From positions 179,902 to 243,901 of the forward strand of contig NW_019218206.1 of assembly GCF_002571385.2 (NCBI RefSeq): a DNA stretch of 64,000 bases, written 5' to 3'. Positions within the stretch are counted from its first letter, which is position 1; every line of letters starts with the position of its first letter. This DNA is from Stylophora pistillata (lineage: Eukaryota). The notes beneath the pieces are model-generated. The model searched no databases. It saw only the letters and a program-made list of their open reading frames with translations, and had not been told where the DNA came from. Shown here piece after piece: positions 1-64,000 of this stretch. Position numbers and translations under genes: made by a program.

Positions 1-95
1 CCCCGATGAAAGAGAGCCACTTGGCATTGAACTAAAAGGAACCTCTGACAATTTATAATCAAAGTTCCCCAGGGACAGGCGTCAGGAAATGTCAC

Positions 96-1598
96 CTATG
101 CCAGATTATAATAATCCAGCAAAATCTGACGCACGGGAACCAATACGCTGATAAATATTGAACAGTGATATCGATATGATTGTGAACCGTCTTTTTCGTC
201 GGGGTAAGTTGGGATCCGTGAGTTCGTGTCTTGTTCTGTGGGGCGTGATGTGGTTGTACATGGCAGACGTGTCGGCTTGGTTCTGTACCAACACAGTAGA
301 TCGGGCATGCACCATGGCTTTTTGGTCAGAGTGATCCAATTAGTAACAAAACAGCGTCTCTGGATCAATTGGCTCTCCGCATTCGACTTTCTGTAAAGTA
401 AGAGGGAAGATACAAGCCATCTGGTAAGGGCGAGGGCTAGTGTTGTAGCGAGGGGAGAAACCCGTCGGCTACAGTGAAAAATTGAAACTTAACGAAAAAT
501 TTAATCAGAGAGAAGAAAAAAAATAACTGGTGTGACCGGCTGAGTTTGGAGCAAGTGATTTTTGGGTAGCCTTCACTCTACACTTTACAATAATGTATGG
601 AGGAGTGTTACAAACTGATTCTTAATTTTGCGGTATACGTACGTCACTGACTACTGCTTGAAAGTATAAAAGAAAGAGATTAATTGGTCTTTACGGGACT
701 TTCGGAAAACCCCGACAGTGACACCAACGAGAACGCATCGGAATACAAATATATAAAAGACAATGGCTCTGCACATTCGTGCATGAAAACTTTATGGATT
801 TTCAAAAAAATGAGAACGGGAGATCATTAAAGTTTGCAAAATGTGAGGTTGGGAACCCTCCATTGACATTTTGTGCTAAAAGGGAGTTCTGGCAAGGTTA
901 ATTAGAGAAGTTTAACTTATAGAAATACTCTCGAGATTCCTATGAACAATAAAACTTCATTGTTAGGACGCCATTTAACTTGATGTCACCATCATAATAT
1001 CTTACTGTATGCTTAATAAGAAAAGAAACCTTGACTGTGCTCTGTTCTGTTAGAAAGGAGGCAGGAAGTGGCTAGAGCGCGAAAGAGGTGTAGGGAAAAA
1101 CACGGTACGTAGTCTAGTGTTTCTCTCCACTTCTCCCAGCTCGCTTGTCCGGAAATTCCACTTTCAGTTATCGAAAAAAAAACTAGAGAGAAGTCCGGGA
1201 AATGGTCGAACATAGAACAAATTGTCAGGAAAATGGGGTGACAGCTTTAGCTTAGCTACGTGCTCTGTACTCTGTTAGAGCATGCACTTTCAACCAATGA
1301 CAGTGCTTGTTGTATCCGAACTTTACTATAATTCCTAATAGGGAAAATAAAAAGTGATCAATTGAAAGATCCTCTTAAAACAGGAGGTACTTACCGGTAG
1401 CCCCTCCTCCCAGTCAGCCGGGCAATCGATGCTGTTACAATATCGAACTTTCTTAGAAATGCTTGGTTTCTTATTAGCAGCACAGCTTGTGCTTGGCCCA
1501 TAATCTGTAGGGTTGATCTTCTTACGGCAGATAACTTCATGTGTTTGTACCCCATTGCCACATGATTTGGAGCATGGTGACCAATCAGTGGTATGCCA
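96..1598 (-). pseudogene. Degenerate 3' exons of an ADAMTS/ADAMTSL-like thrombospondin type-1 repeat gene (homologous to 61294-62811)
   Basis: Exon 1395-1598 (AG/GT bounded) reads WHTTDWSPCSKSCGNGVQTHEVICRKK...YCNSIDCPADW, a TSP1 motif (WSxCSxSCG). Relative to the 62601-62811 copy it has lost 7 nt, which changes phase. The terminal exon 96-~391 is frameshifted relative to 61294-61593. Confidence 0.7.
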
Positions 1599-2096
1599 CT
1601 GAAAGCAAGATATCTTGAGTTACTTATAATAGTGACATTTAGTACCAGGGTTTTCAGCGGAAACCTCGAACGTCAAACCGGTGGAGGTCACGTGATCAAG
1701 CCGTGCGGTCACGTTGGGAGTTCTGAACGCGCGTTTTCAACGCCAAGAGGTGGGTTTTCACGTAAGTGATTGACCTGAACGTTTTTTATCCTGAATTTGT
1801 AATTATGCCACGTACAAATCAGAAGGTTATGTAAACCAGTCTTTTTGGAACAAGTTTAGATATATCTTTTTAGCGAATGAGTGAAAATAAGACTTCTTGT
1901 TGCCGTTTGAAAATCAAACACTGCTGTTGTCTGGAAATTCAATACGGCGGCCTCTTCAATTTCATGTTTTTTTCGAAGTTTTCGGTCGCTAGTGGCCTTC
2001 TGTGAGCTCATAAATAAGGGTTTTCTCACCTTTAAGGTTTATTATTCAAGCAGCAGTAGATGGTATCTGAGAAAACTTAAATTTTTTTAATTCCAG

Positions 2097-3831
2097 GGTA
2101 TCATGTTCCATTCCGATGGCCAGAGGTGCAGCACGAGCTGGCCCTTGCAAAGAAATTGGCAAAGTGTTTCTCTGAAAAGCTCCAAGAGTGGGACGAAGTA
2201 GCTAAAATTAACTCAGCAAAGCTTTTTCTACTGATGATAAACAAGTAGAGGATGTCAAGAAAAGATGGATAGAATACTTGAGAAATACTAATCGGAGGAC
2301 GCCAAAGCTTTGAAAGGATAAGAATGTCCCAACACTTCAATTCGATAAAAGCGTGGTTACTCCTTTTATGTTCTACATTTTCAGTGAACCTGTATTTAAT
2401 GGTCATCCTGTATTAAGCGGTCAGTTTTGAAAGTCCCGAAAATTTCTCCCCTTATTTATTGCAAGTTTTGTGACCTCTATTAGCGGCCACCTCTTTTAGC
2501 AGTAGCGGTCACCTTTTACGATGCAATTAGGTCCCAACGAGTGTATTTTTATTGTATTAAGCAATCACTTCATAGAGTAACAGGATACCATCCGAATGTG
2601 TAATCAAATATAACTAAACTAGTACTCAAAAGCTGTAGTTTATTTTATTACAAATGAGCAAGAGATATAAATTTCTTTCAACGACCAATAAAAAGGTATG
2701 TAGGGCTGAACACTGAAAATCAAATTCTTTATTCAGTAGAGGTAGAACCTAAATTAAACAATCAACCTGTATAAAGCTGCTGGTGACCATTTTACTCAAG
2801 TTTGACCGTAATTAGATTTTGAAAGGTCAAGCACAGAAGAGGAGCTGACTAAGCTGCAGCAGCTCTGTGAGGATATAACTACATACAGAAGAGATACAAA
2901 GATGAGGAAGACAGAAGAGGAGGTAAAGAAAAAGAAAGAGGGGGATGAGTTTGACAGACAGAAAGCTGAGGAAATGAGAAAGGCAGCTGTAGAAAGATTA
3001 GCAAGTTAATAATTACAACATAATAATTTTATAGCTGCATTACCATTAAGTGTTAATCATCCAACTGTTCCGAAAAGAGATTATAAATATTTCAGGCATA
3101 AGGTTGATGCTTCCAACTGGGTTCTGAGCTTACAGATATTGGAAACAGTGAGATGTTGGATAATGTTTAATGAGCAGTGTCACTAAACATTTTTGCTGGC
3201 CCAAATAGCCTTGAAAAGATATTGGAGAGTCCAAAAATATTCAACAATCACTGCAAGCTCATGATTACATAGAATTTACCAGATGATTTCACCCAATCAG
3301 ACAAGAAGAGATTTTTTGGAGGAATAAGTAGCTAAGCAACATTGTATAGTGTATGAATGTGAATATATGAAAATCATATATTTGAACTGTGGATTGAAGA
3401 ATGAATGTGTGATTCATCATTGCAGTTATGAACGCTTATTAAGCAGTAATGAAAATAAAGGCCAAAAAAATTCAGGCTTGTGTGGGAGTCAAACTCATGA
3501 CCTCTGCATTACTGCTGCAGTGCTCTGCACCAGGAATGCAGAGGTCATGGGGTCGACTCCTGCACAAGCTGGAATTTCTTTTGGGTTTTATTTTCACTAC
3601 TGCTTAATCAGTGTTCATAACTGTGATGATCATTCACATATTCATTGTACAGTATATATGCAGTCAAAAGTAGCTCACCTGTGAATCCTGATCAAATTTT
3701 CACTGTTCAAAGCTGATTTAGTTTCAAATTTTTTTTCCTTTTAGGGTGTCGCAGTGATACATGTAAGTCTGATGAAGAAGATTCGAGGGGGGGTGGGAGT
3801 TCTGATAGTGACCAAAGCACTTCTTTGAGAG
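2097..3831 (+). mobile_element. Degenerate spliced Myb/SANT-like ORF remnant, PIF/Harbinger ORF1-like (duplicate at 12738-14472)
   Basis: Putative exons 2097-~2316, 2826-3004 and 3745-3831. With frameshifts and stops they translate to FRWPEVQHELALAK...EWDEVAK...C..RMDRILEKY..DAKALK / STEEELTKLQQLCEDI...RQKAEEMRKAAVERL, a trihelix-like domain plus coiled coil. Homology to the 62.8-kb region stops at ~1633, consistent with an insertion. Confidence 0.45.
3400..3646. repeat. Imperfect palindrome made of two inverted tRNA-derived SINE-like halves (duplicate at 14041-14287)
   Basis: The ~120-bp arms are reverse complements (AATGAATGTGTG...CATGACCTCTGCATT vs AATGCAGAGGTCATG...CACATATTCATT) and contain B-box-like GGGTCGACTCC. 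A single arm of the same family lies at ~48499-48645. Confidence 0.7.
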
Positions 3832-4341
3832 GTACATTACTTTAGTGTATAAATATTCAACACTGATTGATCTTTTAAAACCTCTCTGTTTGATTACAGT
3901 CTAATAGCTGTGGCTATAGTGCATTTACAGAAAGCACTGACCATGCCCAGCTATTTTCAAACAGTATTTTTGTGAGTGCCTTAGACATGTATTTCAAAGC
4001 CTTTTACGGAACAAAAACATTTGTCACCTTTGGTTCGATTTTTTGAGGGTTCAAAATTTCTCAAACCAACTTGATTTTTAAATCTCTTCAATAGCTCAAA
4101 CAGTATTTCAGTGAAACACTCATAAATAGTGTAGTGGTTGTTCGTACTTAAACAGTTTTTCGAGTAAATTGTACAAACTTCTGTAAATTTGATATAATAC
4201 TTAATTTCACTCTATTGCTTGGTAATAAAATGTAAGATAAGATAAGAAATCAAACTTCTTTGAAAAAAATTTGAGGCAACAATTACAATCATTGATCATT
4301 AACTGATATTATATATAGGTTCAAAGAGAAAAAAAAATCTG

Positions 4342-4618
4342 TGTTTAACTTCATAGTTAAACTCAGATGTCCTCCATTGTTAATCTGCTTTATCACTTTT
4401 TTTGTAACAATTGAGGATTCGAGACTGTTTAACTTCAAAGTAGAACTCAGGTGTCCTCCACTGTTAAAGACTTGGTAATTTATTTTTGTGACAATTGAGC
4501 ATTTTAGATTGTTTGAATTCATAGTAGAACTGAGATGTCCTCCACTGTTAATCTACTTTGTAACATTTTTTGTAAAAACTGAGCATTCTAGATTGTTTGA
4601 ATTCATAGTGGAACTGAT
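4342..4618. repeat. 84-bp minisatellite, ~3.3 copies (also 14983-15259; diverged at ~51145-51455)
   Basis: Units start TGTTT(A/G)A(A/C)TTCA at 4342, 4426, 4510 and 4594. Confidence 0.85.
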
Positions 4619-5002
4619 AAAATAGAAATAAAAGTATTTTCAAATTAAACTCCAGAGCTCATGAAATTGTTGCGACCGTTGAACGATTGAAACATGCCTC
4701 ATACTTGGAGTCCTAGGGCCGAATAATCGTGCGGCTAGAAATGAAAGGCGCCTTAGGCTCACGAAAATATTTACGCAGAGGGCAAATGAGCCAGGCTCTC
4801 ACCCACAAAGCTACTGGTACCTTTTTTTTGAGTCAAGCCGAAATTCCTGTTATATTTTGGTCTCACCGGCATATATTTCTGTTGGTCCCTAAGGATCAAC
4901 TCATCTGAGCATGGATGTCAGTTGTTTGAAAATAAACTGAAAATTATTATGAACGCAAAAGGAGATAAATCATCCTGTAACCTACTTAACATGTCGATGC
5001 TT

Positions 5003-8000
5003 TTAAGCATCGACAGAAATTGTCTTAATAATGTCTTTACATTTGGTGGCTGTTGGCCTCAAACTTGAGTCGGATTGCCAACTCGATGTCATGAGCTCTA
5101 TCCATTTTGCTGGAGGGAGATTACCATTCTCGGGAATTTGTGGACGATAATCCTCGTCTTTAATTCGTGTAGTAAAGAATTCTTCACGGCGTAGTTCGGT
5201 AAAGACGCGTTTCCCAAACCACATTTCCCACATCATGAGACCAAAACTGTATATATCCACCTTTGTGCTGTAAAGTTTGCCTTCCATTACTTCCGGTGCC
5301 ATATACGGTTGAGTCCCACACATTGTGCCAATGATTTTGTCTTCAAAGGTTGCTAGGCCCAAGTCTGCAACTTTGATGTAATCATCTTTTGAGATCTGCA
5401 AATAATGTCAGGCAAAGTTAGTTTCCTGAAAAGGTTTCTTAATTTACAAAACATCAATCCAAAAAAGAACCCCTATTTGCTCCGGCTTTAGGTTAAACTC
5501 TTTGTCCCTTTGCCAAGTACCTGTATATTTCAAATTTTCAAAACGGTGGTAGAGACAGCATAGGAGCCAATAAACTCACCTTGCCGCAGCTTATCCCGAT
5601 TTCATTCGCATAAAATCGACCAAGATAATTTTACATGCAAATTTTTCAAATGACCAAGAAAAAACTCGAGTCATCTAATGCTCATTTCGAACAACTTAAA
5701 TATTAAGAGAATAAAGTGTGGCTAAAGGACTCATCTCGCCGCAGCTCATCCCGATTTCAATGGAATCTTACATGCAACTTTTTAAAATAACCGAGAAAAA
5801 ATTCGCATTGATCAAATGCTCATTTCGAGCAAATGAAATATTAAGCTAATAAAGTGTGACGCCGTAATAATTTATGCACTGGTGGTGGAGTCAGAGTATT
5901 CTCCAACATGTGAACCTAACATCTGAGCTGATGTGGTCATTGGATGAGTTTTTGCTTCGGATATTTTTACAATGGTTACCAAATCGAGATTTCCGGCAGA
6001 TTACTGTTGAAACAGTCATTGATATATCGGAAAAGTCTAGCCAGCACTTTTTTTCCGAGGTCATTTTAGGATTACGTAATTTCCATTACCTAATTTCCAT
6101 TACCTAATTTCCATTACCTAATTTCTAATTTCCTAATTACTGACTCACCAGAATTTTCTCTTTGTCCTACGATTGTGACAACACAAAGAAAGGATAATTT
6201 TTCATTTTGATCATTAAAATCTGGTCTGGTTTATAATTGATCACATTTCATCCTCTATCAACTCACTAGAATGTTGGCTAGCTTGAGATCCCGATGGACA
6301 ACATTCTTGCTATGGATGAATTCAAGCGCATCTAAGATTTGTTTTGCCCGGGGCATGATCCAAGCTGCTGCACTGGCCGTCTTCCATGGAATGTACTCAT
6401 CATTTTCAAAGATTTGCTGGTTTAGGCTCCTGATACACAAGTCAAACACTAGAACCAGTGAAACGAGTTCTCGGTTTTGAACGTCTATGCCCACTCCATA
6501 AAATGTAACGATGTGCTTGTGTTCAAGTTGCCTGCGTGAAAGATGGTGACCAAATTAATATTGAGTTAGGCTAAGTACCCGGGTGTTCAAATTGCAATGA
6601 ATTCACCAGGGTAGTCTTTTTTTTAAGCCTTCTGAAAGTGAGCTGTGAAAGCGTAAAAGTGCGATCCGATTAGCAATCTTTTCTAACAGTTTATGATAAT
6701 GTATAAATTTTAGGCCCCATTCCCTGGAGTAAAATTAACGATGCTTTACAATTTACTGTAAAATGATGGTGAAAAGCAAGAGCTTATTTATTGCTTGGAA
6801 TTTTACCACCCAAGAATCTATATACTCACATCTGATTGAATAACGGAAGGATTAACTGGATTATTTAAAATGGAAATGGCACCAAATAATTTCAATTGTA
6901 GTTAATTGTTCCTAATCTGCAGATTGGGGAGGATAAAATTAAGTGCACCTGCGATCAGTCAATTGAATCTCAGCAGAGGCCATTTCACAGAGTGACTCCA
7001 TTATTTTTTAAATTAAATTGTGTTAGTTTAGCATAAATAATTATAGTAAAGGAAGAAAAAAAACAGAGAATCCCTGGGAAAACTCTTAAATGCAAGGACA
7101 ACAACTAATAACAAGGTCAATCCGCATGTAACACCAGGTACGATAATCGAACCCACGCCATAGGAGTCGAGCGCTTTCACTTCTGCATGAGGTAAAAGCA
7201 CTGTTCCCTAGCTATTCTGATCTAAAAAACTTACTTTAGCATCGCTGCTTCTTTTAGAAAGGTAGCAACATTTGATTTATCAGGATGCTCCCGGATCTTT
7301 TTGACTGCAACATCTGTTTTTTCATGTCCAGGAGGAGAGTATCTTCCTTTGAAAACCGTCCCATAAGTGCCTTTACCAAGGTGAGCCTCTCTTTCTTTCT
7401 CATTGTAATTAAGTCGTCTCAAATCAAGCTGGCAAGATGGGTACATCACCTGTATTCCATTTTGGATCGCATCGAATATCAAGTTTTCATTCATGTTCTT
7501 CAAGTTTGAGTGCAATGGACTATATTTTTCTAGGATCTCTTTTTCCCTTGATTCGTCTTCGCTCTTTGTCAGATCTTTGCATCGCTGCTCGTATTTGGTG
7601 ATTAACTGTTGGTGACACCTCTTGATTTTTGCAATGCGATTCGTCTCCTCGCTGAATCTGTCTTGAACATAACTGGGGATTTTATTTCTGATGAAGTCGT
7701 CAAGGAACTTCTTCGAGAGGTCTGTTAGTGTTTGACAACAATTGTTCTTCAGTTGAAGTTCCTTTAAATGCTTTCCAAATGCCAGTACCCCAAGGACGGG
7801 TGCAGTAAGAAATCCGGCAGTGAGGCCTACAGGTACCAAAACTGTCCATAAAATCAAACCAGTCATCACTAGAAATTTTCTCCTTCCTGGATCTAAGGGT
7901 GAGAAAATCCGGCCTGGGTGAATCTCAAAAGGTTGGCAATCTTCCACGTCACTCCCAGTAAGAACACGGTCGATGTCTCGAATTTCTCTCTCAAACTCTA

Positions 8001-11000
8001 GGAAACCTTTGTTAAATAGTGCTTCCAGTTCTGCGCGTGCTTGCGTGAAAAAATTCGTTCTTCTTTCCCAGTTTTGGAGGAGAGTCTCGAATCGTTGTTC
8101 AATGCATCTGCTAAATGCCTCCTTCATCTTTGAAAAGTTTTGACCCTCTTCCGTTTTAGGCAGAGGGTTTTCTGTCCACCTGCAAAAGTTTCTTTTAAAT
8201 TCATCAGTTTGTAGGTAGGAAGCAAGTTCTTGTTCCACTTGTTTCACATACAAAATTATGGCGCCCTCGATTTCTCGGATGGGGTTGCCTTCTTTAAGCT
8301 TGCTGAGTTTCTCGTCAAGTTCCTCCCGAGCCTTGAGACGTTCTTCTTTGTTCCTTTTGGCGTTATACATTTCGCCTTTCAGCTGATCGGACAAGCTGCA
8401 GAGCTGGCCGCTAATCCAGCTGTCAAACAGAGCATAAAGATTGATTAACTGCATGTTAAAAAGCTGTTTTCTTCTCGTTTAGTCGAATGCGACTCATTTT
8501 CTTAAATTTGTTTTCCTTCAAAAGTCTTTTGGATTGATTCTTAACTTCATAAGACCAGTTGAATAACGTTTATGCAAGCTTAGTATTTCGGATTTCTTTT
8601 CGGAAGTGAGCAAATATTCATTTCGAACACGGTTTGGAAACACTTCGCAACGTCTTGATTTAAATGTATCTACTGGGAAACATTTTTCTGTAGCTCTTTC
8701 CGGCCGTAAAAAGGTATTGAATTTATAGCACATCTACAACGCCCTCTTTGATAGAAAAGTGTCACATCTAGTTGGATCGGATTAACAATAATCTGTACCC
8801 CTTGGCTTCTACAAACAGATTTATCCTCAAGGGTTGAGGGAAATTGGAAAAAGTTTTCCTTAGTAACGTGTGTTTAAGATATTGGATAATTAGAACAAAG
8901 TGTGAAATCAAACTTACAAGTAGAAAAATTCTGTTTTTCTCTCAATGCAAAGTGGCAGAAGACGCTGTAGTCGATTCACAAGACTGTTGAGATCATCACT
9001 CATTACGTTGAATTTCTTTTGTACAGATGTGGCTCTCGAGACTGACATCTTAATAATTTGGAATTTTCCATCCAGTCCAGGAATGTTCTTTTTGAGAGAG
9101 TCGATGATGTGCCTTTCAGGATTTTCCTCCTGATTTCGGTTAGACTGCTCTTCCACCTCGTCCCACTTGTTACAGACAAAAATAGCAGACTCGGAAGGGA
9201 TGCCACAGCCATCTTTTCCCTTGTAGAGTTTTATCCATTCACTCAAGATAAGCATCAGCTGAAAGATTTTTCGCAAAAACTAGATTTTAAGAATGGAAAA
9301 TCATATTTGCTGTCGGGGCATTTTATTTGAAAACAATTAAAATGGGGTGATGCGTCTTTATGAGTGACCCATATTTTGATCTGAACATAATATATGTTTA
9401 CTCAACAGTGTATGAGATAGAAAGCAAATCATAAGTTTACCCTGTCCTTTTGTAATCCTCCAGCGTTTGGAGTGTTTATCACGTAGATAAAGGCGTAGGC
9501 TCGACTTAAGTATTTCAAGGTGATCTCACTGACGCTCTTTGAATCGCCAATTCCGGGGCTGTCTATGATCACTACACCACCCTAAAGAGAGAGAAACGAA
9601 TACTTATTAAGTATTTGAATGAATAGTGATCCATTTTTATGCTGTTTGGTCGTGCATAAACTCCTAGTGCGATTTTCCTATTCACTAGGATCATCATCGT
9701 CAATATAGAGGCGAGCTACAGCTCAACTCAGCACAATACAGAAAAGAACGGTAGAGCTCATTATCAACCTAACACACCTGATGAAACAGAGTACTAAACG
9801 AAAGATATATACCTAGGTCTGTTTTGATACATGTCCACCGGCTTCACCAGTGATGTTGTCCCTATACAACAGCGAGCGGGGAGAGGAGAGAAAAAGTGTT
9901 TTGTAATTGGCTAAAACGCTTGTGCCAGTAAGGGCTCGAGAAGTGTATACCTTGGATTTTTTTTCAGCTGTTTATCAAAGATTATTACTATACCATGCAG
10001 AACTGTTTGATTATCCCAGTTACTTTTATTGTACGCACACAAAAAGTCTTATCACCTTCAATAGTAAATTTGGAATCCTGATCTCTATCTTCTCACACCA
10101 GTTTTCATCCTCTATTGGTTTTTTAATGTAATCTTTATACTTGTCAAATCTCTGCCCGGTAAGGACAAGAGATAACCCACGTCTATTAGCGAAGTGCAGG
10201 ACAGCTTCTTTGATCGCTCCATACGATATTTCGCATATGGTCAATGTACTCTGCTTTATACTGATTGGCATTATGGAGTCGTTAAGTAAGAGGTTAATAA
10301 GACTGCTTTTTCCAGCGCTGGTTTCTCCTGTTTTAGGAAAATAGGAAGGGTTTTAAAGAATGAAACATGAATTACATTTCTATTATAGAGAATATTTGAA
10401 AATTAGCCGTTTTACACCCGTGGATTAAAGGCGATTCGTGCCTTCAGACTGATAATTTGTCGGACCACAACCGAGCTACATGGGTTAACCTCTAAAAATG
10501 ATTACCAAAATTCCCTAGTCATAAAATCCTTTGAAGCACCTGATGAAAATTTCCTTAGTATTTCCAAAACCTCAATTATTTTTTTGTTATTTTCATATTT
10601 CGTCACTGCTATAATTTTGTCTCAGGACTGGTAAGATTGCGAGGCGAAAGGAATGTAATGCAGACCAAGGGGCGTTGGGGAGAAGAGTTTTCCACGGCTT
10701 TCGGTATGAGGAAATGCTGACAATGAAAGATCAAAACTTTTAAGTATTGAGAGTGGCGAATGATGACTCAACCAAGAGGAACTAGTAATTAAGAAAAAAC
10801 CCTGAATTCTTCTGGGACAATCAGAATGGTTCAGAATGGTTTCAGGTCCACTGTTACAAGACTTACCAAGAATAAGAACAGGGTATCTCTTGGTTCCGAG
10901 ATCCTCAAGACGAACCTCAGCTTCCCTCCGAAAGTCATTTATCTCAGTCTCGCTAACTGCTTGAGTTTCCTGTAGATTTTCTTTAACTTTCAAATAGTAC

Positions 11001-11062
11001 TTTTCCAGGACTTGACGGCGATCGAGTGTTTGCTCTATATCGCCTAAGATTCGCTGATATCC
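5003..11062 (-). CDS. Dynamin-like GTPase / DSTYK-like kinase fusion, copy A (exons 2-8; exon 1 missing beyond the gap)
   Basis: GT-AG exons with consistent phases: 10867-11062, 10056-10327, 9441-9581, 8918-9258, 7235-8419, 6267-6531, 5003-5395. Motifs: G1 GETSAGKS, G3 DSPG, G4 NKWD; kinase GKGTYG, VAVK, HRDLKLAN, DLG, APE, DIYSFG. Confidence 0.85.
7066..7190 (-). mobile_element. Old tRNA-derived SINE fragment in kinase-gene intron 6 (orthologous copies at ~17707-17831 and ~53665-53790)
   Basis: The minus strand has A/B-box-like GTGAAAGCGCTCG...GGTTCGATTATC, followed by a CATGCGGATTGA.CTTGTT..TAGTT..TGTCCTTG-type body typical of invertebrate SINE2 elements. Confidence 0.55.
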
Positions 11063-11153
11063 CTAAACAAAGAATGATTAATTACAAAGAAGTAAAACGT
11101 TGTGAGTGGTTGCACCTAAAAGAGCTACTCGCTGAATCATTTTTATTGACAAA

Positions 11154-11894
11154 NNNNNNNNNNNNNNNNNNNNNNNNNNNNNNNNNNNNNNNNNNNNNNN
11201 NNNNNNNNNNNNNNNNNNNNNNNNNNNNNNNNNNNNNNNNNNNNNNNNNNNNNNNNNNNNNNNNNNNNNNNNNNNNNNNNNNNNNNNNNNNNNNNNNNNN
11301 NNNNNNNNNNNNNNNNNNNNNNNNNNNNNNNNNNNNNNNNNNNNNNNNNNNNNNNNNNNNNNNNNNNNNNNNNNNNNNNNNNNNNNNNNNNNNNNNNNNN
11401 NNNNNNNNNNNNNNNNNNNNNNNNNNNNNNNNNNNNNNNNNNNNNNNNNNNNNNNNNNNNNNNNNNNNNNNNNNNNNNNNNNNNNNNNNNNNNNNNNNNN
11501 NNNNNNNNNNNNNNNNNNNNNNNNNNNNNNNNNNNNNNNNNNNNNNNNNNNNNNNNNNNNNNNNNNNNNNNNNNNNNNNNNNNNNNNNNNNNNNNNNNNN
11601 NNNNNNNNNNNNNNNNNNNNNNNNNNNNNNNNNNNNNNNNNNNNNNNNNNNNNNNNNNNNNNNNNNNNNNNNNNNNNNNNNNNNNNNNNNNNNNNNNNNN
11701 NNNNNNNNNNNNNNNNNNNNNNNNNNNNNNNNNNNNNNNNNNNNNNNNNNNNNNNNNNNNNNNNNNNNNNNNNNNNNNNNNNNNNNNNNNNNNNNNNNNN
11801 NNNNNNNNNNNNNNNNNNNNNNNNNNNNNNNNNNNNNNNNNNNNNNNNNNNNNNNNNNNNNNNNNNNNNNNNNNNNNNNNNNNNNNNNNNNNNN
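11154..11894. other. Assembly gap (N run)
   Basis: 741 N bases. Confidence 1.
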
Positions 11895-14800
11895 AGCTAC
11901 GTGCTCTGTACTCTGTTAGAGCATGCACTTTCAACCAATGACAGTGCTTGTTGTATCCGAACTTTACTATAATTCCTAATAGGGAAAATAAAAAGTGATC
12001 AATTGAAAGATCCTCTTAAAACAGGAGGTACTTACCGGTAGCCCCTCCTCCCAGTCAGCCGGGCAATCGATGCTGTTACAATATCGAACTTTCTTAGAAA
12101 TGCTTGGTTTCTTATCAGCAGCACAGCTTGTGCTTGGCACATAATCTGTAGGGTTGATCTTCTTACGGCAGATAACTTCATGTGTTTGTACCCCATTGCC
12201 ACATGATTTGGAGCATGGTGACCAATCAGTGGTATGCCACTGAAAGCAAGATATCTTGAGTTACTTATAATAGTGACATTTAGTACCAGGGTTTTCAGCG
12301 GAAACCTCGAACGTCAAACCGGTGGAGGTCACGTGATCAAGCCGTGCGGTCACGTTGGGAGTTCTGAACGCGCGTTTTCAACGCCAAGAGGTGGGTTTTC
12401 ACGTAAGTGATTGACCTGAACGTTTTTTATCCTGAATTTGTAATTATGCCACGTACAAATCAGAAGGTTATGTAAACCAGTCTTTTTGGAACAAGTTTAG
12501 ATATATCTTTTTAGCGAATGAGTGAAAATAAGACTTCTTGTTGCCGTTTGAAAATCAAACACTGCTGTTGTCTGGAAATTCAATACGGCGGCCTCTTCAA
12601 TTTCATGTTTTTTTCGAAGTTTTCGGTCGCTAGTGGCCTTCTGTGAGCTCATAAATAAGGGTTTTCTCACCTTTAAGGTTTATTATTCAAGCAGCAGTAG
12701 ATGGTATCTGAGAAAACTTAAATTTTTTTAATTCCAGGGTATCATGTTCCATTCCGATGGCCAGAGGTGCAGCACGAGCTGGCCCTTGCAAAGAAATTGG
12801 CAAAGTGTTTCTCTGAAAAGCTCCAAGAGTGGGACGAAGTAGCTAAAATTAACTCAGCAAAGCTTTTTCTACTGATGATAAACAAGTAGAGGATGTCAAG
12901 AAAAGATGGATAGAATACTTGAGAAATACTAATCGGAGGACGCCAAAGCTTTGAAAGGATAAGAATGTCCCAACACTTCAATTCGATAAAAGCGTGGTTA
13001 CTCCTTTTATGTTCTACATTTTCAGTGAACCTGTATTTAATGGTCATCCTGTATTAAGCGGTCAGTTTTGAAAGTCCCGAAAATTTCTCCCCTTATTTAT
13101 TGCAAGTTTTGTGACCTCTATTAGCGGCCACCTCTTTTAGCAGTAGCGGTCACCTTTTACGATGCAATTAGGTCCCAACGAGTGTATTTTTATTGTATTA
13201 AGCAATCACTTCATAGAGTAACAGGATACCATCCGAATGTGTAATCAAATATAACTAAACTAGTTCTCAAAAGCTGTAGTTTATTTTATTACAAATGAGC
13301 AAGAGATATAAATTTCTTACAAAGACCAATAAAAAGGTATGTAGGGTTGAACACTGAATATCAAATTCTTTATTCAGTAGAGGTAGAACCTAAATTAAAC
13401 AATCAACCTGTACAAAGCTGCTGGTGACCATTTTACTCAAGTTTGACTGTAATTAGATTTTGAAAGGTCAAGCACAGAAGAGGAGCTGACTGAGCTGCGG
13501 CAGCTCTGTGAGGATATAACTACATACAGAAGAGATACAAAGATGAGGAAGACAGAAGAGGAGGTAAAGAAAAAGAAAGAGGGGGATGAGTTTGACAGAC
13601 AGAAAGCTGAGGAAATGAGAAAGGCAGCTGTAGAAAGATTAGCAAGTTAATAATTACAACATAATAATTTTATAGCTGCATTACCATTAAGTGTTAATCA
13701 TCCAACTGTTCCTAAAAGAGATTATAAATATTTCAGGCATAAGGTTGATGCTTCCAACTGGTTTCTGAGCTTACAGATATTGGAAACAGTGAGATGTTGG
13801 ATAATGTTTAATGAGCAGTGTCACTAAACATTTTTGCTGGCCCAAATAGCCTTGAAAAGATATTGGAGAGTCCAAAAATATTCAACAATCACTGCAAGCT
13901 CATGATTACATAGAATTTACCAGATGATTTCACCCAATCAGACAAGAAGAGATTTTTTGGAGGAATAAGTAGCTAAGCAACATTGTATAGTGTATGAATG
14001 TGAATATATGAAAATCATATATTTGAACTGTGGATTGAAGAATGAATGTGTGATTCATCATTGCAGTTATGAACGCTTATTAAGCAGTAATGAAAATAAA
14101 GGCCAAAAAAATTCAGGCTTGTGTGGGAGTCAAACTCATGACCTCTGCATTACTGCTGCAGTGCTCTGCACCAGGAATGCAGAGGTCATGGGGTCGACTC
14201 CTGCACAAGCTGGAATTTCTTTTGGGTTTTATTTTCACTACTGCTTAATCAGTGTTCATAACTGTGATGATCATTCACATATTCATTGTACAGTATATAT
14301 GCAGTCAAAAGTAGCTCACCTGTGAATCCTGATCAAATTTTCACTGTTCAAAGCTGATTTAGTTTCAAATTTTTTTTCCTTTTAGGGTGTCGCAGTGATA
14401 CATGTAAGTCTGATGAAGAAGATTCGAGGGGGGGTGGGAGTTCTGATAGTGACCAAAGCACTTCTTTGAGAGGTACATTACTTTAGTGTATAAATATTCA
14501 ACACTGATTGATCTTTTAAAACCTCTCTGTTTGATTACAGTCTAATAGCTGTGGCTATAGTGCATTTACATAAAGCACTGACCATGCCCAGCTATTTTCA
14601 AACAGTATTTTTGTGAGTGCATTAGACATGTATTTCAAAGCCTTTTACGAAACAAAAACATTTGTCACCTTTGGTTCAATTTTTTGAGGGTTCAAAATTT
14701 CTCAAACCAACTTGATTTTTAAATCTCTTCAATAGCTCAAACAGTATTTCAGTGAAACACTCATAAATAGTGTAGTGGTTGTTCGTACTTAAACAGTTTT

Positions 14801-17800
14801 TCGAGTAAATTGTACAAACTTCTGTAAATTTGATATAATACTTAATTTCACTCTATTGCTTGGTAATAAAATGTAAGATAAGATAAGAAATCAAACTTCT
14901 TTGAAAAAAATTTGAGGCAACAATTACAATCATTGATCATTAACTGATATTATATATAGGTTCAAAGAGAAAAAAAAATCTGTGTTTAACTTCATAGTTA
15001 AACTCAGATGTCCTCCATTGTTAATCTGCTTTATCACTTTTTTTGTAACAATTGAGGATTCGAGACTGTTTAACTTCAAAGTAGAACTCAGGTGTCCTCC
15101 ACTGTTAAAGACTTGGTAATTTATTTTTGTGACAATTGAGCATTTTAGATTGTTTGAATTCATAGTAGAACTGAGATGTCCTCCACTGTTAATCTACTTT
15201 GTAACATTTTTTGTAAAAACTGAGCATTCTAGATTGTTTGAATTCATAGTGGAACTGATAAAATAGAAATAAAAGTATTTTCAAATTAAACTCCAGAGCT
15301 CATGAAATTGTTGCGACCGTTGAACGATTGAAACATGCCTCATACTTGGAGTCCTAGGGCCGAATAATCGTGCGGCTAGAAATGAAAGGCGCCTTAGGCT
15401 CACGAAAATATTTACGCAGAGGGCAAATGAGCCAGGCTCTCACCCACAAAGCTACTGGTACCCTTTTTTTGAGTCAAGCCGAAATTCCTGTTATATTTTG
15501 GTCTCACCGGCATATATTTCTGTTGGTCCCTAAGGATCAACTCATCTGAGCATGGATGTCAGTTGTTTGAAAATAAACTGAAAATTATTATGAACGCAAA
15601 AGGAGATAAATCATCCTGTAACCTACTTAACATGTCGATGCTTTTAAGCATCGACAGAAATTGTCTTAATGATGTCTTTACATTTGGTGGCTGTTGGCCT
15701 CAAACTTGAGTCGGATTGCCAACTCGATGTCATGAGCTCTATCCATTTTGCTGGAGGGAGATTACCATTCTCGGGAATTTGTGGACGATAATACTCGTCT
15801 TTAATTCGTATAGTAAAGAATTCTTCACGGCGTAGTTCGGTAAAGACGCGCTTCCCAAACCACATTTCCCACATCATGAGACCAAAACTGTATATATCCA
15901 CCTTTGTGCTGTAAAGTTTGCCTTCCATTACTTCCGGTGCCATATACGGTTGAGTCCCACACATTGTGCCAATGATTTTGTCTTCAAAGGTTGCTAGGCC
16001 CAAGTCTGCAACTTTGATGTAATCATCTTTTGAGATCTGCAAATAATGTCAGGCAAAGTTAGTTTCCTGAAAAGGTTTCTTAATTTACAAAACATCAATC
16101 CAAAAAAGAACCCCTATTTGCTCCGGCTTTAGGTTAAACTCTTTGTCCCTTTGCCAAGTACCTGTATATTTCAAATTTTCAAAACGGTGGTAGAGACAGC
16201 ATAGGAGCCAATAAACTCACCTTGCCGCAGCTTATCCCGATTTCATTCGCATAAAATCGACCAAGATAATTTTACATGCAAATTTTTCAAATGACCAAGA
16301 AAAAACTCGAGTCATCTAATGCTCATTTCGAACAACTGAAATATTAAGAGAATAAAGTGTGGCCAAAGGACTCATCTCGCCGCAGCTCATCCCGATTTCA
16401 ATGGAATCTTACATGCAACTTTTTAAAATAACCGAGAAAAAATTCGCATTGATCAAATGCTCATTTCGAGCAAATGAAATATTAAGCTAATAAAGTGTGA
16501 CGCCGTAATAATTTATGCACTGGTGGTGGAGTCAGAGTATTCTCCAACATGTGAACCTAACATCTGAGCTGATGTGGTCATTGGATGAGTTTTTGCTTCG
16601 GATATTTTTACAATGGTTACCAAATCGAGATTTCCGGCAGATTACTGTTGAAACAGTCATTGATATATCGGAAAAGTCTAGCCAGCACTTTTTTTCCGAG
16701 GTCATTTTAGGATTACGTAATTTCCATTACCTAATTTCCATTACCTAATTTCCATTACCTAATTTCTAATTTCCTAATTACTGACTCACCAGAATTTTCT
16801 CTTTGTCCTACGATTGTGACAACACAAAGAAAGGATAATTTTTCATTTTGATCATTAAAATCTGGTCTGGTTTATAATTGATCACATTTCATCCTCTATC
16901 AACTCACTAGAATGTTGGCTAGCTTGAGATCCCGATGGACAACATTCTTGCTATGGATGAATTCAAGCGCATCTAAGATTTGTTTTGCCCGGGGCATGAT
17001 CCAAGCTGCTGCACTGGCCGTCTTCCATGGAATGTACTCATCATTTTCAAAGATTTGCTGGTCTAGGCTCCTGATACACAAGTCAAACACTAGAACCAGT
17101 GAAACGAGTTCTCGGTTTTGAACGTCTATGCCCACTCCATAAAATGTAACGATGTGCTTGTGTTCAAGTTGCCTGCGTGAAAGATGGTGACCAAATTAAT
17201 ATTGAGTTAGGCTAAGTACCCGGGTGTTCAAATTGCAATGAATTCACCAGGGTATCCTTTTTTTTAAGCCTTCTGAAAGTGAACTGTGAAAGCGTAAAAG
17301 TGCGATCCGATTAGCAATCTTTTCTAACAGTTTATGATAATGTATAAATTTTAGGCCCCATTCCCTGGAGTAAAATTAACGATGCTTTACAATTTACTGT
17401 AAAATGATGGTGAAAAGCAAGAGCTTATTTATTGCTTGGAATTTTACCACCCAAGAATCTATATACTCACATCTGATTGAATAACGGAAGGATTAACTGG
17501 ATTATTTAAAATGGAAATGGCACCAAATAATTTCAATTGTAGTTAATTGTTCCTAATCTGCAGATTGGGGAGGATAAAATTAAGTGCACCTGCGATCAGT
17601 CAATTGAATCTCAGCAGAGGCCATTTCACAGAGTGACTCCATTATTTTTTAAATTAAATTGTGTTAGTTTAGCATAAATAATTATAGTAAAGGAAGAAAA
17701 AAAACAGAGAATCCCTGGGAAAACTCTTAAATGCAAGGACAACAACTAATAACAAGGTCAATCCGCATGTAACACCAGGTACGATAATCGAACCCACGCC

Positions 17801-20800
17801 ATAGGAGTCGAGCGCTTTCACTTCTGCATGAGGTAAAAGCACTGTTCCCTAGCTATTCTGATCTAAAAAACTTACTTTAGCATCGCTGCTTCTTTTAGAA
17901 AGGTAGCAACATTTGATTTATCAGGATGCTCCCGGATCTTTTTGACTGCAACATCTGTTTTTTCATGTCCAGGAGGAGAGTATCTTCCTTTGAAAACCGT
18001 CCCATAAGTGCCTTTACCAAGGTGAGCCTCTCTTTCTTTCTCATTGTAATTAAGTCGTCTCAAATCAAGCTGGCAAGATGGGTACATCACCTGTATTCCA
18101 TTTTGGATCGCATCGAACATCAAGTTTTCATTCATGTTCTTCAAGTTTGAGTGCAATGGACTATATTTTTCTAGGATCTCTTTTTCCCTTGATTCGTCTT
18201 CGCTCTTTGTCAGATCTTTGCATCGCTGCTCGTATTTGGTGATTAACTGTTGGTGACACCTCTTGATTTTTGCAATGCGATTCGTCTCCTCGCTGAATCT
18301 GTCTTGAACATAACTGGGGATTTTATTTCTGATGAAGTCGTCAAGGAACTTCTTCGAGAGGTCTGTTAGTGTTTGACAACAATTGTTCTTCAGTTGAAGT
18401 TCCTTTAAATGCTTTCCAAATGGCAGTACCCCAAGGACGGGTGCAGTAAGAAATCCGGCAGTGAGGCCTACAGGTACGAAAACTGTCCATAAAATCAAAC
18501 CAGTCATCACTAGAAATTTTCGCCTTCCTGGATCTAAGGGTGAGAAAATCCGGCCTGGGTGAATCTCAAAAGGTTGGCAATCTTCCACGTCACTCCCAGT
18601 AAGAACACGGTCGATGTCTCGAATTTCTCTCTCAAACTCTAGGAAACCTTTGTTAAATAGTGCTTCCAGTTCTGCGCGTGCTTGCGTGAAAAAATTCGTT
18701 CTTCTTTCCCAGTTTTGGAGGAGAGTCTCGAATCGTTGTTCAATGCATCTGCTAAATGCCTCCTTCATCTTTGAAAAGTTTTGACCCTCTTCCGTTTTAG
18801 GCAGAGGGTTTTCTGTCCACCTGCAAAAGTTTCTTTTAAATTCATCAGTTTGTAGGTAGGAAGCAAGTTCTTGTTCCACTTGTTTCACATACAAAATTAT
18901 GGCGCCCTCGATTTCTCGGATGGGGTTGCCTTCTTTAAGCTTGCTGAGTTTCTCGTCAAGTTCCTCCCGAGCCTTGAGACGTTCTTCTTTGTTCCTTTTG
19001 GCGTTATACATTTCGCCTTTCAGCTGATCGGACAAGCTGCAGAGCTGGCCGCTAATCCAGCTGTCAAACAGAGCATAAAGATTGATTAACTGCATGTTAA
19101 AAAGCTGTTTTCTTCTCGTTTAGTCGAATGCGACTCATTTTCTTAAATTTGTTTTCCTTCAAAAGTCTTTTGGATTGATTCTTAACTTCATAAGACCAGT
19201 TGAATAACGTTTATGCAAGCTTAGTATTTCGGATTTCTTTTCGGAAGTGAGCAAATATTCATTTCGAACACGGTTTGGAAACACTTCGCAACGTCTTGAT
19301 TTAAATGTATCTACTGGGAAACATTTTTCTGTAGCTCTTTCCGGCCGTAAAAAGGTATTGAATTTATAGCACATCTACAACGCCCTCTTTGATAGAAAAG
19401 TGTCACATCTAGTTGGATCGGATTAACAATAATCTGTACCCCTTGGCTTCTACAAACAGATTTATCCTCAAGGGTTGAGGGAAATTGGAAAAAGTTTTCC
19501 TTAGTAACGTGTGTTTAAGATATTGGATAATTAGAACAAAGTGTGAAATCAAACTTACAAGTAGAAAAATTCTGTTTTTCTCTCAATGCAAAGTGGCAGA
19601 AGACGCTGTAGTCGATTCACAAGACTGTTGAGATCATCACTCATTACGTTGAATTTCTTTTGTACAGATGTGGCTCTCGAGACTGACATCTTAATAATTT
19701 GGAATTTTCCATCCAATCCAGGAATGTTCTTTTTGAGAGAGTCGATGATGTGCCTTTCAGGATTTTTCTCCTGATTTCGGTTAGACTGCTCTTCCACCTC
19801 GTCCCACTTGTTACAGACAAAAATAGCAGACTCGGAAGGGATGCCACAGCCATCTTTTCCCTTGTAGAGTTTTATCCATTCACTCAAGATAAGCATCAGC
19901 TGAAAGATTTTTCGCAAAAACTAGATTTTAAGAATGGAAAATCATATTTGCTGTCGGGGCATTTTATTTGAAAACAATTAAAATGGGGTGATGCGTCTTT
20001 ATGAGTGACCCATATTTTGATCTGAACATAATATATGTTTACTCAACAGTGTATGAGATAGAAAGCAAATCATAAGTTTACCCTGTCCTTTTGTAATCCT
20101 CCAGCGTTTGGAGTGTTTATCACGTAGATAAAGGCGTAGGCTCGACTTAAGTATTTCAAGGTGATCTCACTGACGCTCTTTGAATCGCCAATTCCGGGGC
20201 TGTCTATGATCACTACACCACCCTAAAGAGAGAGAAACGAATACTTATTAAGTATTTGAATGAATAGTGATCCATTTTTATGCTGTTTGGTCGTGCATAA
20301 ACTCCTAGTGCGATTTTCCTATTCACTAGGATCATCATCGTCAATATAGAGGCGAGCTACAGCTCAACTCAGCACAATACAGAAAAGAACGGTAGAGCTC
20401 ATTATCAACCTAACACACCTGATGAAACAGAGTACTAAACGAAAGATATATACCTAGGTCTGTTTTGATACATGTCCACCGGCTTCACCAGTGATGTTGT
20501 CCCTATACAACAGCGAGCGGGGAGAGGAGAGAAAAAGTGTTTTGTAATTGGCTAAAACGCTTGTGCCAGTAAGGGCTCGAGAAGTGTATACCTTGGATTT
20601 TTTTTCAGCTGTTTATCAAAGATTATTACTATACCATGCAGAACTGTTTGATTATCCCAGTTACTTTTATTGTACGCACACAAAAAGTCTTATCACCTTC
20701 AATAGTAAATTTGGAATCCTGATCTCTATCTTCTCACACCAGTTTTCATCCTCTATTGGTTTTTTAATGTAATCTTTATACTTGTCAAATCTCTGCCCGG

Positions 20801-21794
20801 TAAGGACAAGAGATAACCCACGTCTATTAGCGAAGTGCAGGACAGCTTCTTTGATCGCTCCATACGATATTTCGCATATGGTCAATGTACTCTGCTTTAT
20901 ACTGATTGGCATTATGGAGTCGTTAAGTAAGAGGTTAATAAGACTGCTTTTTCCAGCGCTGGTTTCTCCTGTTTTAGGAAAATAGGAAGGGTTTTAAAGA
21001 ATGAAACATGAATTACATTTCTATTATAGAGAATATTTGAAAATTAGCCGTTTTACACCCGTGGATTAAAGGCGATTCGTGCCTTCAGACTGATAATTTG
21101 TCGGACCACAACCGAGCTACATGGGTTAACCTCTAAAAATGATTACCAAAATTCCCTAGTCATAAAATCCTTTGAAGCACCTGATGAAAATTTCCTTAGT
21201 ATTTCCAAAACCTCAATTATTTTTTTGTTATTTTCATATTTCGTCACTGCTATAATTTTGTCTCAGGACTGGTAAGATTGCGAGGCGAAAGGAATGTAAT
21301 GCAGACCAAGGGGCGTTGGGGAGAAGAGTTTTCCACGGCTTTCGGTATGAGGAAATGCTGACAATGAAAGATCAAAACTTTTAAGTATTGAGAGTGGCGA
21401 ATGATGACTCAACCAAGAGGAACTAGTAATTAAGAAAAAACCCTGAATTCTTCTGGGACAATCAGAATGGTTCAGAATGGTTTCAGGTCCACTGTTACAA
21501 GACTTACCAAGAATAAGAACAGGGTATCTCTTGGTTCCGAGATCCTCAAGACGAACCTCAGCTTCCCTCCGAAAGTCATTTATCTCAGTCTCGCTAACTG
21601 CTTGAGTTTCCTGTAGATTTTCTTTAACTTTCAAATAGTACTTTTCCAGGACTTGTCGGCGATCGAGTGTTTGCTCTATATCGCCTAAGATTCTCTGATA
21701 TCCCTAAACAAAGAATGATTAATTACAAAGAAGTAAAACGTTGTGAGTGGTTGCACCTAAAATAGCTACTCGCTGAATCATTTTTATTGACAAA
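11895..21794. repeat. 9.9-kb near-identical direct repeat, copy 2
   Basis: Matches 1254-11153 at offset 10641, including the TSP1 exon (12036-12239), the TE remnants and kinase-gene exons 2-8. Confidence 0.95.
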
Positions 21795-24700
21795 GTATGG
21801 CTATTTGCATAATTTCAAAGTAGGAAATGGTCTAATGATTCTCATCAGCGTTGTATTTTTATGTGGAGAGATTGAAGCCCACGATTACCTTTCTTCCTCG
21901 GAAAAGACGAACAAATCTTTTAAGAACGTGTCCACGAGAGCATCAGGGAGTCGTGATAGATGCCATCGCACCGATTTCAATGAAATTTTGCCAGTTCAAA
22001 GGTTCTACCTCAAAACTCAAAACGACAAACTGGTTTCTGCTTTGGTTATTTCCGGGGGGAGATAGACCACCCCCCGGTTTTTCTAGGTTTTCACTAAAAA
22101 ATGGCCTCAAAATAGGTTAAATGTAAGAAGCAGTTACTGCAACTGTATTTCACATATCAGTGTGATGGTTTTCATACATATTGGTACATCCTTAATGAAT
22201 GTACCATGCAACTTTCAATTGACTTGATTGACGGCTTTTCAGTCAGCAGAGGTGAATGTTTTAGTGTGTTTTTACACTTTTCGATTCACTCAAATATTTG
22301 GTAACTTTGAAGTCAAATACCTCCCCTTGCCAGAAAGTTGCAACACTAATTTGAACGCGCCTTTCTAGTCCATTATTTCATCTCTGAAAATCACTAAAAA
22401 TAATATTTGGTCACTGCCATACTTTTGTCTGGAATGCCTTTTGAATTCTGCCACTGTGAAAGCTCCTCTCAACTACACCTGTCACGCAATTCTAGTTGCA
22501 GGCAGTTATTTAGGCAAGTACACCATCATTTTTTAGCTCGTTAAGCAAGATAATTAATTAATCAAGGAAGCTAAGAAATGTGCGCAACTTTCCAGATTCT
22601 TGATAGAAATTGGAAATTTCACGTTTAAAGAGGAGCATGTAGGTGAAATATTGATGGGTTAATCGTACCGTTTCTCTCTTCTGTCGTTTATTTTAGAGAT
22701 TTGTTAAAGATATGCAAATATGGCTTTTTTACGGCGAAAAACATTTATAAGTCTTTGATTTGATTGTTTATTATCACAGTTGACAATGAAGAGAGAGGAG
22801 ATTTTAAGGTCACATGCCGCGTGCTTGTTGACATACAAGTTCCCGAGTACAGCAACTTCGGCTATTACATACAGTGGATGACGAGAAACTCTGCTGTCTC
22901 GTTTGAAAGGAGATATCAATAGCTCTATCAAGTTCATAAATTGCGTAATTTCTCCAGAAAATGTGTTGTTGTTGCCACTTACCGCCATAATGAAATTTCC
23001 ACGCAAAAATGGTATTCATACCGTAACTTAACTTAACTTAACTTTATTTAAGGATGGTAGCGCAATAGCCTGTTACAGTTTTCTAACCTGCGGCCCTCAC
23101 ACCCACCCACCCCACCCAGGGGAGGACATCCATTACACAGTAATCTCGTGCGTGGGAAATCAACGTCTCCTACCCCTAACCCTGCAGGAGACAGGATCTC
23201 CATTTATTCGTCCTTATCCGACTTATCCGAGAGGACTGGAATATCTAACCATTTCTTGATGTTATAGAAAGGTAGCATATTCTTCTCAATTATTTTTAAG
23301 ACCTTTAGTGTTGGTTTGGCCGGGGCTCGGACCCTCGACCTCCCGCACAACAGTCCAGCGCTCTATCCATTGAGCTAACCGGGATGCTGCGACGCGGTGA
23401 TGACCTCGTAACCTTTCATAATTATCAAGCCCTTTTTCAAGGTAACACCTCCAGAATGTTCTAAAAACCTTTATCATTACAACTGCCTGGTTTTCGCTAG
23501 AAAATTTCATCTGCCATTATTTTCCCTGAATGTTATGGCCTTTCCAGCGTGAGTGTGCAAGCCAGATGTTACATACATGGCACTCTTGAGGGTTTCGTTG
23601 GGCAGTGACGGGCTCAGGTGTCTAGGTCTCGTTGAAAACATTTCTGTATGCTGCAAATTGGCCAGCAATATACGCTTCCGCTGCTTTTTTCATCACCATA
23701 ATGCAACCAATATTTTTTTTTTGCCGGAAACTTTTGTAAATGATAAACTAGACACGTTACATGTACGAATACGTGATGTTTTTTAGGGTTATAGAGGTTA
23801 TCGTGACCCCCAACACATCCATGCACGTTCTTGTAACGTCTGAAAAATGTCACGCACGTACAACACCTTAGGCACATCTTGCGTCGCTGCGGATGCCGTC
23901 CGTTTGCTTCACTAAGTCTGTGACCCCCAAACACGTCACGCATTCATGCGTGTAACGTCCAAAAAATGTCACTGATGCACATCATCTTGGTGACACCTTA
24001 ACGCTTGCTTCACACTATGCGCACAGGTCGAAAAAAGATATTTAAATGAGTAAGATTTAATATATTTGTAAAAACTCCTTGATGAAATCTGCTATAGTCA
24101 GACGAAACGCGTAGGAGATTAAATCAAGTATGCTCAATAATTTATCATTCAAAAAAAGGTTTCGATTAAAAGCAAAACAAAACAAAATAAAACTGTCATC
24201 TTGCTCCTAAGCTGAATGGAGTCAAGGGCTGCTATGCAATATTATGTCAAGTTTAGCCATCCGCGTAAGCAATGCCCAAACATACCATGACCGGCGTACA
24301 GGCATAGAATAACTTCTCGTACAAGAATAGAGACGTGAGAATGTGGCGTGCTTATGATAATGGAGGTGGAAAGATTTAGAGCGCAGATCAGCTCGCACGG
24401 TTTGGAACACCCCAAGGCCCCACTAGGCTCGTCACAATGGATCCCTTCAGCAACCCAAACGTAGAACTGAAGCAGGTAGTTATCTGCATCCTGCGCAGAT
24501 ATCTGAACCTGGGTCATCACGAGAACTACCCAATCCTAGCTTTCTTCTTCTATCTGTGAGCCCAGCTAATCGTGAGAATTTATAGCCTTTTATTAGTTTA
24601 CAGTTAGCCCCATTCAGACTCTCTAGAAGTCCACATCTGATTCCGTCAATTTTCATAACTTTCTTGCAGATGTGAAGTGGCAAAATTTAGTCGAAGACCG

Positions 24701-27700
24701 TAGGGTATGGCACAGCCACCATTAAGTTACTAAAAATACAAACGTTTGCCTCTCGCTTTTCGTTCAAATATATTGTCATGCTTCCGAAAACAACGGGATC
24801 TTTTTTACAATTTTTTTTTTATCATTACCTAACTTGAATGGAACCTTGCGCACAGCCTACTGATATTTCGGCCTCATTCTTTAAGTCACGCTATTTAAGA
24901 TCGGGTTTGAGAGAGATGCATATTTTCTTCATGTAGTTACAGCATGTTTTAAGAGGTGCAGATATTTTTTTTGATCAATGGGCAAGTATATAAGAAATAG
25001 ATCTGCAGAATTTTCGAAAGTTGTTCCTTAGCAGACAGTGTGAACAACGCGCTTGAATAATTCACATCCCTATGAAACGTTTCCAAGTCACGCCACAGAT
25101 GTTTAGTTCGACCAAGTTCTGCATGGAAATGTTCGATAGTAGTAAGTGACAACGATAACACCATTCTAGTTTTATTTTCTGGAATAATATAGCGCAGTTT
25201 TTTCATTTAACATCGCTACTGAAATTTCCTTTTAAGCGAGAAGACAGAGCTTCTCGTCTGTACAGCAAACGGAAACTTGTACGTCAACACGAATGCGGCA
25301 TGTGACCTTAAAATCTCCTCTCCCGTTGCAATCTCTTGATTGTCAACTATGATAATAAACAATCAAATCAAAGACTAATAAATGTTTTTTTGCCGTAAGA
25401 AAGCCATATTTGTTTATTTTTAGCAAATCTCCAAAATAAACGACAGAAGGGAGAAACGGTACGATTAACCCAGCAATATTTCGTCTACATGCTTCTCTTT
25501 AAACGTAAAATTTCCAATTTCTATCAAGAACCTGGAAAGTTACTCACATTTCGTAGCTTCCTTGATTAATTATCTTGCTTAACGAGCTAAAAAATGATGG
25601 TATACTTGCCTAAGTAACTGCCTACAGTTACAATTTCGTGACAGGTGTAGTTAAGAGGAGCTTTTACAGTGACAGATTTCAAAAGGCATTCCAGACAAAA
25701 GTATGGCAGTGCCCAAAGATTTCTTAGTGATTTCAGAGATGAAATAATGGAATAGAAAGGCGCGTTCAAATTAGTGTTGCAGCTTTCTAGCAAGGGAAGA
25801 TATTTGACCTCAAAGTTACCAAATATTTAAGTGAATTGAACAGTGTAAAAACACACTAATTCATTCACCTCTGTTGATTGACAAGTCGTCAATCAAGTCA
25901 ATTGAAAGTTGTATAGTACGTTCATTAAGGATGTATCAATATGTATGCAAACCGCGCCATCACAGCAACATGTGAAATACAATTGCAGTAAGAGCTTCTT
26001 ACATTTTACCTATTCTGAGGCCATTTTTTAGTGAAAACTTAGAAAACCAGGGGGTGGTCTATCTCCCCCCCCCGGAAATAACCAAAGCCGAAACCAGTTT
26101 GTCATTTTGAGTTTTTGGGGTAGATCCTTTGAACTGGCAAAGTTTAATTGAAATCGGTGGGATGGCATGCATCACGACTGCCTGGTGCTCTACTGGACAC
26201 GTTCTTAACTACATGAATTGATTGGGGACTATTTCTGCTACCGCTGTCGCTTCGCACATGAAGAATGCACAGAATGCACACAAATGTATGACCTACGTGC
26301 ACAGCATGTCGTCTTATTGTCTCAGACCTTTTTCTAGTTTCCGCTTTCGTTTCATACTAACACGCAATGGGAATTGTACACGTTTCTACTTCTTTTCCGC
26401 ATCAACTTCCTGCGAAATCCGTGAAGATTAGGAAGAAACTCCTGTCAGCGTTACTGGAAGTAAAATGCTCCGACAGTATTCGATAACTTAAAGTTGGGAG
26501 CTTATATTCACTGAGTCTTCGTTTATTCAACGGTATCAGGTCTAGGCTTAAGATCTTAATCTAAACTTGTTTAGTAAATCTCGAGATGATACTGTCGTCT
26601 GTGCCCCTGATATGCATATCATTGGGAGGTTAAATGCACGAAGTTTCCAGAACTGATTACCCCCTTTTATAAACACAGCCATCAGAATAAACAGAAGTAG
26701 TTTCAGTTTGAAAGATTTTGAGAACTTTGCTTCGCACAATGTGTTGTTGATTGTATCATCGAAAATGTCAGTTGCTCCGTGTCTCTTGCTTACACGCTGG
26801 ATGACTTACATTATAAACGATCTCTATTGCTTTATCCGCTTTGTAACTCCCATTTCCGCGAAAATTCATGTACCGTGTGTGCTAATGTTAGCTGACTTCC
26901 TTTTAGTCTTTTTCCTTTCCTTGTTTTCAGTCGGGTGCGATGATAACAAATAGGACTAATGTGTGAGATGAGCATGTTGTCGATGTAAATCACCAAGTGA
27001 TTTAATTTGAGGGATCAGTGCAATGAATTTTGAGGGCTCAGCGCAAGCAGGATTGAAAGAAAGCATAACTTAGCATCAATGTTGACATTTTGTTCACACC
27101 CTAGTGCTTTTAGTGAAGTCAGTTCTGCTGTCTGTCGCAAATGATATATTCCATAACAAGTAATGTACTGTTCATTTGAAAATAAGGTCTGAAAATCATC
27201 GTTCGTTTTCGATGCTAAAATGTTTTTTGCCTTACATTTTTATGAATCATACATAACATATGAGTCAATTGAAACATACTTTCCGGTATTAAGCGCCCCG
27301 TAGAGCAAGAATTGGCAGAAAACATAGGTTCATGTCAATGTTGACATTTTGTGTACACTTTCATGCTTTCAGCGAAATGAGATTTCTTAGGTCTGCTGTC
27401 TGATATAACTAAACACATTCCACGAGCATTGCACCGTTCATATCGACACAAGGTTTTGGATATCACTACAAATGTACGGCCTTGAAACTAATTTTGCTTT
27501 TTTAGTCAGTAGACGAAACAGCATGTCTTGCGTTTATATAATGTAGGTGTGTGTTTGACCTCGATTGATCGATGAAAGCTTACCGTTCCTAAAGGTCCGT
27601 TTGTTTTCCTTAACTCGGCGATTCTCTTTTCGCGAAGTTCTTTTGCCCTCTCCATGTCGGTAACCTCCTCTTTGACACATAGTAGCTGTAAATCCTGCGC

Positions 27701-27751
27701 TAACTCAGAAAGACTTTCGCTTCGCCTTCTTACAGGCCTCGGTTTCGACAT
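15644..27751 (-). CDS. Complete dynamin-like GTPase / DSTYK-like protein kinase fusion, copy B (8 exons, 986 aa)
   Basis: Exons 27584-27751, 21508-21703, 20697-20968, 20082-20222, 19559-19899, 17876-19060, 16908-17172 and 15644-16036 total 2961 nt, are all GT-AG and splice into one open frame. Features: P-loop GETSAGKS, DSPG, NKWD; hydrophobic hairpin FLVMTGLILWTVFVPVGLTAGFLTAPVLGV; kinase with HRDxKLxN and DLG, as in DSTYK. Exons 2-7 have identical sizes in paralog C. Confidence 0.88.
23024..23383 (-). mobile_element. tRNA-derived SINE nested in the TTAA element
   Basis: 5' tRNA-like head CCGGTTAGCTCAATGGATAGAGCG...GGTCGAGGGTCCGAGCCCCGG (A and B boxes) and a 3' (TAAGT)n tail. Confidence 0.75.
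24075..24117 (+). ncRNA. Minimal type I hammerhead ribozyme-like motif (Penelope/retrozyme type), degenerate
   Basis: CTCC-TTGATGA-A-ATCTG(ctatagt)CAGAC-GAAA-CGCG-TA-GGAG. Stem I is CTCC/GGAG, the core is (C>U)UGAUGA plus GAAA, stem II is TCTG/CAGA, stem III is the palindrome CGCG, and the cleavage site is UA. Confidence 0.55.
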
Positions 27752-29401
27752 CGAGGTCTAGTCAATGAAAGTGGTTACTAAAGCTATCGAGTCTTTTGCG
27801 AGGTTTCATTTAAGCTGAGAACAGTAAGGCCGAGCACGACTCAGCGGTCTGAGGTCTTCTGTGGAAAATTCAAAGCCGTCGAACAGTTAGTTCGAAAAGC
27901 GACCCACTTCCGAACAGTCACTGTCACAGATTATGATACTACTTCGGGAAGTTCAACCTTTTCACCGTTTTTTTCATCCGTATAAGTGACCAGTTTATTT
28001 AAAGCAATAACGGAACTTGCCGAAACGAGGAAATCACGTCTTCTTAAAATATGCTTTCGTGGCAAATTTCATCAAGACACGTATTTTGGATAGCGGAAAA
28101 ACCACAGGGGGCCCATACAATCTGTTTGTGTAGCCGATTGTTAATTTATAGTGAATGTACCAGATTTACCGTTTGCCTCACCTATAGCGATATATTGCTG
28201 ACTATGTATATAAATCAATGAGAAATAAACGTTGAATTACCTTACCTGTGGTGTATAGTCGACCTTTTGCCTCAAAAATGATTTTTTGAGCGATTTTGAA
28301 CAATTTTGAGTTCGTCGTTGAATGTAATTTGTAAAAGAAAGACAAAGATGGAAACCTTGTTTTGAAAGGTTTCAAGCGCCCGTGCCATTTTCCCCGCGAA
28401 AATCGCATCGCTCCCCTTTCAAACTTCGCAGCATTAAGGTAAAAAGATTTACGATTCTCCTCGTACCTTCCCACCGAAAATCCATTTAAACGGATCGGAG
28501 CTAGCCCTCGAAGAAAAATAAAAATCCCACATTTTGTGCCACCCAGAAACCGTAACGCTGATTGCCCTTTTCTGATTGGACGACGTTAAACGATGACCTA
28601 TTCAAAATATCTGGCTGGCACATGAGAATCTTGCTACGCATCCCAGGCGCTCTAATACTGATTAACAGCTTAGGAGAGGTGAAGCTCAAGTGGCTGTTCA
28701 CTGAACTGGCCCAAAGTGAAGACGGAATCAGCGAGATTGACCTCCTTTAAATCAAACTTCTCAACATCGATGGATGGCAATTGACAGATATCAAAAACAT
28801 AACGAATCATTCGCTGATTACCTAAATTTGCTCGGGAAGCAGGAACTGCATGAATACAAAGAGGAAAGGAATCGCAATCAAATGTATTTGAACGGGATGG
28901 CTGGATTTGTCATGGTCAACAAAGGGCTTGTCACGTGCTATACATCGTCAAGGATAGGTTCTAGTCTATGCTCGGCTAAGTTACGTAAGCTTTAAAGCTT
29001 TTAAGCAAGCGGCCATGGGTGAAACGCGTGGTCAAAGATGGTTTATTATCTAGTTATTCGTTTATCTTTGTTGTTTAGATTTCACATGCCGGCTTTCTTA
29101 AAGTCGGCTTGTCTTCTTAGTGTGGGTTACAGCGAGGAGTCTTTTTACCAACATTGAAACGAGTTATTGGACACTGATACAAAATCTGGAATGAAGTAGT
29201 CTCATGGTTTACCCAATTTAGGTACCGCTATTTACATATTAAAACAAAGGAAATTAGTAGTTGGAATAAGACCGGTTCTGGCGGATTTTCAAAAATTACT
29301 ACTAATTATCGTGCATTTACGATAATTTATAACTCTTTAAGCGGCTAACTTCTATCAAGTATCGTGAACACACGATAAATCTTAAGTAAAATTGATATTT
29401 T

Positions 29402-32400
29402 TCAACGACCTATTGGGTATGTGTCTACTCTGTCTGGTAGAATGATTCGCTTGTCATCATCAGCGGATAGAGCGAGTTTGTTGATCTCCTCCATAAACAT
29501 CTCATGCTTTCGACTTCTGAGGGTATTCATTTTCCGATGCTGTTTTTTACCATCAAACAAGCATCTTTTATAATTATCAAGATTGATGGTACGCTCTACC
29601 ACTCCCGTCTTCACCCCCTTACACTTCTTTTTCTCTTCTCCACTATCAAACATCTTATAGCAATAAAGCTTTGCCCTCAGACCAACAAACTCCTCAATGA
29701 TTTTTCCACCCGCCTCATCCTTAAACTTTCCAATAACTTTCTTGTTTACCCCGGTTGGTATCCCAGAAGGGTGATCTTTTGAAATGTTGCTTGTGTCAAA
29801 CAAACAATCCACATCATCAATTATATCTTTGTAAAAGTCTTCAGTCTGAATCTCATAGCAGAGACTGTCTGTATCAGTGAAAAGAAGCTTTGCTCTATCT
29901 CCGTACTTGGGTTTGATGTAGTTGTAATGAAAGTCATACATCAGAGTCTTGCTGAGATCGAGGATACACATTCCGAGATAGAGAGGTTTGTTGAAGGTAA
30001 TTTGCGTCTTTCTCATCTCTACCGCACAGAGATTCTCAGAGAATATGGTGCAGTGTTTGAAGTTGACCTTATTTACCAATTTTTTTGCCTTATCTTCTGA
30101 GTTGACAAGTCTCACATCAACTCGTTTTCGAATATTTTCCATCGTCTTTCCATATACAGAAATGTTCATGAGTTTGAAAAAGTCTTTTTCGAAATCGTTA
30201 TCAGCCTTGGCTCTCAACTCTGTATTTAAATCGATGTACTTTTTCATCCAAGGACTCTCTTTAAACTTGATGATACGGTGAATCTTTCCAATCTCAATTC
30301 CAAGACTCATGTAAAGCTTCAATGTCTCGTGATGAACGATGTACCTCTTTTTTTCGTTTAAGGTACAGACCAACTTATGAACTTTTCCAATCAACAGATT
30401 TTCAGGAGCTGGAGGATAATCGTTAAAATAATCATACAACTCTTTTTTGATGGGAAGTATATCAACCTCAAGAATGCAGGGAAAACTCTTCCAACCCCCA
30501 AAGTCTTTCTCATCTACCCATTCAAAACCACCTGTCGGTAGATTTTGACTCATCGCCCAGCCGTAGAGATTGTTTGCGTCAAGATATGTGATGAAACTTG
30601 AAGGTATGCTTTTATCAAACTTTTCACCCATGTATTTGTTGTTTGCTTTTGCATATCTTTTTGTAATCATCGAAATCCCTCCGCGAATGCCTTTTTCAAA
30701 CATATGCAACATGTTTGGATCACTCAACAACTCAAGCTCTATCTCAGTCATCTTGAGGCATGCATCCCAAGCCAAACCTGGTGCAGTGTAGTACCAACAG
30801 GGGTCGAGGTCATAGTTCTCCTTGCAAACCTTTCGAAAGTTTTCAAAAACGTCACACAGCAAGAGAACATCACTTTGATTGTAGAGATTGTGATAATCTC
30901 GCATCGTTTTCATCTCAAAGGTTTTCCACACCTCTTTTGCATGATTATATTCCGCTTCCGCTATACCACTACCACTGAGAACAGAGAAAAAAGCTTCAAT
31001 CGGTGGAAATTCAGTCTCATCAAGCTTGTTGATAGAATTCAACCACTCGTAAGGATAGACACCCTTTCTCTTCAATAAGTCAAGCTTTTCTCCATCAAAG
31101 TATCTTCCTGTATTCACTAAAGAGTCATCCTTTTTGGTGAGGTTGTTGACAAGCTTGTCAAGACTGGAAGCCATGAATTTGAAGCTGTCAATGAACCTCA
31201 ACTCTCTCTTGACAACAACATCTTCTTTTTTCTTTTTGTTGAAAAACTTGTCAACCACAACACTCTTTGTGAAGCTGATGTATTTTTCTTCGTTGTTGGG
31301 AATGCAATTAATATCACCTTCTGAAACACCGAGATTTCTAACGAAGAGATGGGCGTCATAGTTTGCCAAATTGTGAAAGACGACAGGAGTAAATTTTGGT
31401 CGTTGGAATCTCAGGTTGCAACTATTATGCGCAGCTCCTCTAAATTTACCGGTGTAATGGCAATGATCACGAACCTTTACATCTTCCATCTTGAAATCTT
31501 CTCCACACAACCAACAACACATCGCATTTTCAAAGAGTTCAACATCATTGTCTGTGAAGATCATCTCTTTTTTGGGATGGTTTTTGTAAATAGTCTTAAC
31601 CTCTTCTTCAAGCATGTTAACAAATATCTGTGCAACATCTTCATCTTCAGACTTTGCTGTATACTCAACCAGTTTTGAATGTTTGTCATCGAAAGAGCAT
31701 TTAACAAAGTAGCAAAAACTCACTGGGATATGTTTCTGCTTCTTTTCGGTATAACACTCTTCAGGATTCGGTTGAACTGTGTGCAAAGGTTTGATGATTG
31801 ACTCAAAGTCAGCATAGATGACGAGCGGCATGTCCATCTTTTTATAGTTGTTTTTGAAAGAGAGAAAAGTTCCCTCTTTCGGCTTCTTCTCTCTCACAGC
31901 CTCATGATCTCGACAAAGTTCGCTGTGTACGTCAAGAAGTTTCTGATAACCGAAATAATTAAGACATCTCTTGCAAATAAACTTTTTATGTCCATCTTTT
32001 GATAGGTCACTCGATACAAGTCGACTTAAAGATTTGATGAGACAGTAATGTTTTTTCTCACTTTTTTCACCTTCATCACCTTCACTGTCTAAGCAGTGAT
32101 CAGTGATGAGAAGAAGATCAATATGGATCTTGCTGCTCTCAACCTTACTCACTCTCAAGGGTTTGAGCCCACCTTCATACATGTAGACGTTGATAGAAAG
32201 ACTCGGATTCAACTTTTCAAAGCGGTGAATTTTTGTCACCTCCATCGGAAACTTAATCCCATCCCACACAAGCTTCTTTGCCTGCTCTCTCAATGTCTTT
32301 GAGATACGCTCTTGGTCCTTTTTTACAGGATTCAACGCTCTTGTCACACACCATTTGAAACATTCATCATCTTCATTTTTTATGTTTATGATAGCCTTCT

Positions 32401-33235
32401 TATCTGCGAGAAATTTTGGTAGCTTAATGTATGAAGAACCTTTCAAAGGAGTGTATTTCGCCGTATGCGAATCTAAACCCTCAACCGAATGGATAAACCA
32501 ACCGCTTCCATTTCTTGTAAACGTAGCCAAACTCTCCATCATTTTGTCAACACATTCTTGATAAAGTTCTTCTCGATCAGTATCTTGAAAGACAATCTTG
32601 GAAGATGAATTAAAATATACAAGCTCTAGCACAGTCTCACCCGTCACAATATTTGTCTTTGACATATTACACTTCAGAACGAACTCCACCTTGATATTCT
32701 TCTGCGTTAATAAAAACTTTATTACGGTCGGTTTTACACCCTCCAGAAAATCCATCGGTCCATAACCCCCCACCCCATCAATTGTGTACATCTTTACAAA
32801 CCCTTTCAATGCAGACTTTTTCTCAACAAGTTTGAAACGATACTGATCTCTTTTCTCGTAAAGCTTAGCGATATGTGTTTTGAAATCTTTCAACTTGTCA
32901 TCAACCACCACTCGTGGTACATCAACCTGTTCCTTCAACCACTGACCCCAATCTTCTACCTCCCTCTTCCCCCAATCAACAGCCTTATCTATCTTTTTTA
33001 CCAGCAAAGCTGGTTTTGACGGTATTAATATATTCTGCTCCTCCGGAATCTCATGTTCAGGAATCGGATCATCGAGTAAATTACGTCTCTCTGAAACCAC
33101 TTTCTTATTGTTTGGTATTGACTGATTTATAAAATTGATAAGTTCTGCTTTTCGAAGTCTTGAATAACCACGAAGACCATTTTCCTTTGCAATCTGACGA
33201 AGTTGTACAACAGTATGTTTTTCCATTTTCTGCAT
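29402..33235 (-). CDS. polB: Protein-primed family B DNA polymerase (pPolB) with N-terminal vOTU-like domain and inserted HNH/endonuclease VII-like domain
   Basis: 1277 aa. Exonuclease motifs YADFES, FHNLANYD, YNQSDV; polymerase motifs YLDANNLYG, KLMNISVYGK, TDTDS. HNH-like CWLC...VRDHCHYTGKFRGAAHNSCN. OTU-like DDECFKWC...HYCLI. Confidence 0.95.
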   Translation of the reverse strand: MQKMEKHTVVQLRQIAKENGLRGYSRLRKAELINFINQSIPNNKKVVSERRNLLDDPIPEHEIPEEQNILIPSKPALLVKKIDKAVDWGKREVEDWGQWLKEQVDVPRVVVDDKLKDFKTHIAKLYEKRDQYRFKLVEKKSALKGFVKMYTIDGVGGYGPMDFLEGVKPTVIKFLLTQKNIKVEFVLKCNMSKTNIVTGETVLELVYFNSSSKIVFQDTDREELYQECVDKMMESLATFTRNGSGWFIHSVEGLDSHTAKYTPLKGSSYIKLPKFLADKKAIINIKNEDDECFKWCVTRALNPVKKDQERISKTLREQAKKLVWDGIKFPMEVTKIHRFEKLNPSLSINVYMYEGGLKPLRVSKVESSKIHIDLLLITDHCLDSEGDEGEKSEKKHYCLIKSLSRLVSSDLSKDGHKKFICKRCLNYFGYQKLLDVHSELCRDHEAVREKKPKEGTFLSFKNNYKKMDMPLVIYADFESIIKPLHTVQPNPEECYTEKKQKHIPVSFCYFVKCSFDDKHSKLVEYTAKSEDEDVAQIFVNMLEEEVKTIYKNHPKKEMIFTDNDVELFENAMCCWLCGEDFKMEDVKVRDHCHYTGKFRGAAHNSCNLRFQRPKFTPVVFHNLANYDAHLFVRNLGVSEGDINCIPNNEEKYISFTKSVVVDKFFNKKKKEDVVVKRELRFIDSFKFMASSLDKLVNNLTKKDDSLVNTGRYFDGEKLDLLKRKGVYPYEWLNSINKLDETEFPPIEAFFSVLSGSGIAEAEYNHAKEVWKTFEMKTMRDYHNLYNQSDVLLLCDVFENFRKVCKENYDLDPCWYYTAPGLAWDACLKMTEIELELLSDPNMLHMFEKGIRGGISMITKRYAKANNKYMGEKFDKSIPSSFITYLDANNLYGWAMSQNLPTGGFEWVDEKDFGGWKSFPCILEVDILPIKKELYDYFNDYPPAPENLLIGKVHKLVCTLNEKKRYIVHHETLKLYMSLGIEIGKIHRIIKFKESPWMKKYIDLNTELRAKADNDFEKDFFKLMNISVYGKTMENIRKRVDVRLVNSEDKAKKLVNKVNFKHCTIFSENLCAVEMRKTQITFNKPLYLGMCILDLSKTLMYDFHYNYIKPKYGDRAKLLFTDTDSLCYEIQTEDFYKDIIDDVDCLFDTSNISKDHPSGIPTGVNKKVIGKFKDEAGGKIIEEFVGLRAKLYCYKMFDSGEEKKKCKGVKTGVVERTINLDNYKRCLFDGKKQHRKMNTLRSRKHEMFMEEINKLALSADDDKRIILPDRVDTYPIGR

Positions 33236-33322
33236 ATCTGATATTATTAAACTTTTTTTTAAGTTTTTTAAATTTTTTTAATCACTTGATTTAAGTGATT
33301 AAAAACTATCTCGATGTGAGCT

Positions 33323-33817
33323 TTACTGTTTAAAACGATATTCTTCGAAATGGAGGGCAAACTTTTTTCCATCAAGTGTGATAAAGTTTCTTGTACTCTC
33401 TTTGAGTGCATTCAACTTTGATGTAAACGTTGAAGGATTTACCTTAAAATGTTTTGAAGCAGCATTGACCGAGGGAAAAATGAGTTTATCTACAGATGAA
33501 TCTATAGATTGAAGTGTCACTTTTCTCCTCATACCAATGTTTTTTGCGCGAGGAGGTGGAGGATTTTTGATAAATTTAATCAACTCTCTCTTCACCTTCG
33601 TAGAATATCCTTGTAATCCCATCTCTTTTGCTTTTTCGATAAGTTCGTTTTTTGACAATCTCTCGAGAGAATCCAACTCGGGAGGATTTTTGATCAAGTC
33701 AATCAACTCTTTTTTGTCAAGTAAATAACATCGTTGCAATCCCATCTCCTTTGCCTTTCTCATGAGTGCACGCTTTGAAAAATACTCAAGCTCATCCATT
33801 TTATTTATATTAAACAT
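33323..33817 (-). CDS. Putative DNA-binding protein: two Rho_N/HEH-like repeats plus a NUMOD1-like HTH
   Basis: Internal repeat LSKxxLxxKAKEMGLQ..K.ELI..IKNPP occurs twice. C-terminal FPSVNAASKHFKVNPSTF is a NUMOD1-like pattern. Confidence 0.6.
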   Translation of the reverse strand: MFNINKMDELEYFSKRALMRKAKEMGLQRCYLLDKKELIDLIKNPPELDSLERLSKNELIEKAKEMGLQGYSTKVKRELIKFIKNPPPPRAKNIGMRRKVTLQSIDSSVDKLIFPSVNAASKHFKVNPSTFTSKLNALKESTRNFITLDGKKFALHFEEYRFKQ

Positions 33818-33857
33818 TTTTTTAAGATTTTTTTATTCAATTTTTTATGAATTTTTT

Positions 33858-34814
33858 TTATATTTTTTGAAGTTCACTCTCATCAATCCATGAGTTGAAT
33901 TTTTCTGGATAACCACTCCACTTTACGAGAGCCTTTCCTTTACTCTTTCGAATAACCTTCTCAATAAGGAAAACATCTTGTTTTGCTCTCAACATCTCTT
34001 GTTCGTAGAAAGAACCTTTGATCTCTTCACCGAGCAGATCCTTTAACTTGTAAGTGATTGGGTTGGAATATTGCGCCTCGTCAACGACAAAAATCTCTTC
34101 TGTCCAATTCGGAGTAAATCCTTTGTCAAACACTTTTCGTTTGAATTTGGAGATTCGAACGTGATCGCCAACTGCAAATTTTGGTCTCTCCCGCAATCTA
34201 CTCAAATCATCGCCGTAAAGTTTCAGAAAGACAGCATTCTCATTTTTTTTCTTGGATGCCTCTACCGGAGTCATACCAATCGATCTATGTTTTCGATTGT
34301 TGTACTTCTTAACGATGTGTGGTAGAATGTCGAGATACTGTGTGTTGTTCTGAATGGTAAACTGTTTCCACATCTCAGTTTTGATGGTTCGTTTCCACCT
34401 CTCACAGACAGACGATTTTTCTTCATTCTCTGTCGAGTACATCTCAACACCTTCAGCTTCCATTAGATCTTTGACATGACTGTTGTAATACTCTGAACCC
34501 TTGTCAACCCAGAGTCTCTTCGGTTTTCTCCCTCCAACAAAAATCTTTCTGAACCCATCCGAAACACTCTCACCCTTTTTATTTTTCAACGGTACAATCC
34601 AACCGTATTTGCTAAAGACATCCAACACCATCAGCAGATATCTATAACCCTCATTCCACTTTTCAAACTTTTGCATCTCAACCAAGTCAGAACACCAAAT
34701 CTCATCGATTCCGTTGACAATAACGCGTCGTTTTCTAAAGTTTCGTCTCACCGGTCTGTGCAACTCATCTGCTAATTCTTCTTGCCACCCTGAGCTTTTT
34801 TTGAGCTTTTTTTT
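33858..34814 (-). CDS. int: Retroviral-type (rve) integrase with C-terminal chromodomain; no own AUG before the first catalytic Asp
   Basis: DDE triad WCSDL / WVDKGSEY / VCERWKRT, then GDHVRIS and chromodomain ALVKWSGYPEKFNSWI. The ORF-track start at 34874 is GTG, and the first ATG (34676) lies after the first catalytic D. Confidence 0.9.
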   Translation of the reverse strand, partial: KKKLKKSSGWQEELADELHRPVRRNFRKRRVIVNGIDEIWCSDLVEMQKFEKWNEGYRYLLMVLDVFSKYGWIVPLKNKKGESVSDGFRKIFVGGRKPKRLWVDKGSEYYNSHVKDLMEAEGVEMYSTENEEKSSVCERWKRTIKTEMWKQFTIQNNTQYLDILPHIVKKYNNRKHRSIGMTPVEASKKKNENAVFLKLYGDDLSRLRERPKFAVGDHVRISKFKRKVFDKGFTPNWTEEIFVVDEAQYSNPITYKLKDLLGEEIKGSFYEQEMLRAKQDVFLIEKVIRKSKGKALVKWSGYPEKFNSWIDESELQKI

Positions 34815-35632
34815 GCACCCAGACCGAGCTGTTGCTTTGTGTTGATAACATTTCTCGCAACCCAATGACCCCACTGTCTATCACTATTGGGTATCGCATC
34901 GAGAGCTTTTACCATCTTACGATCAGCCACATTTTTACACTTTTTTGGATTTTTTTTATTTGAACAGACACTGTAATCAACATCATGTTGCATAGCTACA
35001 GCATCAGTCGGTCCTGTTGGTTTATCAAAAATCTCTAAAATCTCACCCGTCTGTGGGTCATACCTCAACTGTTTTTCAAGGTCGTTGTACGGTCCGGTAT
35101 ACTTATGTCCTGGAAGAGTCCAACCAGATTTTGGTTTTGGTAGTTTACCGATAGCTTTGTGAATATCAAAAGATCCTCCTTCGTAAAGAGGGTGTGTCGG
35201 ATCAAGCACACCATCAGGTGCATGCATTGACATTGGTAACACTTGATTAACATCAACACTTGTGCTTCCCCCACTTATCTTTTTACTCAAATCATTAGTG
35301 AAACTGTCAAGAGCTTGATTGAGATATTTGTCGGCTGTTTGTTTGATTTTATTTTTAGCATAATCTGATTTGATAGCTTTTGCAGCACCTTTTCGAGCAC
35401 GATAAGCACCACTGTTGGCCAATCCTTTCAAAGCCATTTCACCTAATGAATGACTGTTTCCTACATCAAACAATGATCCACCACTCTTAGTACCGCTAAA
35501 CCTTACCTTTGTACTACCACACTCTGCACACTTTGATTTGATCATCAGTCGACCATTTTTTGCAATCTCTTGTCTTTCACTCCCGGGTACAGACTCAGTC
35601 TTTTTTCTCTGTTTGACACAATAACTCTTCAT
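34772..35632 (-). CDS. Virion protein with N-terminal Cys-rich (DUF5679-like) domain and parvovirus-type phospholipase A2 domain
   Basis: MKSYCVKQRKKT...KNGRLMIKSKCAECG at the N-terminus. PLA2-like LPGHKYTGPYN...DAVAMQHDVDY..C (Ca-loop YxGP, HD dyad). Several xxGG motifs resemble adenain cleavage sites. Confidence 0.8.
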   Translation of the reverse strand: MKSYCVKQRKKTESVPGSERQEIAKNGRLMIKSKCAECGSTKVRFSGTKSGGSLFDVGNSHSLGEMALKGLANSGAYRARKGAAKAIKSDYAKNKIKQTADKYLNQALDSFTNDLSKKISGGSTSVDVNQVLPMSMHAPDGVLDPTHPLYEGGSFDIHKAIGKLPKPKSGWTLPGHKYTGPYNDLEKQLRYDPQTGEILEIFDKPTGPTDAVAMQHDVDYSVCSNKKNPKKCKNVADRKMVKALDAIPNSDRQWGHWVARNVINTKQQLGLGAKKSSKKAQGGKKN

Positions 35633-35647
35633 CTCTTGAAAAAAGCA

Positions 35648-36289
35648 TTAGATTTTTTCATCAAAATTTTTCATGCATGTATTCTTTGCTTTGTCGAGGA
35701 AAAGAAATTCAAAAGGTTTCAGTCTTGAGAACAGATCTGGTTCAAAACAATTATCTTCAACGATTAGTTTGCGATGACGATTTGTTGGAGGGGTGTACAC
35801 AATCATATGAGAACAGTTCAATCTGATGTTGACAGGTGTCTTGTGATATGATTGACTCAGATACACCGGTGAGATTGAATGATGCCTTCCATCAATAAAA
35901 TGTTTCAAGATCTTTTCCTGCACGTTTTTAGGAGCAGTAATGAGATCGGCAAAAATCACAACCTTTCTTCCTCCTCTTGGATACTCTGTCGTGTCAAGAA
36001 TTTCATCAGGATTCATCAGATTCAACACATCATATCCAAGTTTCTGTGAGTGTTTATGCATAATCTTTTGGAGATCTTGTATCAACTCTTGGTGAATGTT
36101 TGGAGTGTAGATAAAAATCTGATCGTAAATGACCAGTGGCTCTCTCAACATGTACATGAGTGTGTTTGTCTTTCCACTCCCACTCGGACCAGCGATCAGC
36201 ATCCTATACTCTTCATCAAGAAAGTCAACATCAGGTGCTTTTCTCTTTTGATTTTTTCTCTCTGTTGTTAATTTTGGAATATTAACCAT
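35648..36289 (-). CDS. FtsK-HerA/A32-like genome packaging ATPase
   Basis: Walker A GPSGSGKT, Walker B region VVIFADL (normally DD), and GRHHSIS...LSQSY...IRLNCSH typical of the Polinton ATPase. Confidence 0.9.
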   Translation of the reverse strand: MVNIPKLTTERKNQKRKAPDVDFLDEEYRMLIAGPSGSGKTNTLMYMLREPLVIYDQIFIYTPNIHQELIQDLQKIMHKHSQKLGYDVLNLMNPDEILDTTEYPRGGRKVVIFADLITAPKNVQEKILKHFIDGRHHSISPVYLSQSYHKTPVNIRLNCSHMIVYTPPTNRHRKLIVEDNCFEPDLFSRLKPFEFLFLDKAKNTCMKNFDEKI

Positions 36290-36348
36290 TTTGTTTATTC
36301 TATATATAAAATAAGTGTTGAATTTATAAAAGTGAAAAATGCAAAAGA

Positions 36349-36522
36349 AACACTTATCACAAAAGATAAGTGTTAAACACGAAAAAGCAAAATAGACACT
36401 TATTTCTGAAGATAAGTGTTAAACACGAAAAAGCAAAATAGACACTTATTTCTGAAGATAAGTGTTAAACACGAATAAGTGTCAAAAAGCAAAATAACCA
36501 CTTATCTCTAAAGATAAATGTC
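36349..36522. promoter_or_regulatory. 46-bp tandem repeat with internal palindromes in the divergent intergenic region
   Basis: GATAAGTGTTAAACACG recurs at 36365, 36411 and 36457. Each unit contains ACACTTAT-N8-ATAAGTGT. The array lies between divergently oriented genes; the regulatory role is inferred. Confidence 0.6.
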
Positions 36523-36581
36523 TATTTTTTTAAATTTTTTCCAAAAAAATAATTTAAAAAAAATATTTGGTAATATTAATA

Positions 36582-37235
36582 ATGCAACTCACAACTATCA
36601 ACAAAGCAAGCAACTCTATTATCTTCAATGACGTCGTTGAAAATCAATATGGTCATAAAAGAATAAGTATTGAGGTGAAAAATGGTGGAGGAGAAAACAA
36701 ATCAGGACCGTTGGTGGTTGAGACTCCTAAATTATTTTCTTTAGGGGTACAGACAACTAAAGACAAAGAGGGTAATATAACTGGATACTCAATGCCTATC
36801 TGTCTATGGGGTGAAGACGATAAACCATCACGAAAAGAGACCTACTTTAATAATGGATGGAAACAGTTTCACCATGTGTGCTGTAACTATCTTGAAAAGC
36901 ATTTTGGACCAGAAACTGCAAGTATGTTGAAACTTCCTATATTGGAGAGAGAGGGGAAAGCACCAATCTTTTATCCAAAACTTATCTACTCGAAGAAGAG
37001 AGATAAGATACACACAATTTTTCGATCAGATACTTATCCAAGAGATGAGAAGAAAAATCCACTTGATTATCTAGATGAATACTGCAAAGCAAAGATGGCT
37101 TTGATAGTTGAGTCAATCTATATCACTGATGATAGTGTATCAGTACAGATCAAGGTGAATGATGTTTATGTTAAAACATTACAGAAGAGAGAGCCGTTGG
37201 TTACACTTTCATCTGATGAGGAAGATGAAGATTAA
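36582..37235 (+). CDS. Putative OB-fold single-stranded DNA-binding protein (DUF2738-like, NCLDV type)
   Basis: 217 aa from ATG 36582. Motifs GPLVVETPKLFSLGV, GYSMPICL, PIFYPKL and ALIVESIYI...SVQIKV, with an acidic tail SSDEEDED as in T7 gp2.5-like SSBs. It is the only plus-strand gene of the element. Confidence 0.6.
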   Translation: MQLTTINKASNSIIFNDVVENQYGHKRISIEVKNGGGENKSGPLVVETPKLFSLGVQTTKDKEGNITGYSMPICLWGEDDKPSRKETYFNNGWKQFHHVCCNYLEKHFGPETASMLKLPILEREGKAPIFYPKLIYSKKRDKIHTIFRSDTYPRDEKKNPLDYLDEYCKAKMALIVESIYITDDSVSVQIKVNDVYVKTLQKREPLVTLSSDEEDED

Positions 37236-37245
37236 TAAAAACAAC

Positions 37246-37276
37246 ACTTTCCTCTTTTGAAACAAAAGAGAAAAGT
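37246..37276. terminator. Hairpin between convergent genes
   Basis: ACTTTCCTCTTTTG-AAA-CAAAAGAGAAAAGT, a 14-bp stem with one mismatch. Confidence 0.5.
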
Positions 37277-37282
37277 AAACAC

Positions 37283-37774
37283 TCAACACTCAAATCGTTT
37301 ATTATACTTTCTCAGTATTTTATCTGATAGAAAGATTGGGCACAGATCTGTGATTGTATCATCGATGAGTCTCACCTCATTGAGAAACGATTCCATGTCA
37401 AACTATCTCCCTCTCAGATAAGTCCTCAATTCAGTCAAGATCTTTTCATAAGTTGTAAAAGCAAATTTACACATGTCAATTTTTCTGTCAAACTTTTTCA
37501 CATCAGTATATGTTTTGAGTAAGAGACCTGTACCTGATATTGTGGCGAGTATGATTGGGTTCATGGTTACCCCTCCAGCTATACCTCCAGTCACAATAAG
37601 TACAGTACTTCCCAACTTGCATAAAAGACTCTTTTGTTTGAAATTCATAAAAACCTTTCTCGAGCACCACCACTTTTTGTGATAGTATTTGTAAAGAGAT
37701 TTAAGCTCATCAATCTTTTCTTCTCCCATTGAGTAGTCGATGTGATTGAAGTTGAAAATGTGTGTGTCAGTCAT
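37283..37774 (-). pseudogene. Two-TM membrane protein (adintovirus 'GasderminX'-like accessory gene) interrupted by an in-frame TAG
   Basis: Hydrophobic hairpin STVLIVTGGIAGGVTMNPIILATISGTGLLL. After the TAG at 37403-37405 the frame stays open for 39 more codons (FDMESFLNEVRLIDDTITDLCP...). The family name is from recall of adintovirus gene sets and is tentative. Confidence 0.55.
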
Positions 37775-37812
37775 TTTATTATGAACATCTCATAATAAAA
37801 TTTCAATTTTTT

Positions 37813-40170
37813 TCAATCCTGCTTCACAATCATCAGATAACTGTCATCAGTTCCATCGAGTTGAGTATTGCTGTTATCTGTCGCTATGCTCAACGATGTG
37901 TTTGCATGGAAATATAATAGAACGGTATTAGCGAGTGTCGTCCAAGCACTTCTTGTGTTGGGTAGCGCTACCAATATACCGTTTGATTTAGTTAGAAACG
38001 GATTGCTTAAGATGAATCTGAGATGTGATAGATGTTTAGACTTGATACCATCGGTGTATGTGATTAGATACATACCAGCGTTTTTGATTGTGAGTTTTGT
38101 GTTGTCTGAACCGTTCACTGTGAAATCGGCGTTAGCGCTCTGTGAAACGTTTGCGGTATGATCCGATGCTCCATTTATGTAAAATCTTACCTGTGTTGAA
38201 TTGTCATGAGCACAGTCTCCTCGATACCAGATCTTTCTTGTTGCGTTTGTCAACGCTGTCTTTGTCGCTTTTGAATTGATCTTTGTCTGTAATGCTGTTT
38301 TGATATCATCAACATATATCTTTGTGGCTGGGTTTGCATTATCTTTTGGATCTTTATTCAGAAGCAGAGGTGGATAAATGTACATTTCCCCACCACTAAA
38401 GGCGAACCATTGATCCCAAACATCTTCAGGCAGATTGTTGTGATATCTCTTGCTTCCGTAAACCACAACCCAAATCGGAAGTTTCTGATCATAAGCCTGC
38501 CCTGAGTTGTTTTTCATCACGATGTCGAACATCAAATAATTGGGTGTTGCGTTACTCCATTTTGTCATATGTATGAGACTGACAATATGATTTGAGAATC
38601 GATTGCTGCGCTGCCTTGAAACTGTCTCGACAGAGCTTGTGGCAGTCAGAGTCACAGAGGTCGAATCAACTTTATTGGATTCCCACCACATTTCACAGAC
38701 AACTGTGTACTCTGATTTTGCCGCAGAGTACATGTTCACACCGAAACGACTTGAATAGTAACCTTTTGATGTGTCGAGAAGAAGATCAAACGGTTTCATC
38801 TGCTTGTTGAATTTATGAAAGTCTTTGGAAATTTGTACTTTGCCGGTGATATCATCTTCGTCGCTGAACTCATCACCAATAACTTCATTCATGATATAAT
38901 CGAGATCGTTTTTCAGATTAGTGGATCTGATACTATGAGCAATGTGGTCATCGACATGTTTTTCAAGGTTGGTTTTGGTCGTCCTCACAAGGGCGTCGAC
39001 ATATGTTTTGTTGCAGAGATCACCTCCACTGCTCGGTGCAGCAGAGTTAATTGCTTTATTATTGCCGAGATTGAGGTTCCCTGTCATTGTGTCACCTGAT
39101 TTATTAACCTTGGCGTTGACTAACTTTGTAGCAGTTGTGTTTTTTTGATCTACATACTTTTTGCTCACAGCTTCATCATTATCTGAAAAAGTGTCTGGTA
39201 GATTGATTATCTTTCTCTTTCGAGCATCGAGAAGCTGTTTATCATCTATATTTTTATAGCTTAATACTGTATTTTTCGCATTGTCAACGTATTGTTGATT
39301 TGCATTTGAGAGAGTGGTAATATCGAGTAGACCTTTTAAATGTCTCTTTATCGACCCTGCTTCATATCGAGAGACAAGTGTGTTTGAATTTTCATAAGTT
39401 GCTTGTTGAGCGGTAGTCATACCCAGATAATTTTCTCTCTTTGTGTTAATCACATCTTTACCATTCATATCAAGATTACCAGTCATCTTCTGAGTACCAT
39501 CCAAAAGCATCACAGATGATGTATCTGCTTTTGTTGCTATCTGTGTATTAGATGTGGATGTATCGAGTTTTGCACTTAGACCGTTTAAAACAGTCGATGA
39601 GTCAGCCTTTTTTCCAAGTTCGGTGTTGAGTTTGTTGAGATTGACAGCTGCGGTTCCGTTGAGTGGTTGATCAGAAAGACCACTGATCTGCCTATCAGCA
39701 CCATGCGAACTGACAAATTTTAAAGATTTTTGCAAATCACCACCCTTTGTTTTGTCGAGATAGTTTGAAAGATCAACGTTTGAACCGTCAGAACCAGCAG
39801 GACCGGCAGGACCTCTTGAACCTCTTGGTCCTTGTGGCCCTGTATCACCCTTTGAACCGGCAGGTCCTTGCGGCCCTTGTGGTCCTATATCACCCTTTTG
39901 TCCTTTTGGTCCTTGTGGTCCTGTGTCTCCCTTTAGACCAGTAGGTCCTTGCGATCCTGTATCACCCTTTTGTCCTTTTGGACCTTGTGCTCCTGTGTCT
40001 CCCTTTGAACCCGCAGGTCCTTGTGGGCCGGTATCTCCCTTTGGGCCAGTAGCTCCTTGTGAACCAGTATCACCTTTTTGTCCTTTTGGACCTGGTGGTC
40101 CTTCAGGCCCTTCTTTGCTTGCACCTTGTTGTCTGTGATCAACTTCATGATAACCGTCAGAATACGTCAT
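37813..40170 (-). CDS. Collagen-like fibre/adhesin protein
   Basis: About 35 Gly-X-Y triplets (~39790-40110), followed by tail-fibre-like repeats ([20 protein letters not shown]) and a beta-rich C-terminal head ([14 protein letters not shown]1q/BclA-like). Confidence 0.75.
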
Positions 40171-40212
40171 TTTTATAACATCTTCAGAAAATTTGAAGAT
40201 GTTTTTTTTGAC

Positions 40213-40752
40213 TCAAACCTCTTTGAAATATTTTATGATAAAACGCTCATTTGAAAAAGTGTCACTGTATGATAGTGGTTTTGTCACATCGTCAAAGACA
40301 GAGTACAAACTTTGATGAGCATATTCAGGTTTCAACCTTTTACTTGTTTCATTCAAGAAAAAGAGACAATAATAACCACACAAGACGCTTGTCAGTGATT
40401 GAAAATGTGTGTTGTTAAATGCGTAATTGATTCTATGTTTTTTAGAAAGCTCTTCCACCTCTTGTGGTGGGTGAAGACCGAAACTGTCAAAGTATAAGAT
40501 GAGATCAGAGCCAAAGAACATCGCCACCCAGTGTGAACCAGACTCATATGACTCGTTTAGATTGATGACAAAAGAGTATCCTGTCTTACAATCTTTTATT
40601 TGATCTCTAGAGATAACCCCTCCAAAGTTTGGAATCTTTAGGTATTCAACCCAGTTTTGAATGTCAAGGTTTGTGATTGGTATATTTTTAAAGGGTGGTC
40701 TTTTTATAGTATAGCTCCCAGTAGTGGTACTCCGTTGAAGGGAGAGTTTTTT
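40213..40752 (-). CDS. Adenain-like cysteine maturation protease; no own AUG before the catalytic His
   Basis: GSHWVA...YFDSFG...HFQ...LCGYYC (His/Asp/Gln/Cys). The ORF-track start at 40848 is TTG, and the first ATG (40521) lies downstream of the catalytic His. Confidence 0.9.
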   Translation of the reverse strand, partial: KKLSLQRSTTTGSYTIKRPPFKNIPITNLDIQNWVEYLKIPNFGGVISRDQIKDCKTGYSFVINLNESYESGSHWVAMFFGSDLILYFDSFGLHPPQEVEELSKKHRINYAFNNTHFQSLTSVLCGYYCLFFLNETSKRLKPEYAHQSLYSVFDDVTKPLSYSDTFSNERFIIKYFKEV

Positions 40753-41549
40753 CCCACCAACAGACCTTGTCCTTTCTGCTTTTTTTTCCCTTTTTTTACC
40801 CCTCTTCCAATTTTTGGTATAGGTCCATCCAGCCTTGGTGGAAACCAAATCGGTTGTTGTTCAGACCAATATGGTCTGTTTTGTAATCCCCTACCAGTCT
40901 TGCTTGGCGCGCGAACGTGTAAACCTCTTCCTCTCGAGTTTCCGCTTCCGGTCAACGCCTTGAGAAGTATCGGTACACCGATTGAAGCGAGAAGAGTACC
41001 GAGAAAACCACCACTTTGCCTCTTTGTTGGTTTCATTTTCAAGTCACCACCACTCTTTAGAGCAATTGCAATGTCTTGTTTCTGCCTTTCTGAGAGACGG
41101 TTTTCAAAAGGTAAAAGCTGCGGAATCTTTGAATGAGGAATTATCAGACCACCCGACTGTTGACCAGCACCAAGAATCTTGTCAGTAGCAAAATTTCCCA
41201 GACTTGAGAGTGCTCCTGTCGCCAATCCTGGTAGAGCCTTTGTGGCTAGATTCATTGCTTTTAGGAGGAGTTTTGCACCAAGAGTTAGAAGTGATGAGAA
41301 TAGACTACCACCTTTCTGTGCAACCTTTGTTATCTGCGTCTTACTAATTTTTAGATCAACTCCTTTCCCACTATTTATTGCTTTCTGGATTCTATTGATC
41401 TGTGTCTTTGTCAGCATCATCTCATCAGAACCAGTCAGTTCGTTGTGTGAGAGACGCAGAGTGATGGGTGATTTTTCGTTAAAAGCTTTGGCAAGTTTCC
41501 TTCTCTGATTATCTGAAAGAGTTACACCATATGCAATATAAGTCGTCAT
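40704..41549 (-). CDS. Basic core/membrane-active virion protein with protease-cleavage-like QxGG motifs
   Basis: 281 aa. QKGGSLF, QSGGLII and QSGGFLGTLLASIG are followed by amphipathic helices, with a Lys-rich C-terminus. The position between MCP and protease is typical of Polintons. Confidence 0.7.
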   Translation of the reverse strand: MTTYIAYGVTLSDNQRRKLAKAFNEKSPITLRLSHNELTGSDEMMLTKTQINRIQKAINSGKGVDLKISKTQITKVAQKGGSLFSSLLTLGAKLLLKAMNLATKALPGLATGALSSLGNFATDKILGAGQQSGGLIIPHSKIPQLLPFENRLSERQKQDIAIALKSGGDLKMKPTKRQSGGFLGTLLASIGVPILLKALTGSGNSRGRGLHVRAPSKTGRGLQNRPYWSEQQPIWFPPRLDGPIPKIGRGVKKGKKKQKGQGLLVGKNSPFNGVPLLGAIL

Positions 41550-41603
41550 CTTTTTATTATGTGACTCACATAATAAAAATTTAAAAAAAGATGAAAAGTC
41601 TAC

Positions 41604-42949
41604 TTATTTCATGATTACTGCTTTTCTACCCATGGCTTCAACATTGACTTCCTCCTCATTGAGAACCAATGCATAGATGTGATAGTTTGCGTCGGTGGTA
41701 TTGTTGAGGCTGTACTCGAAATCTAGATCTGCTGAAACTTTGAGAAGCTCTGGTGTTTGTCGTGACAGATCAAAGCAAAGTATTCCATAGAGATCTTTAA
41801 ACTTTTTCAAATCAATTGTTGGCCCGAACAGATTACCGCTTACGAACTTTACATAGTCTATAAGATATATCCATGCTCTTGTCAGCTCACTGTTTGGGTT
41901 CAGTACTTGCTTAGGATACTTTTTACCATTCTGTACATCAAGTTGAGCCTTTGTAAAGTATCTCGCATTTGCGATGTTGTAAGTGTTGAACACAAACATG
42001 TTATGTTCCTGATTGTTAAACTTGGTTGCATTCAGAGCCCAGATAAAAACATGTCTTGGTCTTTTGACAACATTTGCAATTCTAAATGTTCCTTCTCCTT
42101 GTTGAAGTGGTCCTGACTTAACAATTCTCTCTCTCTCAGATAAGACCATCTGTGAGGTTTGAGGTAGTTATCGAGCCAGGTCTTTATTCCAAGGTCATTC
42201 ATCTCAATTATCGGCACCCACAAGAGGAACTTTGTTATGATGTATCTTCCTGCCGCAGCGGCATTTGCTCTAAACAACACATTTGCATCACTCTCAAGCG
42301 TAACATTGATAGTAACCTTTGCATTGGGTGCTAACTGCTCTTCTAAAGACTCAAAGAAGCCAAACCGGTTGAGTGGTAGATGAATGTTGTTTTCAGCACC
42401 TGCGGCGAGAAGAACCTTTCTTTTTGTAAAACCTTCATTGTAATTAGTGTTTCTTGTTGGAATTCTGTTCACATCTTGACCATTAGCGATCGGAATGGCA
42501 AGTGTTGAGTACTCTTGTATGACTGCTCCAGTGGCTGTGTCGGGGTAGTGAAATTGGCGGGGGCCTAATTCTTTTGAATGTTCTTTTGTAAACTCGGTGA
42601 GATTCTTTACATTTGCAGCGTGATTTGCATTTGGTAGATCGAGAACTCTCACGTTTTCAAAATCAACTTTGATGTCATTTATCATACTAAAACCACCATT
42701 GTTTATTGCAGCTGCATCAGCTGCACCATAAATTGTGTTATCCATCTTTGTGATTTTAAAATCTATTTCAAAATAAGCATTGTACCAGTCAGCTACAGTA
42801 TTTGCCGCTGTTGATGTGTCAACTGTAAACCTGTATCCAGTTTTCTCTTGATATTCGTTATTTGCTGGTGCAGATTGGAGAGGAGTTTCGAGCTTATATG
42901 ATTTATACTCATACCCCTCTGAAAATTTTGCAGTTCGCATCGAAGACAT
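41604..42949 (-). pseudogene. Double jelly-roll major capsid protein, frameshifted
   Basis: ORFs 42032-42949 and 41604-42149 join into ~447 aa if (GA)6 at 42126-42137 is read as (GA)5 (WSYLRE-RIVKSG). RPRHVFIW, KKYP and LYGILCFDLS motifs are typical of Polinton MCP. Confidence 0.85.
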
Positions 42950-42967
42950 TTTGTAAAAGAGAAGAGA

Positions 42968-43441
42968 TTATTTTTTTATAAAAAAAAGTTCATCAAAGTC
43001 GCTAAAGAGATTGTCTTTTTCAACTTTTTTATTTTTAGTTACTGATGTTGATTTTTTTGACCACGGCTTCTTATCTTTCTGTAATAGCTTTGCAAGCTCT
43101 TCACCTTTATCTTCTTTGTGTGATACTTCGTGATGAACGGCTGTCTCTGCGGCAGTGACTTGCGGCACTTCGTGTTGTTTTGAGAACTTATCATAAATCT
43201 TTTCACCGATTAACTGCCCCGTCTTTTCACCTATCTGCTCTGCCCCCTTCTCAAACGCTTTCGTAGCTGCTTTTTTAGCCATCTCCTTTGCAGCTTTCCC
43301 TGTGAGTTTTGTGGCTATTTTGGTTCCAACATTTTTGAGAGTGTCAAATATCCCTTCACCTTCTTGAAGTGAGTGAGTGTTATCAATATTGTATAAAACG
43401 TATTTACCATTAGCATCTCTTTTCATATGCTGTCGAACCAT
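42968..43441 (-). CDS. Small amphipathic virion/core protein
   Basis: 157 aa. The QEGEG|IFD cleavage-like motif is followed by the Lys/Ala amphipathic helix KIATKLTGKAAKEMAKKAATKA. Confidence 0.65.
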   Translation of the reverse strand: MVRQHMKRDANGKYVLYNIDNTHSLQEGEGIFDTLKNVGTKIATKLTGKAAKEMAKKAATKAFEKGAEQIGEKTGQLIGEKIYDKFSKQHEVPQVTAAETAVHHEVSHKEDKGEELAKLLQKDKKPWSKKSTSVTKNKKVEKDNLFSDFDELFFIKK

Positions 43442-43496
43442 TTTATTTTAAGTGCATAAAATAAAATGTCTATTGTTTTTGAAAAACGATCTTCAC

Positions 43497-44447
43497 TTAT
43501 TTCAGGAGAAGTGTTAATGAGATCGGAACTCCGTTGAGGTCGAGTGGTCTTCACAGTGCATCAGTCACAGAGATTCGCAAATCTGTGATCTCTCTTGTGT
43601 TTATTTTGCTATACTTTTTCTCTCTTGGTTCGATATGAAAAGGATAAGAGAGGGGGAGATTGTCAACACTGAATCGAAACAACACATCTGATTTCTTACC
43701 ATTAATAACACTCTCTGAGATTATGTTCGTGCGAATGTAGATGTCATCGACAGATCTTGTTATGTCAGGTAATTTTTCACCATAGCTGGTGGTTGTGACA
43801 ATCTTTTTTGTAAAACCAATGAGGTCGGCAAAATTTCCGTTTTGCAGATCAACTTGAAAACCATCTTCGAGACCGATCAGAACTTTGAAAAGCGCTGGGA
43901 CAAATTTTATTGTAATGCCTGTCTTTGAATGTTTTGATCCCTCTAGCTCTCTCTGAATATAAGCGTTCAATTCAGAGTATGCAAAATTCCCATCTGGGAG
44001 TTCAATATTATGCCACGTCGTACCTGAATCGTGACTATATTTCAATTTGTTATTATCATAACTACTGCTCACATTGTACCAGCTGTATGACATTGCGATT
44101 TCATCGAGAGCGATTTCATACTCTCTGTTTGGGTTAGGTCTCATCACAGGATTAAAAGATGTTGTAAAATCATGACTCGATCCATTCTTACAAGTCAAAG
44201 AGTTGAGATATTGACCACTTTCATAAATGGCTCCCGGATTAATATTCTTTTGTGTAAATTTAAATTAGCCTTTCTGGCCTCGTTTTCCAGTACAAAATTC
44301 AAAATAATACATCATCTCAAGCGAGGCCAGAAAGGCTAATTCAAATTTAAACAAAAGAATATTAATCCGGCAGCCATTTTTGAAAGTGGTCAATATAGGT
44401 GTTTTTTTTACTTGTTTCTCTGTCAATTCCAAAAGTTTCTCCATCAT
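43497..44447 (-). pseudogene. Minor capsid (penton) protein, disrupted by a MITE and a nonsense codon
   Basis: Removing the 183-nt insert restores MMEKLL...KTPIYLNSLTCKNGSSHDFT. Motifs YEIAL, IELPDGNFAYSELN, IYIRTNII. TGA at 43551-43553 replaces G in DAL(G)RPLDLNG, and the frame continues to TAA at 43497. Confidence 0.85.
44212..44392. mobile_element. 181-bp MITE with ~70-bp TIRs and probable AT target-site duplication (ISL2EU-like)
   Basis: TGACCACTTTCA..AAATGGCT..CCGGATTAATATTCTTTTGT...GCCTTTCTGGCCTCG is mirrored at the other end. The element is flanked by AT on both sides, and excising the element plus AT restores the penton frame. Confidence 0.85.
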
Positions 44448-45297
44448 GTTAAATGTTTCTGAATATAGGTACTATATTGTTGTTTTGAAATTTTTTTCTT
44501 TTTGAGGAGGGGATCTAATATTGCTATCGCTTCATTTCTCAACTGAATACTCGAATTACCGAATTACTCGAATTACTCCCTGTTAATTTAATGAGTCTGT
44601 CTTTCAGATCTTTGAAATCAGAAAATATAGTCCCTCCTGCCAGTTTTGCTTTTCCAGACGATTCATGAGTAGGAATGTTTGCGAGCTTGCTTAGATCTTT
44701 GAATATTTGCATCGCCTTTGACGAATACTGTCCTTTGGGATTGAATCTCTTTGTCAACAGATCAATGATCCCTCTATCACCCTGTCTTTCATAAACAACA
44801 GAACCGGTTGAAGGGTTGATCCCTTCAACAACCATTTCATTTATCAATCGTGTGGGGTTTATCAAGAGACCACCGTACTGTCCTTTGCTATCAACCTTGT
44901 AAGCATTTCGCTTCTTACGCTTTGAGTGGCCCTTACCCTTTTGCGTGACAAGAGTCTTCTCACCACCCGCGAGCAGATTTATGCGGTCAATATATTTTTT
45001 CAGTGTATCAACTTGATGTACGATATCATCTATTTTATCCTTATTTTTTATCTTATTCTTCGAAAGACCGGCCTTGACAGAGTTTGCTCTCTTTATTTTT
45101 TCGATCACATCATTATACAGTTTATCATCATCAAAATCCTCATCAAGTATTCGTTTAAATGCATCATTCGGTGTTGGAAAGCCGCTGTTTTGAATATAGT
45201 TAAGTTCCTCTTGGCTAAAGCCGATCTCTGGATCAGGTATTTTTGTTTTTGGTTTTGGTGGCGGGTCAAGAGCAGAGGGAGAATCTGGTGTATGGTG
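44444..45297 (-). pseudogene. Conserved Polinton ORF upstream of the penton gene, 5'-truncated and frameshifted near its 3' end
   Basis: QKGKG...RNAYKV...GIIDLLTKRFNP...LKDRLIKLTG. A GTAATTCG microduplication (~44550-44577) shifts the frame. The alternative frame gives NSSIQLRNEAIAILD.LL..ISKQQY, ending at a TGA that overlaps the penton ATG. Sequence beyond ~45298 is an unrelated AT-rich repeat. Confidence 0.6.
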
Positions 45298-45687
45298 GCC
45301 CATTGTTATCATAGCATTGTTATCATAGCATAATAAAAAAATAAAAGTAAAATTAAAAAAAAATAAAAGTAAAAGCAATCCAAAAAAAAAATTGAATTTA
45401 AAATAAAACATTAAAGAAAACAGGAGCTACTGAAGAAATTCAATAAAAAAAAGTAAAGGAAGATTAAAAATTAAAAAATACATAAAAGTTAAAATTAAAG
45501 TGAAAAATAATTTAAAAAATAAATAAGATAAAAACCTTTAGTACAAATGCAAAATAATTTTAAGTTTACTATGATAACGCTGGGCCGAAAGGAACATCAC
45601 GATATTTGTTTCCAAAATGAAATGTTCGAAAGCAGCCCATTGTTATCATAGCCTGCGACACGTAAGGTCAGTGGACATGAAAGTCTT

Positions 45688-45945
45688 NNNNNNNNNNNNN
45701 NNNNNNNNNNNNNNNNNNNNNNNNNNNNNNNNNNNNNNNNNNNNNNNNNNNNNNNNNNNNNNNNNNNNNNNNNNNNNNNNNNNNNNNNNNNNNNNNNNNN
45801 NNNNNNNNNNNNNNNNNNNNNNNNNNNNNNNNNNNNNNNNNNNNNNNNNNNNNNNNNNNNNNNNNNNNNNNNNNNNNNNNNNNNNNNNNNNNNNNNNNNN
45901 NNNNNNNNNNNNNNNNNNNNNNNNNNNNNNNNNNNNNNNNNNNNN
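45688..45945. other. Assembly gap (N run); a second small gap lies at 47989-47999
   Basis: N bases. Confidence 1.
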
Positions 45946-46056
45946 ATAAATTGATTTCATATCAAACTGTTTCCCCACTGCGATGGACATTTGTTTTTGT
46001 CGGTTCCAGCCTGGCGCGGCCGCTAACCCAGATGCCCTCCTGAGCAAATTTTCAAA

Positions 46057-46489
46057 ATGGCGGACAAGCCAAAGAGAGAGATAAGAGAACCAAAGCGATT
46101 CTGCAACGAATACTCAGCATACACCCCTGTTAAAAAGGTCATTTCACAGAGAAAAGATACAAAATTGTATGATATTGAAGTCACGGAGGTTGACAAACCC
46201 AACAAGAGACTGAAAATTCACTACATTGGCTACAGTACACGCTTCGATGAGTGGAGACCCTTCGGGGTTCTGTCCTCGTGTACCGGTTCACAAGAGCCAA
46301 TACAAAAGACCAAACAATACACAATAGCTAACCGATAACTCCTAAACAAAGAAAGAACAATGGTAATTCCCTTGTGAACCGGTACACCAGGACAGAACCC
46401 CCTTCGGGGACGGTGAAGCATCTGAATATTTTCCTTCGAAATTGTATAGATTAGTAGGCTGCAACAAAAATTTATTGGACGACGTTTAG
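46057..46489 (+). pseudogene. Tudor-knot/chromo-barrel domain ORF (probably TE-borne), interrupted by a MITE
   Basis: LYDIEVTEVD...LKIHYIGYSTRFDEW matches the Tudor-knot pattern HYxGxxxRxDEW. The ATG lies in the context CAAAATGGCGG. Confidence 0.55.
46266..46399. mobile_element. 134-bp MITE with ~29-bp TIRs and 8-bp TSD (Merlin-like)
   Basis: TIRs GGTTCTGTCCT.GTGTACCGGTTCACAAG and CTTGTGAACCGGTACACCAGGACAGAACC. Direct repeat CCCTTCGG at 46258-46265 and 46400-46407. Confidence 0.85.
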
Positions 46490-48498
46490 GGTAAAAACAG
46501 CAATCTAACCTGAAAAAAATGTATTTATTCCGACTCTTTCGGAAAATAACTTTACAAATCTTACTTGTTTATCTCGTAAGTAAACGATGGTGAAGCGCTT
46601 TCCGAGCTACCCGATTCTTCTCCCACTGCTTTCACGCTTATAAAACAGGAAACGAGCAAAAGGAGGAAGGTGTGGCTGTTTTGACTAGCCATTTGACGAG
46701 GTTCAATCTGCTCCTTGTTCGACAATTTACATATCAAAACAAAGGAAATTTGTTCCTCTCTTTGATTTTGGCGGTACATTTTCAATTTGCGCTTGCGTAA
46801 GAGAGAAATCGCCCAAGACTCCTTGCTCGGTCTTGTTTTGACCACGAACGCCTTCTTAATTTTGACGGACCCGCTCGAGAAATGGTGAAAATGACGAGAG
46901 AAAAACTTTACTTTGTAGTACGAAAATACACAAAATGGAAACCCATTTTGATAGCATGTTAAGATGACAATGATGATATCAAGTTCACCGTGATCTATTC
47001 ATTTCACATCTCCACACTGGCATAAAATTACAATTTCAATAATAAGAAAACTTTAACAATTCTGGTACTTTAAATCATACGATACTATCACGCACTTGCC
47101 TGTTCATTGAACTCTTTTATGTTTAAGTTATGTCTCTGATTACTGTTCCTGAAATCTATTATGGTGACATTATATCTCTATTGAACTTTCTGAAATAAAA
47201 CTTCCAGGTCAAATTGTAAATCTCATTGGGTTAAAATTATTAGCAATGTTAATGTAATGTTACTTCAGAGTACTACTAAACATATGATTGACTAAAATAT
47301 TGCTTCTGTTCTGATCTTGTTATGCACTTATCTTTTTTCAATAAACTCTTCTATTCGCAACCCAATATCCACCTACCTCAACAGGATTTTTCCGTGTTCT
47401 TTTTTTTATTGAAAATATAGTCCGGTAATCCCAAATACAATAATTATAGTAAATGGTTTGGTCTCAAACAATTGAAACGAGAACCTTGTGTGGAAAATGG
47501 AAGCCTACGTTCAGCATTGTGTTGCTTTACATGTAAGTATTGTCCAAGATTAGTCATACATTCAAACCAACTCAAGCTCCCGATGGCTTCTAGTGTAGAT
47601 TTCATCATTTCCCGAATGTCCCTGCCCCTCTGCAAGGTTTTTTCCTTGTGTACTGGTGCCCAAAATGCCGAAAATATTAGTATGAAACGCTTCCCTAGAG
47701 TTAATTTCACATCACTTGCCTTGGAAGAGACAATTAACCTACAAACTTCAGAACTCAATTCCACTTCGTCACACAAACAAAATCGTGACTTAACCGATCA
47801 GGCCACTTTGGGAGATGATGCTGACGGTTTTTTAAGTTCCCAAAATCCTCAGGTTACATGTGCAAACTTTGTTGTCAAAATGAAACCTCCATAACAAAGT
47901 TTGGCCACTAATCCTCAACTTGAAAATGAACATTTCAGGACTATTGTATGCTAGTTATCCTGTTTTATTGATGAAAAGGAAAAATTTCNNNNNNNNNNNA
48001 CGAAATTCAGTAAGAGACTATTTGTACCCCGTGAGTTTGATATGAGTAGCTCAATTTCGTAAGCTACATATGTACGCATTGCGGGCGTATTTTCAATACC
48101 TGCTATTGCGTCACGCTTCTTTTTAGATGGTATCTTTGTCTTGTAGTTAGGATTCGTTTAAGTGGATCCGCAGTGATCGAGTAGCGCAACTAATTAAATA
48201 TTCCATTCCTATCAACTAAAAGGTGAAAGGTTGGAATTTCAAGGTATCACTCATAGGACGGTCCAAAACATAATTTTGCAAGTTTTTTTTCCTTGTTTTG
48301 AGGAAGTGTCGTAGGAGCTCCAAAAACAGATAAAGAAACTGCCGTATACTTCACTTGGGACAGTTGATGCCATGCACAGAGTATTGCAAAAGTTCAAATT
48401 AAGATATTAGTTTACTTCCTTTATTTACGCCTGCTTTTAATTCTCAGTGTTTCTGTTTGAGTTAGGTGATATTGTTATTAAACTTGAGCCTATATGAT

Positions 48499-48645
48499 AA
48501 ATATATGAAATTCATATATTTTGAACTGCGGTTATAGATACGTATGATGCACGATCCTCGCAGTAGAAAGCGCTATTCATGCAATAGCGAAAATCAGACC
48601 TGAAAAAAATCAGGCCTGTACGGGATTCGAACCACTGATATCTCA
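48499..48645 (-). repeat. tRNA-SINE-like repeat fragment, same family as 3400-3646
   Basis: Shares ATATATGAAA.TCATATATTT.GAACTG.GG...AAAAAATCAGGC.TGT..GGGA.TC.AAC with the element at ~3360-3500. Confidence 0.6.
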
Positions 48646-51600
48646 GGAGAGAGCTTTCAAATTGCCTGTAGCTGAGGGCTGACCGTGTTTGGGAAAACAC
48701 TACCGTCGTTGGGAGGTAACTGAACTGCTTTCGCTGCCATTGTGAACTTGATCGTTACGAATTTCAATTTAATGACAGAAGTAGTATTGACAGGCGTAAA
48801 GAGAATTTAGAAAACATGACTCCAAATCTGTGTACGATTCTCGGCCTGACTGTTTATTAGTTGAATCTGTTGACAAAAAAATTTAATGCTTCTTACTCTA
48901 TGTATTAGCCAAAGAAACAGTGTAAGAGAGGTACGGTTCAACATGCTTTGCACTGAACTAATCCAAAGTAAAGGAGAAATGAAGAGGTGAAACCTCCTTT
49001 AAGTCTGTCAACCTCGCCAATGGATGTCAAATGACAGCCGGATAACAACAGTATAACAAATTTTTCACACACAAAAAAACCAACACCTTCGGCGATCAGA
49101 TAAATGTGCACGGGGAGCGGACGTTGCATTGATACAAGGAGAAAAAGAGCCGTCTTTGACTGTATTTCTATGAAAATGAAAGTGCGATCGCGGCGCGATT
49201 TAAAATCTCTTGATTCAGCTTAAGTACATACAATCGCGTTTCTCGTTTAATGAAATCATATAAGCCTTAATCTTTCCGTACCATGTCTCTTGAGCCTTTT
49301 GACTTCTTTTACAAGCCACCAGTGAAAGAAAATCTTGCTACAAATTGATGGTGAAATGAACAGAGTTTCATCTAAAAACACAGGCCGTCACGGCCTCATA
49401 CTACACACGTCAATTTGAAGACCGATAGGTTGAAGGATCACAGCATCTGTATGACTGTATAATTTCAAATCACCCCTAAAAGAGTAAATCAGGAGAACTA
49501 AGAAAAGGTCTAAACTACTCTAGATTAGACTAATAAGCTCACAAGATTCAAAGGGACAAACGCGGGGGCGATGCAAGCTAAATTTTATATAAAAAGCCAC
49601 GCTCAACCAGTGTGTTTTGCGCGCCATTGTTGTTGTTATTATCTGAGAACTCGATACTTTTTCTCGCACACCGGATGGAAACGGCAAAGAATACTTCAAC
49701 GGCTGAGGCTTTTGTCAATATTTTCATGACAAAAATAGAAAAAGGGTATTATCAGCCAGAGCACAACTAAATCGCTAATTTGTATGGGGTATGCTTACGA
49801 AGTTTTTTTGTCTGTGGAACAGAACCAAAGACAAAATAGAAGAATTTGTTCGGTAGATGGGCAAACAGCTACAATCTGTAAGGAGGTTATATATATCCTC
49901 TTAATTCTGGATGTTTTATCACGATACAATCACTTTTACGGCTGGAATATCCGACTCAGAAATTTTATTCTTTGACACAAAAGTGACGAAAGCAAGAGGT
50001 CTAACAGGGAATCGACCCTTCACGTCCAAGCACAGTACAAAGAGACTAAGGCTTTCGGACACTTGAATTTTTATTTTCATCAGCCTTGAGGCACAAAGAA
50101 AGGATTCGTAATAGGAGAAGCGCTACGCCTTCTATGAATAAATTCGCCAGGCTTCACGTTCAGTAAAAACTCGCAGTGTTTCAAAATACGGGTAAAGAGT
50201 AAAGGATATCAAGTCTAAATTTAGGAGAAATGCATCCCTGAATCTGTCTCACCGTGAGGGATAGTTCACCCAAAAACTGACGAGATTAGGCTTGAGATCG
50301 ATTGTAAACGTTTCCCCGTCCCCTTGAACGGTCACCCAAAAGCCAAAAGAAGGAGCTTTCTATTTGACTTTTCTCCGAAATGCTGTGAAACAGGGCTTCT
50401 GCAAACTCGCTGAATTTTCTCTTGCCAAATCCCTAAGCTGTTTTCGCTCATTCCATCTGGCGTTAAGAATTGATGTTGTCAGCCACATAATAAGGCGGCT
50501 TTTCATCGTACAGGGCGACTTTTTTTAGATGACTTCATTAACGCGAATGCGAAATGAAACAACAGAAATGCCAAGTAAATAGACGATAGACACTTGAAGA
50601 AACCAGATGAGGGTATAAGAAGCCGGTTTTCGATCAAGATTGCAAAGATTTAGGCGAACAATATTACTCACACTTAGGATTTTCTTTTTCTATAATACAG
50701 AAAATACTGAGAAAGGCCACTACTCCCGCAATGCATCCTGGCTGAGCACGGTCCCTTAAAACTAATTAAGATTTTGAGTGAACATTGTGACTGTTAACTC
50801 TCATAAAGCTCTAATGTTTCGCTTGCTGCCGTAAAATAAACATATTTACATATGTACGGAGGCTCATTGTGCAAGCTTGAGCTTTTTGTGTTGACCGATG
50901 ACGTAGAAAAAACATACCATAAGATTTGGTGCGGACAAGTAAAATGTTGATGATACTCTTAAAATGCCTCGTGTTGTTCCGTTCAGAACGTAATTATGTT
51001 TCATGTCCTATGAGCACTGTTTACCCTAGATGTAAATATCGGCTATATCCAACTGAATAGAGTACGTGTTACGAATTTAAAACAGAAAACGAGCTGCGGC
51101 TCTGAACAAACTTGCCGATTTCTACACAGTTGAGCCTTCTAGTTTGTTTAACTTCATAATAGAACTTGGATACCAACCATTGTTAATCTACTTTGTAGCT
51201 TTTTTGCAACAATTGAGTATTCTAGAGTGTTTAATATAACTACAAAGTAGTTTGCCTTTGGCAAACTGTTAAATACAAAATAGAACTCGCATGTCTTCCA
51301 CTGTTAATCTACTTTAGAACTTTTTTTTAGTAACAATTGAGCATTCCAGATTGCTTAACTTTAAAGTAGAACTCAGATGTCCTCTATTGTTAAAGACTGT
51401 AATTTTATTATAACAATTCAGCATTCTAGGTTGTTTGAATTCATAGTGGAACTAATAAAATAAAAATAAAAGTGGAAACTCGATTTTTCTCTTATATTAA
51501 AAATTGTTTATTTCAAAAATAAAAGTATTTTCAAACTAAAATCCAGTGCTCACGCAATGTTTTGACCGTTGAACGATTTAGACATGCCTCACTCTTGGAG

Positions 51601-51875
51601 CCTTAGAGACGACTAATCGTGCGACTAGAAATAAAAAGGCGCCTTAGGGCTCACAAAAATATTTAAGTGAAGGGCAAAGAAGCCAGGCTCTCACTCACAG
51701 AGTTACCGGTATCTTTTTTGTTTGGGTCAAGCCGAAATTCCTGTTATATTTTCGTCACGCCCGATTATTTGTCTCTTGGCCCCTAAGGATCAACTCATCT
51801 GAGCATGGCTGTCGCTTGTTCGAAAACAAACTGAAAATCATCATAAACGCAAAAGGAGATAAAGCAACCTTTAAG

Positions 51876-54800
51876 CTACTCAACATGTTGATCCCTAATT
51901 GTCTTAATAATATCTTTACATTCGGTGGCTGTTCGCCTCAAACTTGGGTCGGATTGCCAACTCGATGTCATGAGCTCAATCCATATTGCTGGAGGAGGAT
52001 TACCATTCCTGGGAATTTGTGGACGATAATGCTCATCTTTAATTCGTCTAAAGAATTCTTCACGTCGTAGTTCGCTGAAGACGCGTTTCCCAAACCACAT
52101 TTCCCACATCACAAGACCAAAACTGTATATATCCACCTTTGTGCTGTGGAGTTTGCCTTCCATTACCTCCGGTGCCATATACAATGGAGTTCCACACATC
52201 GTGCCAGTTATTTTGTCTTTAAAGGTTGCTAGACCTAAGTCTGCAACTTTGATGTGCTTACGTTTTGAGATCTGGAAACAATGTCAGGCAAAGTTAGTTT
52301 CCTGAAAAGGCTTCATAATTTTCAACACTTCAATCCAAAAAACAACCGCTATTTGCTTCGGCTTTAGGTTATACTCTTTGCCCCTGTGCCAAGCACTTGT
52401 ATATTTCAACATTTTTAAACGGTGGCAGACACAGCATATGAGCCAAAGGACTCATCTCGCCGCAGCTTATCCCGATTTCATTGGAATCTTACATGCAACA
52501 TTTTCAAATAACTGAGAAAAAATTGGCTTTTATCAAATGCTCATTTGGAGCAAATGAAATATTAAGCTAATAAAGTTTGGCGCCGTAATAATTTTTGCTC
52601 TTGTGATGAAGTCAGAGCATTCTTCAACGCGGTAACCTGATTCCCGAGCTGACGTGGTCACTGGGTGAGTTTTTGCTGCGGAAATTTTTAAAATGGTCAC
52701 CTAGTCGAGATTTCAGTCCGATTACTGTTGAAACAGTCAGTAGTGTATCGCAAAAGCCTAGCCAGCACTTTTTACCGAGGTCATATGAGGATCACCCTAT
52801 TTCCACTAATACTGACTCAACAGAATTTTCTCTTTGTCCTACGATCGTAAAAACACACAGAAAGGATGCTTCTTCATTTCAATGCCTGGTTTATAATTTA
52901 CCATATTTCATCTTTTATTAACTCACCAGAATATTGGCCAGCTTGAGATCTCGATGGACAACATTCTTGCTATGGATGAATTCAAGCGCATCTAAGATTT
53001 GTTTTGCCCAGAGCATAATCCCAGCTGCTGCACTGGCCGTCTTCCACGGAATGTACTCATCATTTTCAAAGATTTGCTGGTCTAGGCTCCTGATACACAA
53101 GTCAAACACTAGAACCAGGGAAACGAGTTCTCGGTTTTGAACGTCTATGCCCACTCCGTAAAATGTAACGATGTGCTTGTGTTCAAGTTGCCTGCGTAAA
53201 AGATAGTGACCAAATTAATATTTTATTAGGCTACGCACCCAGGTGATAAAATTACAATGAATTCACTAGATGAGGGTAATCCCTTGTTGAGCCTTCTGAA
53301 AGTGCACCGTGAAAGTGTAAAAGCGTGATCCGATTAGTAATCTTTTCTAACAATCAATAATAATGTATAAATTTAGGCCTCATTCCCTGGAGTAAATTAA
53401 CGATACTTTACAATTTCCTTTGAAATGGTGGTGAAAAGCAAGAGAATATTCATTACTTGGAATTTTTCCACCAAAGAATCTATTTACTCACATCTGATTG
53501 AATAACAGAAAGATTAGATGGATTATTTAAAATGCAAAGGGCACCAAGAAATTTCAAGTTTAGTTAACTGTTCCTTATCTGTACAGAGTGGCTCCACGAC
53601 CGCTATTTTCGAAACCAAATTGTTTAGCTTAGTATTCATATAGTAAAGGAAGAAAAAAAAAACCAGAGAACCCCTTGGAAAACTCTTAAATGCAAGGACA
53701 ATAACTAATAACAAGGACAATCCGCATGTAACACCAGGTCCGATAATCGAGCCCACGCCATAGTAGTCGAGCGCTTTCACTTCTGCATGAGGTAAAAGCA
53801 CTGTTCCCTAGCTATTCTGACTTAAAAAAACTTACTTCAGCATTGCTGCTTCTTTTAGAAAGGTAGCAACATTTGATGGATCTGAATGTTCCCGGATCTT
53901 TTTGACCGCAACATCTTTTCTTTTATGTCCAGGAGGAGAGTATCTACCTTTGAAAACCATTCCATAAGTGCCTGCACCAAGGTGAGCCTGTCTTTCTTTC
54001 TCATTGTACTTGAGTCGTCTCACATCAAGCTGGCAAGATGGGTACATCACCTGTATTCCATTTTGAATTGCATCGAACATCAAGTTTTCATTCATGTCCT
54101 TTAAGTTTGAGTAGAGTGGTTGGTATTTTTCAAGGATTTCTTTTTCCCTTGATTCGTCTTCGCTCTTTGTCAGGTCTTTGCATCGCTGCTCGTATTTGGT
54201 GATTAACTGTTGGTGACACCTCTTGATGTTCGCAATGCGATTCGTCTCCTCGCTGAATTTGTCTCGAACGTAACTGAGGATTTTGTCTGTAATGAAGTCC
54301 TCGAGGAACTCCGCCGAGAGGTCTGTCATTGTTAGACAACAATTGCTCCTCTGGTGTTGTTCTTTTAGATGCTTTCCAAATGCCAGTACCCCAAGGACGG
54401 GTGCAGAAATAAATCCGGCAGCGAGGCCTACGGGTATCAAAACTGGCCATAAAATTAAGCCAGTCATCACCAGAAATTTTTTCATTCTTGGATCTAAAGG
54501 CGAGAACATCCGGCCCGGTCGAATCTCAAAAGGTCGGAAGTCGTCCACGTCACTTCCAACAAGTACACGGTCAATGTCTCGAATTTCTCTTTCAAACTCT
54601 AGGAAACCTTTGTTAAACTGTGCTTCCAGTTCTGCGTGTGCTTGGGTGAAAAAATTCACTCTGCTTTCCCAGTCTTGGAGGAAATTTTCGAATCGTTGTT
54701 CAATGCATCTGCTAAATGCCTCTTTCATCTTTGAAAAGTTTTGACCCTCTTCCGTTTTAGGCAGTTCGTTTTCTGTCCACCTGCAAAAGCTCCTTTTAAA

Positions 54801-57800
54801 TTCATCAGTCTGTAGGTAGGAAGCAAGTTTTTGTTGTGCTTGTTTCACATACGAAGTTATGGCATTCTCAATTTCTCGGATGGGGTTGCCTTCTTTAAGC
54901 TTGCTGAGTTTCTCGTCAAGTACCTTCCGAGCCTGGAGACGTTGCTCTCTGTTCCTTTTGGCGTTACACATTTCACCTTTCAGCTGATCGGACAAGCTGC
55001 AGAGCTGGCCGCTAATCCAGCTGTCAAATAGAGCAGAAAGATGAATTAACTACATGTTGAAAAGCGTTTTTTTCAATCGTTAAGTCGAATGCGAATAGTT
55101 TTTCTTAACTTTGTTTTCCTTCAGTCGTCTTTTGGATTGATTCTTAATTTCACAAGACCAGTGGAATGACGTTTATGCAAGCTTAGTATTTCGGATTTGT
55201 TTTCGAAAGTGAGCAAATACTCATTTCGAACACGATTTGGAAACATTTTGTAAGATCGTGATTTAAATGTTACCATTGGGAAACATTTTCCTGTAACTCT
55301 TTCCAGCCGTAAAAATGTATTCAGTCCGTAGGAAATCTGCAACGCCCTCTTCGATGGAAAATTGTCACATCCAGTTGGATTAATTAGCAATAATCTTTAT
55401 CCGTTGGCTTCTACAAACAGATTTATCCTCAAGGGCTGAGGGAACTTGGAAAAAGTTTTCCTTAGCAACGTTTGTGAAAGGTATTGGATAATTAAAATCA
55501 GTATGCAAATCTTCGGTCTTTAAATGATCAGCTGGGAGATGAAATGAAACTTACAAGTAGAAAAATTCTATTTTTCTCTCAATGCAAAGCGGCAGAAGAC
55601 GTTGTAGTCGATTCACAAGATTGTGGAGATCATCACCCATCACGTCGAATCTCTCTTTTACTTCTGCAGCTCTCAAGACAGACATCTTAATGATTTGGAA
55701 TTTTTCATCCAGTTCGGGAATAGTCTTTCTGAGAGTGTCGATGATGTGCCTTTCAGGATCTTGCTCCTGATTTCGGTTAGACTGCTTTTCCACCTCGTCC
55801 CACTTGTTACAGACAAAAATAGCAGATTCGGAAGTGATACCGCAGCCATCCTCCCCCTTGTAGAGTCTTACCCATTCGCTCAAGATTGGCATCAGCTGAA
55901 AGATTTATCACGAAAACTAAATGTAAAGAATGGAAAAACATCTCTGGTATCGGGGAATTTTTATAAAACTATTACAATCGGGTGGTGTATCTCTATAAGT
56001 GACACATACCTTGTGCTAAAATAAGTATAAAGTAACTCCTAAACATTTTATAAGACAGATGACGAGTCTCAAGTTTACCCTGTCCTGTTGTAATCCTCCG
56101 GCGTTTGGAGTGTTTACCACGTAAATAAAAGCGTAGGCTCGACTTAAGTATTTCAGGGTGATTTCACTGACACGCTTGGAATCGCCAATTCAAGGGCTGT
56201 CCACGATCACTACGCCACCCTAGAAGAGAGAAGAGCTGTTAGTTAATAAGAAATTGATCATAAATGAAGAGTGACTAAACTTTCTGCTTTTTAGTTGTGC
56301 GTAAACTTGTGGTGCGAAATCTCTTATTCACTTCGGCCTCCAGTGTAGGTATAGAGGCGAGAAACAGAGTACAGCCCAATGCAGAATAGAAAGCTAACAG
56401 CACAACACAGCACATTAACAACCTAGAGCGTCTAGCGATTTAAAGCATTCAAGAGGCCCCCGAAAGGTACAGTTGTCCACCGACTTCACTAATGATGTTG
56501 CCCATATACTACAGGGATCGAGGAAGGAAAGAGAAAAGCGTTTTGTGGGTTAGACTAAAGCGCTTATGCCTGTTACATGGCGGAGTCAGGAAAACCAGTG
56601 ATGGCAGACCAATCCCAAAACGGCAGAAATCGCCAAAGACCACAAAGCACACATACGGAGTGAGAAAGTTTTATTATCTTAAGCGGGAAATTTTACTATT
56701 TAGGAATATTAAGTGCTGTAAAGCGACCCTATTTCGTTCCCCATACTATTCCTCATGGCGCATTCAAATTCTCAACGGTTCCTCGCGTAACTTAACACAC
56801 AGGCTTTCATGAATTATATTTTGCCTGTCTTCGAGACGTGAGTTTGGAACGACTGTGGAAATACATAAAATACCCCTGTTAATTTTATTGTACGTTCGCA
56901 AAAAGTTTTGTCACCTTTAATAGTGGATTTGGAATCTTGATCTCTATCTTCTCGCACCAGTTTTCATCCTCTATTGGTTTTTGAATGTAATCTTTATACT
57001 TTTCAAATCTGTCCCCGGTAAGGACACGAGATGGCTTGCTTCTATTAGCCAAGTGCAGGACAGCTTCTTCGGTCACTCCATACGATATTTCACATATAGT
57101 CAATGTACTCTGCTTGATACTGGTTGGCATAATGCGTTCGCTAAGTAAGAGGTTAATAAGACTGCTTTTGCCAGCGCTGGTTTCTCCTGTTGTAGGAAAA
57201 TAGGAAGGGTTTTAAAGAAAGAAACACGAATTTCATTCTTACGATAGGGAATCTGAAAATTAGCCCTTTTACACCGCTGGATTAAAAGCGAATCGTACCT
57301 TCAGACAGATAATTTTTCGGACCCCGACCGAGCTACATGAGTTAACCTCTGAAAATAATTACCAAATGCCCCAGCGGTAAAGTCCTTTCAAGCACTAATT
57401 GAGGTGTTCCCTAGTCTTTCAACACGTCAATTACTTTTTGTTATTTTCAGTTTTCATTTCCCCCATAAGCTCGTCTCAAAGTTATCAGAGGATCACTTGC
57501 TGGAGGACTGCTAAGATTGCGAGGCGAAAAAACTGATGCAGACCAGGCCACTCTATGAGAACAGTGTTCCATGGCTTTCGTTGTAAGAGGATGCCGACAA
57601 CGAAAGTTCAATGATGAAATTGGTGAATCATGATCTAACCAAAGAAAACTTGGGGAAAAACCCTGAATTTTGTATGGGAACGATTAAAATGGTTTCAAGT
57701 TTACTGTTGCAAGACTTACCAAGAATGAGGACAGTGTATCTCTCGGTTGCGAGATCCCTAAGACATGCCTCAGCTTCCTTCCGAAAGTCATTTACTTCGG

Positions 57801-59244
57801 TCTCGCTCACTGCTCGTGTTGTCTTTAGGTAATCTTTAACTTTCAAATAGTACTCTTCTGGGACTCGTCGGCGGTCGCGTGTTTGCTCTATATCGTCTAA
57901 GATTCGCTGATATCCCTAAACAAAGAACGGTTATTTCATAAATGTAAAATCTTGGCCGGAAGTGTTTGTTCCTAAAAGTGCAAAGTCCCCTACCATTTTG
58001 ATTCATATGGTATGCCTATTTGCATGCTTCCAAAGTAGGAAAGAGACTGATGATTTTTATCGGCGTTCTGTCTATATGTGGGGAGTTTGAAGCCCTTTAG
58101 TGATTGATTGGGATTAATTTCACCTCCGCTGTTGCTCCGCTTACAAAGAATGGTCAGAATGTATACAAATCTCTACTCTACGTGCACGGCAGTCGTCTTG
58201 TTGTCTCAGACCTCTTTCTCGGGTCCGCTTCCGTTTCACACTAATACGCAATGGCCAATTTACACGTTTAAGTTTCTACTTCGTTTCCGCATCTACTTCC
58301 TGCGAAATCCGTGAAGATTAAGAGGAAATGCTTGTCAATAGGACTAATGTGTGAGATGAGCCTGTTGTCGATGTAAACCACGGAGTATTTTTAAAATAAA
58401 CGATGACATGCACAAATTTTTAGATACTTCGATTGTTTAACGGAAGCTCGCCCGGTCAGTGATGATCTACCTATAAATACATAAGTCAAGAAGAAACTTA
58501 ATTTTGAGAGATCAGCGCTTAGAACAAGCATGATTGAAGGAAAACAAAACCTTGCATCAACTTTGATATTCTGTTTACAACTTCATGCTTTTAGTGGAGT
58601 CGAGTAATCTATTCTATCTGTTACAAATGGTAACATTCATAATACGTGATGTACTGTTTATTTTAAAACAAGGTTCTGAAAACCATCGTACGTTTTCGAT
58701 GCTAAAACTTTTTTTGCTTTACTTTTTGACGAATTATACAAACATGTAAGTCTAGATGAAACATAGTGTCCAGTATTAAGCGCCCCGTACCCGGAAAAAC
58801 AGGCAGAAAACATACGTTCGCGTCAATTTTGAAATTTTGTGTACACAGTTTATGCTTTACGCGAAATGAAATTTCGTAGGTCTGCTCTCTGACATAAACG
58901 ATCACATTGCATGAGCATTGCACAAGGTTTTGGAAATCATACGACCTTGTCACTGATGTTACTTTTCAGTCAGTTGACGAAATGTAAAAATTTATAGTTT
59001 TGCATGTCTTCCGTGTAAATAAGGTATGTGTGTGTTTGACCTCGATTGATCGATGAGAGCTTACCTTCTCTAAAGTTCCATTTGTTTTCCTTAACTCAGC
59101 GACTCTCTTTTCGCGAAGTTCTTTTGCCCTCTCCATGTCGGTAACCTCTCTCTCTTTGACACATAGTAGCTCTAAATCTTGCGCGACCTCCAAAAGACTC
59201 TCGCTTCGCGGTCTAACGGACATCGGTTTCGACTGGCGTCTCAT
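51876..59244 (-). pseudogene. Dynamin-like GTPase / DSTYK-like kinase paralog C with an in-frame TGA in exon 4
   Basis: Exons 59065-59244, 57720-57915, 56915-57186, 56079-56219, 55555-55895, 53836-55020, 52927-53191 and 51876-52271 all keep phase. DSPG becomes DSP-TGA at 56190-56192. Confidence 0.8.
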
Positions 59245-61293
59245 CCTACTTTGAAGTCTAGTCACTGAAGGTGGTCATTAAAACTATCGAGTCTTTCGCG
59301 AGGATTAATTTAAGCTGAGTACAATAAGGCGTATGACTCAGTGGCCTTAGGTCTTCTGTGGAAAGTTCAAAGCTGTCGGAGCAGTGAATTCGAAGAGCGT
59401 CCCATTTCCGAAGAGTGACTGTCACGGAATGATACTAATTCAGGAAGTTCAACCTTTTCACCTATTTTTGTCATTTTATACAAGTGATCAGTTTACTTAA
59501 AGCAATAACGGAACTTACAGAAAAGAGGAAATCACGTATTCGTAAAATGTACTTTCGTGGCAAATTTCATCAAGACACGTATATAGATAGCGGAAAATCG
59601 TTCATAACGGAGCAAATATTTTTTGACAGTTTTACAGTCTTATCAAATGCAGAACTTGAACAGAGCTTAACCAGCCAGATTCTCTGATCACGAGGTGTCA
59701 TTTAAGCTTAATTCAAGCGCAAGAGATTCTAAATTTAATCGGGTTTTTTGCCGAAACCATTAGAGAGACAATGGATAGGCATTCAGTTAAACAAATGATA
59801 GTGTAGTGGCGTGTTGATCTGTCGCCTCGGTTTGTAGTTCTTTTGATTGACGTGACAGTGAAGACTATCCACTGCGAGTTACGTGATGATCAATCCTTCG
59901 TCGTATGTGAACGACTCGTTGTCAACGAATAATTATTTGAAATCTTTGTATGTTTTTTACTGCCACGCAGGGATAATTATCAAACGAACAATTGACGGTT
60001 TTTAGAAATTTCTTGTTGGAAACATGTAGCTTGACCTTCAATCAAACTGCAACTATGTTGATATCACGAGACTCCGGCGTTGTGCGTACGATACATTTAT
60101 CACGTTATCTGACATGGATAGAGTTTTCGCCCGGGCGGTTTGCCTGGGCATCTTTTGACTCAATTTCTCTTTCACCCCAGATATGCTTGTAGAGAAGGAC
60201 CTTCCGCTTTCAGCCTGCACAAATGTTATTACATCTATCCCAATAGCTTAGTTTTACTCCGAGTATCTGGGAAAAGTGTAGAAATGTAAATGTAGTACGT
60301 TATCTGAGAATTTCTCGGTGACGTGTTCGCTCATTATGGGACCCAAGATTGGTTGGACTAAGCTCAGATCATTGCGACGGAAGTCAATTCAAGGACATAA
60401 ACACTTTTGGGCAACGACTGTCTTTATTTCAACTGTCATACTATCCCTTAAAGCGTTGCCTACACAACATAATTTTCAATCAAATTTTTTTACAGTTAAA
60501 GCATACTGTAACAATCAAATAACAACTTGTCTAGTCATACTGTATAACAGCATTTTACGATAAACATGGTTTTAAAAATGACCTCAAGGTTAATTTTATT
60601 TCAGCATACTTCATTTTGAAATGATCGTCCCTCGACGGTCTAAAATGTCTAGTTAACTATCGAATAGTAAAAACTCCGTTCAGAATATCAGTTATACACA
60701 CCCTAAAATGATAAACTATTTTTTTTCCTAAATGCCAATCAGTGGGATTTGACTCAGGATATGAGTCGTCCTGGTTAGTTCTTTCACTCGCATTAAGCTT
60801 TGTTACTTATTCTCTGTCTCAAAATCTTTCATGGAAGGAAGTTGGGCAGATTAACGCTTACATGCTGAGGTGTTTGTGTGTGGCGTTTAGAACTGTAAAA
60901 CAGCACCTTTCAGCTTTAATAACAAAATAACAGTTATTATACTGAAATTCAGTTAAACACTCGTTGAGGTCTCCATGAGAAGACCTAAAAGCGTTATTAT
61001 CATAGCAAACCCTGTTGACGGATCATTTTGCTGCGTTCCGTAGTCGTTTTAGCTGGGATGCTAACAGACATCTACGGTGCAGCTTGCATTTAACTTCTTT
61101 AAAGGATGTTTAAGGACATTCGCAATGATTGAACATTGAGAAAATCGTACTGTCATACTCAACATCATTATCATAAGTACCAAAGCGTCCTTCATCACAC
61201 CCGAAGAAAGAGAGCCATTTGGCATTGAACAAAAAGGAACCTCTAACAATTTACAATCAAAGTTCCCCAGGGACAGGCGTCAGGAAATGTCAC

Positions 61294-64000
61294 CTATGCC
61301 AGATTACAATAATGCAGTAAAATCTGAAGCACAGGAACCAATACGCTGATAAATATTGAAGAGTGATATCGATATGATTGTGAACCGTCTTTTTCGTCGG
61401 GGTATGTTGGAATCCCTGGGATCCCTAGGTTCGTGTCTTGTTCTGTGGGGCGCGATGTGGTTGTACATGGCAGACGTGTCGGCTTGGTTTTGTACCGACA
61501 CAGTAGATCCGGCACCATGGCTTTTTGGCCAGAGTAATCCAATCGGTAACAAGAGAGCGTCCCTGGATCAATTGGCTCTCCGCATTCTACTTTCTGTAAA
61601 GTAAGAGGGAAGATACAAGCCATCTGGTAAGGGTGACAGCTAGAGTTGTAGCGAGGGGAGAAACCCGTCGGCTAAAGTGAAAAATTGAAACTTAACGGAA
61701 ATTTAATCAGAAGGACGAAAAAAAAAAAAAAAAACTGGTGTGGCCAGCTGAGTTTGGAGGAAGTGATTTTTGAGTAGCCTTCACTCAACACTCTACAATA
61801 AAGTATGGAGGAGTGTTACAAACTGCTGCTGATTCTTAATTTTGTGGTAACTGACCATTGCTTGAAAGTAAAAAAGCAAGAGGTTAATTGGTCTTTACGG
61901 GACTTTCGGAAAACCCCGACAGTGACACCAACAAGAACCCATCGGAATACAAATATATAAAAGACAATGGCTCTGCACGTTCGTGCATGAAAACTGTGTG
62001 CATTTTCAACAAAAGAAGAACGGGAGATCAACAAAGTTTGCAAAATCTGAGTTTGGGAAGGCTCCATTAACATGTTATGCTGAAAGGGAGTTCTGGCGAA
62101 GTTAAAGAAGTTTAACTTGTAGAATTAACTACTTTCGAGATCAGTCCTATGAGGAATAAAACTTCATTGTTGGGATGTCGTTTAATATGATGTCACCGTC
62201 ATAAATATCTTACTGTATGCTTAATAAGAAAAGAAGCCTTGGTTGTGCTCTGTTCTGTTCGAAAGCACGCAGGAAGCGGCTACAGAGAAAGAAATTTAGG
62301 GAAAAACACGAGACGTAGTCGAGTGTTTCTCTCCACTTCTCCCAGCTCGCTTGTCCCGAAATTTCACTTTCAGTTAACGAAAAAAAACTAGGGAGAAGTC
62401 CGGGAAATGGTCGGACATAGTACAAATTGCACGGCAGATGGCCTGACAGCTTTCGCTCAGCTAGGTACTCTGTACCCTGATAGTGCACCCTCTTTTGAAT
62501 CAATGACAGCGCATGTTATATCCGAACTTTACTACAATTCCTGTTAGGGAAAATAAAAAGTGATCAATTGAAAGATCCTCGTAAAACAGGAGGTACTTAC
62601 TGGTAACCCCTCCTCAGTATCCCAGTCAGCCGGGCAATCGATGCTGTTACAATATTGAACTTTCTCAGAAATACTGGGTTTCTTATTAGCAGCACAGCTT
62701 GTGCTTGGTCCATAATCTGTAGGGTTGATCTTCTTACGGCAGATAACTCCACGTGTTTGTACCCCATTGCCACACGATTTGGAGCATGGTGACCAATCAG
62801 TAGTGTGCCAACTGAAAGCAAAATTTCTTGAGTTACTTATAATAATGTTGCTGAATACACAAGACCGTGGCACACTGGCCTCTCTCTCTACGTCAAATGC
62901 CACACGACTACAAGCTACTCTACCGCAATAGATCATTCACATCAACGCTTAGATCTCCTTGCTCGAGATTTCAATCCTTGCTCGATTGAATGCGGAGCAG
63001 ACTCCCAAAATATCTTCTACCAAGAAAAATTCAGCTGCTGTGAGCCAACACCCTCCTCTGCTCCGTTGAAGAAGGCATCTGAAGCCATTAGCCAATATGA
63101 TTCAACCCAAACTCACGCTAGTGAGAAGAAGGAGATCATAAGTTCTTTTTTTCATTTAGTAATCAACTGTCAAGGATGTACACAGCACTTACTCCGAGGG
63201 ACAGTCCTTAACCTGGCATGATTCACTAACAATTTTCTCTCCACACGCCGCATCGCTGGCGGGTGTTTTGTCATCTGACCGTATACATCTCGCTGAACGT
63301 GTACGAACCCCTGCAAGTGAATACGCAAACCAATACCGTCAAGCTATTCCATCAGTACGGGTGGAATATCAGATGGTAGATAATCGAGAAGGAAAGAATC
63401 AGCTTCTGGCTTATATCAAATTAAGGCCAAACAGCGCGAATAAAATCAGAATTTCTTTCATTAAATTCATCCGACATCTTGATGAATCCTGTTCAATACA
63501 CTAAGCCGTCGTAAAAAAAAGAGAAAAGATAAATGAGTAATAAACGTAAGCCGGATCTACCTTGTGGAGGAAGGTGACCAGATTCCGTCACTACCCGGTT
63601 TTTTCAAGAAAAGCTGTTTCATACATGACGTATCATTTCATGGATTTACTGTAATACCTTCTATGTTGAGGATATCTGTCGCCGAGCTCAGGCGAATTTA
63701 CTCAAATTCTCATCTTGAAAGAAAATTACAGCTAAAACTCCGGCTGGTCGTAATATGGCTGAGCACTACCTTTATTATGATAAATCAAACAGTTGGTTTG
63801 CCTGGACTTATCGAGAACAACAAAAAGACGTGCGCAAGAGAACAGAAACGCGCAAGATTTCTCTTTCCCGCTTGCACCGCTGAATCCCTCGCACCTAGTT
63901 CAAAGTTTATACCTTGGCCACACGTTGTGGAACAGAGGGACCACGGAGATGTCTCCTTCCATTCGTATTTATTCTCAGGCGGTGTGTCGGAAGGTTGAAC
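61294..64000 (-). pseudogene. 3' part of an ADAMTS/ADAMTSL-like TSP1-repeat gene, degenerate; continues beyond the window
   Basis: Exons: 63913->64000 (KYEWKETSPWSLCSTTCGQG), 63561-63657 (contains a TGA), 62601-62811 (WHTTDWSPCSKSCGNGVQTR...CPADW), a decayed exon at ~62410-62540, and 61294-61593 ending in the hydrophobic tail SIFISVLVPVLQILL. Confidence 0.7.

Follow-up and report, generated by a model that had tools for sequence, protein, structure and literature searches.

A 64,000-nt stretch of the Stylophora pistillata genome (hereafter the window, to whose positions the coordinates below refer) raises the question of whether a membrane-remodelling GTPase and a protein kinase are produced in this coral as a single protein and, if so, to which class the GTPase belongs, how the gene has evolved, and what such a combination might do. 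A first-pass annotation of the sequence had read the locus as a tandemly expanding fusion family and proposed a role in immunity.

A Spliced GTPase-Kinase Gene and Its Neighboring Copies

The gene termed copy A (15644..27751, minus strand, as are all of its exons) is a real spliced coral gene that places GTPase and kinase in one message. As built from the window sequence, it comprises eight exons with GT-AG borders throughout and encodes, in 986 aa without an internal stop, a BDLP/mitofusin-class GTPase, a stalk, a hydrophobic segment, and a kinase, much as the first-pass annotation had supposed. Exon 1 (27584..27751, aa 1-56), which encodes N-terminal helices and is also kept in copy B and in the NCBI model P0001, is separated by a 5.9 kb intron from exon 2 (21508..21703, aa 57-121), which supplies the helices ahead of the GTPase domain and whose joint with exon 3 is seen in RNA. 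The GTPase motifs follow in exon 3 (20697..20968; G1, GETSAGKS, and G2, T149; Dynamin_N 1.4e-7 and RNA), exon 4 (20082..20222; G3, DSPG; gene build and RNA), and exon 5 (19559..19899; G4, NKWD, and the start of the stalk; RNA joint 5-6). Exon 6 (17876..19060; gene build, fold, and RNA) alone carries the chain, in one reading frame, from the stalk through the hydrophobic segment (aa about 553-588) and the return helices to the kinase N-lobe; exons 7 (16908..17172; kinase up to HRDLKLAN) and 8 (15644..16036; kinase C-lobe with DLG and APE, then the stop), both placed by gene build and RNA, complete it.

Five of the seven predicted introns (spliced joints 2-3, 3-4, 5-6, 6-7, and 7-8) were seen in polyA RNA run X4, with joints 1-2 and 4-5 absent from those listed for that run; two raw-read RNA runs, of which 2% and 6% were sampled, gave almost no expression. 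NCBI lists an equally long model for Stylophora pistillata (P0001, LOC111339834), and full-length GTPase-kinase fusions also occur on unnamed 3-4 kb contigs, which are shorter than the intron-containing gene and are therefore probably transcripts. Given the RNA joints and the shared exon 6, the GTPase and kinase exons did not turn out to belong to separate genes.

Copy B (51876..59244, minus strand) is a true paralog with the same eight exons, 83% amino acid identity to copy A, a dS of 0.23, and a dN/dS of 0.38. Because an in-frame TGA (56192-56190) occupies its G3 glycine codon, copy B is probably a pseudogene of recent origin or a null allele, in line with the initial description of at least two real paralogs, one with a stop codon. 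Copy D (5003..11062, minus strand), which holds exons 2-8 only, was considered as a third paralog and rejected: it is 99.6% identical to copy A, it abuts an assembly gap (11154..11894, unstranded) at which the duplicate joins, and the two copies have equal depth in run X16. As the identity extends over 9.9 kb, introns included, with 37 differences, and given the gap at the junction and the equal depth, copy D is most likely the other allele of copy A, assembled in tandem across the gap. D-type bases appear in runs X4 and X16, and it is possible that the assembled animal carries a genuine duplication of very recent date.

Classification of the GTPase

Both catalytic domains of copy A match the dynamin-type GTPase and fully equipped kinase first described. 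The GTPase motifs are intact (G1 GETSAGKS 122-129, G2 T149, G3 DSPG 219-222, G4 NKWD 289-292), with a Pfam match to Dynamin_N over the cut-off (E 2.9e-15), and so are all of the kinase residues (K746, E763, HRD 847-849, N854, DLG 867-869; Pkinase E 3.4e-49). Hydrophobic windows at aa 553-588 (Kyte-Doolittle maximum 2.03) place a hydrophobic segment between the stalk halves, where a membrane hairpin had been proposed; the segment stands, and the hairpin is a possible form of it, as this region has a pLDDT <50 in a predicted model with a pLDDT of 81.

By fold and profile, the front half groups with Nostoc BDLP and the mitofusins, not with Mx, bearing out the architecture suggested earlier. The top Foldseek match to the predicted model is the BDLP of Nostoc punctiforme (2J69; E 1.7e-18, 724 columns), with a TM of 0.55 by target, an rmsd of 9.4, and 16% identity in the structural alignment, and a family front-half profile run against PDB returned BDLP (E 4.5e-28, over GTPase and stalk) followed by the mitofusins MFN1/MFN2/Fzo1 (MFN1, E 1e-14). 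BDLP (PDB 2J68/2J69) and the family share N-terminal helices, GTPase, stalk, a putative hydrophobic tip, and return helices in the same order, and related bacterial DLPs with intact G1-G4 (Campylobacter DLP1/2, 5OWV; IniA, 6J72; DynA; LeoA/LeoBC) are also close, although the family differs in being animal, intron-rich, furnished with a C-terminal kinase, and present as dozens of paralogs. Matches of P0002 to the anti-phage dynamins of PADLOC (LeoA, E 1e-13; LeoBC, E 7e-9) bear on class, not on function. Among these bacterial systems, phage defense by DynA is reported to require membrane binding (PMC12998192), and a two-gene dynamin system is reported to defend in a manner that requires the P-loop (10.1101/2022.05.11.491447). 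A prokaryote pattern scan yielded at least one Clostridium locus with dynamin-like ORFs; VIA-align returned kinases alone and was uninformative on the front half.

Mitofusins lack a kinase, whereas the family has one, and the family was rejected as a set of mitofusin orthologs: a Pfam scan of P0001-P0006 found no Fzo_mitofusin (PF04799), and a separate mitofusin-like coral gene on contig C203, represented by a partial sequence, falls away from the family in the GTPase tree and groups with other rows. Kinase-less family models carry the NCBI name "mitofusin-like." ROCO proteins (LRRK1/2), a conceptual model of nucleotide-gated kinase control, likewise hold GTPase and kinase on one chain, but the likeness drawn in the first-pass annotation did not extend to the domains, as the family GTPase is of the dynamin class and no Roc-COR unit was found in the family (one Roc match, at the P-loop only, E 0.07 over 27 residues; no COR, no LRR). 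Mx, a dynamin-superfamily protein with antiviral precedent (PMC11789081), had also been invoked and proved a poor model, being absent from the best 60 PDB rows for the family front-half profile. Drp1 and OPA1 match the family profile weakly (E about 0.006-0.02; Drp1 at the P-loop only), and with no Pfam match to Dynamin_M or GED in the family, classical dynamin was set aside along with Mx.

Expansion and Turnover of the Family

At least 37 family loci are present on 9 contigs of the coral genome, 14 of them broken by stops or frameshifts. The family is one of marine invertebrates more widely, with relatives in corals, amphioxus, hemichordates, and molluscs; paralogs group mostly by lineage, with repeated expansions in corals, amphioxus, and bivalves. 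The family gains and loses copies fast, through the tandem expansion and birth and death that had been anticipated from the window. Tandem expansion, pseudogenes, and lineage-specific clades are likewise found together in invertebrate innate-immune multigene families; an immune role is plausible. The dN/dS check that had been suggested for immune-type selection did not reveal it: values among paralogs were 0.40-0.62, all <1, for pooled regions (not single sites), with the highest in the hydrophobic region, whose interval overlaps those of the other regions, and with no pooled region >1 the comparison gives, at that resolution, no hint of an arms race. In Oculina, two models carry HEPN_DZIP3 as an extra domain, one of them with TRADD-like N as well; these fusions may be gene-model artifacts. 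No description of the family was found in the literature searched; genome-paper supplements or subscription journals could hold one. The GTPase-kinase domain pair already appears in automatic annotations.

Between copies A and B, and outside the gene system, lies an endogenous element (29402..45426, minus strand) with integrase plus chromo, A32 ATPase, double jelly-roll capsid, and PLA2-like and collagen ORFs, which, by its gene set, we take to be Polinton/adintovirus-like; terminal inverted repeats were not found for it. The endogenous virus reported between the paralogs is thus real, but a link between virus and gene cluster was rejected: its integrase has at least 119 matches genome-wide, and among these only two besides the window's own fall on a family contig (C345). 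Because the element is common genome-wide, its position is probably a coincidence, as had been allowed.

Relationship to DSTYK

DSTYK (dusty protein kinase, RIPK5/SgK496) resembles the family in length, domain order, HRDxKLxN, and DLG. The family is nevertheless not a single-copy, conserved DSTYK ortholog, the alternative initially held open: coral DSTYK is a separate gene (C99:475031-482682; 70-72% identical to other coral copies in the queried exon), and trees give two separate, fully supported groups. DSTYK is a human disease gene (CAKUT1 and SPG23) whose front is described, in the source cited, only as two non-catalytic regions, and it is reported on late endosomes, which are enlarged by its overexpression (PMC6981171) and on which it phosphorylates STING (PMC11933320).

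The front part of DSTYK also models as BDLP (predicted structure; E 2.8e-11, 734 columns), and its GTPase domain matches that of the family by hhalign (91.5%, E 8e-7), with no significant hhalign match between the stalks; for the front part of Nematostella DSTYK, ESM Atlas gives only Dynamin_N clusters at a score of 0.80, a lead only. Unlike the family, all 31 aligned DSTYK sequences have lost the G3 Asp and G4 NKxD, none (0/31) has a hydrophobic segment, and a fish copy has also lost the P-loop Lys. The front two-thirds of DSTYK carries its GTPase motifs in decayed form and, by structural prediction, takes the BDLP-type fold of the family. This decayed version of the same GTPase had been missed in the first-pass annotation.

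An intact-GTPase clade II (Saccoglossus, Ptychodera, Glandiceps, Tubulanus, Lingula, Branchiostoma, Macrostomum, and coral contigs C7/C73) carries Dynamin_N, stalk, and kinase with intact G1 and G3, as in the family. In all three parts (GTPase, stalk, and kinase) it is nearer to DSTYK, which nests within it (95/91), and its stalk gave no score with the stalk profile of the window family. Two kinase introns are common to the family and DSTYK at identical position and phase, and the clade II gene on C7 has the same two. Free quick GTPase trees, one of them without the three longest bacterial branches, split the family from DSTYK, but the constrained tree came out 15.8 lnL better (AU 0.76). Kinase trees united the two at a support of 37 or, in a tree from which 28 of 70 rows had been dropped (chiefly pseudokinases, long-branched sequences, and near relatives), in no more than 16% of the bootstrap replicates. 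Few animal TKL kinases and no full mitofusins were among the outgroups. The architecture, kinase motifs, and introns in common fit one fusion event for the family and DSTYK, which the trees do not resolve.

Proposed Function and Its Alternatives

Building on the gene as observed (its splicing, motifs, fold class, family size, turnover, and separateness from DSTYK), the explanation preferred here, tentatively and with almost an even chance of being right, is that of a real BDLP/mitofusin-class GTPase-kinase fusion that signals from an internal membrane. The hydrophobic segment would insert into that membrane, which, if DSTYK is a guide, may be that of the endosome, phagosome, or symbiosome; GTP binding would bring about dimerization and polymerization on it; and the resulting clustering may switch on the kinase, whose output would be a membrane-stress or defense signal. 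The GTP-driven steps are drawn from the biology of BDLP and mitofusins, namely GTP-driven opening, GTPase-domain pairing, and lipid insertion. In its favor, the aligned models keep the G2 Thr and NKW[DE] in 63/63 cases and D[ST]PG in 61/63, a hydrophobic segment at a KD of at least 1.6 is present in 50/63, and the kinase catalytic residues are intact in copy A and in 35/51.

Credible yet unlikely is a scheme in which the GTPase is itself the effector (in membrane repair, fusion, or the wrapping of intracellular microbes), with the kinase in an auxiliary role, fine-tuning assembly as a regulator or scaffold and not acting as a signaling output. In the family alignment, conservation is highest in the GTPase columns (mean 0.58 vs 0.47 for the kinase). 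Because the kinase catalytic residues are degenerate in 16/51 models and the kinase is missing from about one-fifth of those aligned, the kinase is the half that the family can dispense with and cannot be its obligatory output; BDLP-class proteins, moreover, are reported to work alone in bacteria (PMC12998192). Against this stand the full catalytic set in copy A and in all sampled stony-coral members except one, the lowest paralog dN/dS in the kinase C-lobe (0.40), and the history of DSTYK, which lost the GTPase and retained the kinase. Some of the kinase losses would also be pseudogene models, because at least one kinase-less model, P0025, seems to derive from a locus whose exon 6 contains stops.

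Slightly less probable again is a housekeeping regulator of endolysosomal or symbiosome fusion like DSTYK, whose expansion would reflect tandem-duplication drift or tissue specialization, not immunity. The best-shown role of DSTYK is reported as lysosome and vacuole biogenesis (PMC6981171), and purifying selection is seen in every region, yet the coral already has a conserved DSTYK and a mitofusin-like gene, and recurrent expansions with more than one-third of detected loci broken are unusual in housekeeping genes. That the fusion is an annotation artifact of adjacent GTPase and kinase genes, or the locus dead, is highly improbable: the two unlisted joints and the two raw-read runs almost without coverage are set against a stalk and kinase N-lobe within one exon, joints 5-6, 6-7, and 7-8 in RNA, full-length fusions on probable transcripts, and the dN/dS of 0.38.

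Beyond the preferred reading of a membrane-signaling fusion, it is possible, if on balance doubtful, that a single ancestral fusion of a bacterial-dynamin-type membrane GTPase to a kinase gave rise, in marine invertebrates, to a large defense family, an animal counterpart of the DynA/Leo anti-phage dynamins. Its members would detect or enwrap membranes that are damaged or carry microbes, and signal directly by their own kinase. Vertebrates would then have kept only the GTPase-dead DSTYK, whose "non-catalytic region" would be a mitofusin-like tether explaining both lysosome fusion and the phosphorylation of STING on late endosomes.

Implications

With this family, the BDLP/mitofusin class gains a large animal branch that has apparently gone unstudied, and nature provides an example of a kinase built into the same chain as a membrane-remodelling GTPase. 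The comparison also suggests a structural identity for the front 640 residues of DSTYK (by predicted fold, on sequence other than human), whereby late-endosome fusion by DSTYK becomes testable as dynamin-like tethering, for which the invertebrate relatives with intact GTPases could serve as working models. In corals, finally, the family is a candidate for intracellular defense or symbiosome control.

Gene structure and neighboring copies

The window corresponds to G000:C422:179902-243901. Copy A of the window gene (27751-15644, reverse strand) comprises eight exons that, joined at GT-AG boundaries, encode 986 stop-free residues bearing the GTPase motifs G1 (GETSAGKS), G2 (T149), G3 (DSPG), and G4 (NKWD). 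Residues from roughly 553 to 588 are hydrophobic, and the kinase carries K746, E763, HRD, N854, and DLG; Pfam recovers both Dynamin_N (2.9e-15) and Pkinase (3.4e-49). The polyA run X4 lists spliced joints at five of the seven introns (all but 1-2 and 4-5), and those at 5-6, 6-7, and 7-8 carry the RNA from the last part of the GTPase into the kinase. The fusion is thus real, as the first-pass annotation had proposed in reading these exons as one spliced gene. Expression is not high everywhere, with almost no coverage in two raw-read RNA runs (2% and 6% of reads sampled). NCBI assigns the corresponding protein to Stylophora pistillata, and the NCBI model LOC111339834 (P0001) combines exon 1 of copy A with copy D alleles. 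Intron 1 of copy A contains a short repeat of very high copy number (23115-23384), covered several hundred thousand-fold in run X16, as well as an inverted duplication of 950 bases (21920-22845 and 25270-26208; 88% identity).

Copy B (59244-51876, reverse strand) has the exon structure of copy A and 83% identity to it (dS 0.23; dN/dS 0.38, 0.30-0.49) and carries a TGA at the G3 glycine, bearing out the earlier claim of at least two paralogues, one with a stop codon. Copy D (11062-5003, reverse strand), which repeats exons 2-8 with 37 differences over 9.9 kb and terminates at an N gap, was rejected as a third paralogue on these grounds and on X16 depth; it is most likely a second allele, since long-contig depth in X16 (contigs spanning introns; taken as DNA) is similar over the region common to A and D (119-135) and the unique region (111-135), and D-type bases are seen at the single locus in X4 and X16. 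TSP1_ADAMTS-type exons lie on either side of the kinase genes (1338-1619, 11979-12260, and 62547-62936, reverse strand); as 2-1634 and 61200-62847 match at 88%, the duplicated unit may take in this neighbor.

A Polinton/adintovirus-like element with long open ORFs (29402-45426) encodes integrase+chromo, A32 ATPase, jelly-roll capsid, and PLA2-like domains; its capsid region is split over two overlapping frames, a search for terminal inverted repeats found none, and an N gap lies close to its right end. Given at least 119 integrase matches across the coral genome, its presence within the cluster needs no special cause, in keeping with the earlier remark that its place between the paralogues might be coincidental.

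Fold class and family

An AlphaFold2 model (63-row alignment; pLDDT 81) leaves the hydrophobic segment unmodelled (pLDDT <50), and in Foldseek the Nostoc bacterial dynamin-like protein BDLP supplies the top two matches (E 1.7e-18, 724 columns), above every kinase. A front-half profile built from 11 kinase-less or truncated relatives matches BDLP across GTPase and stalk (4.5e-28), followed by MFN1/2 (1e-14) and then IniA and Campylobacter DLP1/2, whereas Drp1 is matched at the P-loop only and Mx is absent from the best 60 of 85 rows. PADLOC returns LeoA and LeoBC, and ESM Atlas returns bacterial dynamin-like and mitofusin clusters (0.93-0.94). As a variant of the BDLP/mitofusin class, the window gene is real and has apparently not been described before.

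Searches yielded 81 relatives, which together with copy A form the window family. Their names are "uncharacterized," "DSTYK-like," or "mitofusin-like," and they come from stony corals, an octocoral, amphioxus, hemichordates, and molluscs. Among 63 aligned members, the G2 Thr and NKW[DE] are universal (63/63 each), D[ST]PG is kept in 61, and a hydrophobic segment (Kyte-Doolittle ≥1.6) in 50; the kinase Lys, HRD Asp, Asn, and DxG Asp are all kept in 35 of 51 kinase-bearing members. The coral DNA examined holds at least 37 loci on nine contigs (copy D included; three or more exon types required, 10 smaller fragments left out), a lower bound that may include further allelic duplicates. Fourteen carry stops or frameshifts, 10 have all GTPase-to-kinase exons stop-free, and 13 have exons not found; paralogue grouping largely follows lineage. 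Pooled across independent close pairs, regional dN/dS spans 0.40-0.62 and exceeds 1 in no pooled region, the hydrophobic region having the top value (0.62, 0.46-0.87); two short single pairs give 1.07-1.09. Two Oculina members (P0003 and P0042) are modelled with an N-terminal HEPN_DZIP3, one also a TRADD-like N-terminus, and may be either real fusions or gene-model artefacts.

A further set of coral dynamin-like GTPases (L013-L016, on G000:C1072, C265, C718, and C650) has Gly/Ala-rich hydrophobic tips and no kinase within the 10 kb examined; in the GTPase tree this set joins the partial mitofusin (96). Two intronless ORFs of ~1200 aa (L019 and L020; G000:C603:57059-60673 and C200:289301-293065) join an N-terminal dynamin-like GTPase to an enzyme-like C-terminal domain. 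The 22 kb contig C1703 (L018), with bacterial-looking genes (a dynamin-like protein, a replication-initiator-like ORF, a helicase, and a small nuclease/immunity-like pair), is probably contamination or symbiont DNA within the assembly.

Relationship to DSTYK

A DSTYK motif gave a single match in the coral genome, on C99, in a gene matching DSTYK-named proteins from sponge to arthropods; the window gene is therefore not the conserved DSTYK orthologue. With kinases removed, the GTPase regions of the window family and DSTYK align (probability 91.5, E 8e-7; reversed-sequence controls ≤2%) and the stalks do not. The G3 Asp and G4 NKxD are lost in 31/31 DSTYKs, none of which has the hydrophobic segment, and one fish DSTYK is also without the P-loop Lys. 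For the model of coral DSTYK, too, BDLP is the top match (E 2.8e-11, 734 columns), the rmsd of 42 being read as a probable difference in hinge angle. Closer to DSTYK lies another group, in which G1 and G3 are intact. It comprises three or four coral genes whose GTPase motifs are preserved (L007-L011; G000:C7:1893737-1922452 and C73:812560-817712), together with hemichordate, nemertean, brachiopod, amphioxus, and flatworm proteins; in GTPase, stalk, and kinase alike, the coral genes are nearer to DSTYK than the window family is. DSTYK is nested within this group in the careful kinase tree (95/91) and joined with it at 96-100 in the remaining trees. The front part of DSTYK is thus a decayed dynamin-like GTPase.

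A single fusion origin for the window family and DSTYK is moderately favored. Domain order and size are alike; when the coral genome was searched with the DSTYK C-lobe, a search biased to kinases with an unbroken exon, 34 of the 39 matches lay on window-family cluster contigs and three on C7 (the others being DSTYK itself and a tyrosine kinase); two kinase introns share codon and phase across the three sets compared, namely the window family, the C7 gene, and DSTYK; and a GTPase tree constrained to one origin scored above the free tree (AU 0.76). Against a single origin stand the placement of the window family next to bacterial rows in free GTPase trees and the joining of the groups in only 16% of bootstraps of the careful kinase tree.

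No description of the window family or of a GTPase fold in DSTYK was found in the literature searched (supplements excepted, several queries being loose and drawing off-topic results). In the text examined, the DSTYK front is termed "two non-catalytic regions" (PMC6981171), "GTP" is absent from the DSTYK-STING paper (PMC11933320), the DSTYK kinase alone is the subject of PMC9573974, and "kinase" is absent from PMC11789081.

Proposed mechanism and implications

BDLP is closed off the membrane, and membrane binding leads to opening and oligomerization (PMC10280142). As the kinase follows the last stalk helix, comparable assembly would bring kinases together, and such clustering could activate them. 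The late-endosomal location of DSTYK, the enlargement of vesicles upon its overexpression (PMC6981171), and its phosphorylation of STING (PMC11933320) suggest, by analogy, that the window family may act at an internal membrane. Family turnover, taken with the defence precedents of DynA (PMC12998192) and Leo-type dynamins (10.1101/2022.05.11.491447), likewise suggests that the window family may serve defence. Finally, the C7 and C73 genes are good models of the DSTYK ancestor.

Follow-up and report, generated by a model that had tools for sequence, protein, structure and literature searches.

How is a viral enzyme made when its reading frame has no start codon ahead of its active site? The question is raised twice by a Polinton (adintovirus) of ~16 kb in the genome of the coral Stylophora pistillata, in which the frames of both the protease and the integrase overlap the end of an upstream gene and lack an AUG. 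The element lies on the minus strand of the window (the whole stretch of 64,000 nt analyzed here, positions 179,902 to 243,901 of contig NW_019218206.1), and all coordinates below are window positions on that strand. Its genes are a family B DNA polymerase-like ORF of 1277 aa (29402-33235; motifs recognized by eye, a Pfam PolB match being absent), an rve-chromo integrase frame (33858-34814; PF00665 and PF00385), a PLA2-like/DUF5679 virion protein gene (PLA2X-like; 34772-35632; PF08398 and PF18930), an A32-type packaging ATPase (35648-36289; PF04665, E 3.5e-11), a collagen fibre-like gene, an adenain-fold protease (40213-40785, if entered at the A-run discussed below), a core-type protein of 281 aa (40704-41549), a double jelly-roll capsid gene (41604-42949; PF21738, E 5.4e-6, just under the cut-off) and a penton-like gene. 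Of the features that mark membership of the Polintons, a chromodomain-bearing rve integrase, a packaging ATPase, an adenain-like protease and a double jelly-roll capsid protein are present. No terminal inverted repeats were found among the 25 longest inverted pairs at 26000-48000, a region with an N gap near 45.7-45.9 kb, and there is no RNA polymerase gene in the ORFs seen. The core-type protein is a homolog of "Adintoc8" (supplement of PMC11071296), for which 3480 homologs were found; it is basic, has repeats of x-G-G/G-x-G motifs, and is presumably the virion core protein.

The reference copy is defective outside the two overlaps. Its capsid gene is broken across two frames (42967-42032 and 42167-41604) that overlap at 42167-42032, where the gene splits, and the 5' end of the penton-like gene holds a palindromic, MITE-like insert (44208-44396) whose inverted arms are 78 nt long (94%). 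Near-perfect AT-rich hairpins of 10-15 bp stand between genes at 43468-43439, 41579-41551, 40203-40177, 37801-37773, 36564-36522 and 33305-33275, several of them immediately 5' of a TAAAA(A)ATG-like start; we take them to be reminiscent of the hairpin signals of giant viruses and virophages. The one at 41551-41579 (13 bp) is directly upstream of the core ATG, and that at 40177-40203 (10 bp) directly follows the protease stop, ahead of the fibre-like gene. The element is flanked by a host kinase-like gene that has multiple exons and a coiled region (51876-56000). Several Polinton genes are joined into single proteins in public coral gene models (P0001, P0002, P0123-P0130), some of which carry names such as "collagen" or "surfactant protein D".

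The core ORF occupies 41549-40704, and the open stretch of the protease frame, in the −1 register relative to it, spans 40860-40213. No ATG occurs in this frame before 40521, four codons past the His of the GSHW motif, and a protease started there would lack the catalytic His together with three strands and the first helix. Although a Pfam search of the protease gave no match, its fold is that of adenain (model pLDDT 94.5; adenovirus proteinase 1nln is the top structural hit, E 1.6e-6). An initial annotation of this DNA had proposed that the protease is made as a −1 frameshift fusion to the core protein, and its coordinates for the core ORF, the protease frame and three phased X XXY YYZ heptamers in the overlap, A AAA AAA (40797-40791), A AAA AAG (40785-40779) and A AAA AAC (40752-40746), all hold, as does its statement that no intergenic hairpin separates the genes (none of at least 10 bp is found at the junction). 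It overlooked a fourth phased heptamer, G GGA AAA (40755-40749), which overlaps A AAA AAC within 40746-40755. The presence of phased heptamers in one Lys-rich tail is unremarkable by itself, with a probability of about 0.3 by synonymous resampling.

Comparison among copies in the same genome is far more telling than the reference copy. Of 107 matches, the best-placed 70 were examined, and the core C-terminus could be recognized upstream in 59, which are the scorable set; the −1 register is retained in 56 of these 59, and core-protease spacings range from 23 to 59 nt with differences that are always multiples of three. Forty-six close copies are in register, and in 23 of them, referred to here as intact pairs, both frames are open. 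Every intact pair has A AAA AAG or A AAA AAA at the K-K-Q codons (23/23, where 7.2 would be expected), every one has an open −1 frame (23/23 vs. 2.3 expected), and none has an in-frame ATG before the protease domain (0/23). The heptamer at K-K-Q is conserved in 44 of the 46 close copies. No −1 stops are found within the 78 nt preceding the core stop, whereas bins further upstream contain 5 to 42 each, and this openness has been kept while synonymous sites diverged (median four-fold-site identity 0.54). The copies are related, so these counts are not independent; nevertheless the conservation of the heptamer and of the open frame, unlike the mere presence of a heptamer, is beyond chance, and the open −1 frame is under selection. 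Six of the 46 close copies are in-frame core-protease fusions, the opposite change is seen in none at this junction, and in five copies the sequence 3' of the site is longer by 9-18 nt. The initial annotation had named an ATG near the start of the protease domain in intact relatives as evidence against a shift: such a codon occurs, as Met at the position of an Ile, in 7 of 10 more distant own-genome copies, though with the register retained, and not in the intact pairs.

Which of the heptamers would be used can be judged from the same alignment. The initial annotation favored A AAA AAC, which recalls the MMTV gag-pro site, but this heptamer was rejected as the shift site, being found in only 6 of the 23 intact pairs and in 10 of the 46 close copies; the overlapping G GGA AAA, found in 5 of 23 intact pairs, is not conserved either. 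Neither is A AAA AAA at 40791-40797, and downstream of that position many copies have a closed −1 frame. There remains A AAA AAG at 40779-40785, part of an 8-A run 79 nt upstream of the core stop. In the 20 copies with standard spacing used for codon tallies, the codon that supplies its first A always ends in A (20/20), across five amino acids (K, G, E, Q and R), and the codon that follows is AAA in 20/20. Third positions elsewhere are invariant in only 18 of 180 columns, and just one of eight invariant Lys columns is all AAA. The seventh position of the heptamer varies between A and G, whereas the first six do not vary. GGT is the commonest Gly codon (43%), yet it is never used at the places 3' of the site where it would create a −1 stop (0/20, 0/20 and 0/17); it is used where it is harmless (12/20) and immediately 5' of the site, so stop-making codons are avoided 3' of the site only. 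A −1 stop lies 3 nt upstream of the heptamer in 10 of the 46 close copies. The codon tallies, the avoidance of GGT and these stops immediately upstream make 40785-40779, and not the site preferred before, the likely point where the protease frame starts to be translated. Between the core stop and the protease domain, the K-R-P-P-F-K-N-I segment (40680-40702; modelled pLDDT 93) is conserved as protein, while its Pro, Phe and Lys codons vary synonymously.

The stimulator that had been suggested 3' of A AAA AAC did not fare well. The hairpin can form, but it is weak (-8.8 kcal/mol, z -1.12), and over 20 copies no structure stands out downstream of the site (mean z 0.23). As candidate stimulators, this hairpin and the longer one after A AAA AAG (z about -1) were both rejected, there being no signal over the 20 copies. 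A consensus structure is likewise weak (-2.68 kcal/mol), and the 66% of cells that are paired in it are matched by slid controls, which score equally high. Folding without pseudoknots found no conserved 3' stimulatory structure at either the protease or the integrase junction in this Polinton family. An MMTV-type signal, A AAA AAC plus a pseudoknot, is thus not seen here, the heptamer being present in a minority of intact pairs and followed by a weak hairpin only.

The integrase presents a second AUG-less overlap, which the initial annotation did not mention. The integrase frame overlaps the PLA2-like gene in the −1 register at 34814-34772, and its first ATG (34676) is four codons past a W-x-x-D motif whose Asp we take to be catalytic. 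Two phased A AAA AAA heptamers (34814-34808 and 34802-34796) lie in the overlap and are likely the second shift site. Thirty of 150 own-genome matches were examined at this junction and 29 could be scored. Within that sample a run of 8-13 A is present in all 29 copies, the integrase frame is open from the A-run in 28, and the spacer from run to integrase, 27 to 102 nt long, is a multiple of three in 28 and contains an ATG in only three. Nineteen of the 29 are in the −1 register, seven in +1 and three in frame, and run lengths at this junction have changed in both directions among genomic copies; the sequence 3' of the run varies freely. Among a further 20 more distant integrase copies, A AAA AAC with a run of just six A occurs in three, 12 belong to another family without a PLA2-like neighbor, many of them with an ATG, and one (L244, G000:C350) has the PLA2-like protein and integrase in a single frame with no A-run. 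In L245 a stop lies between the A-run and the integrase, and one IMG/VR integrase locus fits the pattern poorly.

The core-protease layout extends well beyond this coral. Forty metagenome loci were found, and in the 14 A-rich ones examined in detail the register is kept, the A-runs are often shifted in position, and an ATG is present in one. In-phase runs of only six A occur at L003 and L125. A clade about 30% identical (six loci, four of them near-identical) has instead U UUU UUA in phase, with a −1 stop shortly upstream; in five of the six an 11-12 bp hairpin lies over the core stop and starts 8-11 nt downstream of the heptamer (z -2.2 and -3.3), and the sixth locus, L107, has an ATG and a hairpin that is not unusual (z +1.0). 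The 3' hairpin of this clade fits a ribosomal shift better than one by polymerase. In an IMG/VR set of 84 rows that includes some duplicates, 10 rows have a core homolog. With L071 and L119 set aside, overlapping core-protease pairs are in the −1 register with a phased A heptamer in 5/5, compared with 0/9 rows in which some other ORF overlaps the protease from upstream, and in the five non-overlapping core-protease pairs the protease has its own ATG. At the IMG/VR loci L118, L120 and L123 the run is exactly where the −1 frame becomes open, the first ATG comes 85 codons later, and ~185 extra codons, PLA2-like by eye, lie in that frame between core gene and protease.

Not all relatives follow the pattern. 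The protease is separate and ATG-started in L102, L115, L117 and L129-131, an ATG is also present near the start of its domain in L089, L107, L111, L116 and L071, and L045 and L046 have no heptamer. In a protease tree (L111 and L115 left out) the overlap layout falls on several well separated branches, mixed with separate-ATG forms; with the backbone open, its spread is compatible with one origin or with several. Scans of viral contigs with a core protein found nothing. Longer fused proteins in the databases are mostly merged gene models and were discarded as evidence of fusion; three of 151 database core proteins are joined to protease at the Lys run. At the 3' end of the core gene of L125 (1870-1896), besides A AAA AAG, there is G GAU UUU followed by a stop, which we believe resembles a plant-virus slippery site. 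Many core homologs (P0132-P0278) finish a few residues past G-[LIV]-F-L, the peptide that bears U UUU UUA in L103-L110; for P0132-P0278 it is known from proteins only.

The protease and integrase are likely made as frameshifted fusions, since neither has its own start codon and each overlaps its neighbor at a conserved A-run. Our preferred reading, with a probability of roughly 0.6, is that ribosomes slip by −1 on these runs at a low level, which would yield core-protease as well as PLA2X-integrase fusions. The hairpins 5' of the core ATG and 3' of the protease stop would mark the ends of a single RNA, translated mostly into core protein, and a minority of ribosomes would slip by −1 on the AAA-AAA Lys codons of the run, without a conserved 3' stimulator in this family. 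With slippage at both junctions, low levels of the two fusions would serve to package the enzymes, and inside the virion these may then be released by the protease at x-G-G/G-x-G sites. Against this reading, most of the runs, at 7-10 A, have a length at which a polymerase could slip, and A-runs arise easily in Lys-rich tails. In addition, A AAA AAG is a weak slippery site in eukaryotes. RNA reads came to seven in total (1, 6, 0 and 0 from four runs), all less than 90% alike and without joints, and they contain no shift product or edited RNA, a sample too thin to decide. The core-protease fusion that was first proposed is strengthened by conservation of the junction and by distant relatives, its preferred site and stimulator have fallen, and either ribosome or polymerase could make the shift. 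That the fusions are recoded in some form, by ribosome, by polymerase or through a mixture at the DNA level, is very probable.

The main rival is slippage by the RNA polymerase on the A (or T) run, so that some of the transcripts gain a base and the same fusions result. The length of most runs, their instability among genomic copies, and the want of a 3' stimulator, with freely varying 3' sequence at the integrase junction, all suit such an enzyme. Against it stand the six-A runs of L003, L125 and three integrase copies, which match the X XXY YYZ phase exactly, the hairpin that lies 3' of U UUU UUA in the distant clade, and a seventh position that varies between A and G beside six that are fixed. 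We consider polymerase slippage unlikely, though a serious contender. Slippage in DNA replication could alternatively produce a mixed virus population in which genomes with longer runs supply a fixed fusion to the others. The in-frame fusions, six of 46 close copies with none opposite at the protease junction, three of 151 database proteins, and the run-less PLA2-integrase fusion of L244, are what it would predict, but at the integrase junction run lengths change both ways, as they would from decay or assembly error, and the hairpin clade is left unexplained; such a mixture is very improbable.

The protease might instead have a start of its own, through a non-AUG codon, re-initiation or a splice into the overlap. 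In favor of this, 7 of 10 distant copies have Met in place of the Ile, and separate ATG-started forms exist in relatives. However, there is no conserved near-cognate codon (the Ile is encoded by ATC in 11, ATA in 11 and ATT in one), and the peptide upstream of the Ile is conserved as protein; a start at the Ile is disfavored because the stretch linking core stop and protease domain shows synonymous variation. A splice acceptor was rejected, as no conserved AG follows pyrimidines: the sole invariant AG comes after the A-run. Selection for an open frame all the way back to the run would also be left without explanation by a separate start or splice, which we therefore regard as improbable. Finally, the layout could be an accident of Lys-rich tails with the enzyme genes dead, and the broken capsid and penton-like genes of the reference copy would agree with that. 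The protease and integrase frames are nonetheless intact and conserved in many copies and lineages, and the codon tests agree, so this idea, already largely refuted, is the least credible of all.

Part of the idea has been anticipated. A preprint by Buck et al. (2024; PMC11071296) predicts −1 slippery sites for an adintovirus penton and for Hexon-Adenain, and its supplement file 2 has PLA2X beside PLA2X-Adenain for Adinto12800 and Adinto3309, as well as an Adintoc8-Adenain fusion (BK012063) whose junction is of the in-frame type found in six copies here. The sections of its text covered contain no core-protease shift, site or conservation test, and in these and the covered part of the supplement neither "slippage" nor an X-integrase fusion appears, although the GenBank maps may say more. 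Nor is such a frameshift described in the parts covered of PMC8502044 (including section 3.2 and the supplement), PMC11131425, PMC8097293 and PMC11296320. The initial annotation's impression that this logic was new for Polintons holds only in part, since the covered parts of the preprint predict −1 shifts and pair PLA2X with PLA2X-Adenain; a targeted search of the Polinton, adintovirus and virophage literature, which took in few subscription papers, turned up no published account of the comparative evidence or of the integrase case.

Retroviruses make Gag-Pro and Gag-Pol by −1 frameshifting, at A AAA AAC in MMTV and U UUU UUA in HIV-1. The Polinton layout is similar in that AUG-less enzyme frames overlap a structural gene in the −1 register, the cargo is protease and integrase, and relatives show both the A-rich and the U UUU UUA heptamer types. 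It differs in belonging to a dsDNA virus, in using two structural genes with one enzyme each, in having a cysteine protease, and in that the shift is predicted and lacks a conserved stimulator in this family. Polymerase slippage on a short A-run likewise opens an overlapping frame in potyviruses (GA6) and Ebola virus (A7), but through viral RNA-dependent polymerases, whereas no RNA polymerase is seen among the ORFs of this Polinton. The adenovirus protease is made from its own gene, as is that of mavirus, unlike the predicted Polinton fusion. Both maturation proteases have the adenain fold and are packaged in the virion, and mavirus virions contain protease and integrase (according to the portion of PMC6048507 covered). 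Ribosomes of an E. coli in vitro system slide by −1 on AAA-AAA (PMC9207662, in the portion covered), much like the stimulator-free movement on short A-runs predicted here; there sliding is a loss of frame, whereas the Polinton run is selected and opens an enzyme frame.

The feature is real, conserved and wider than first described, its probable shift site has been corrected, and its mechanism is a prediction. There is perhaps an even chance that a broad and old branch of Polintons and Polinton-like viruses packages protease and integrase as −1 recoded core fusions, a Gag-Pro-Pol strategy reached independently in dsDNA viruses and, in this family, carried out by selected, stimulator-free ribosome sliding on poly-Lys A-runs. 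If so, it would be a natural case of selected A-run slippage, which is usually regarded as error, and anyone expressing Polinton proteins would fail to obtain the actual products. AUG-less protease and integrase genes are annotated as truncated or dead, so intact elements may be undercounted. Such recoding would explain how Polintons package and dose two virion enzymes, and would tie them to the logic of retroviruses.
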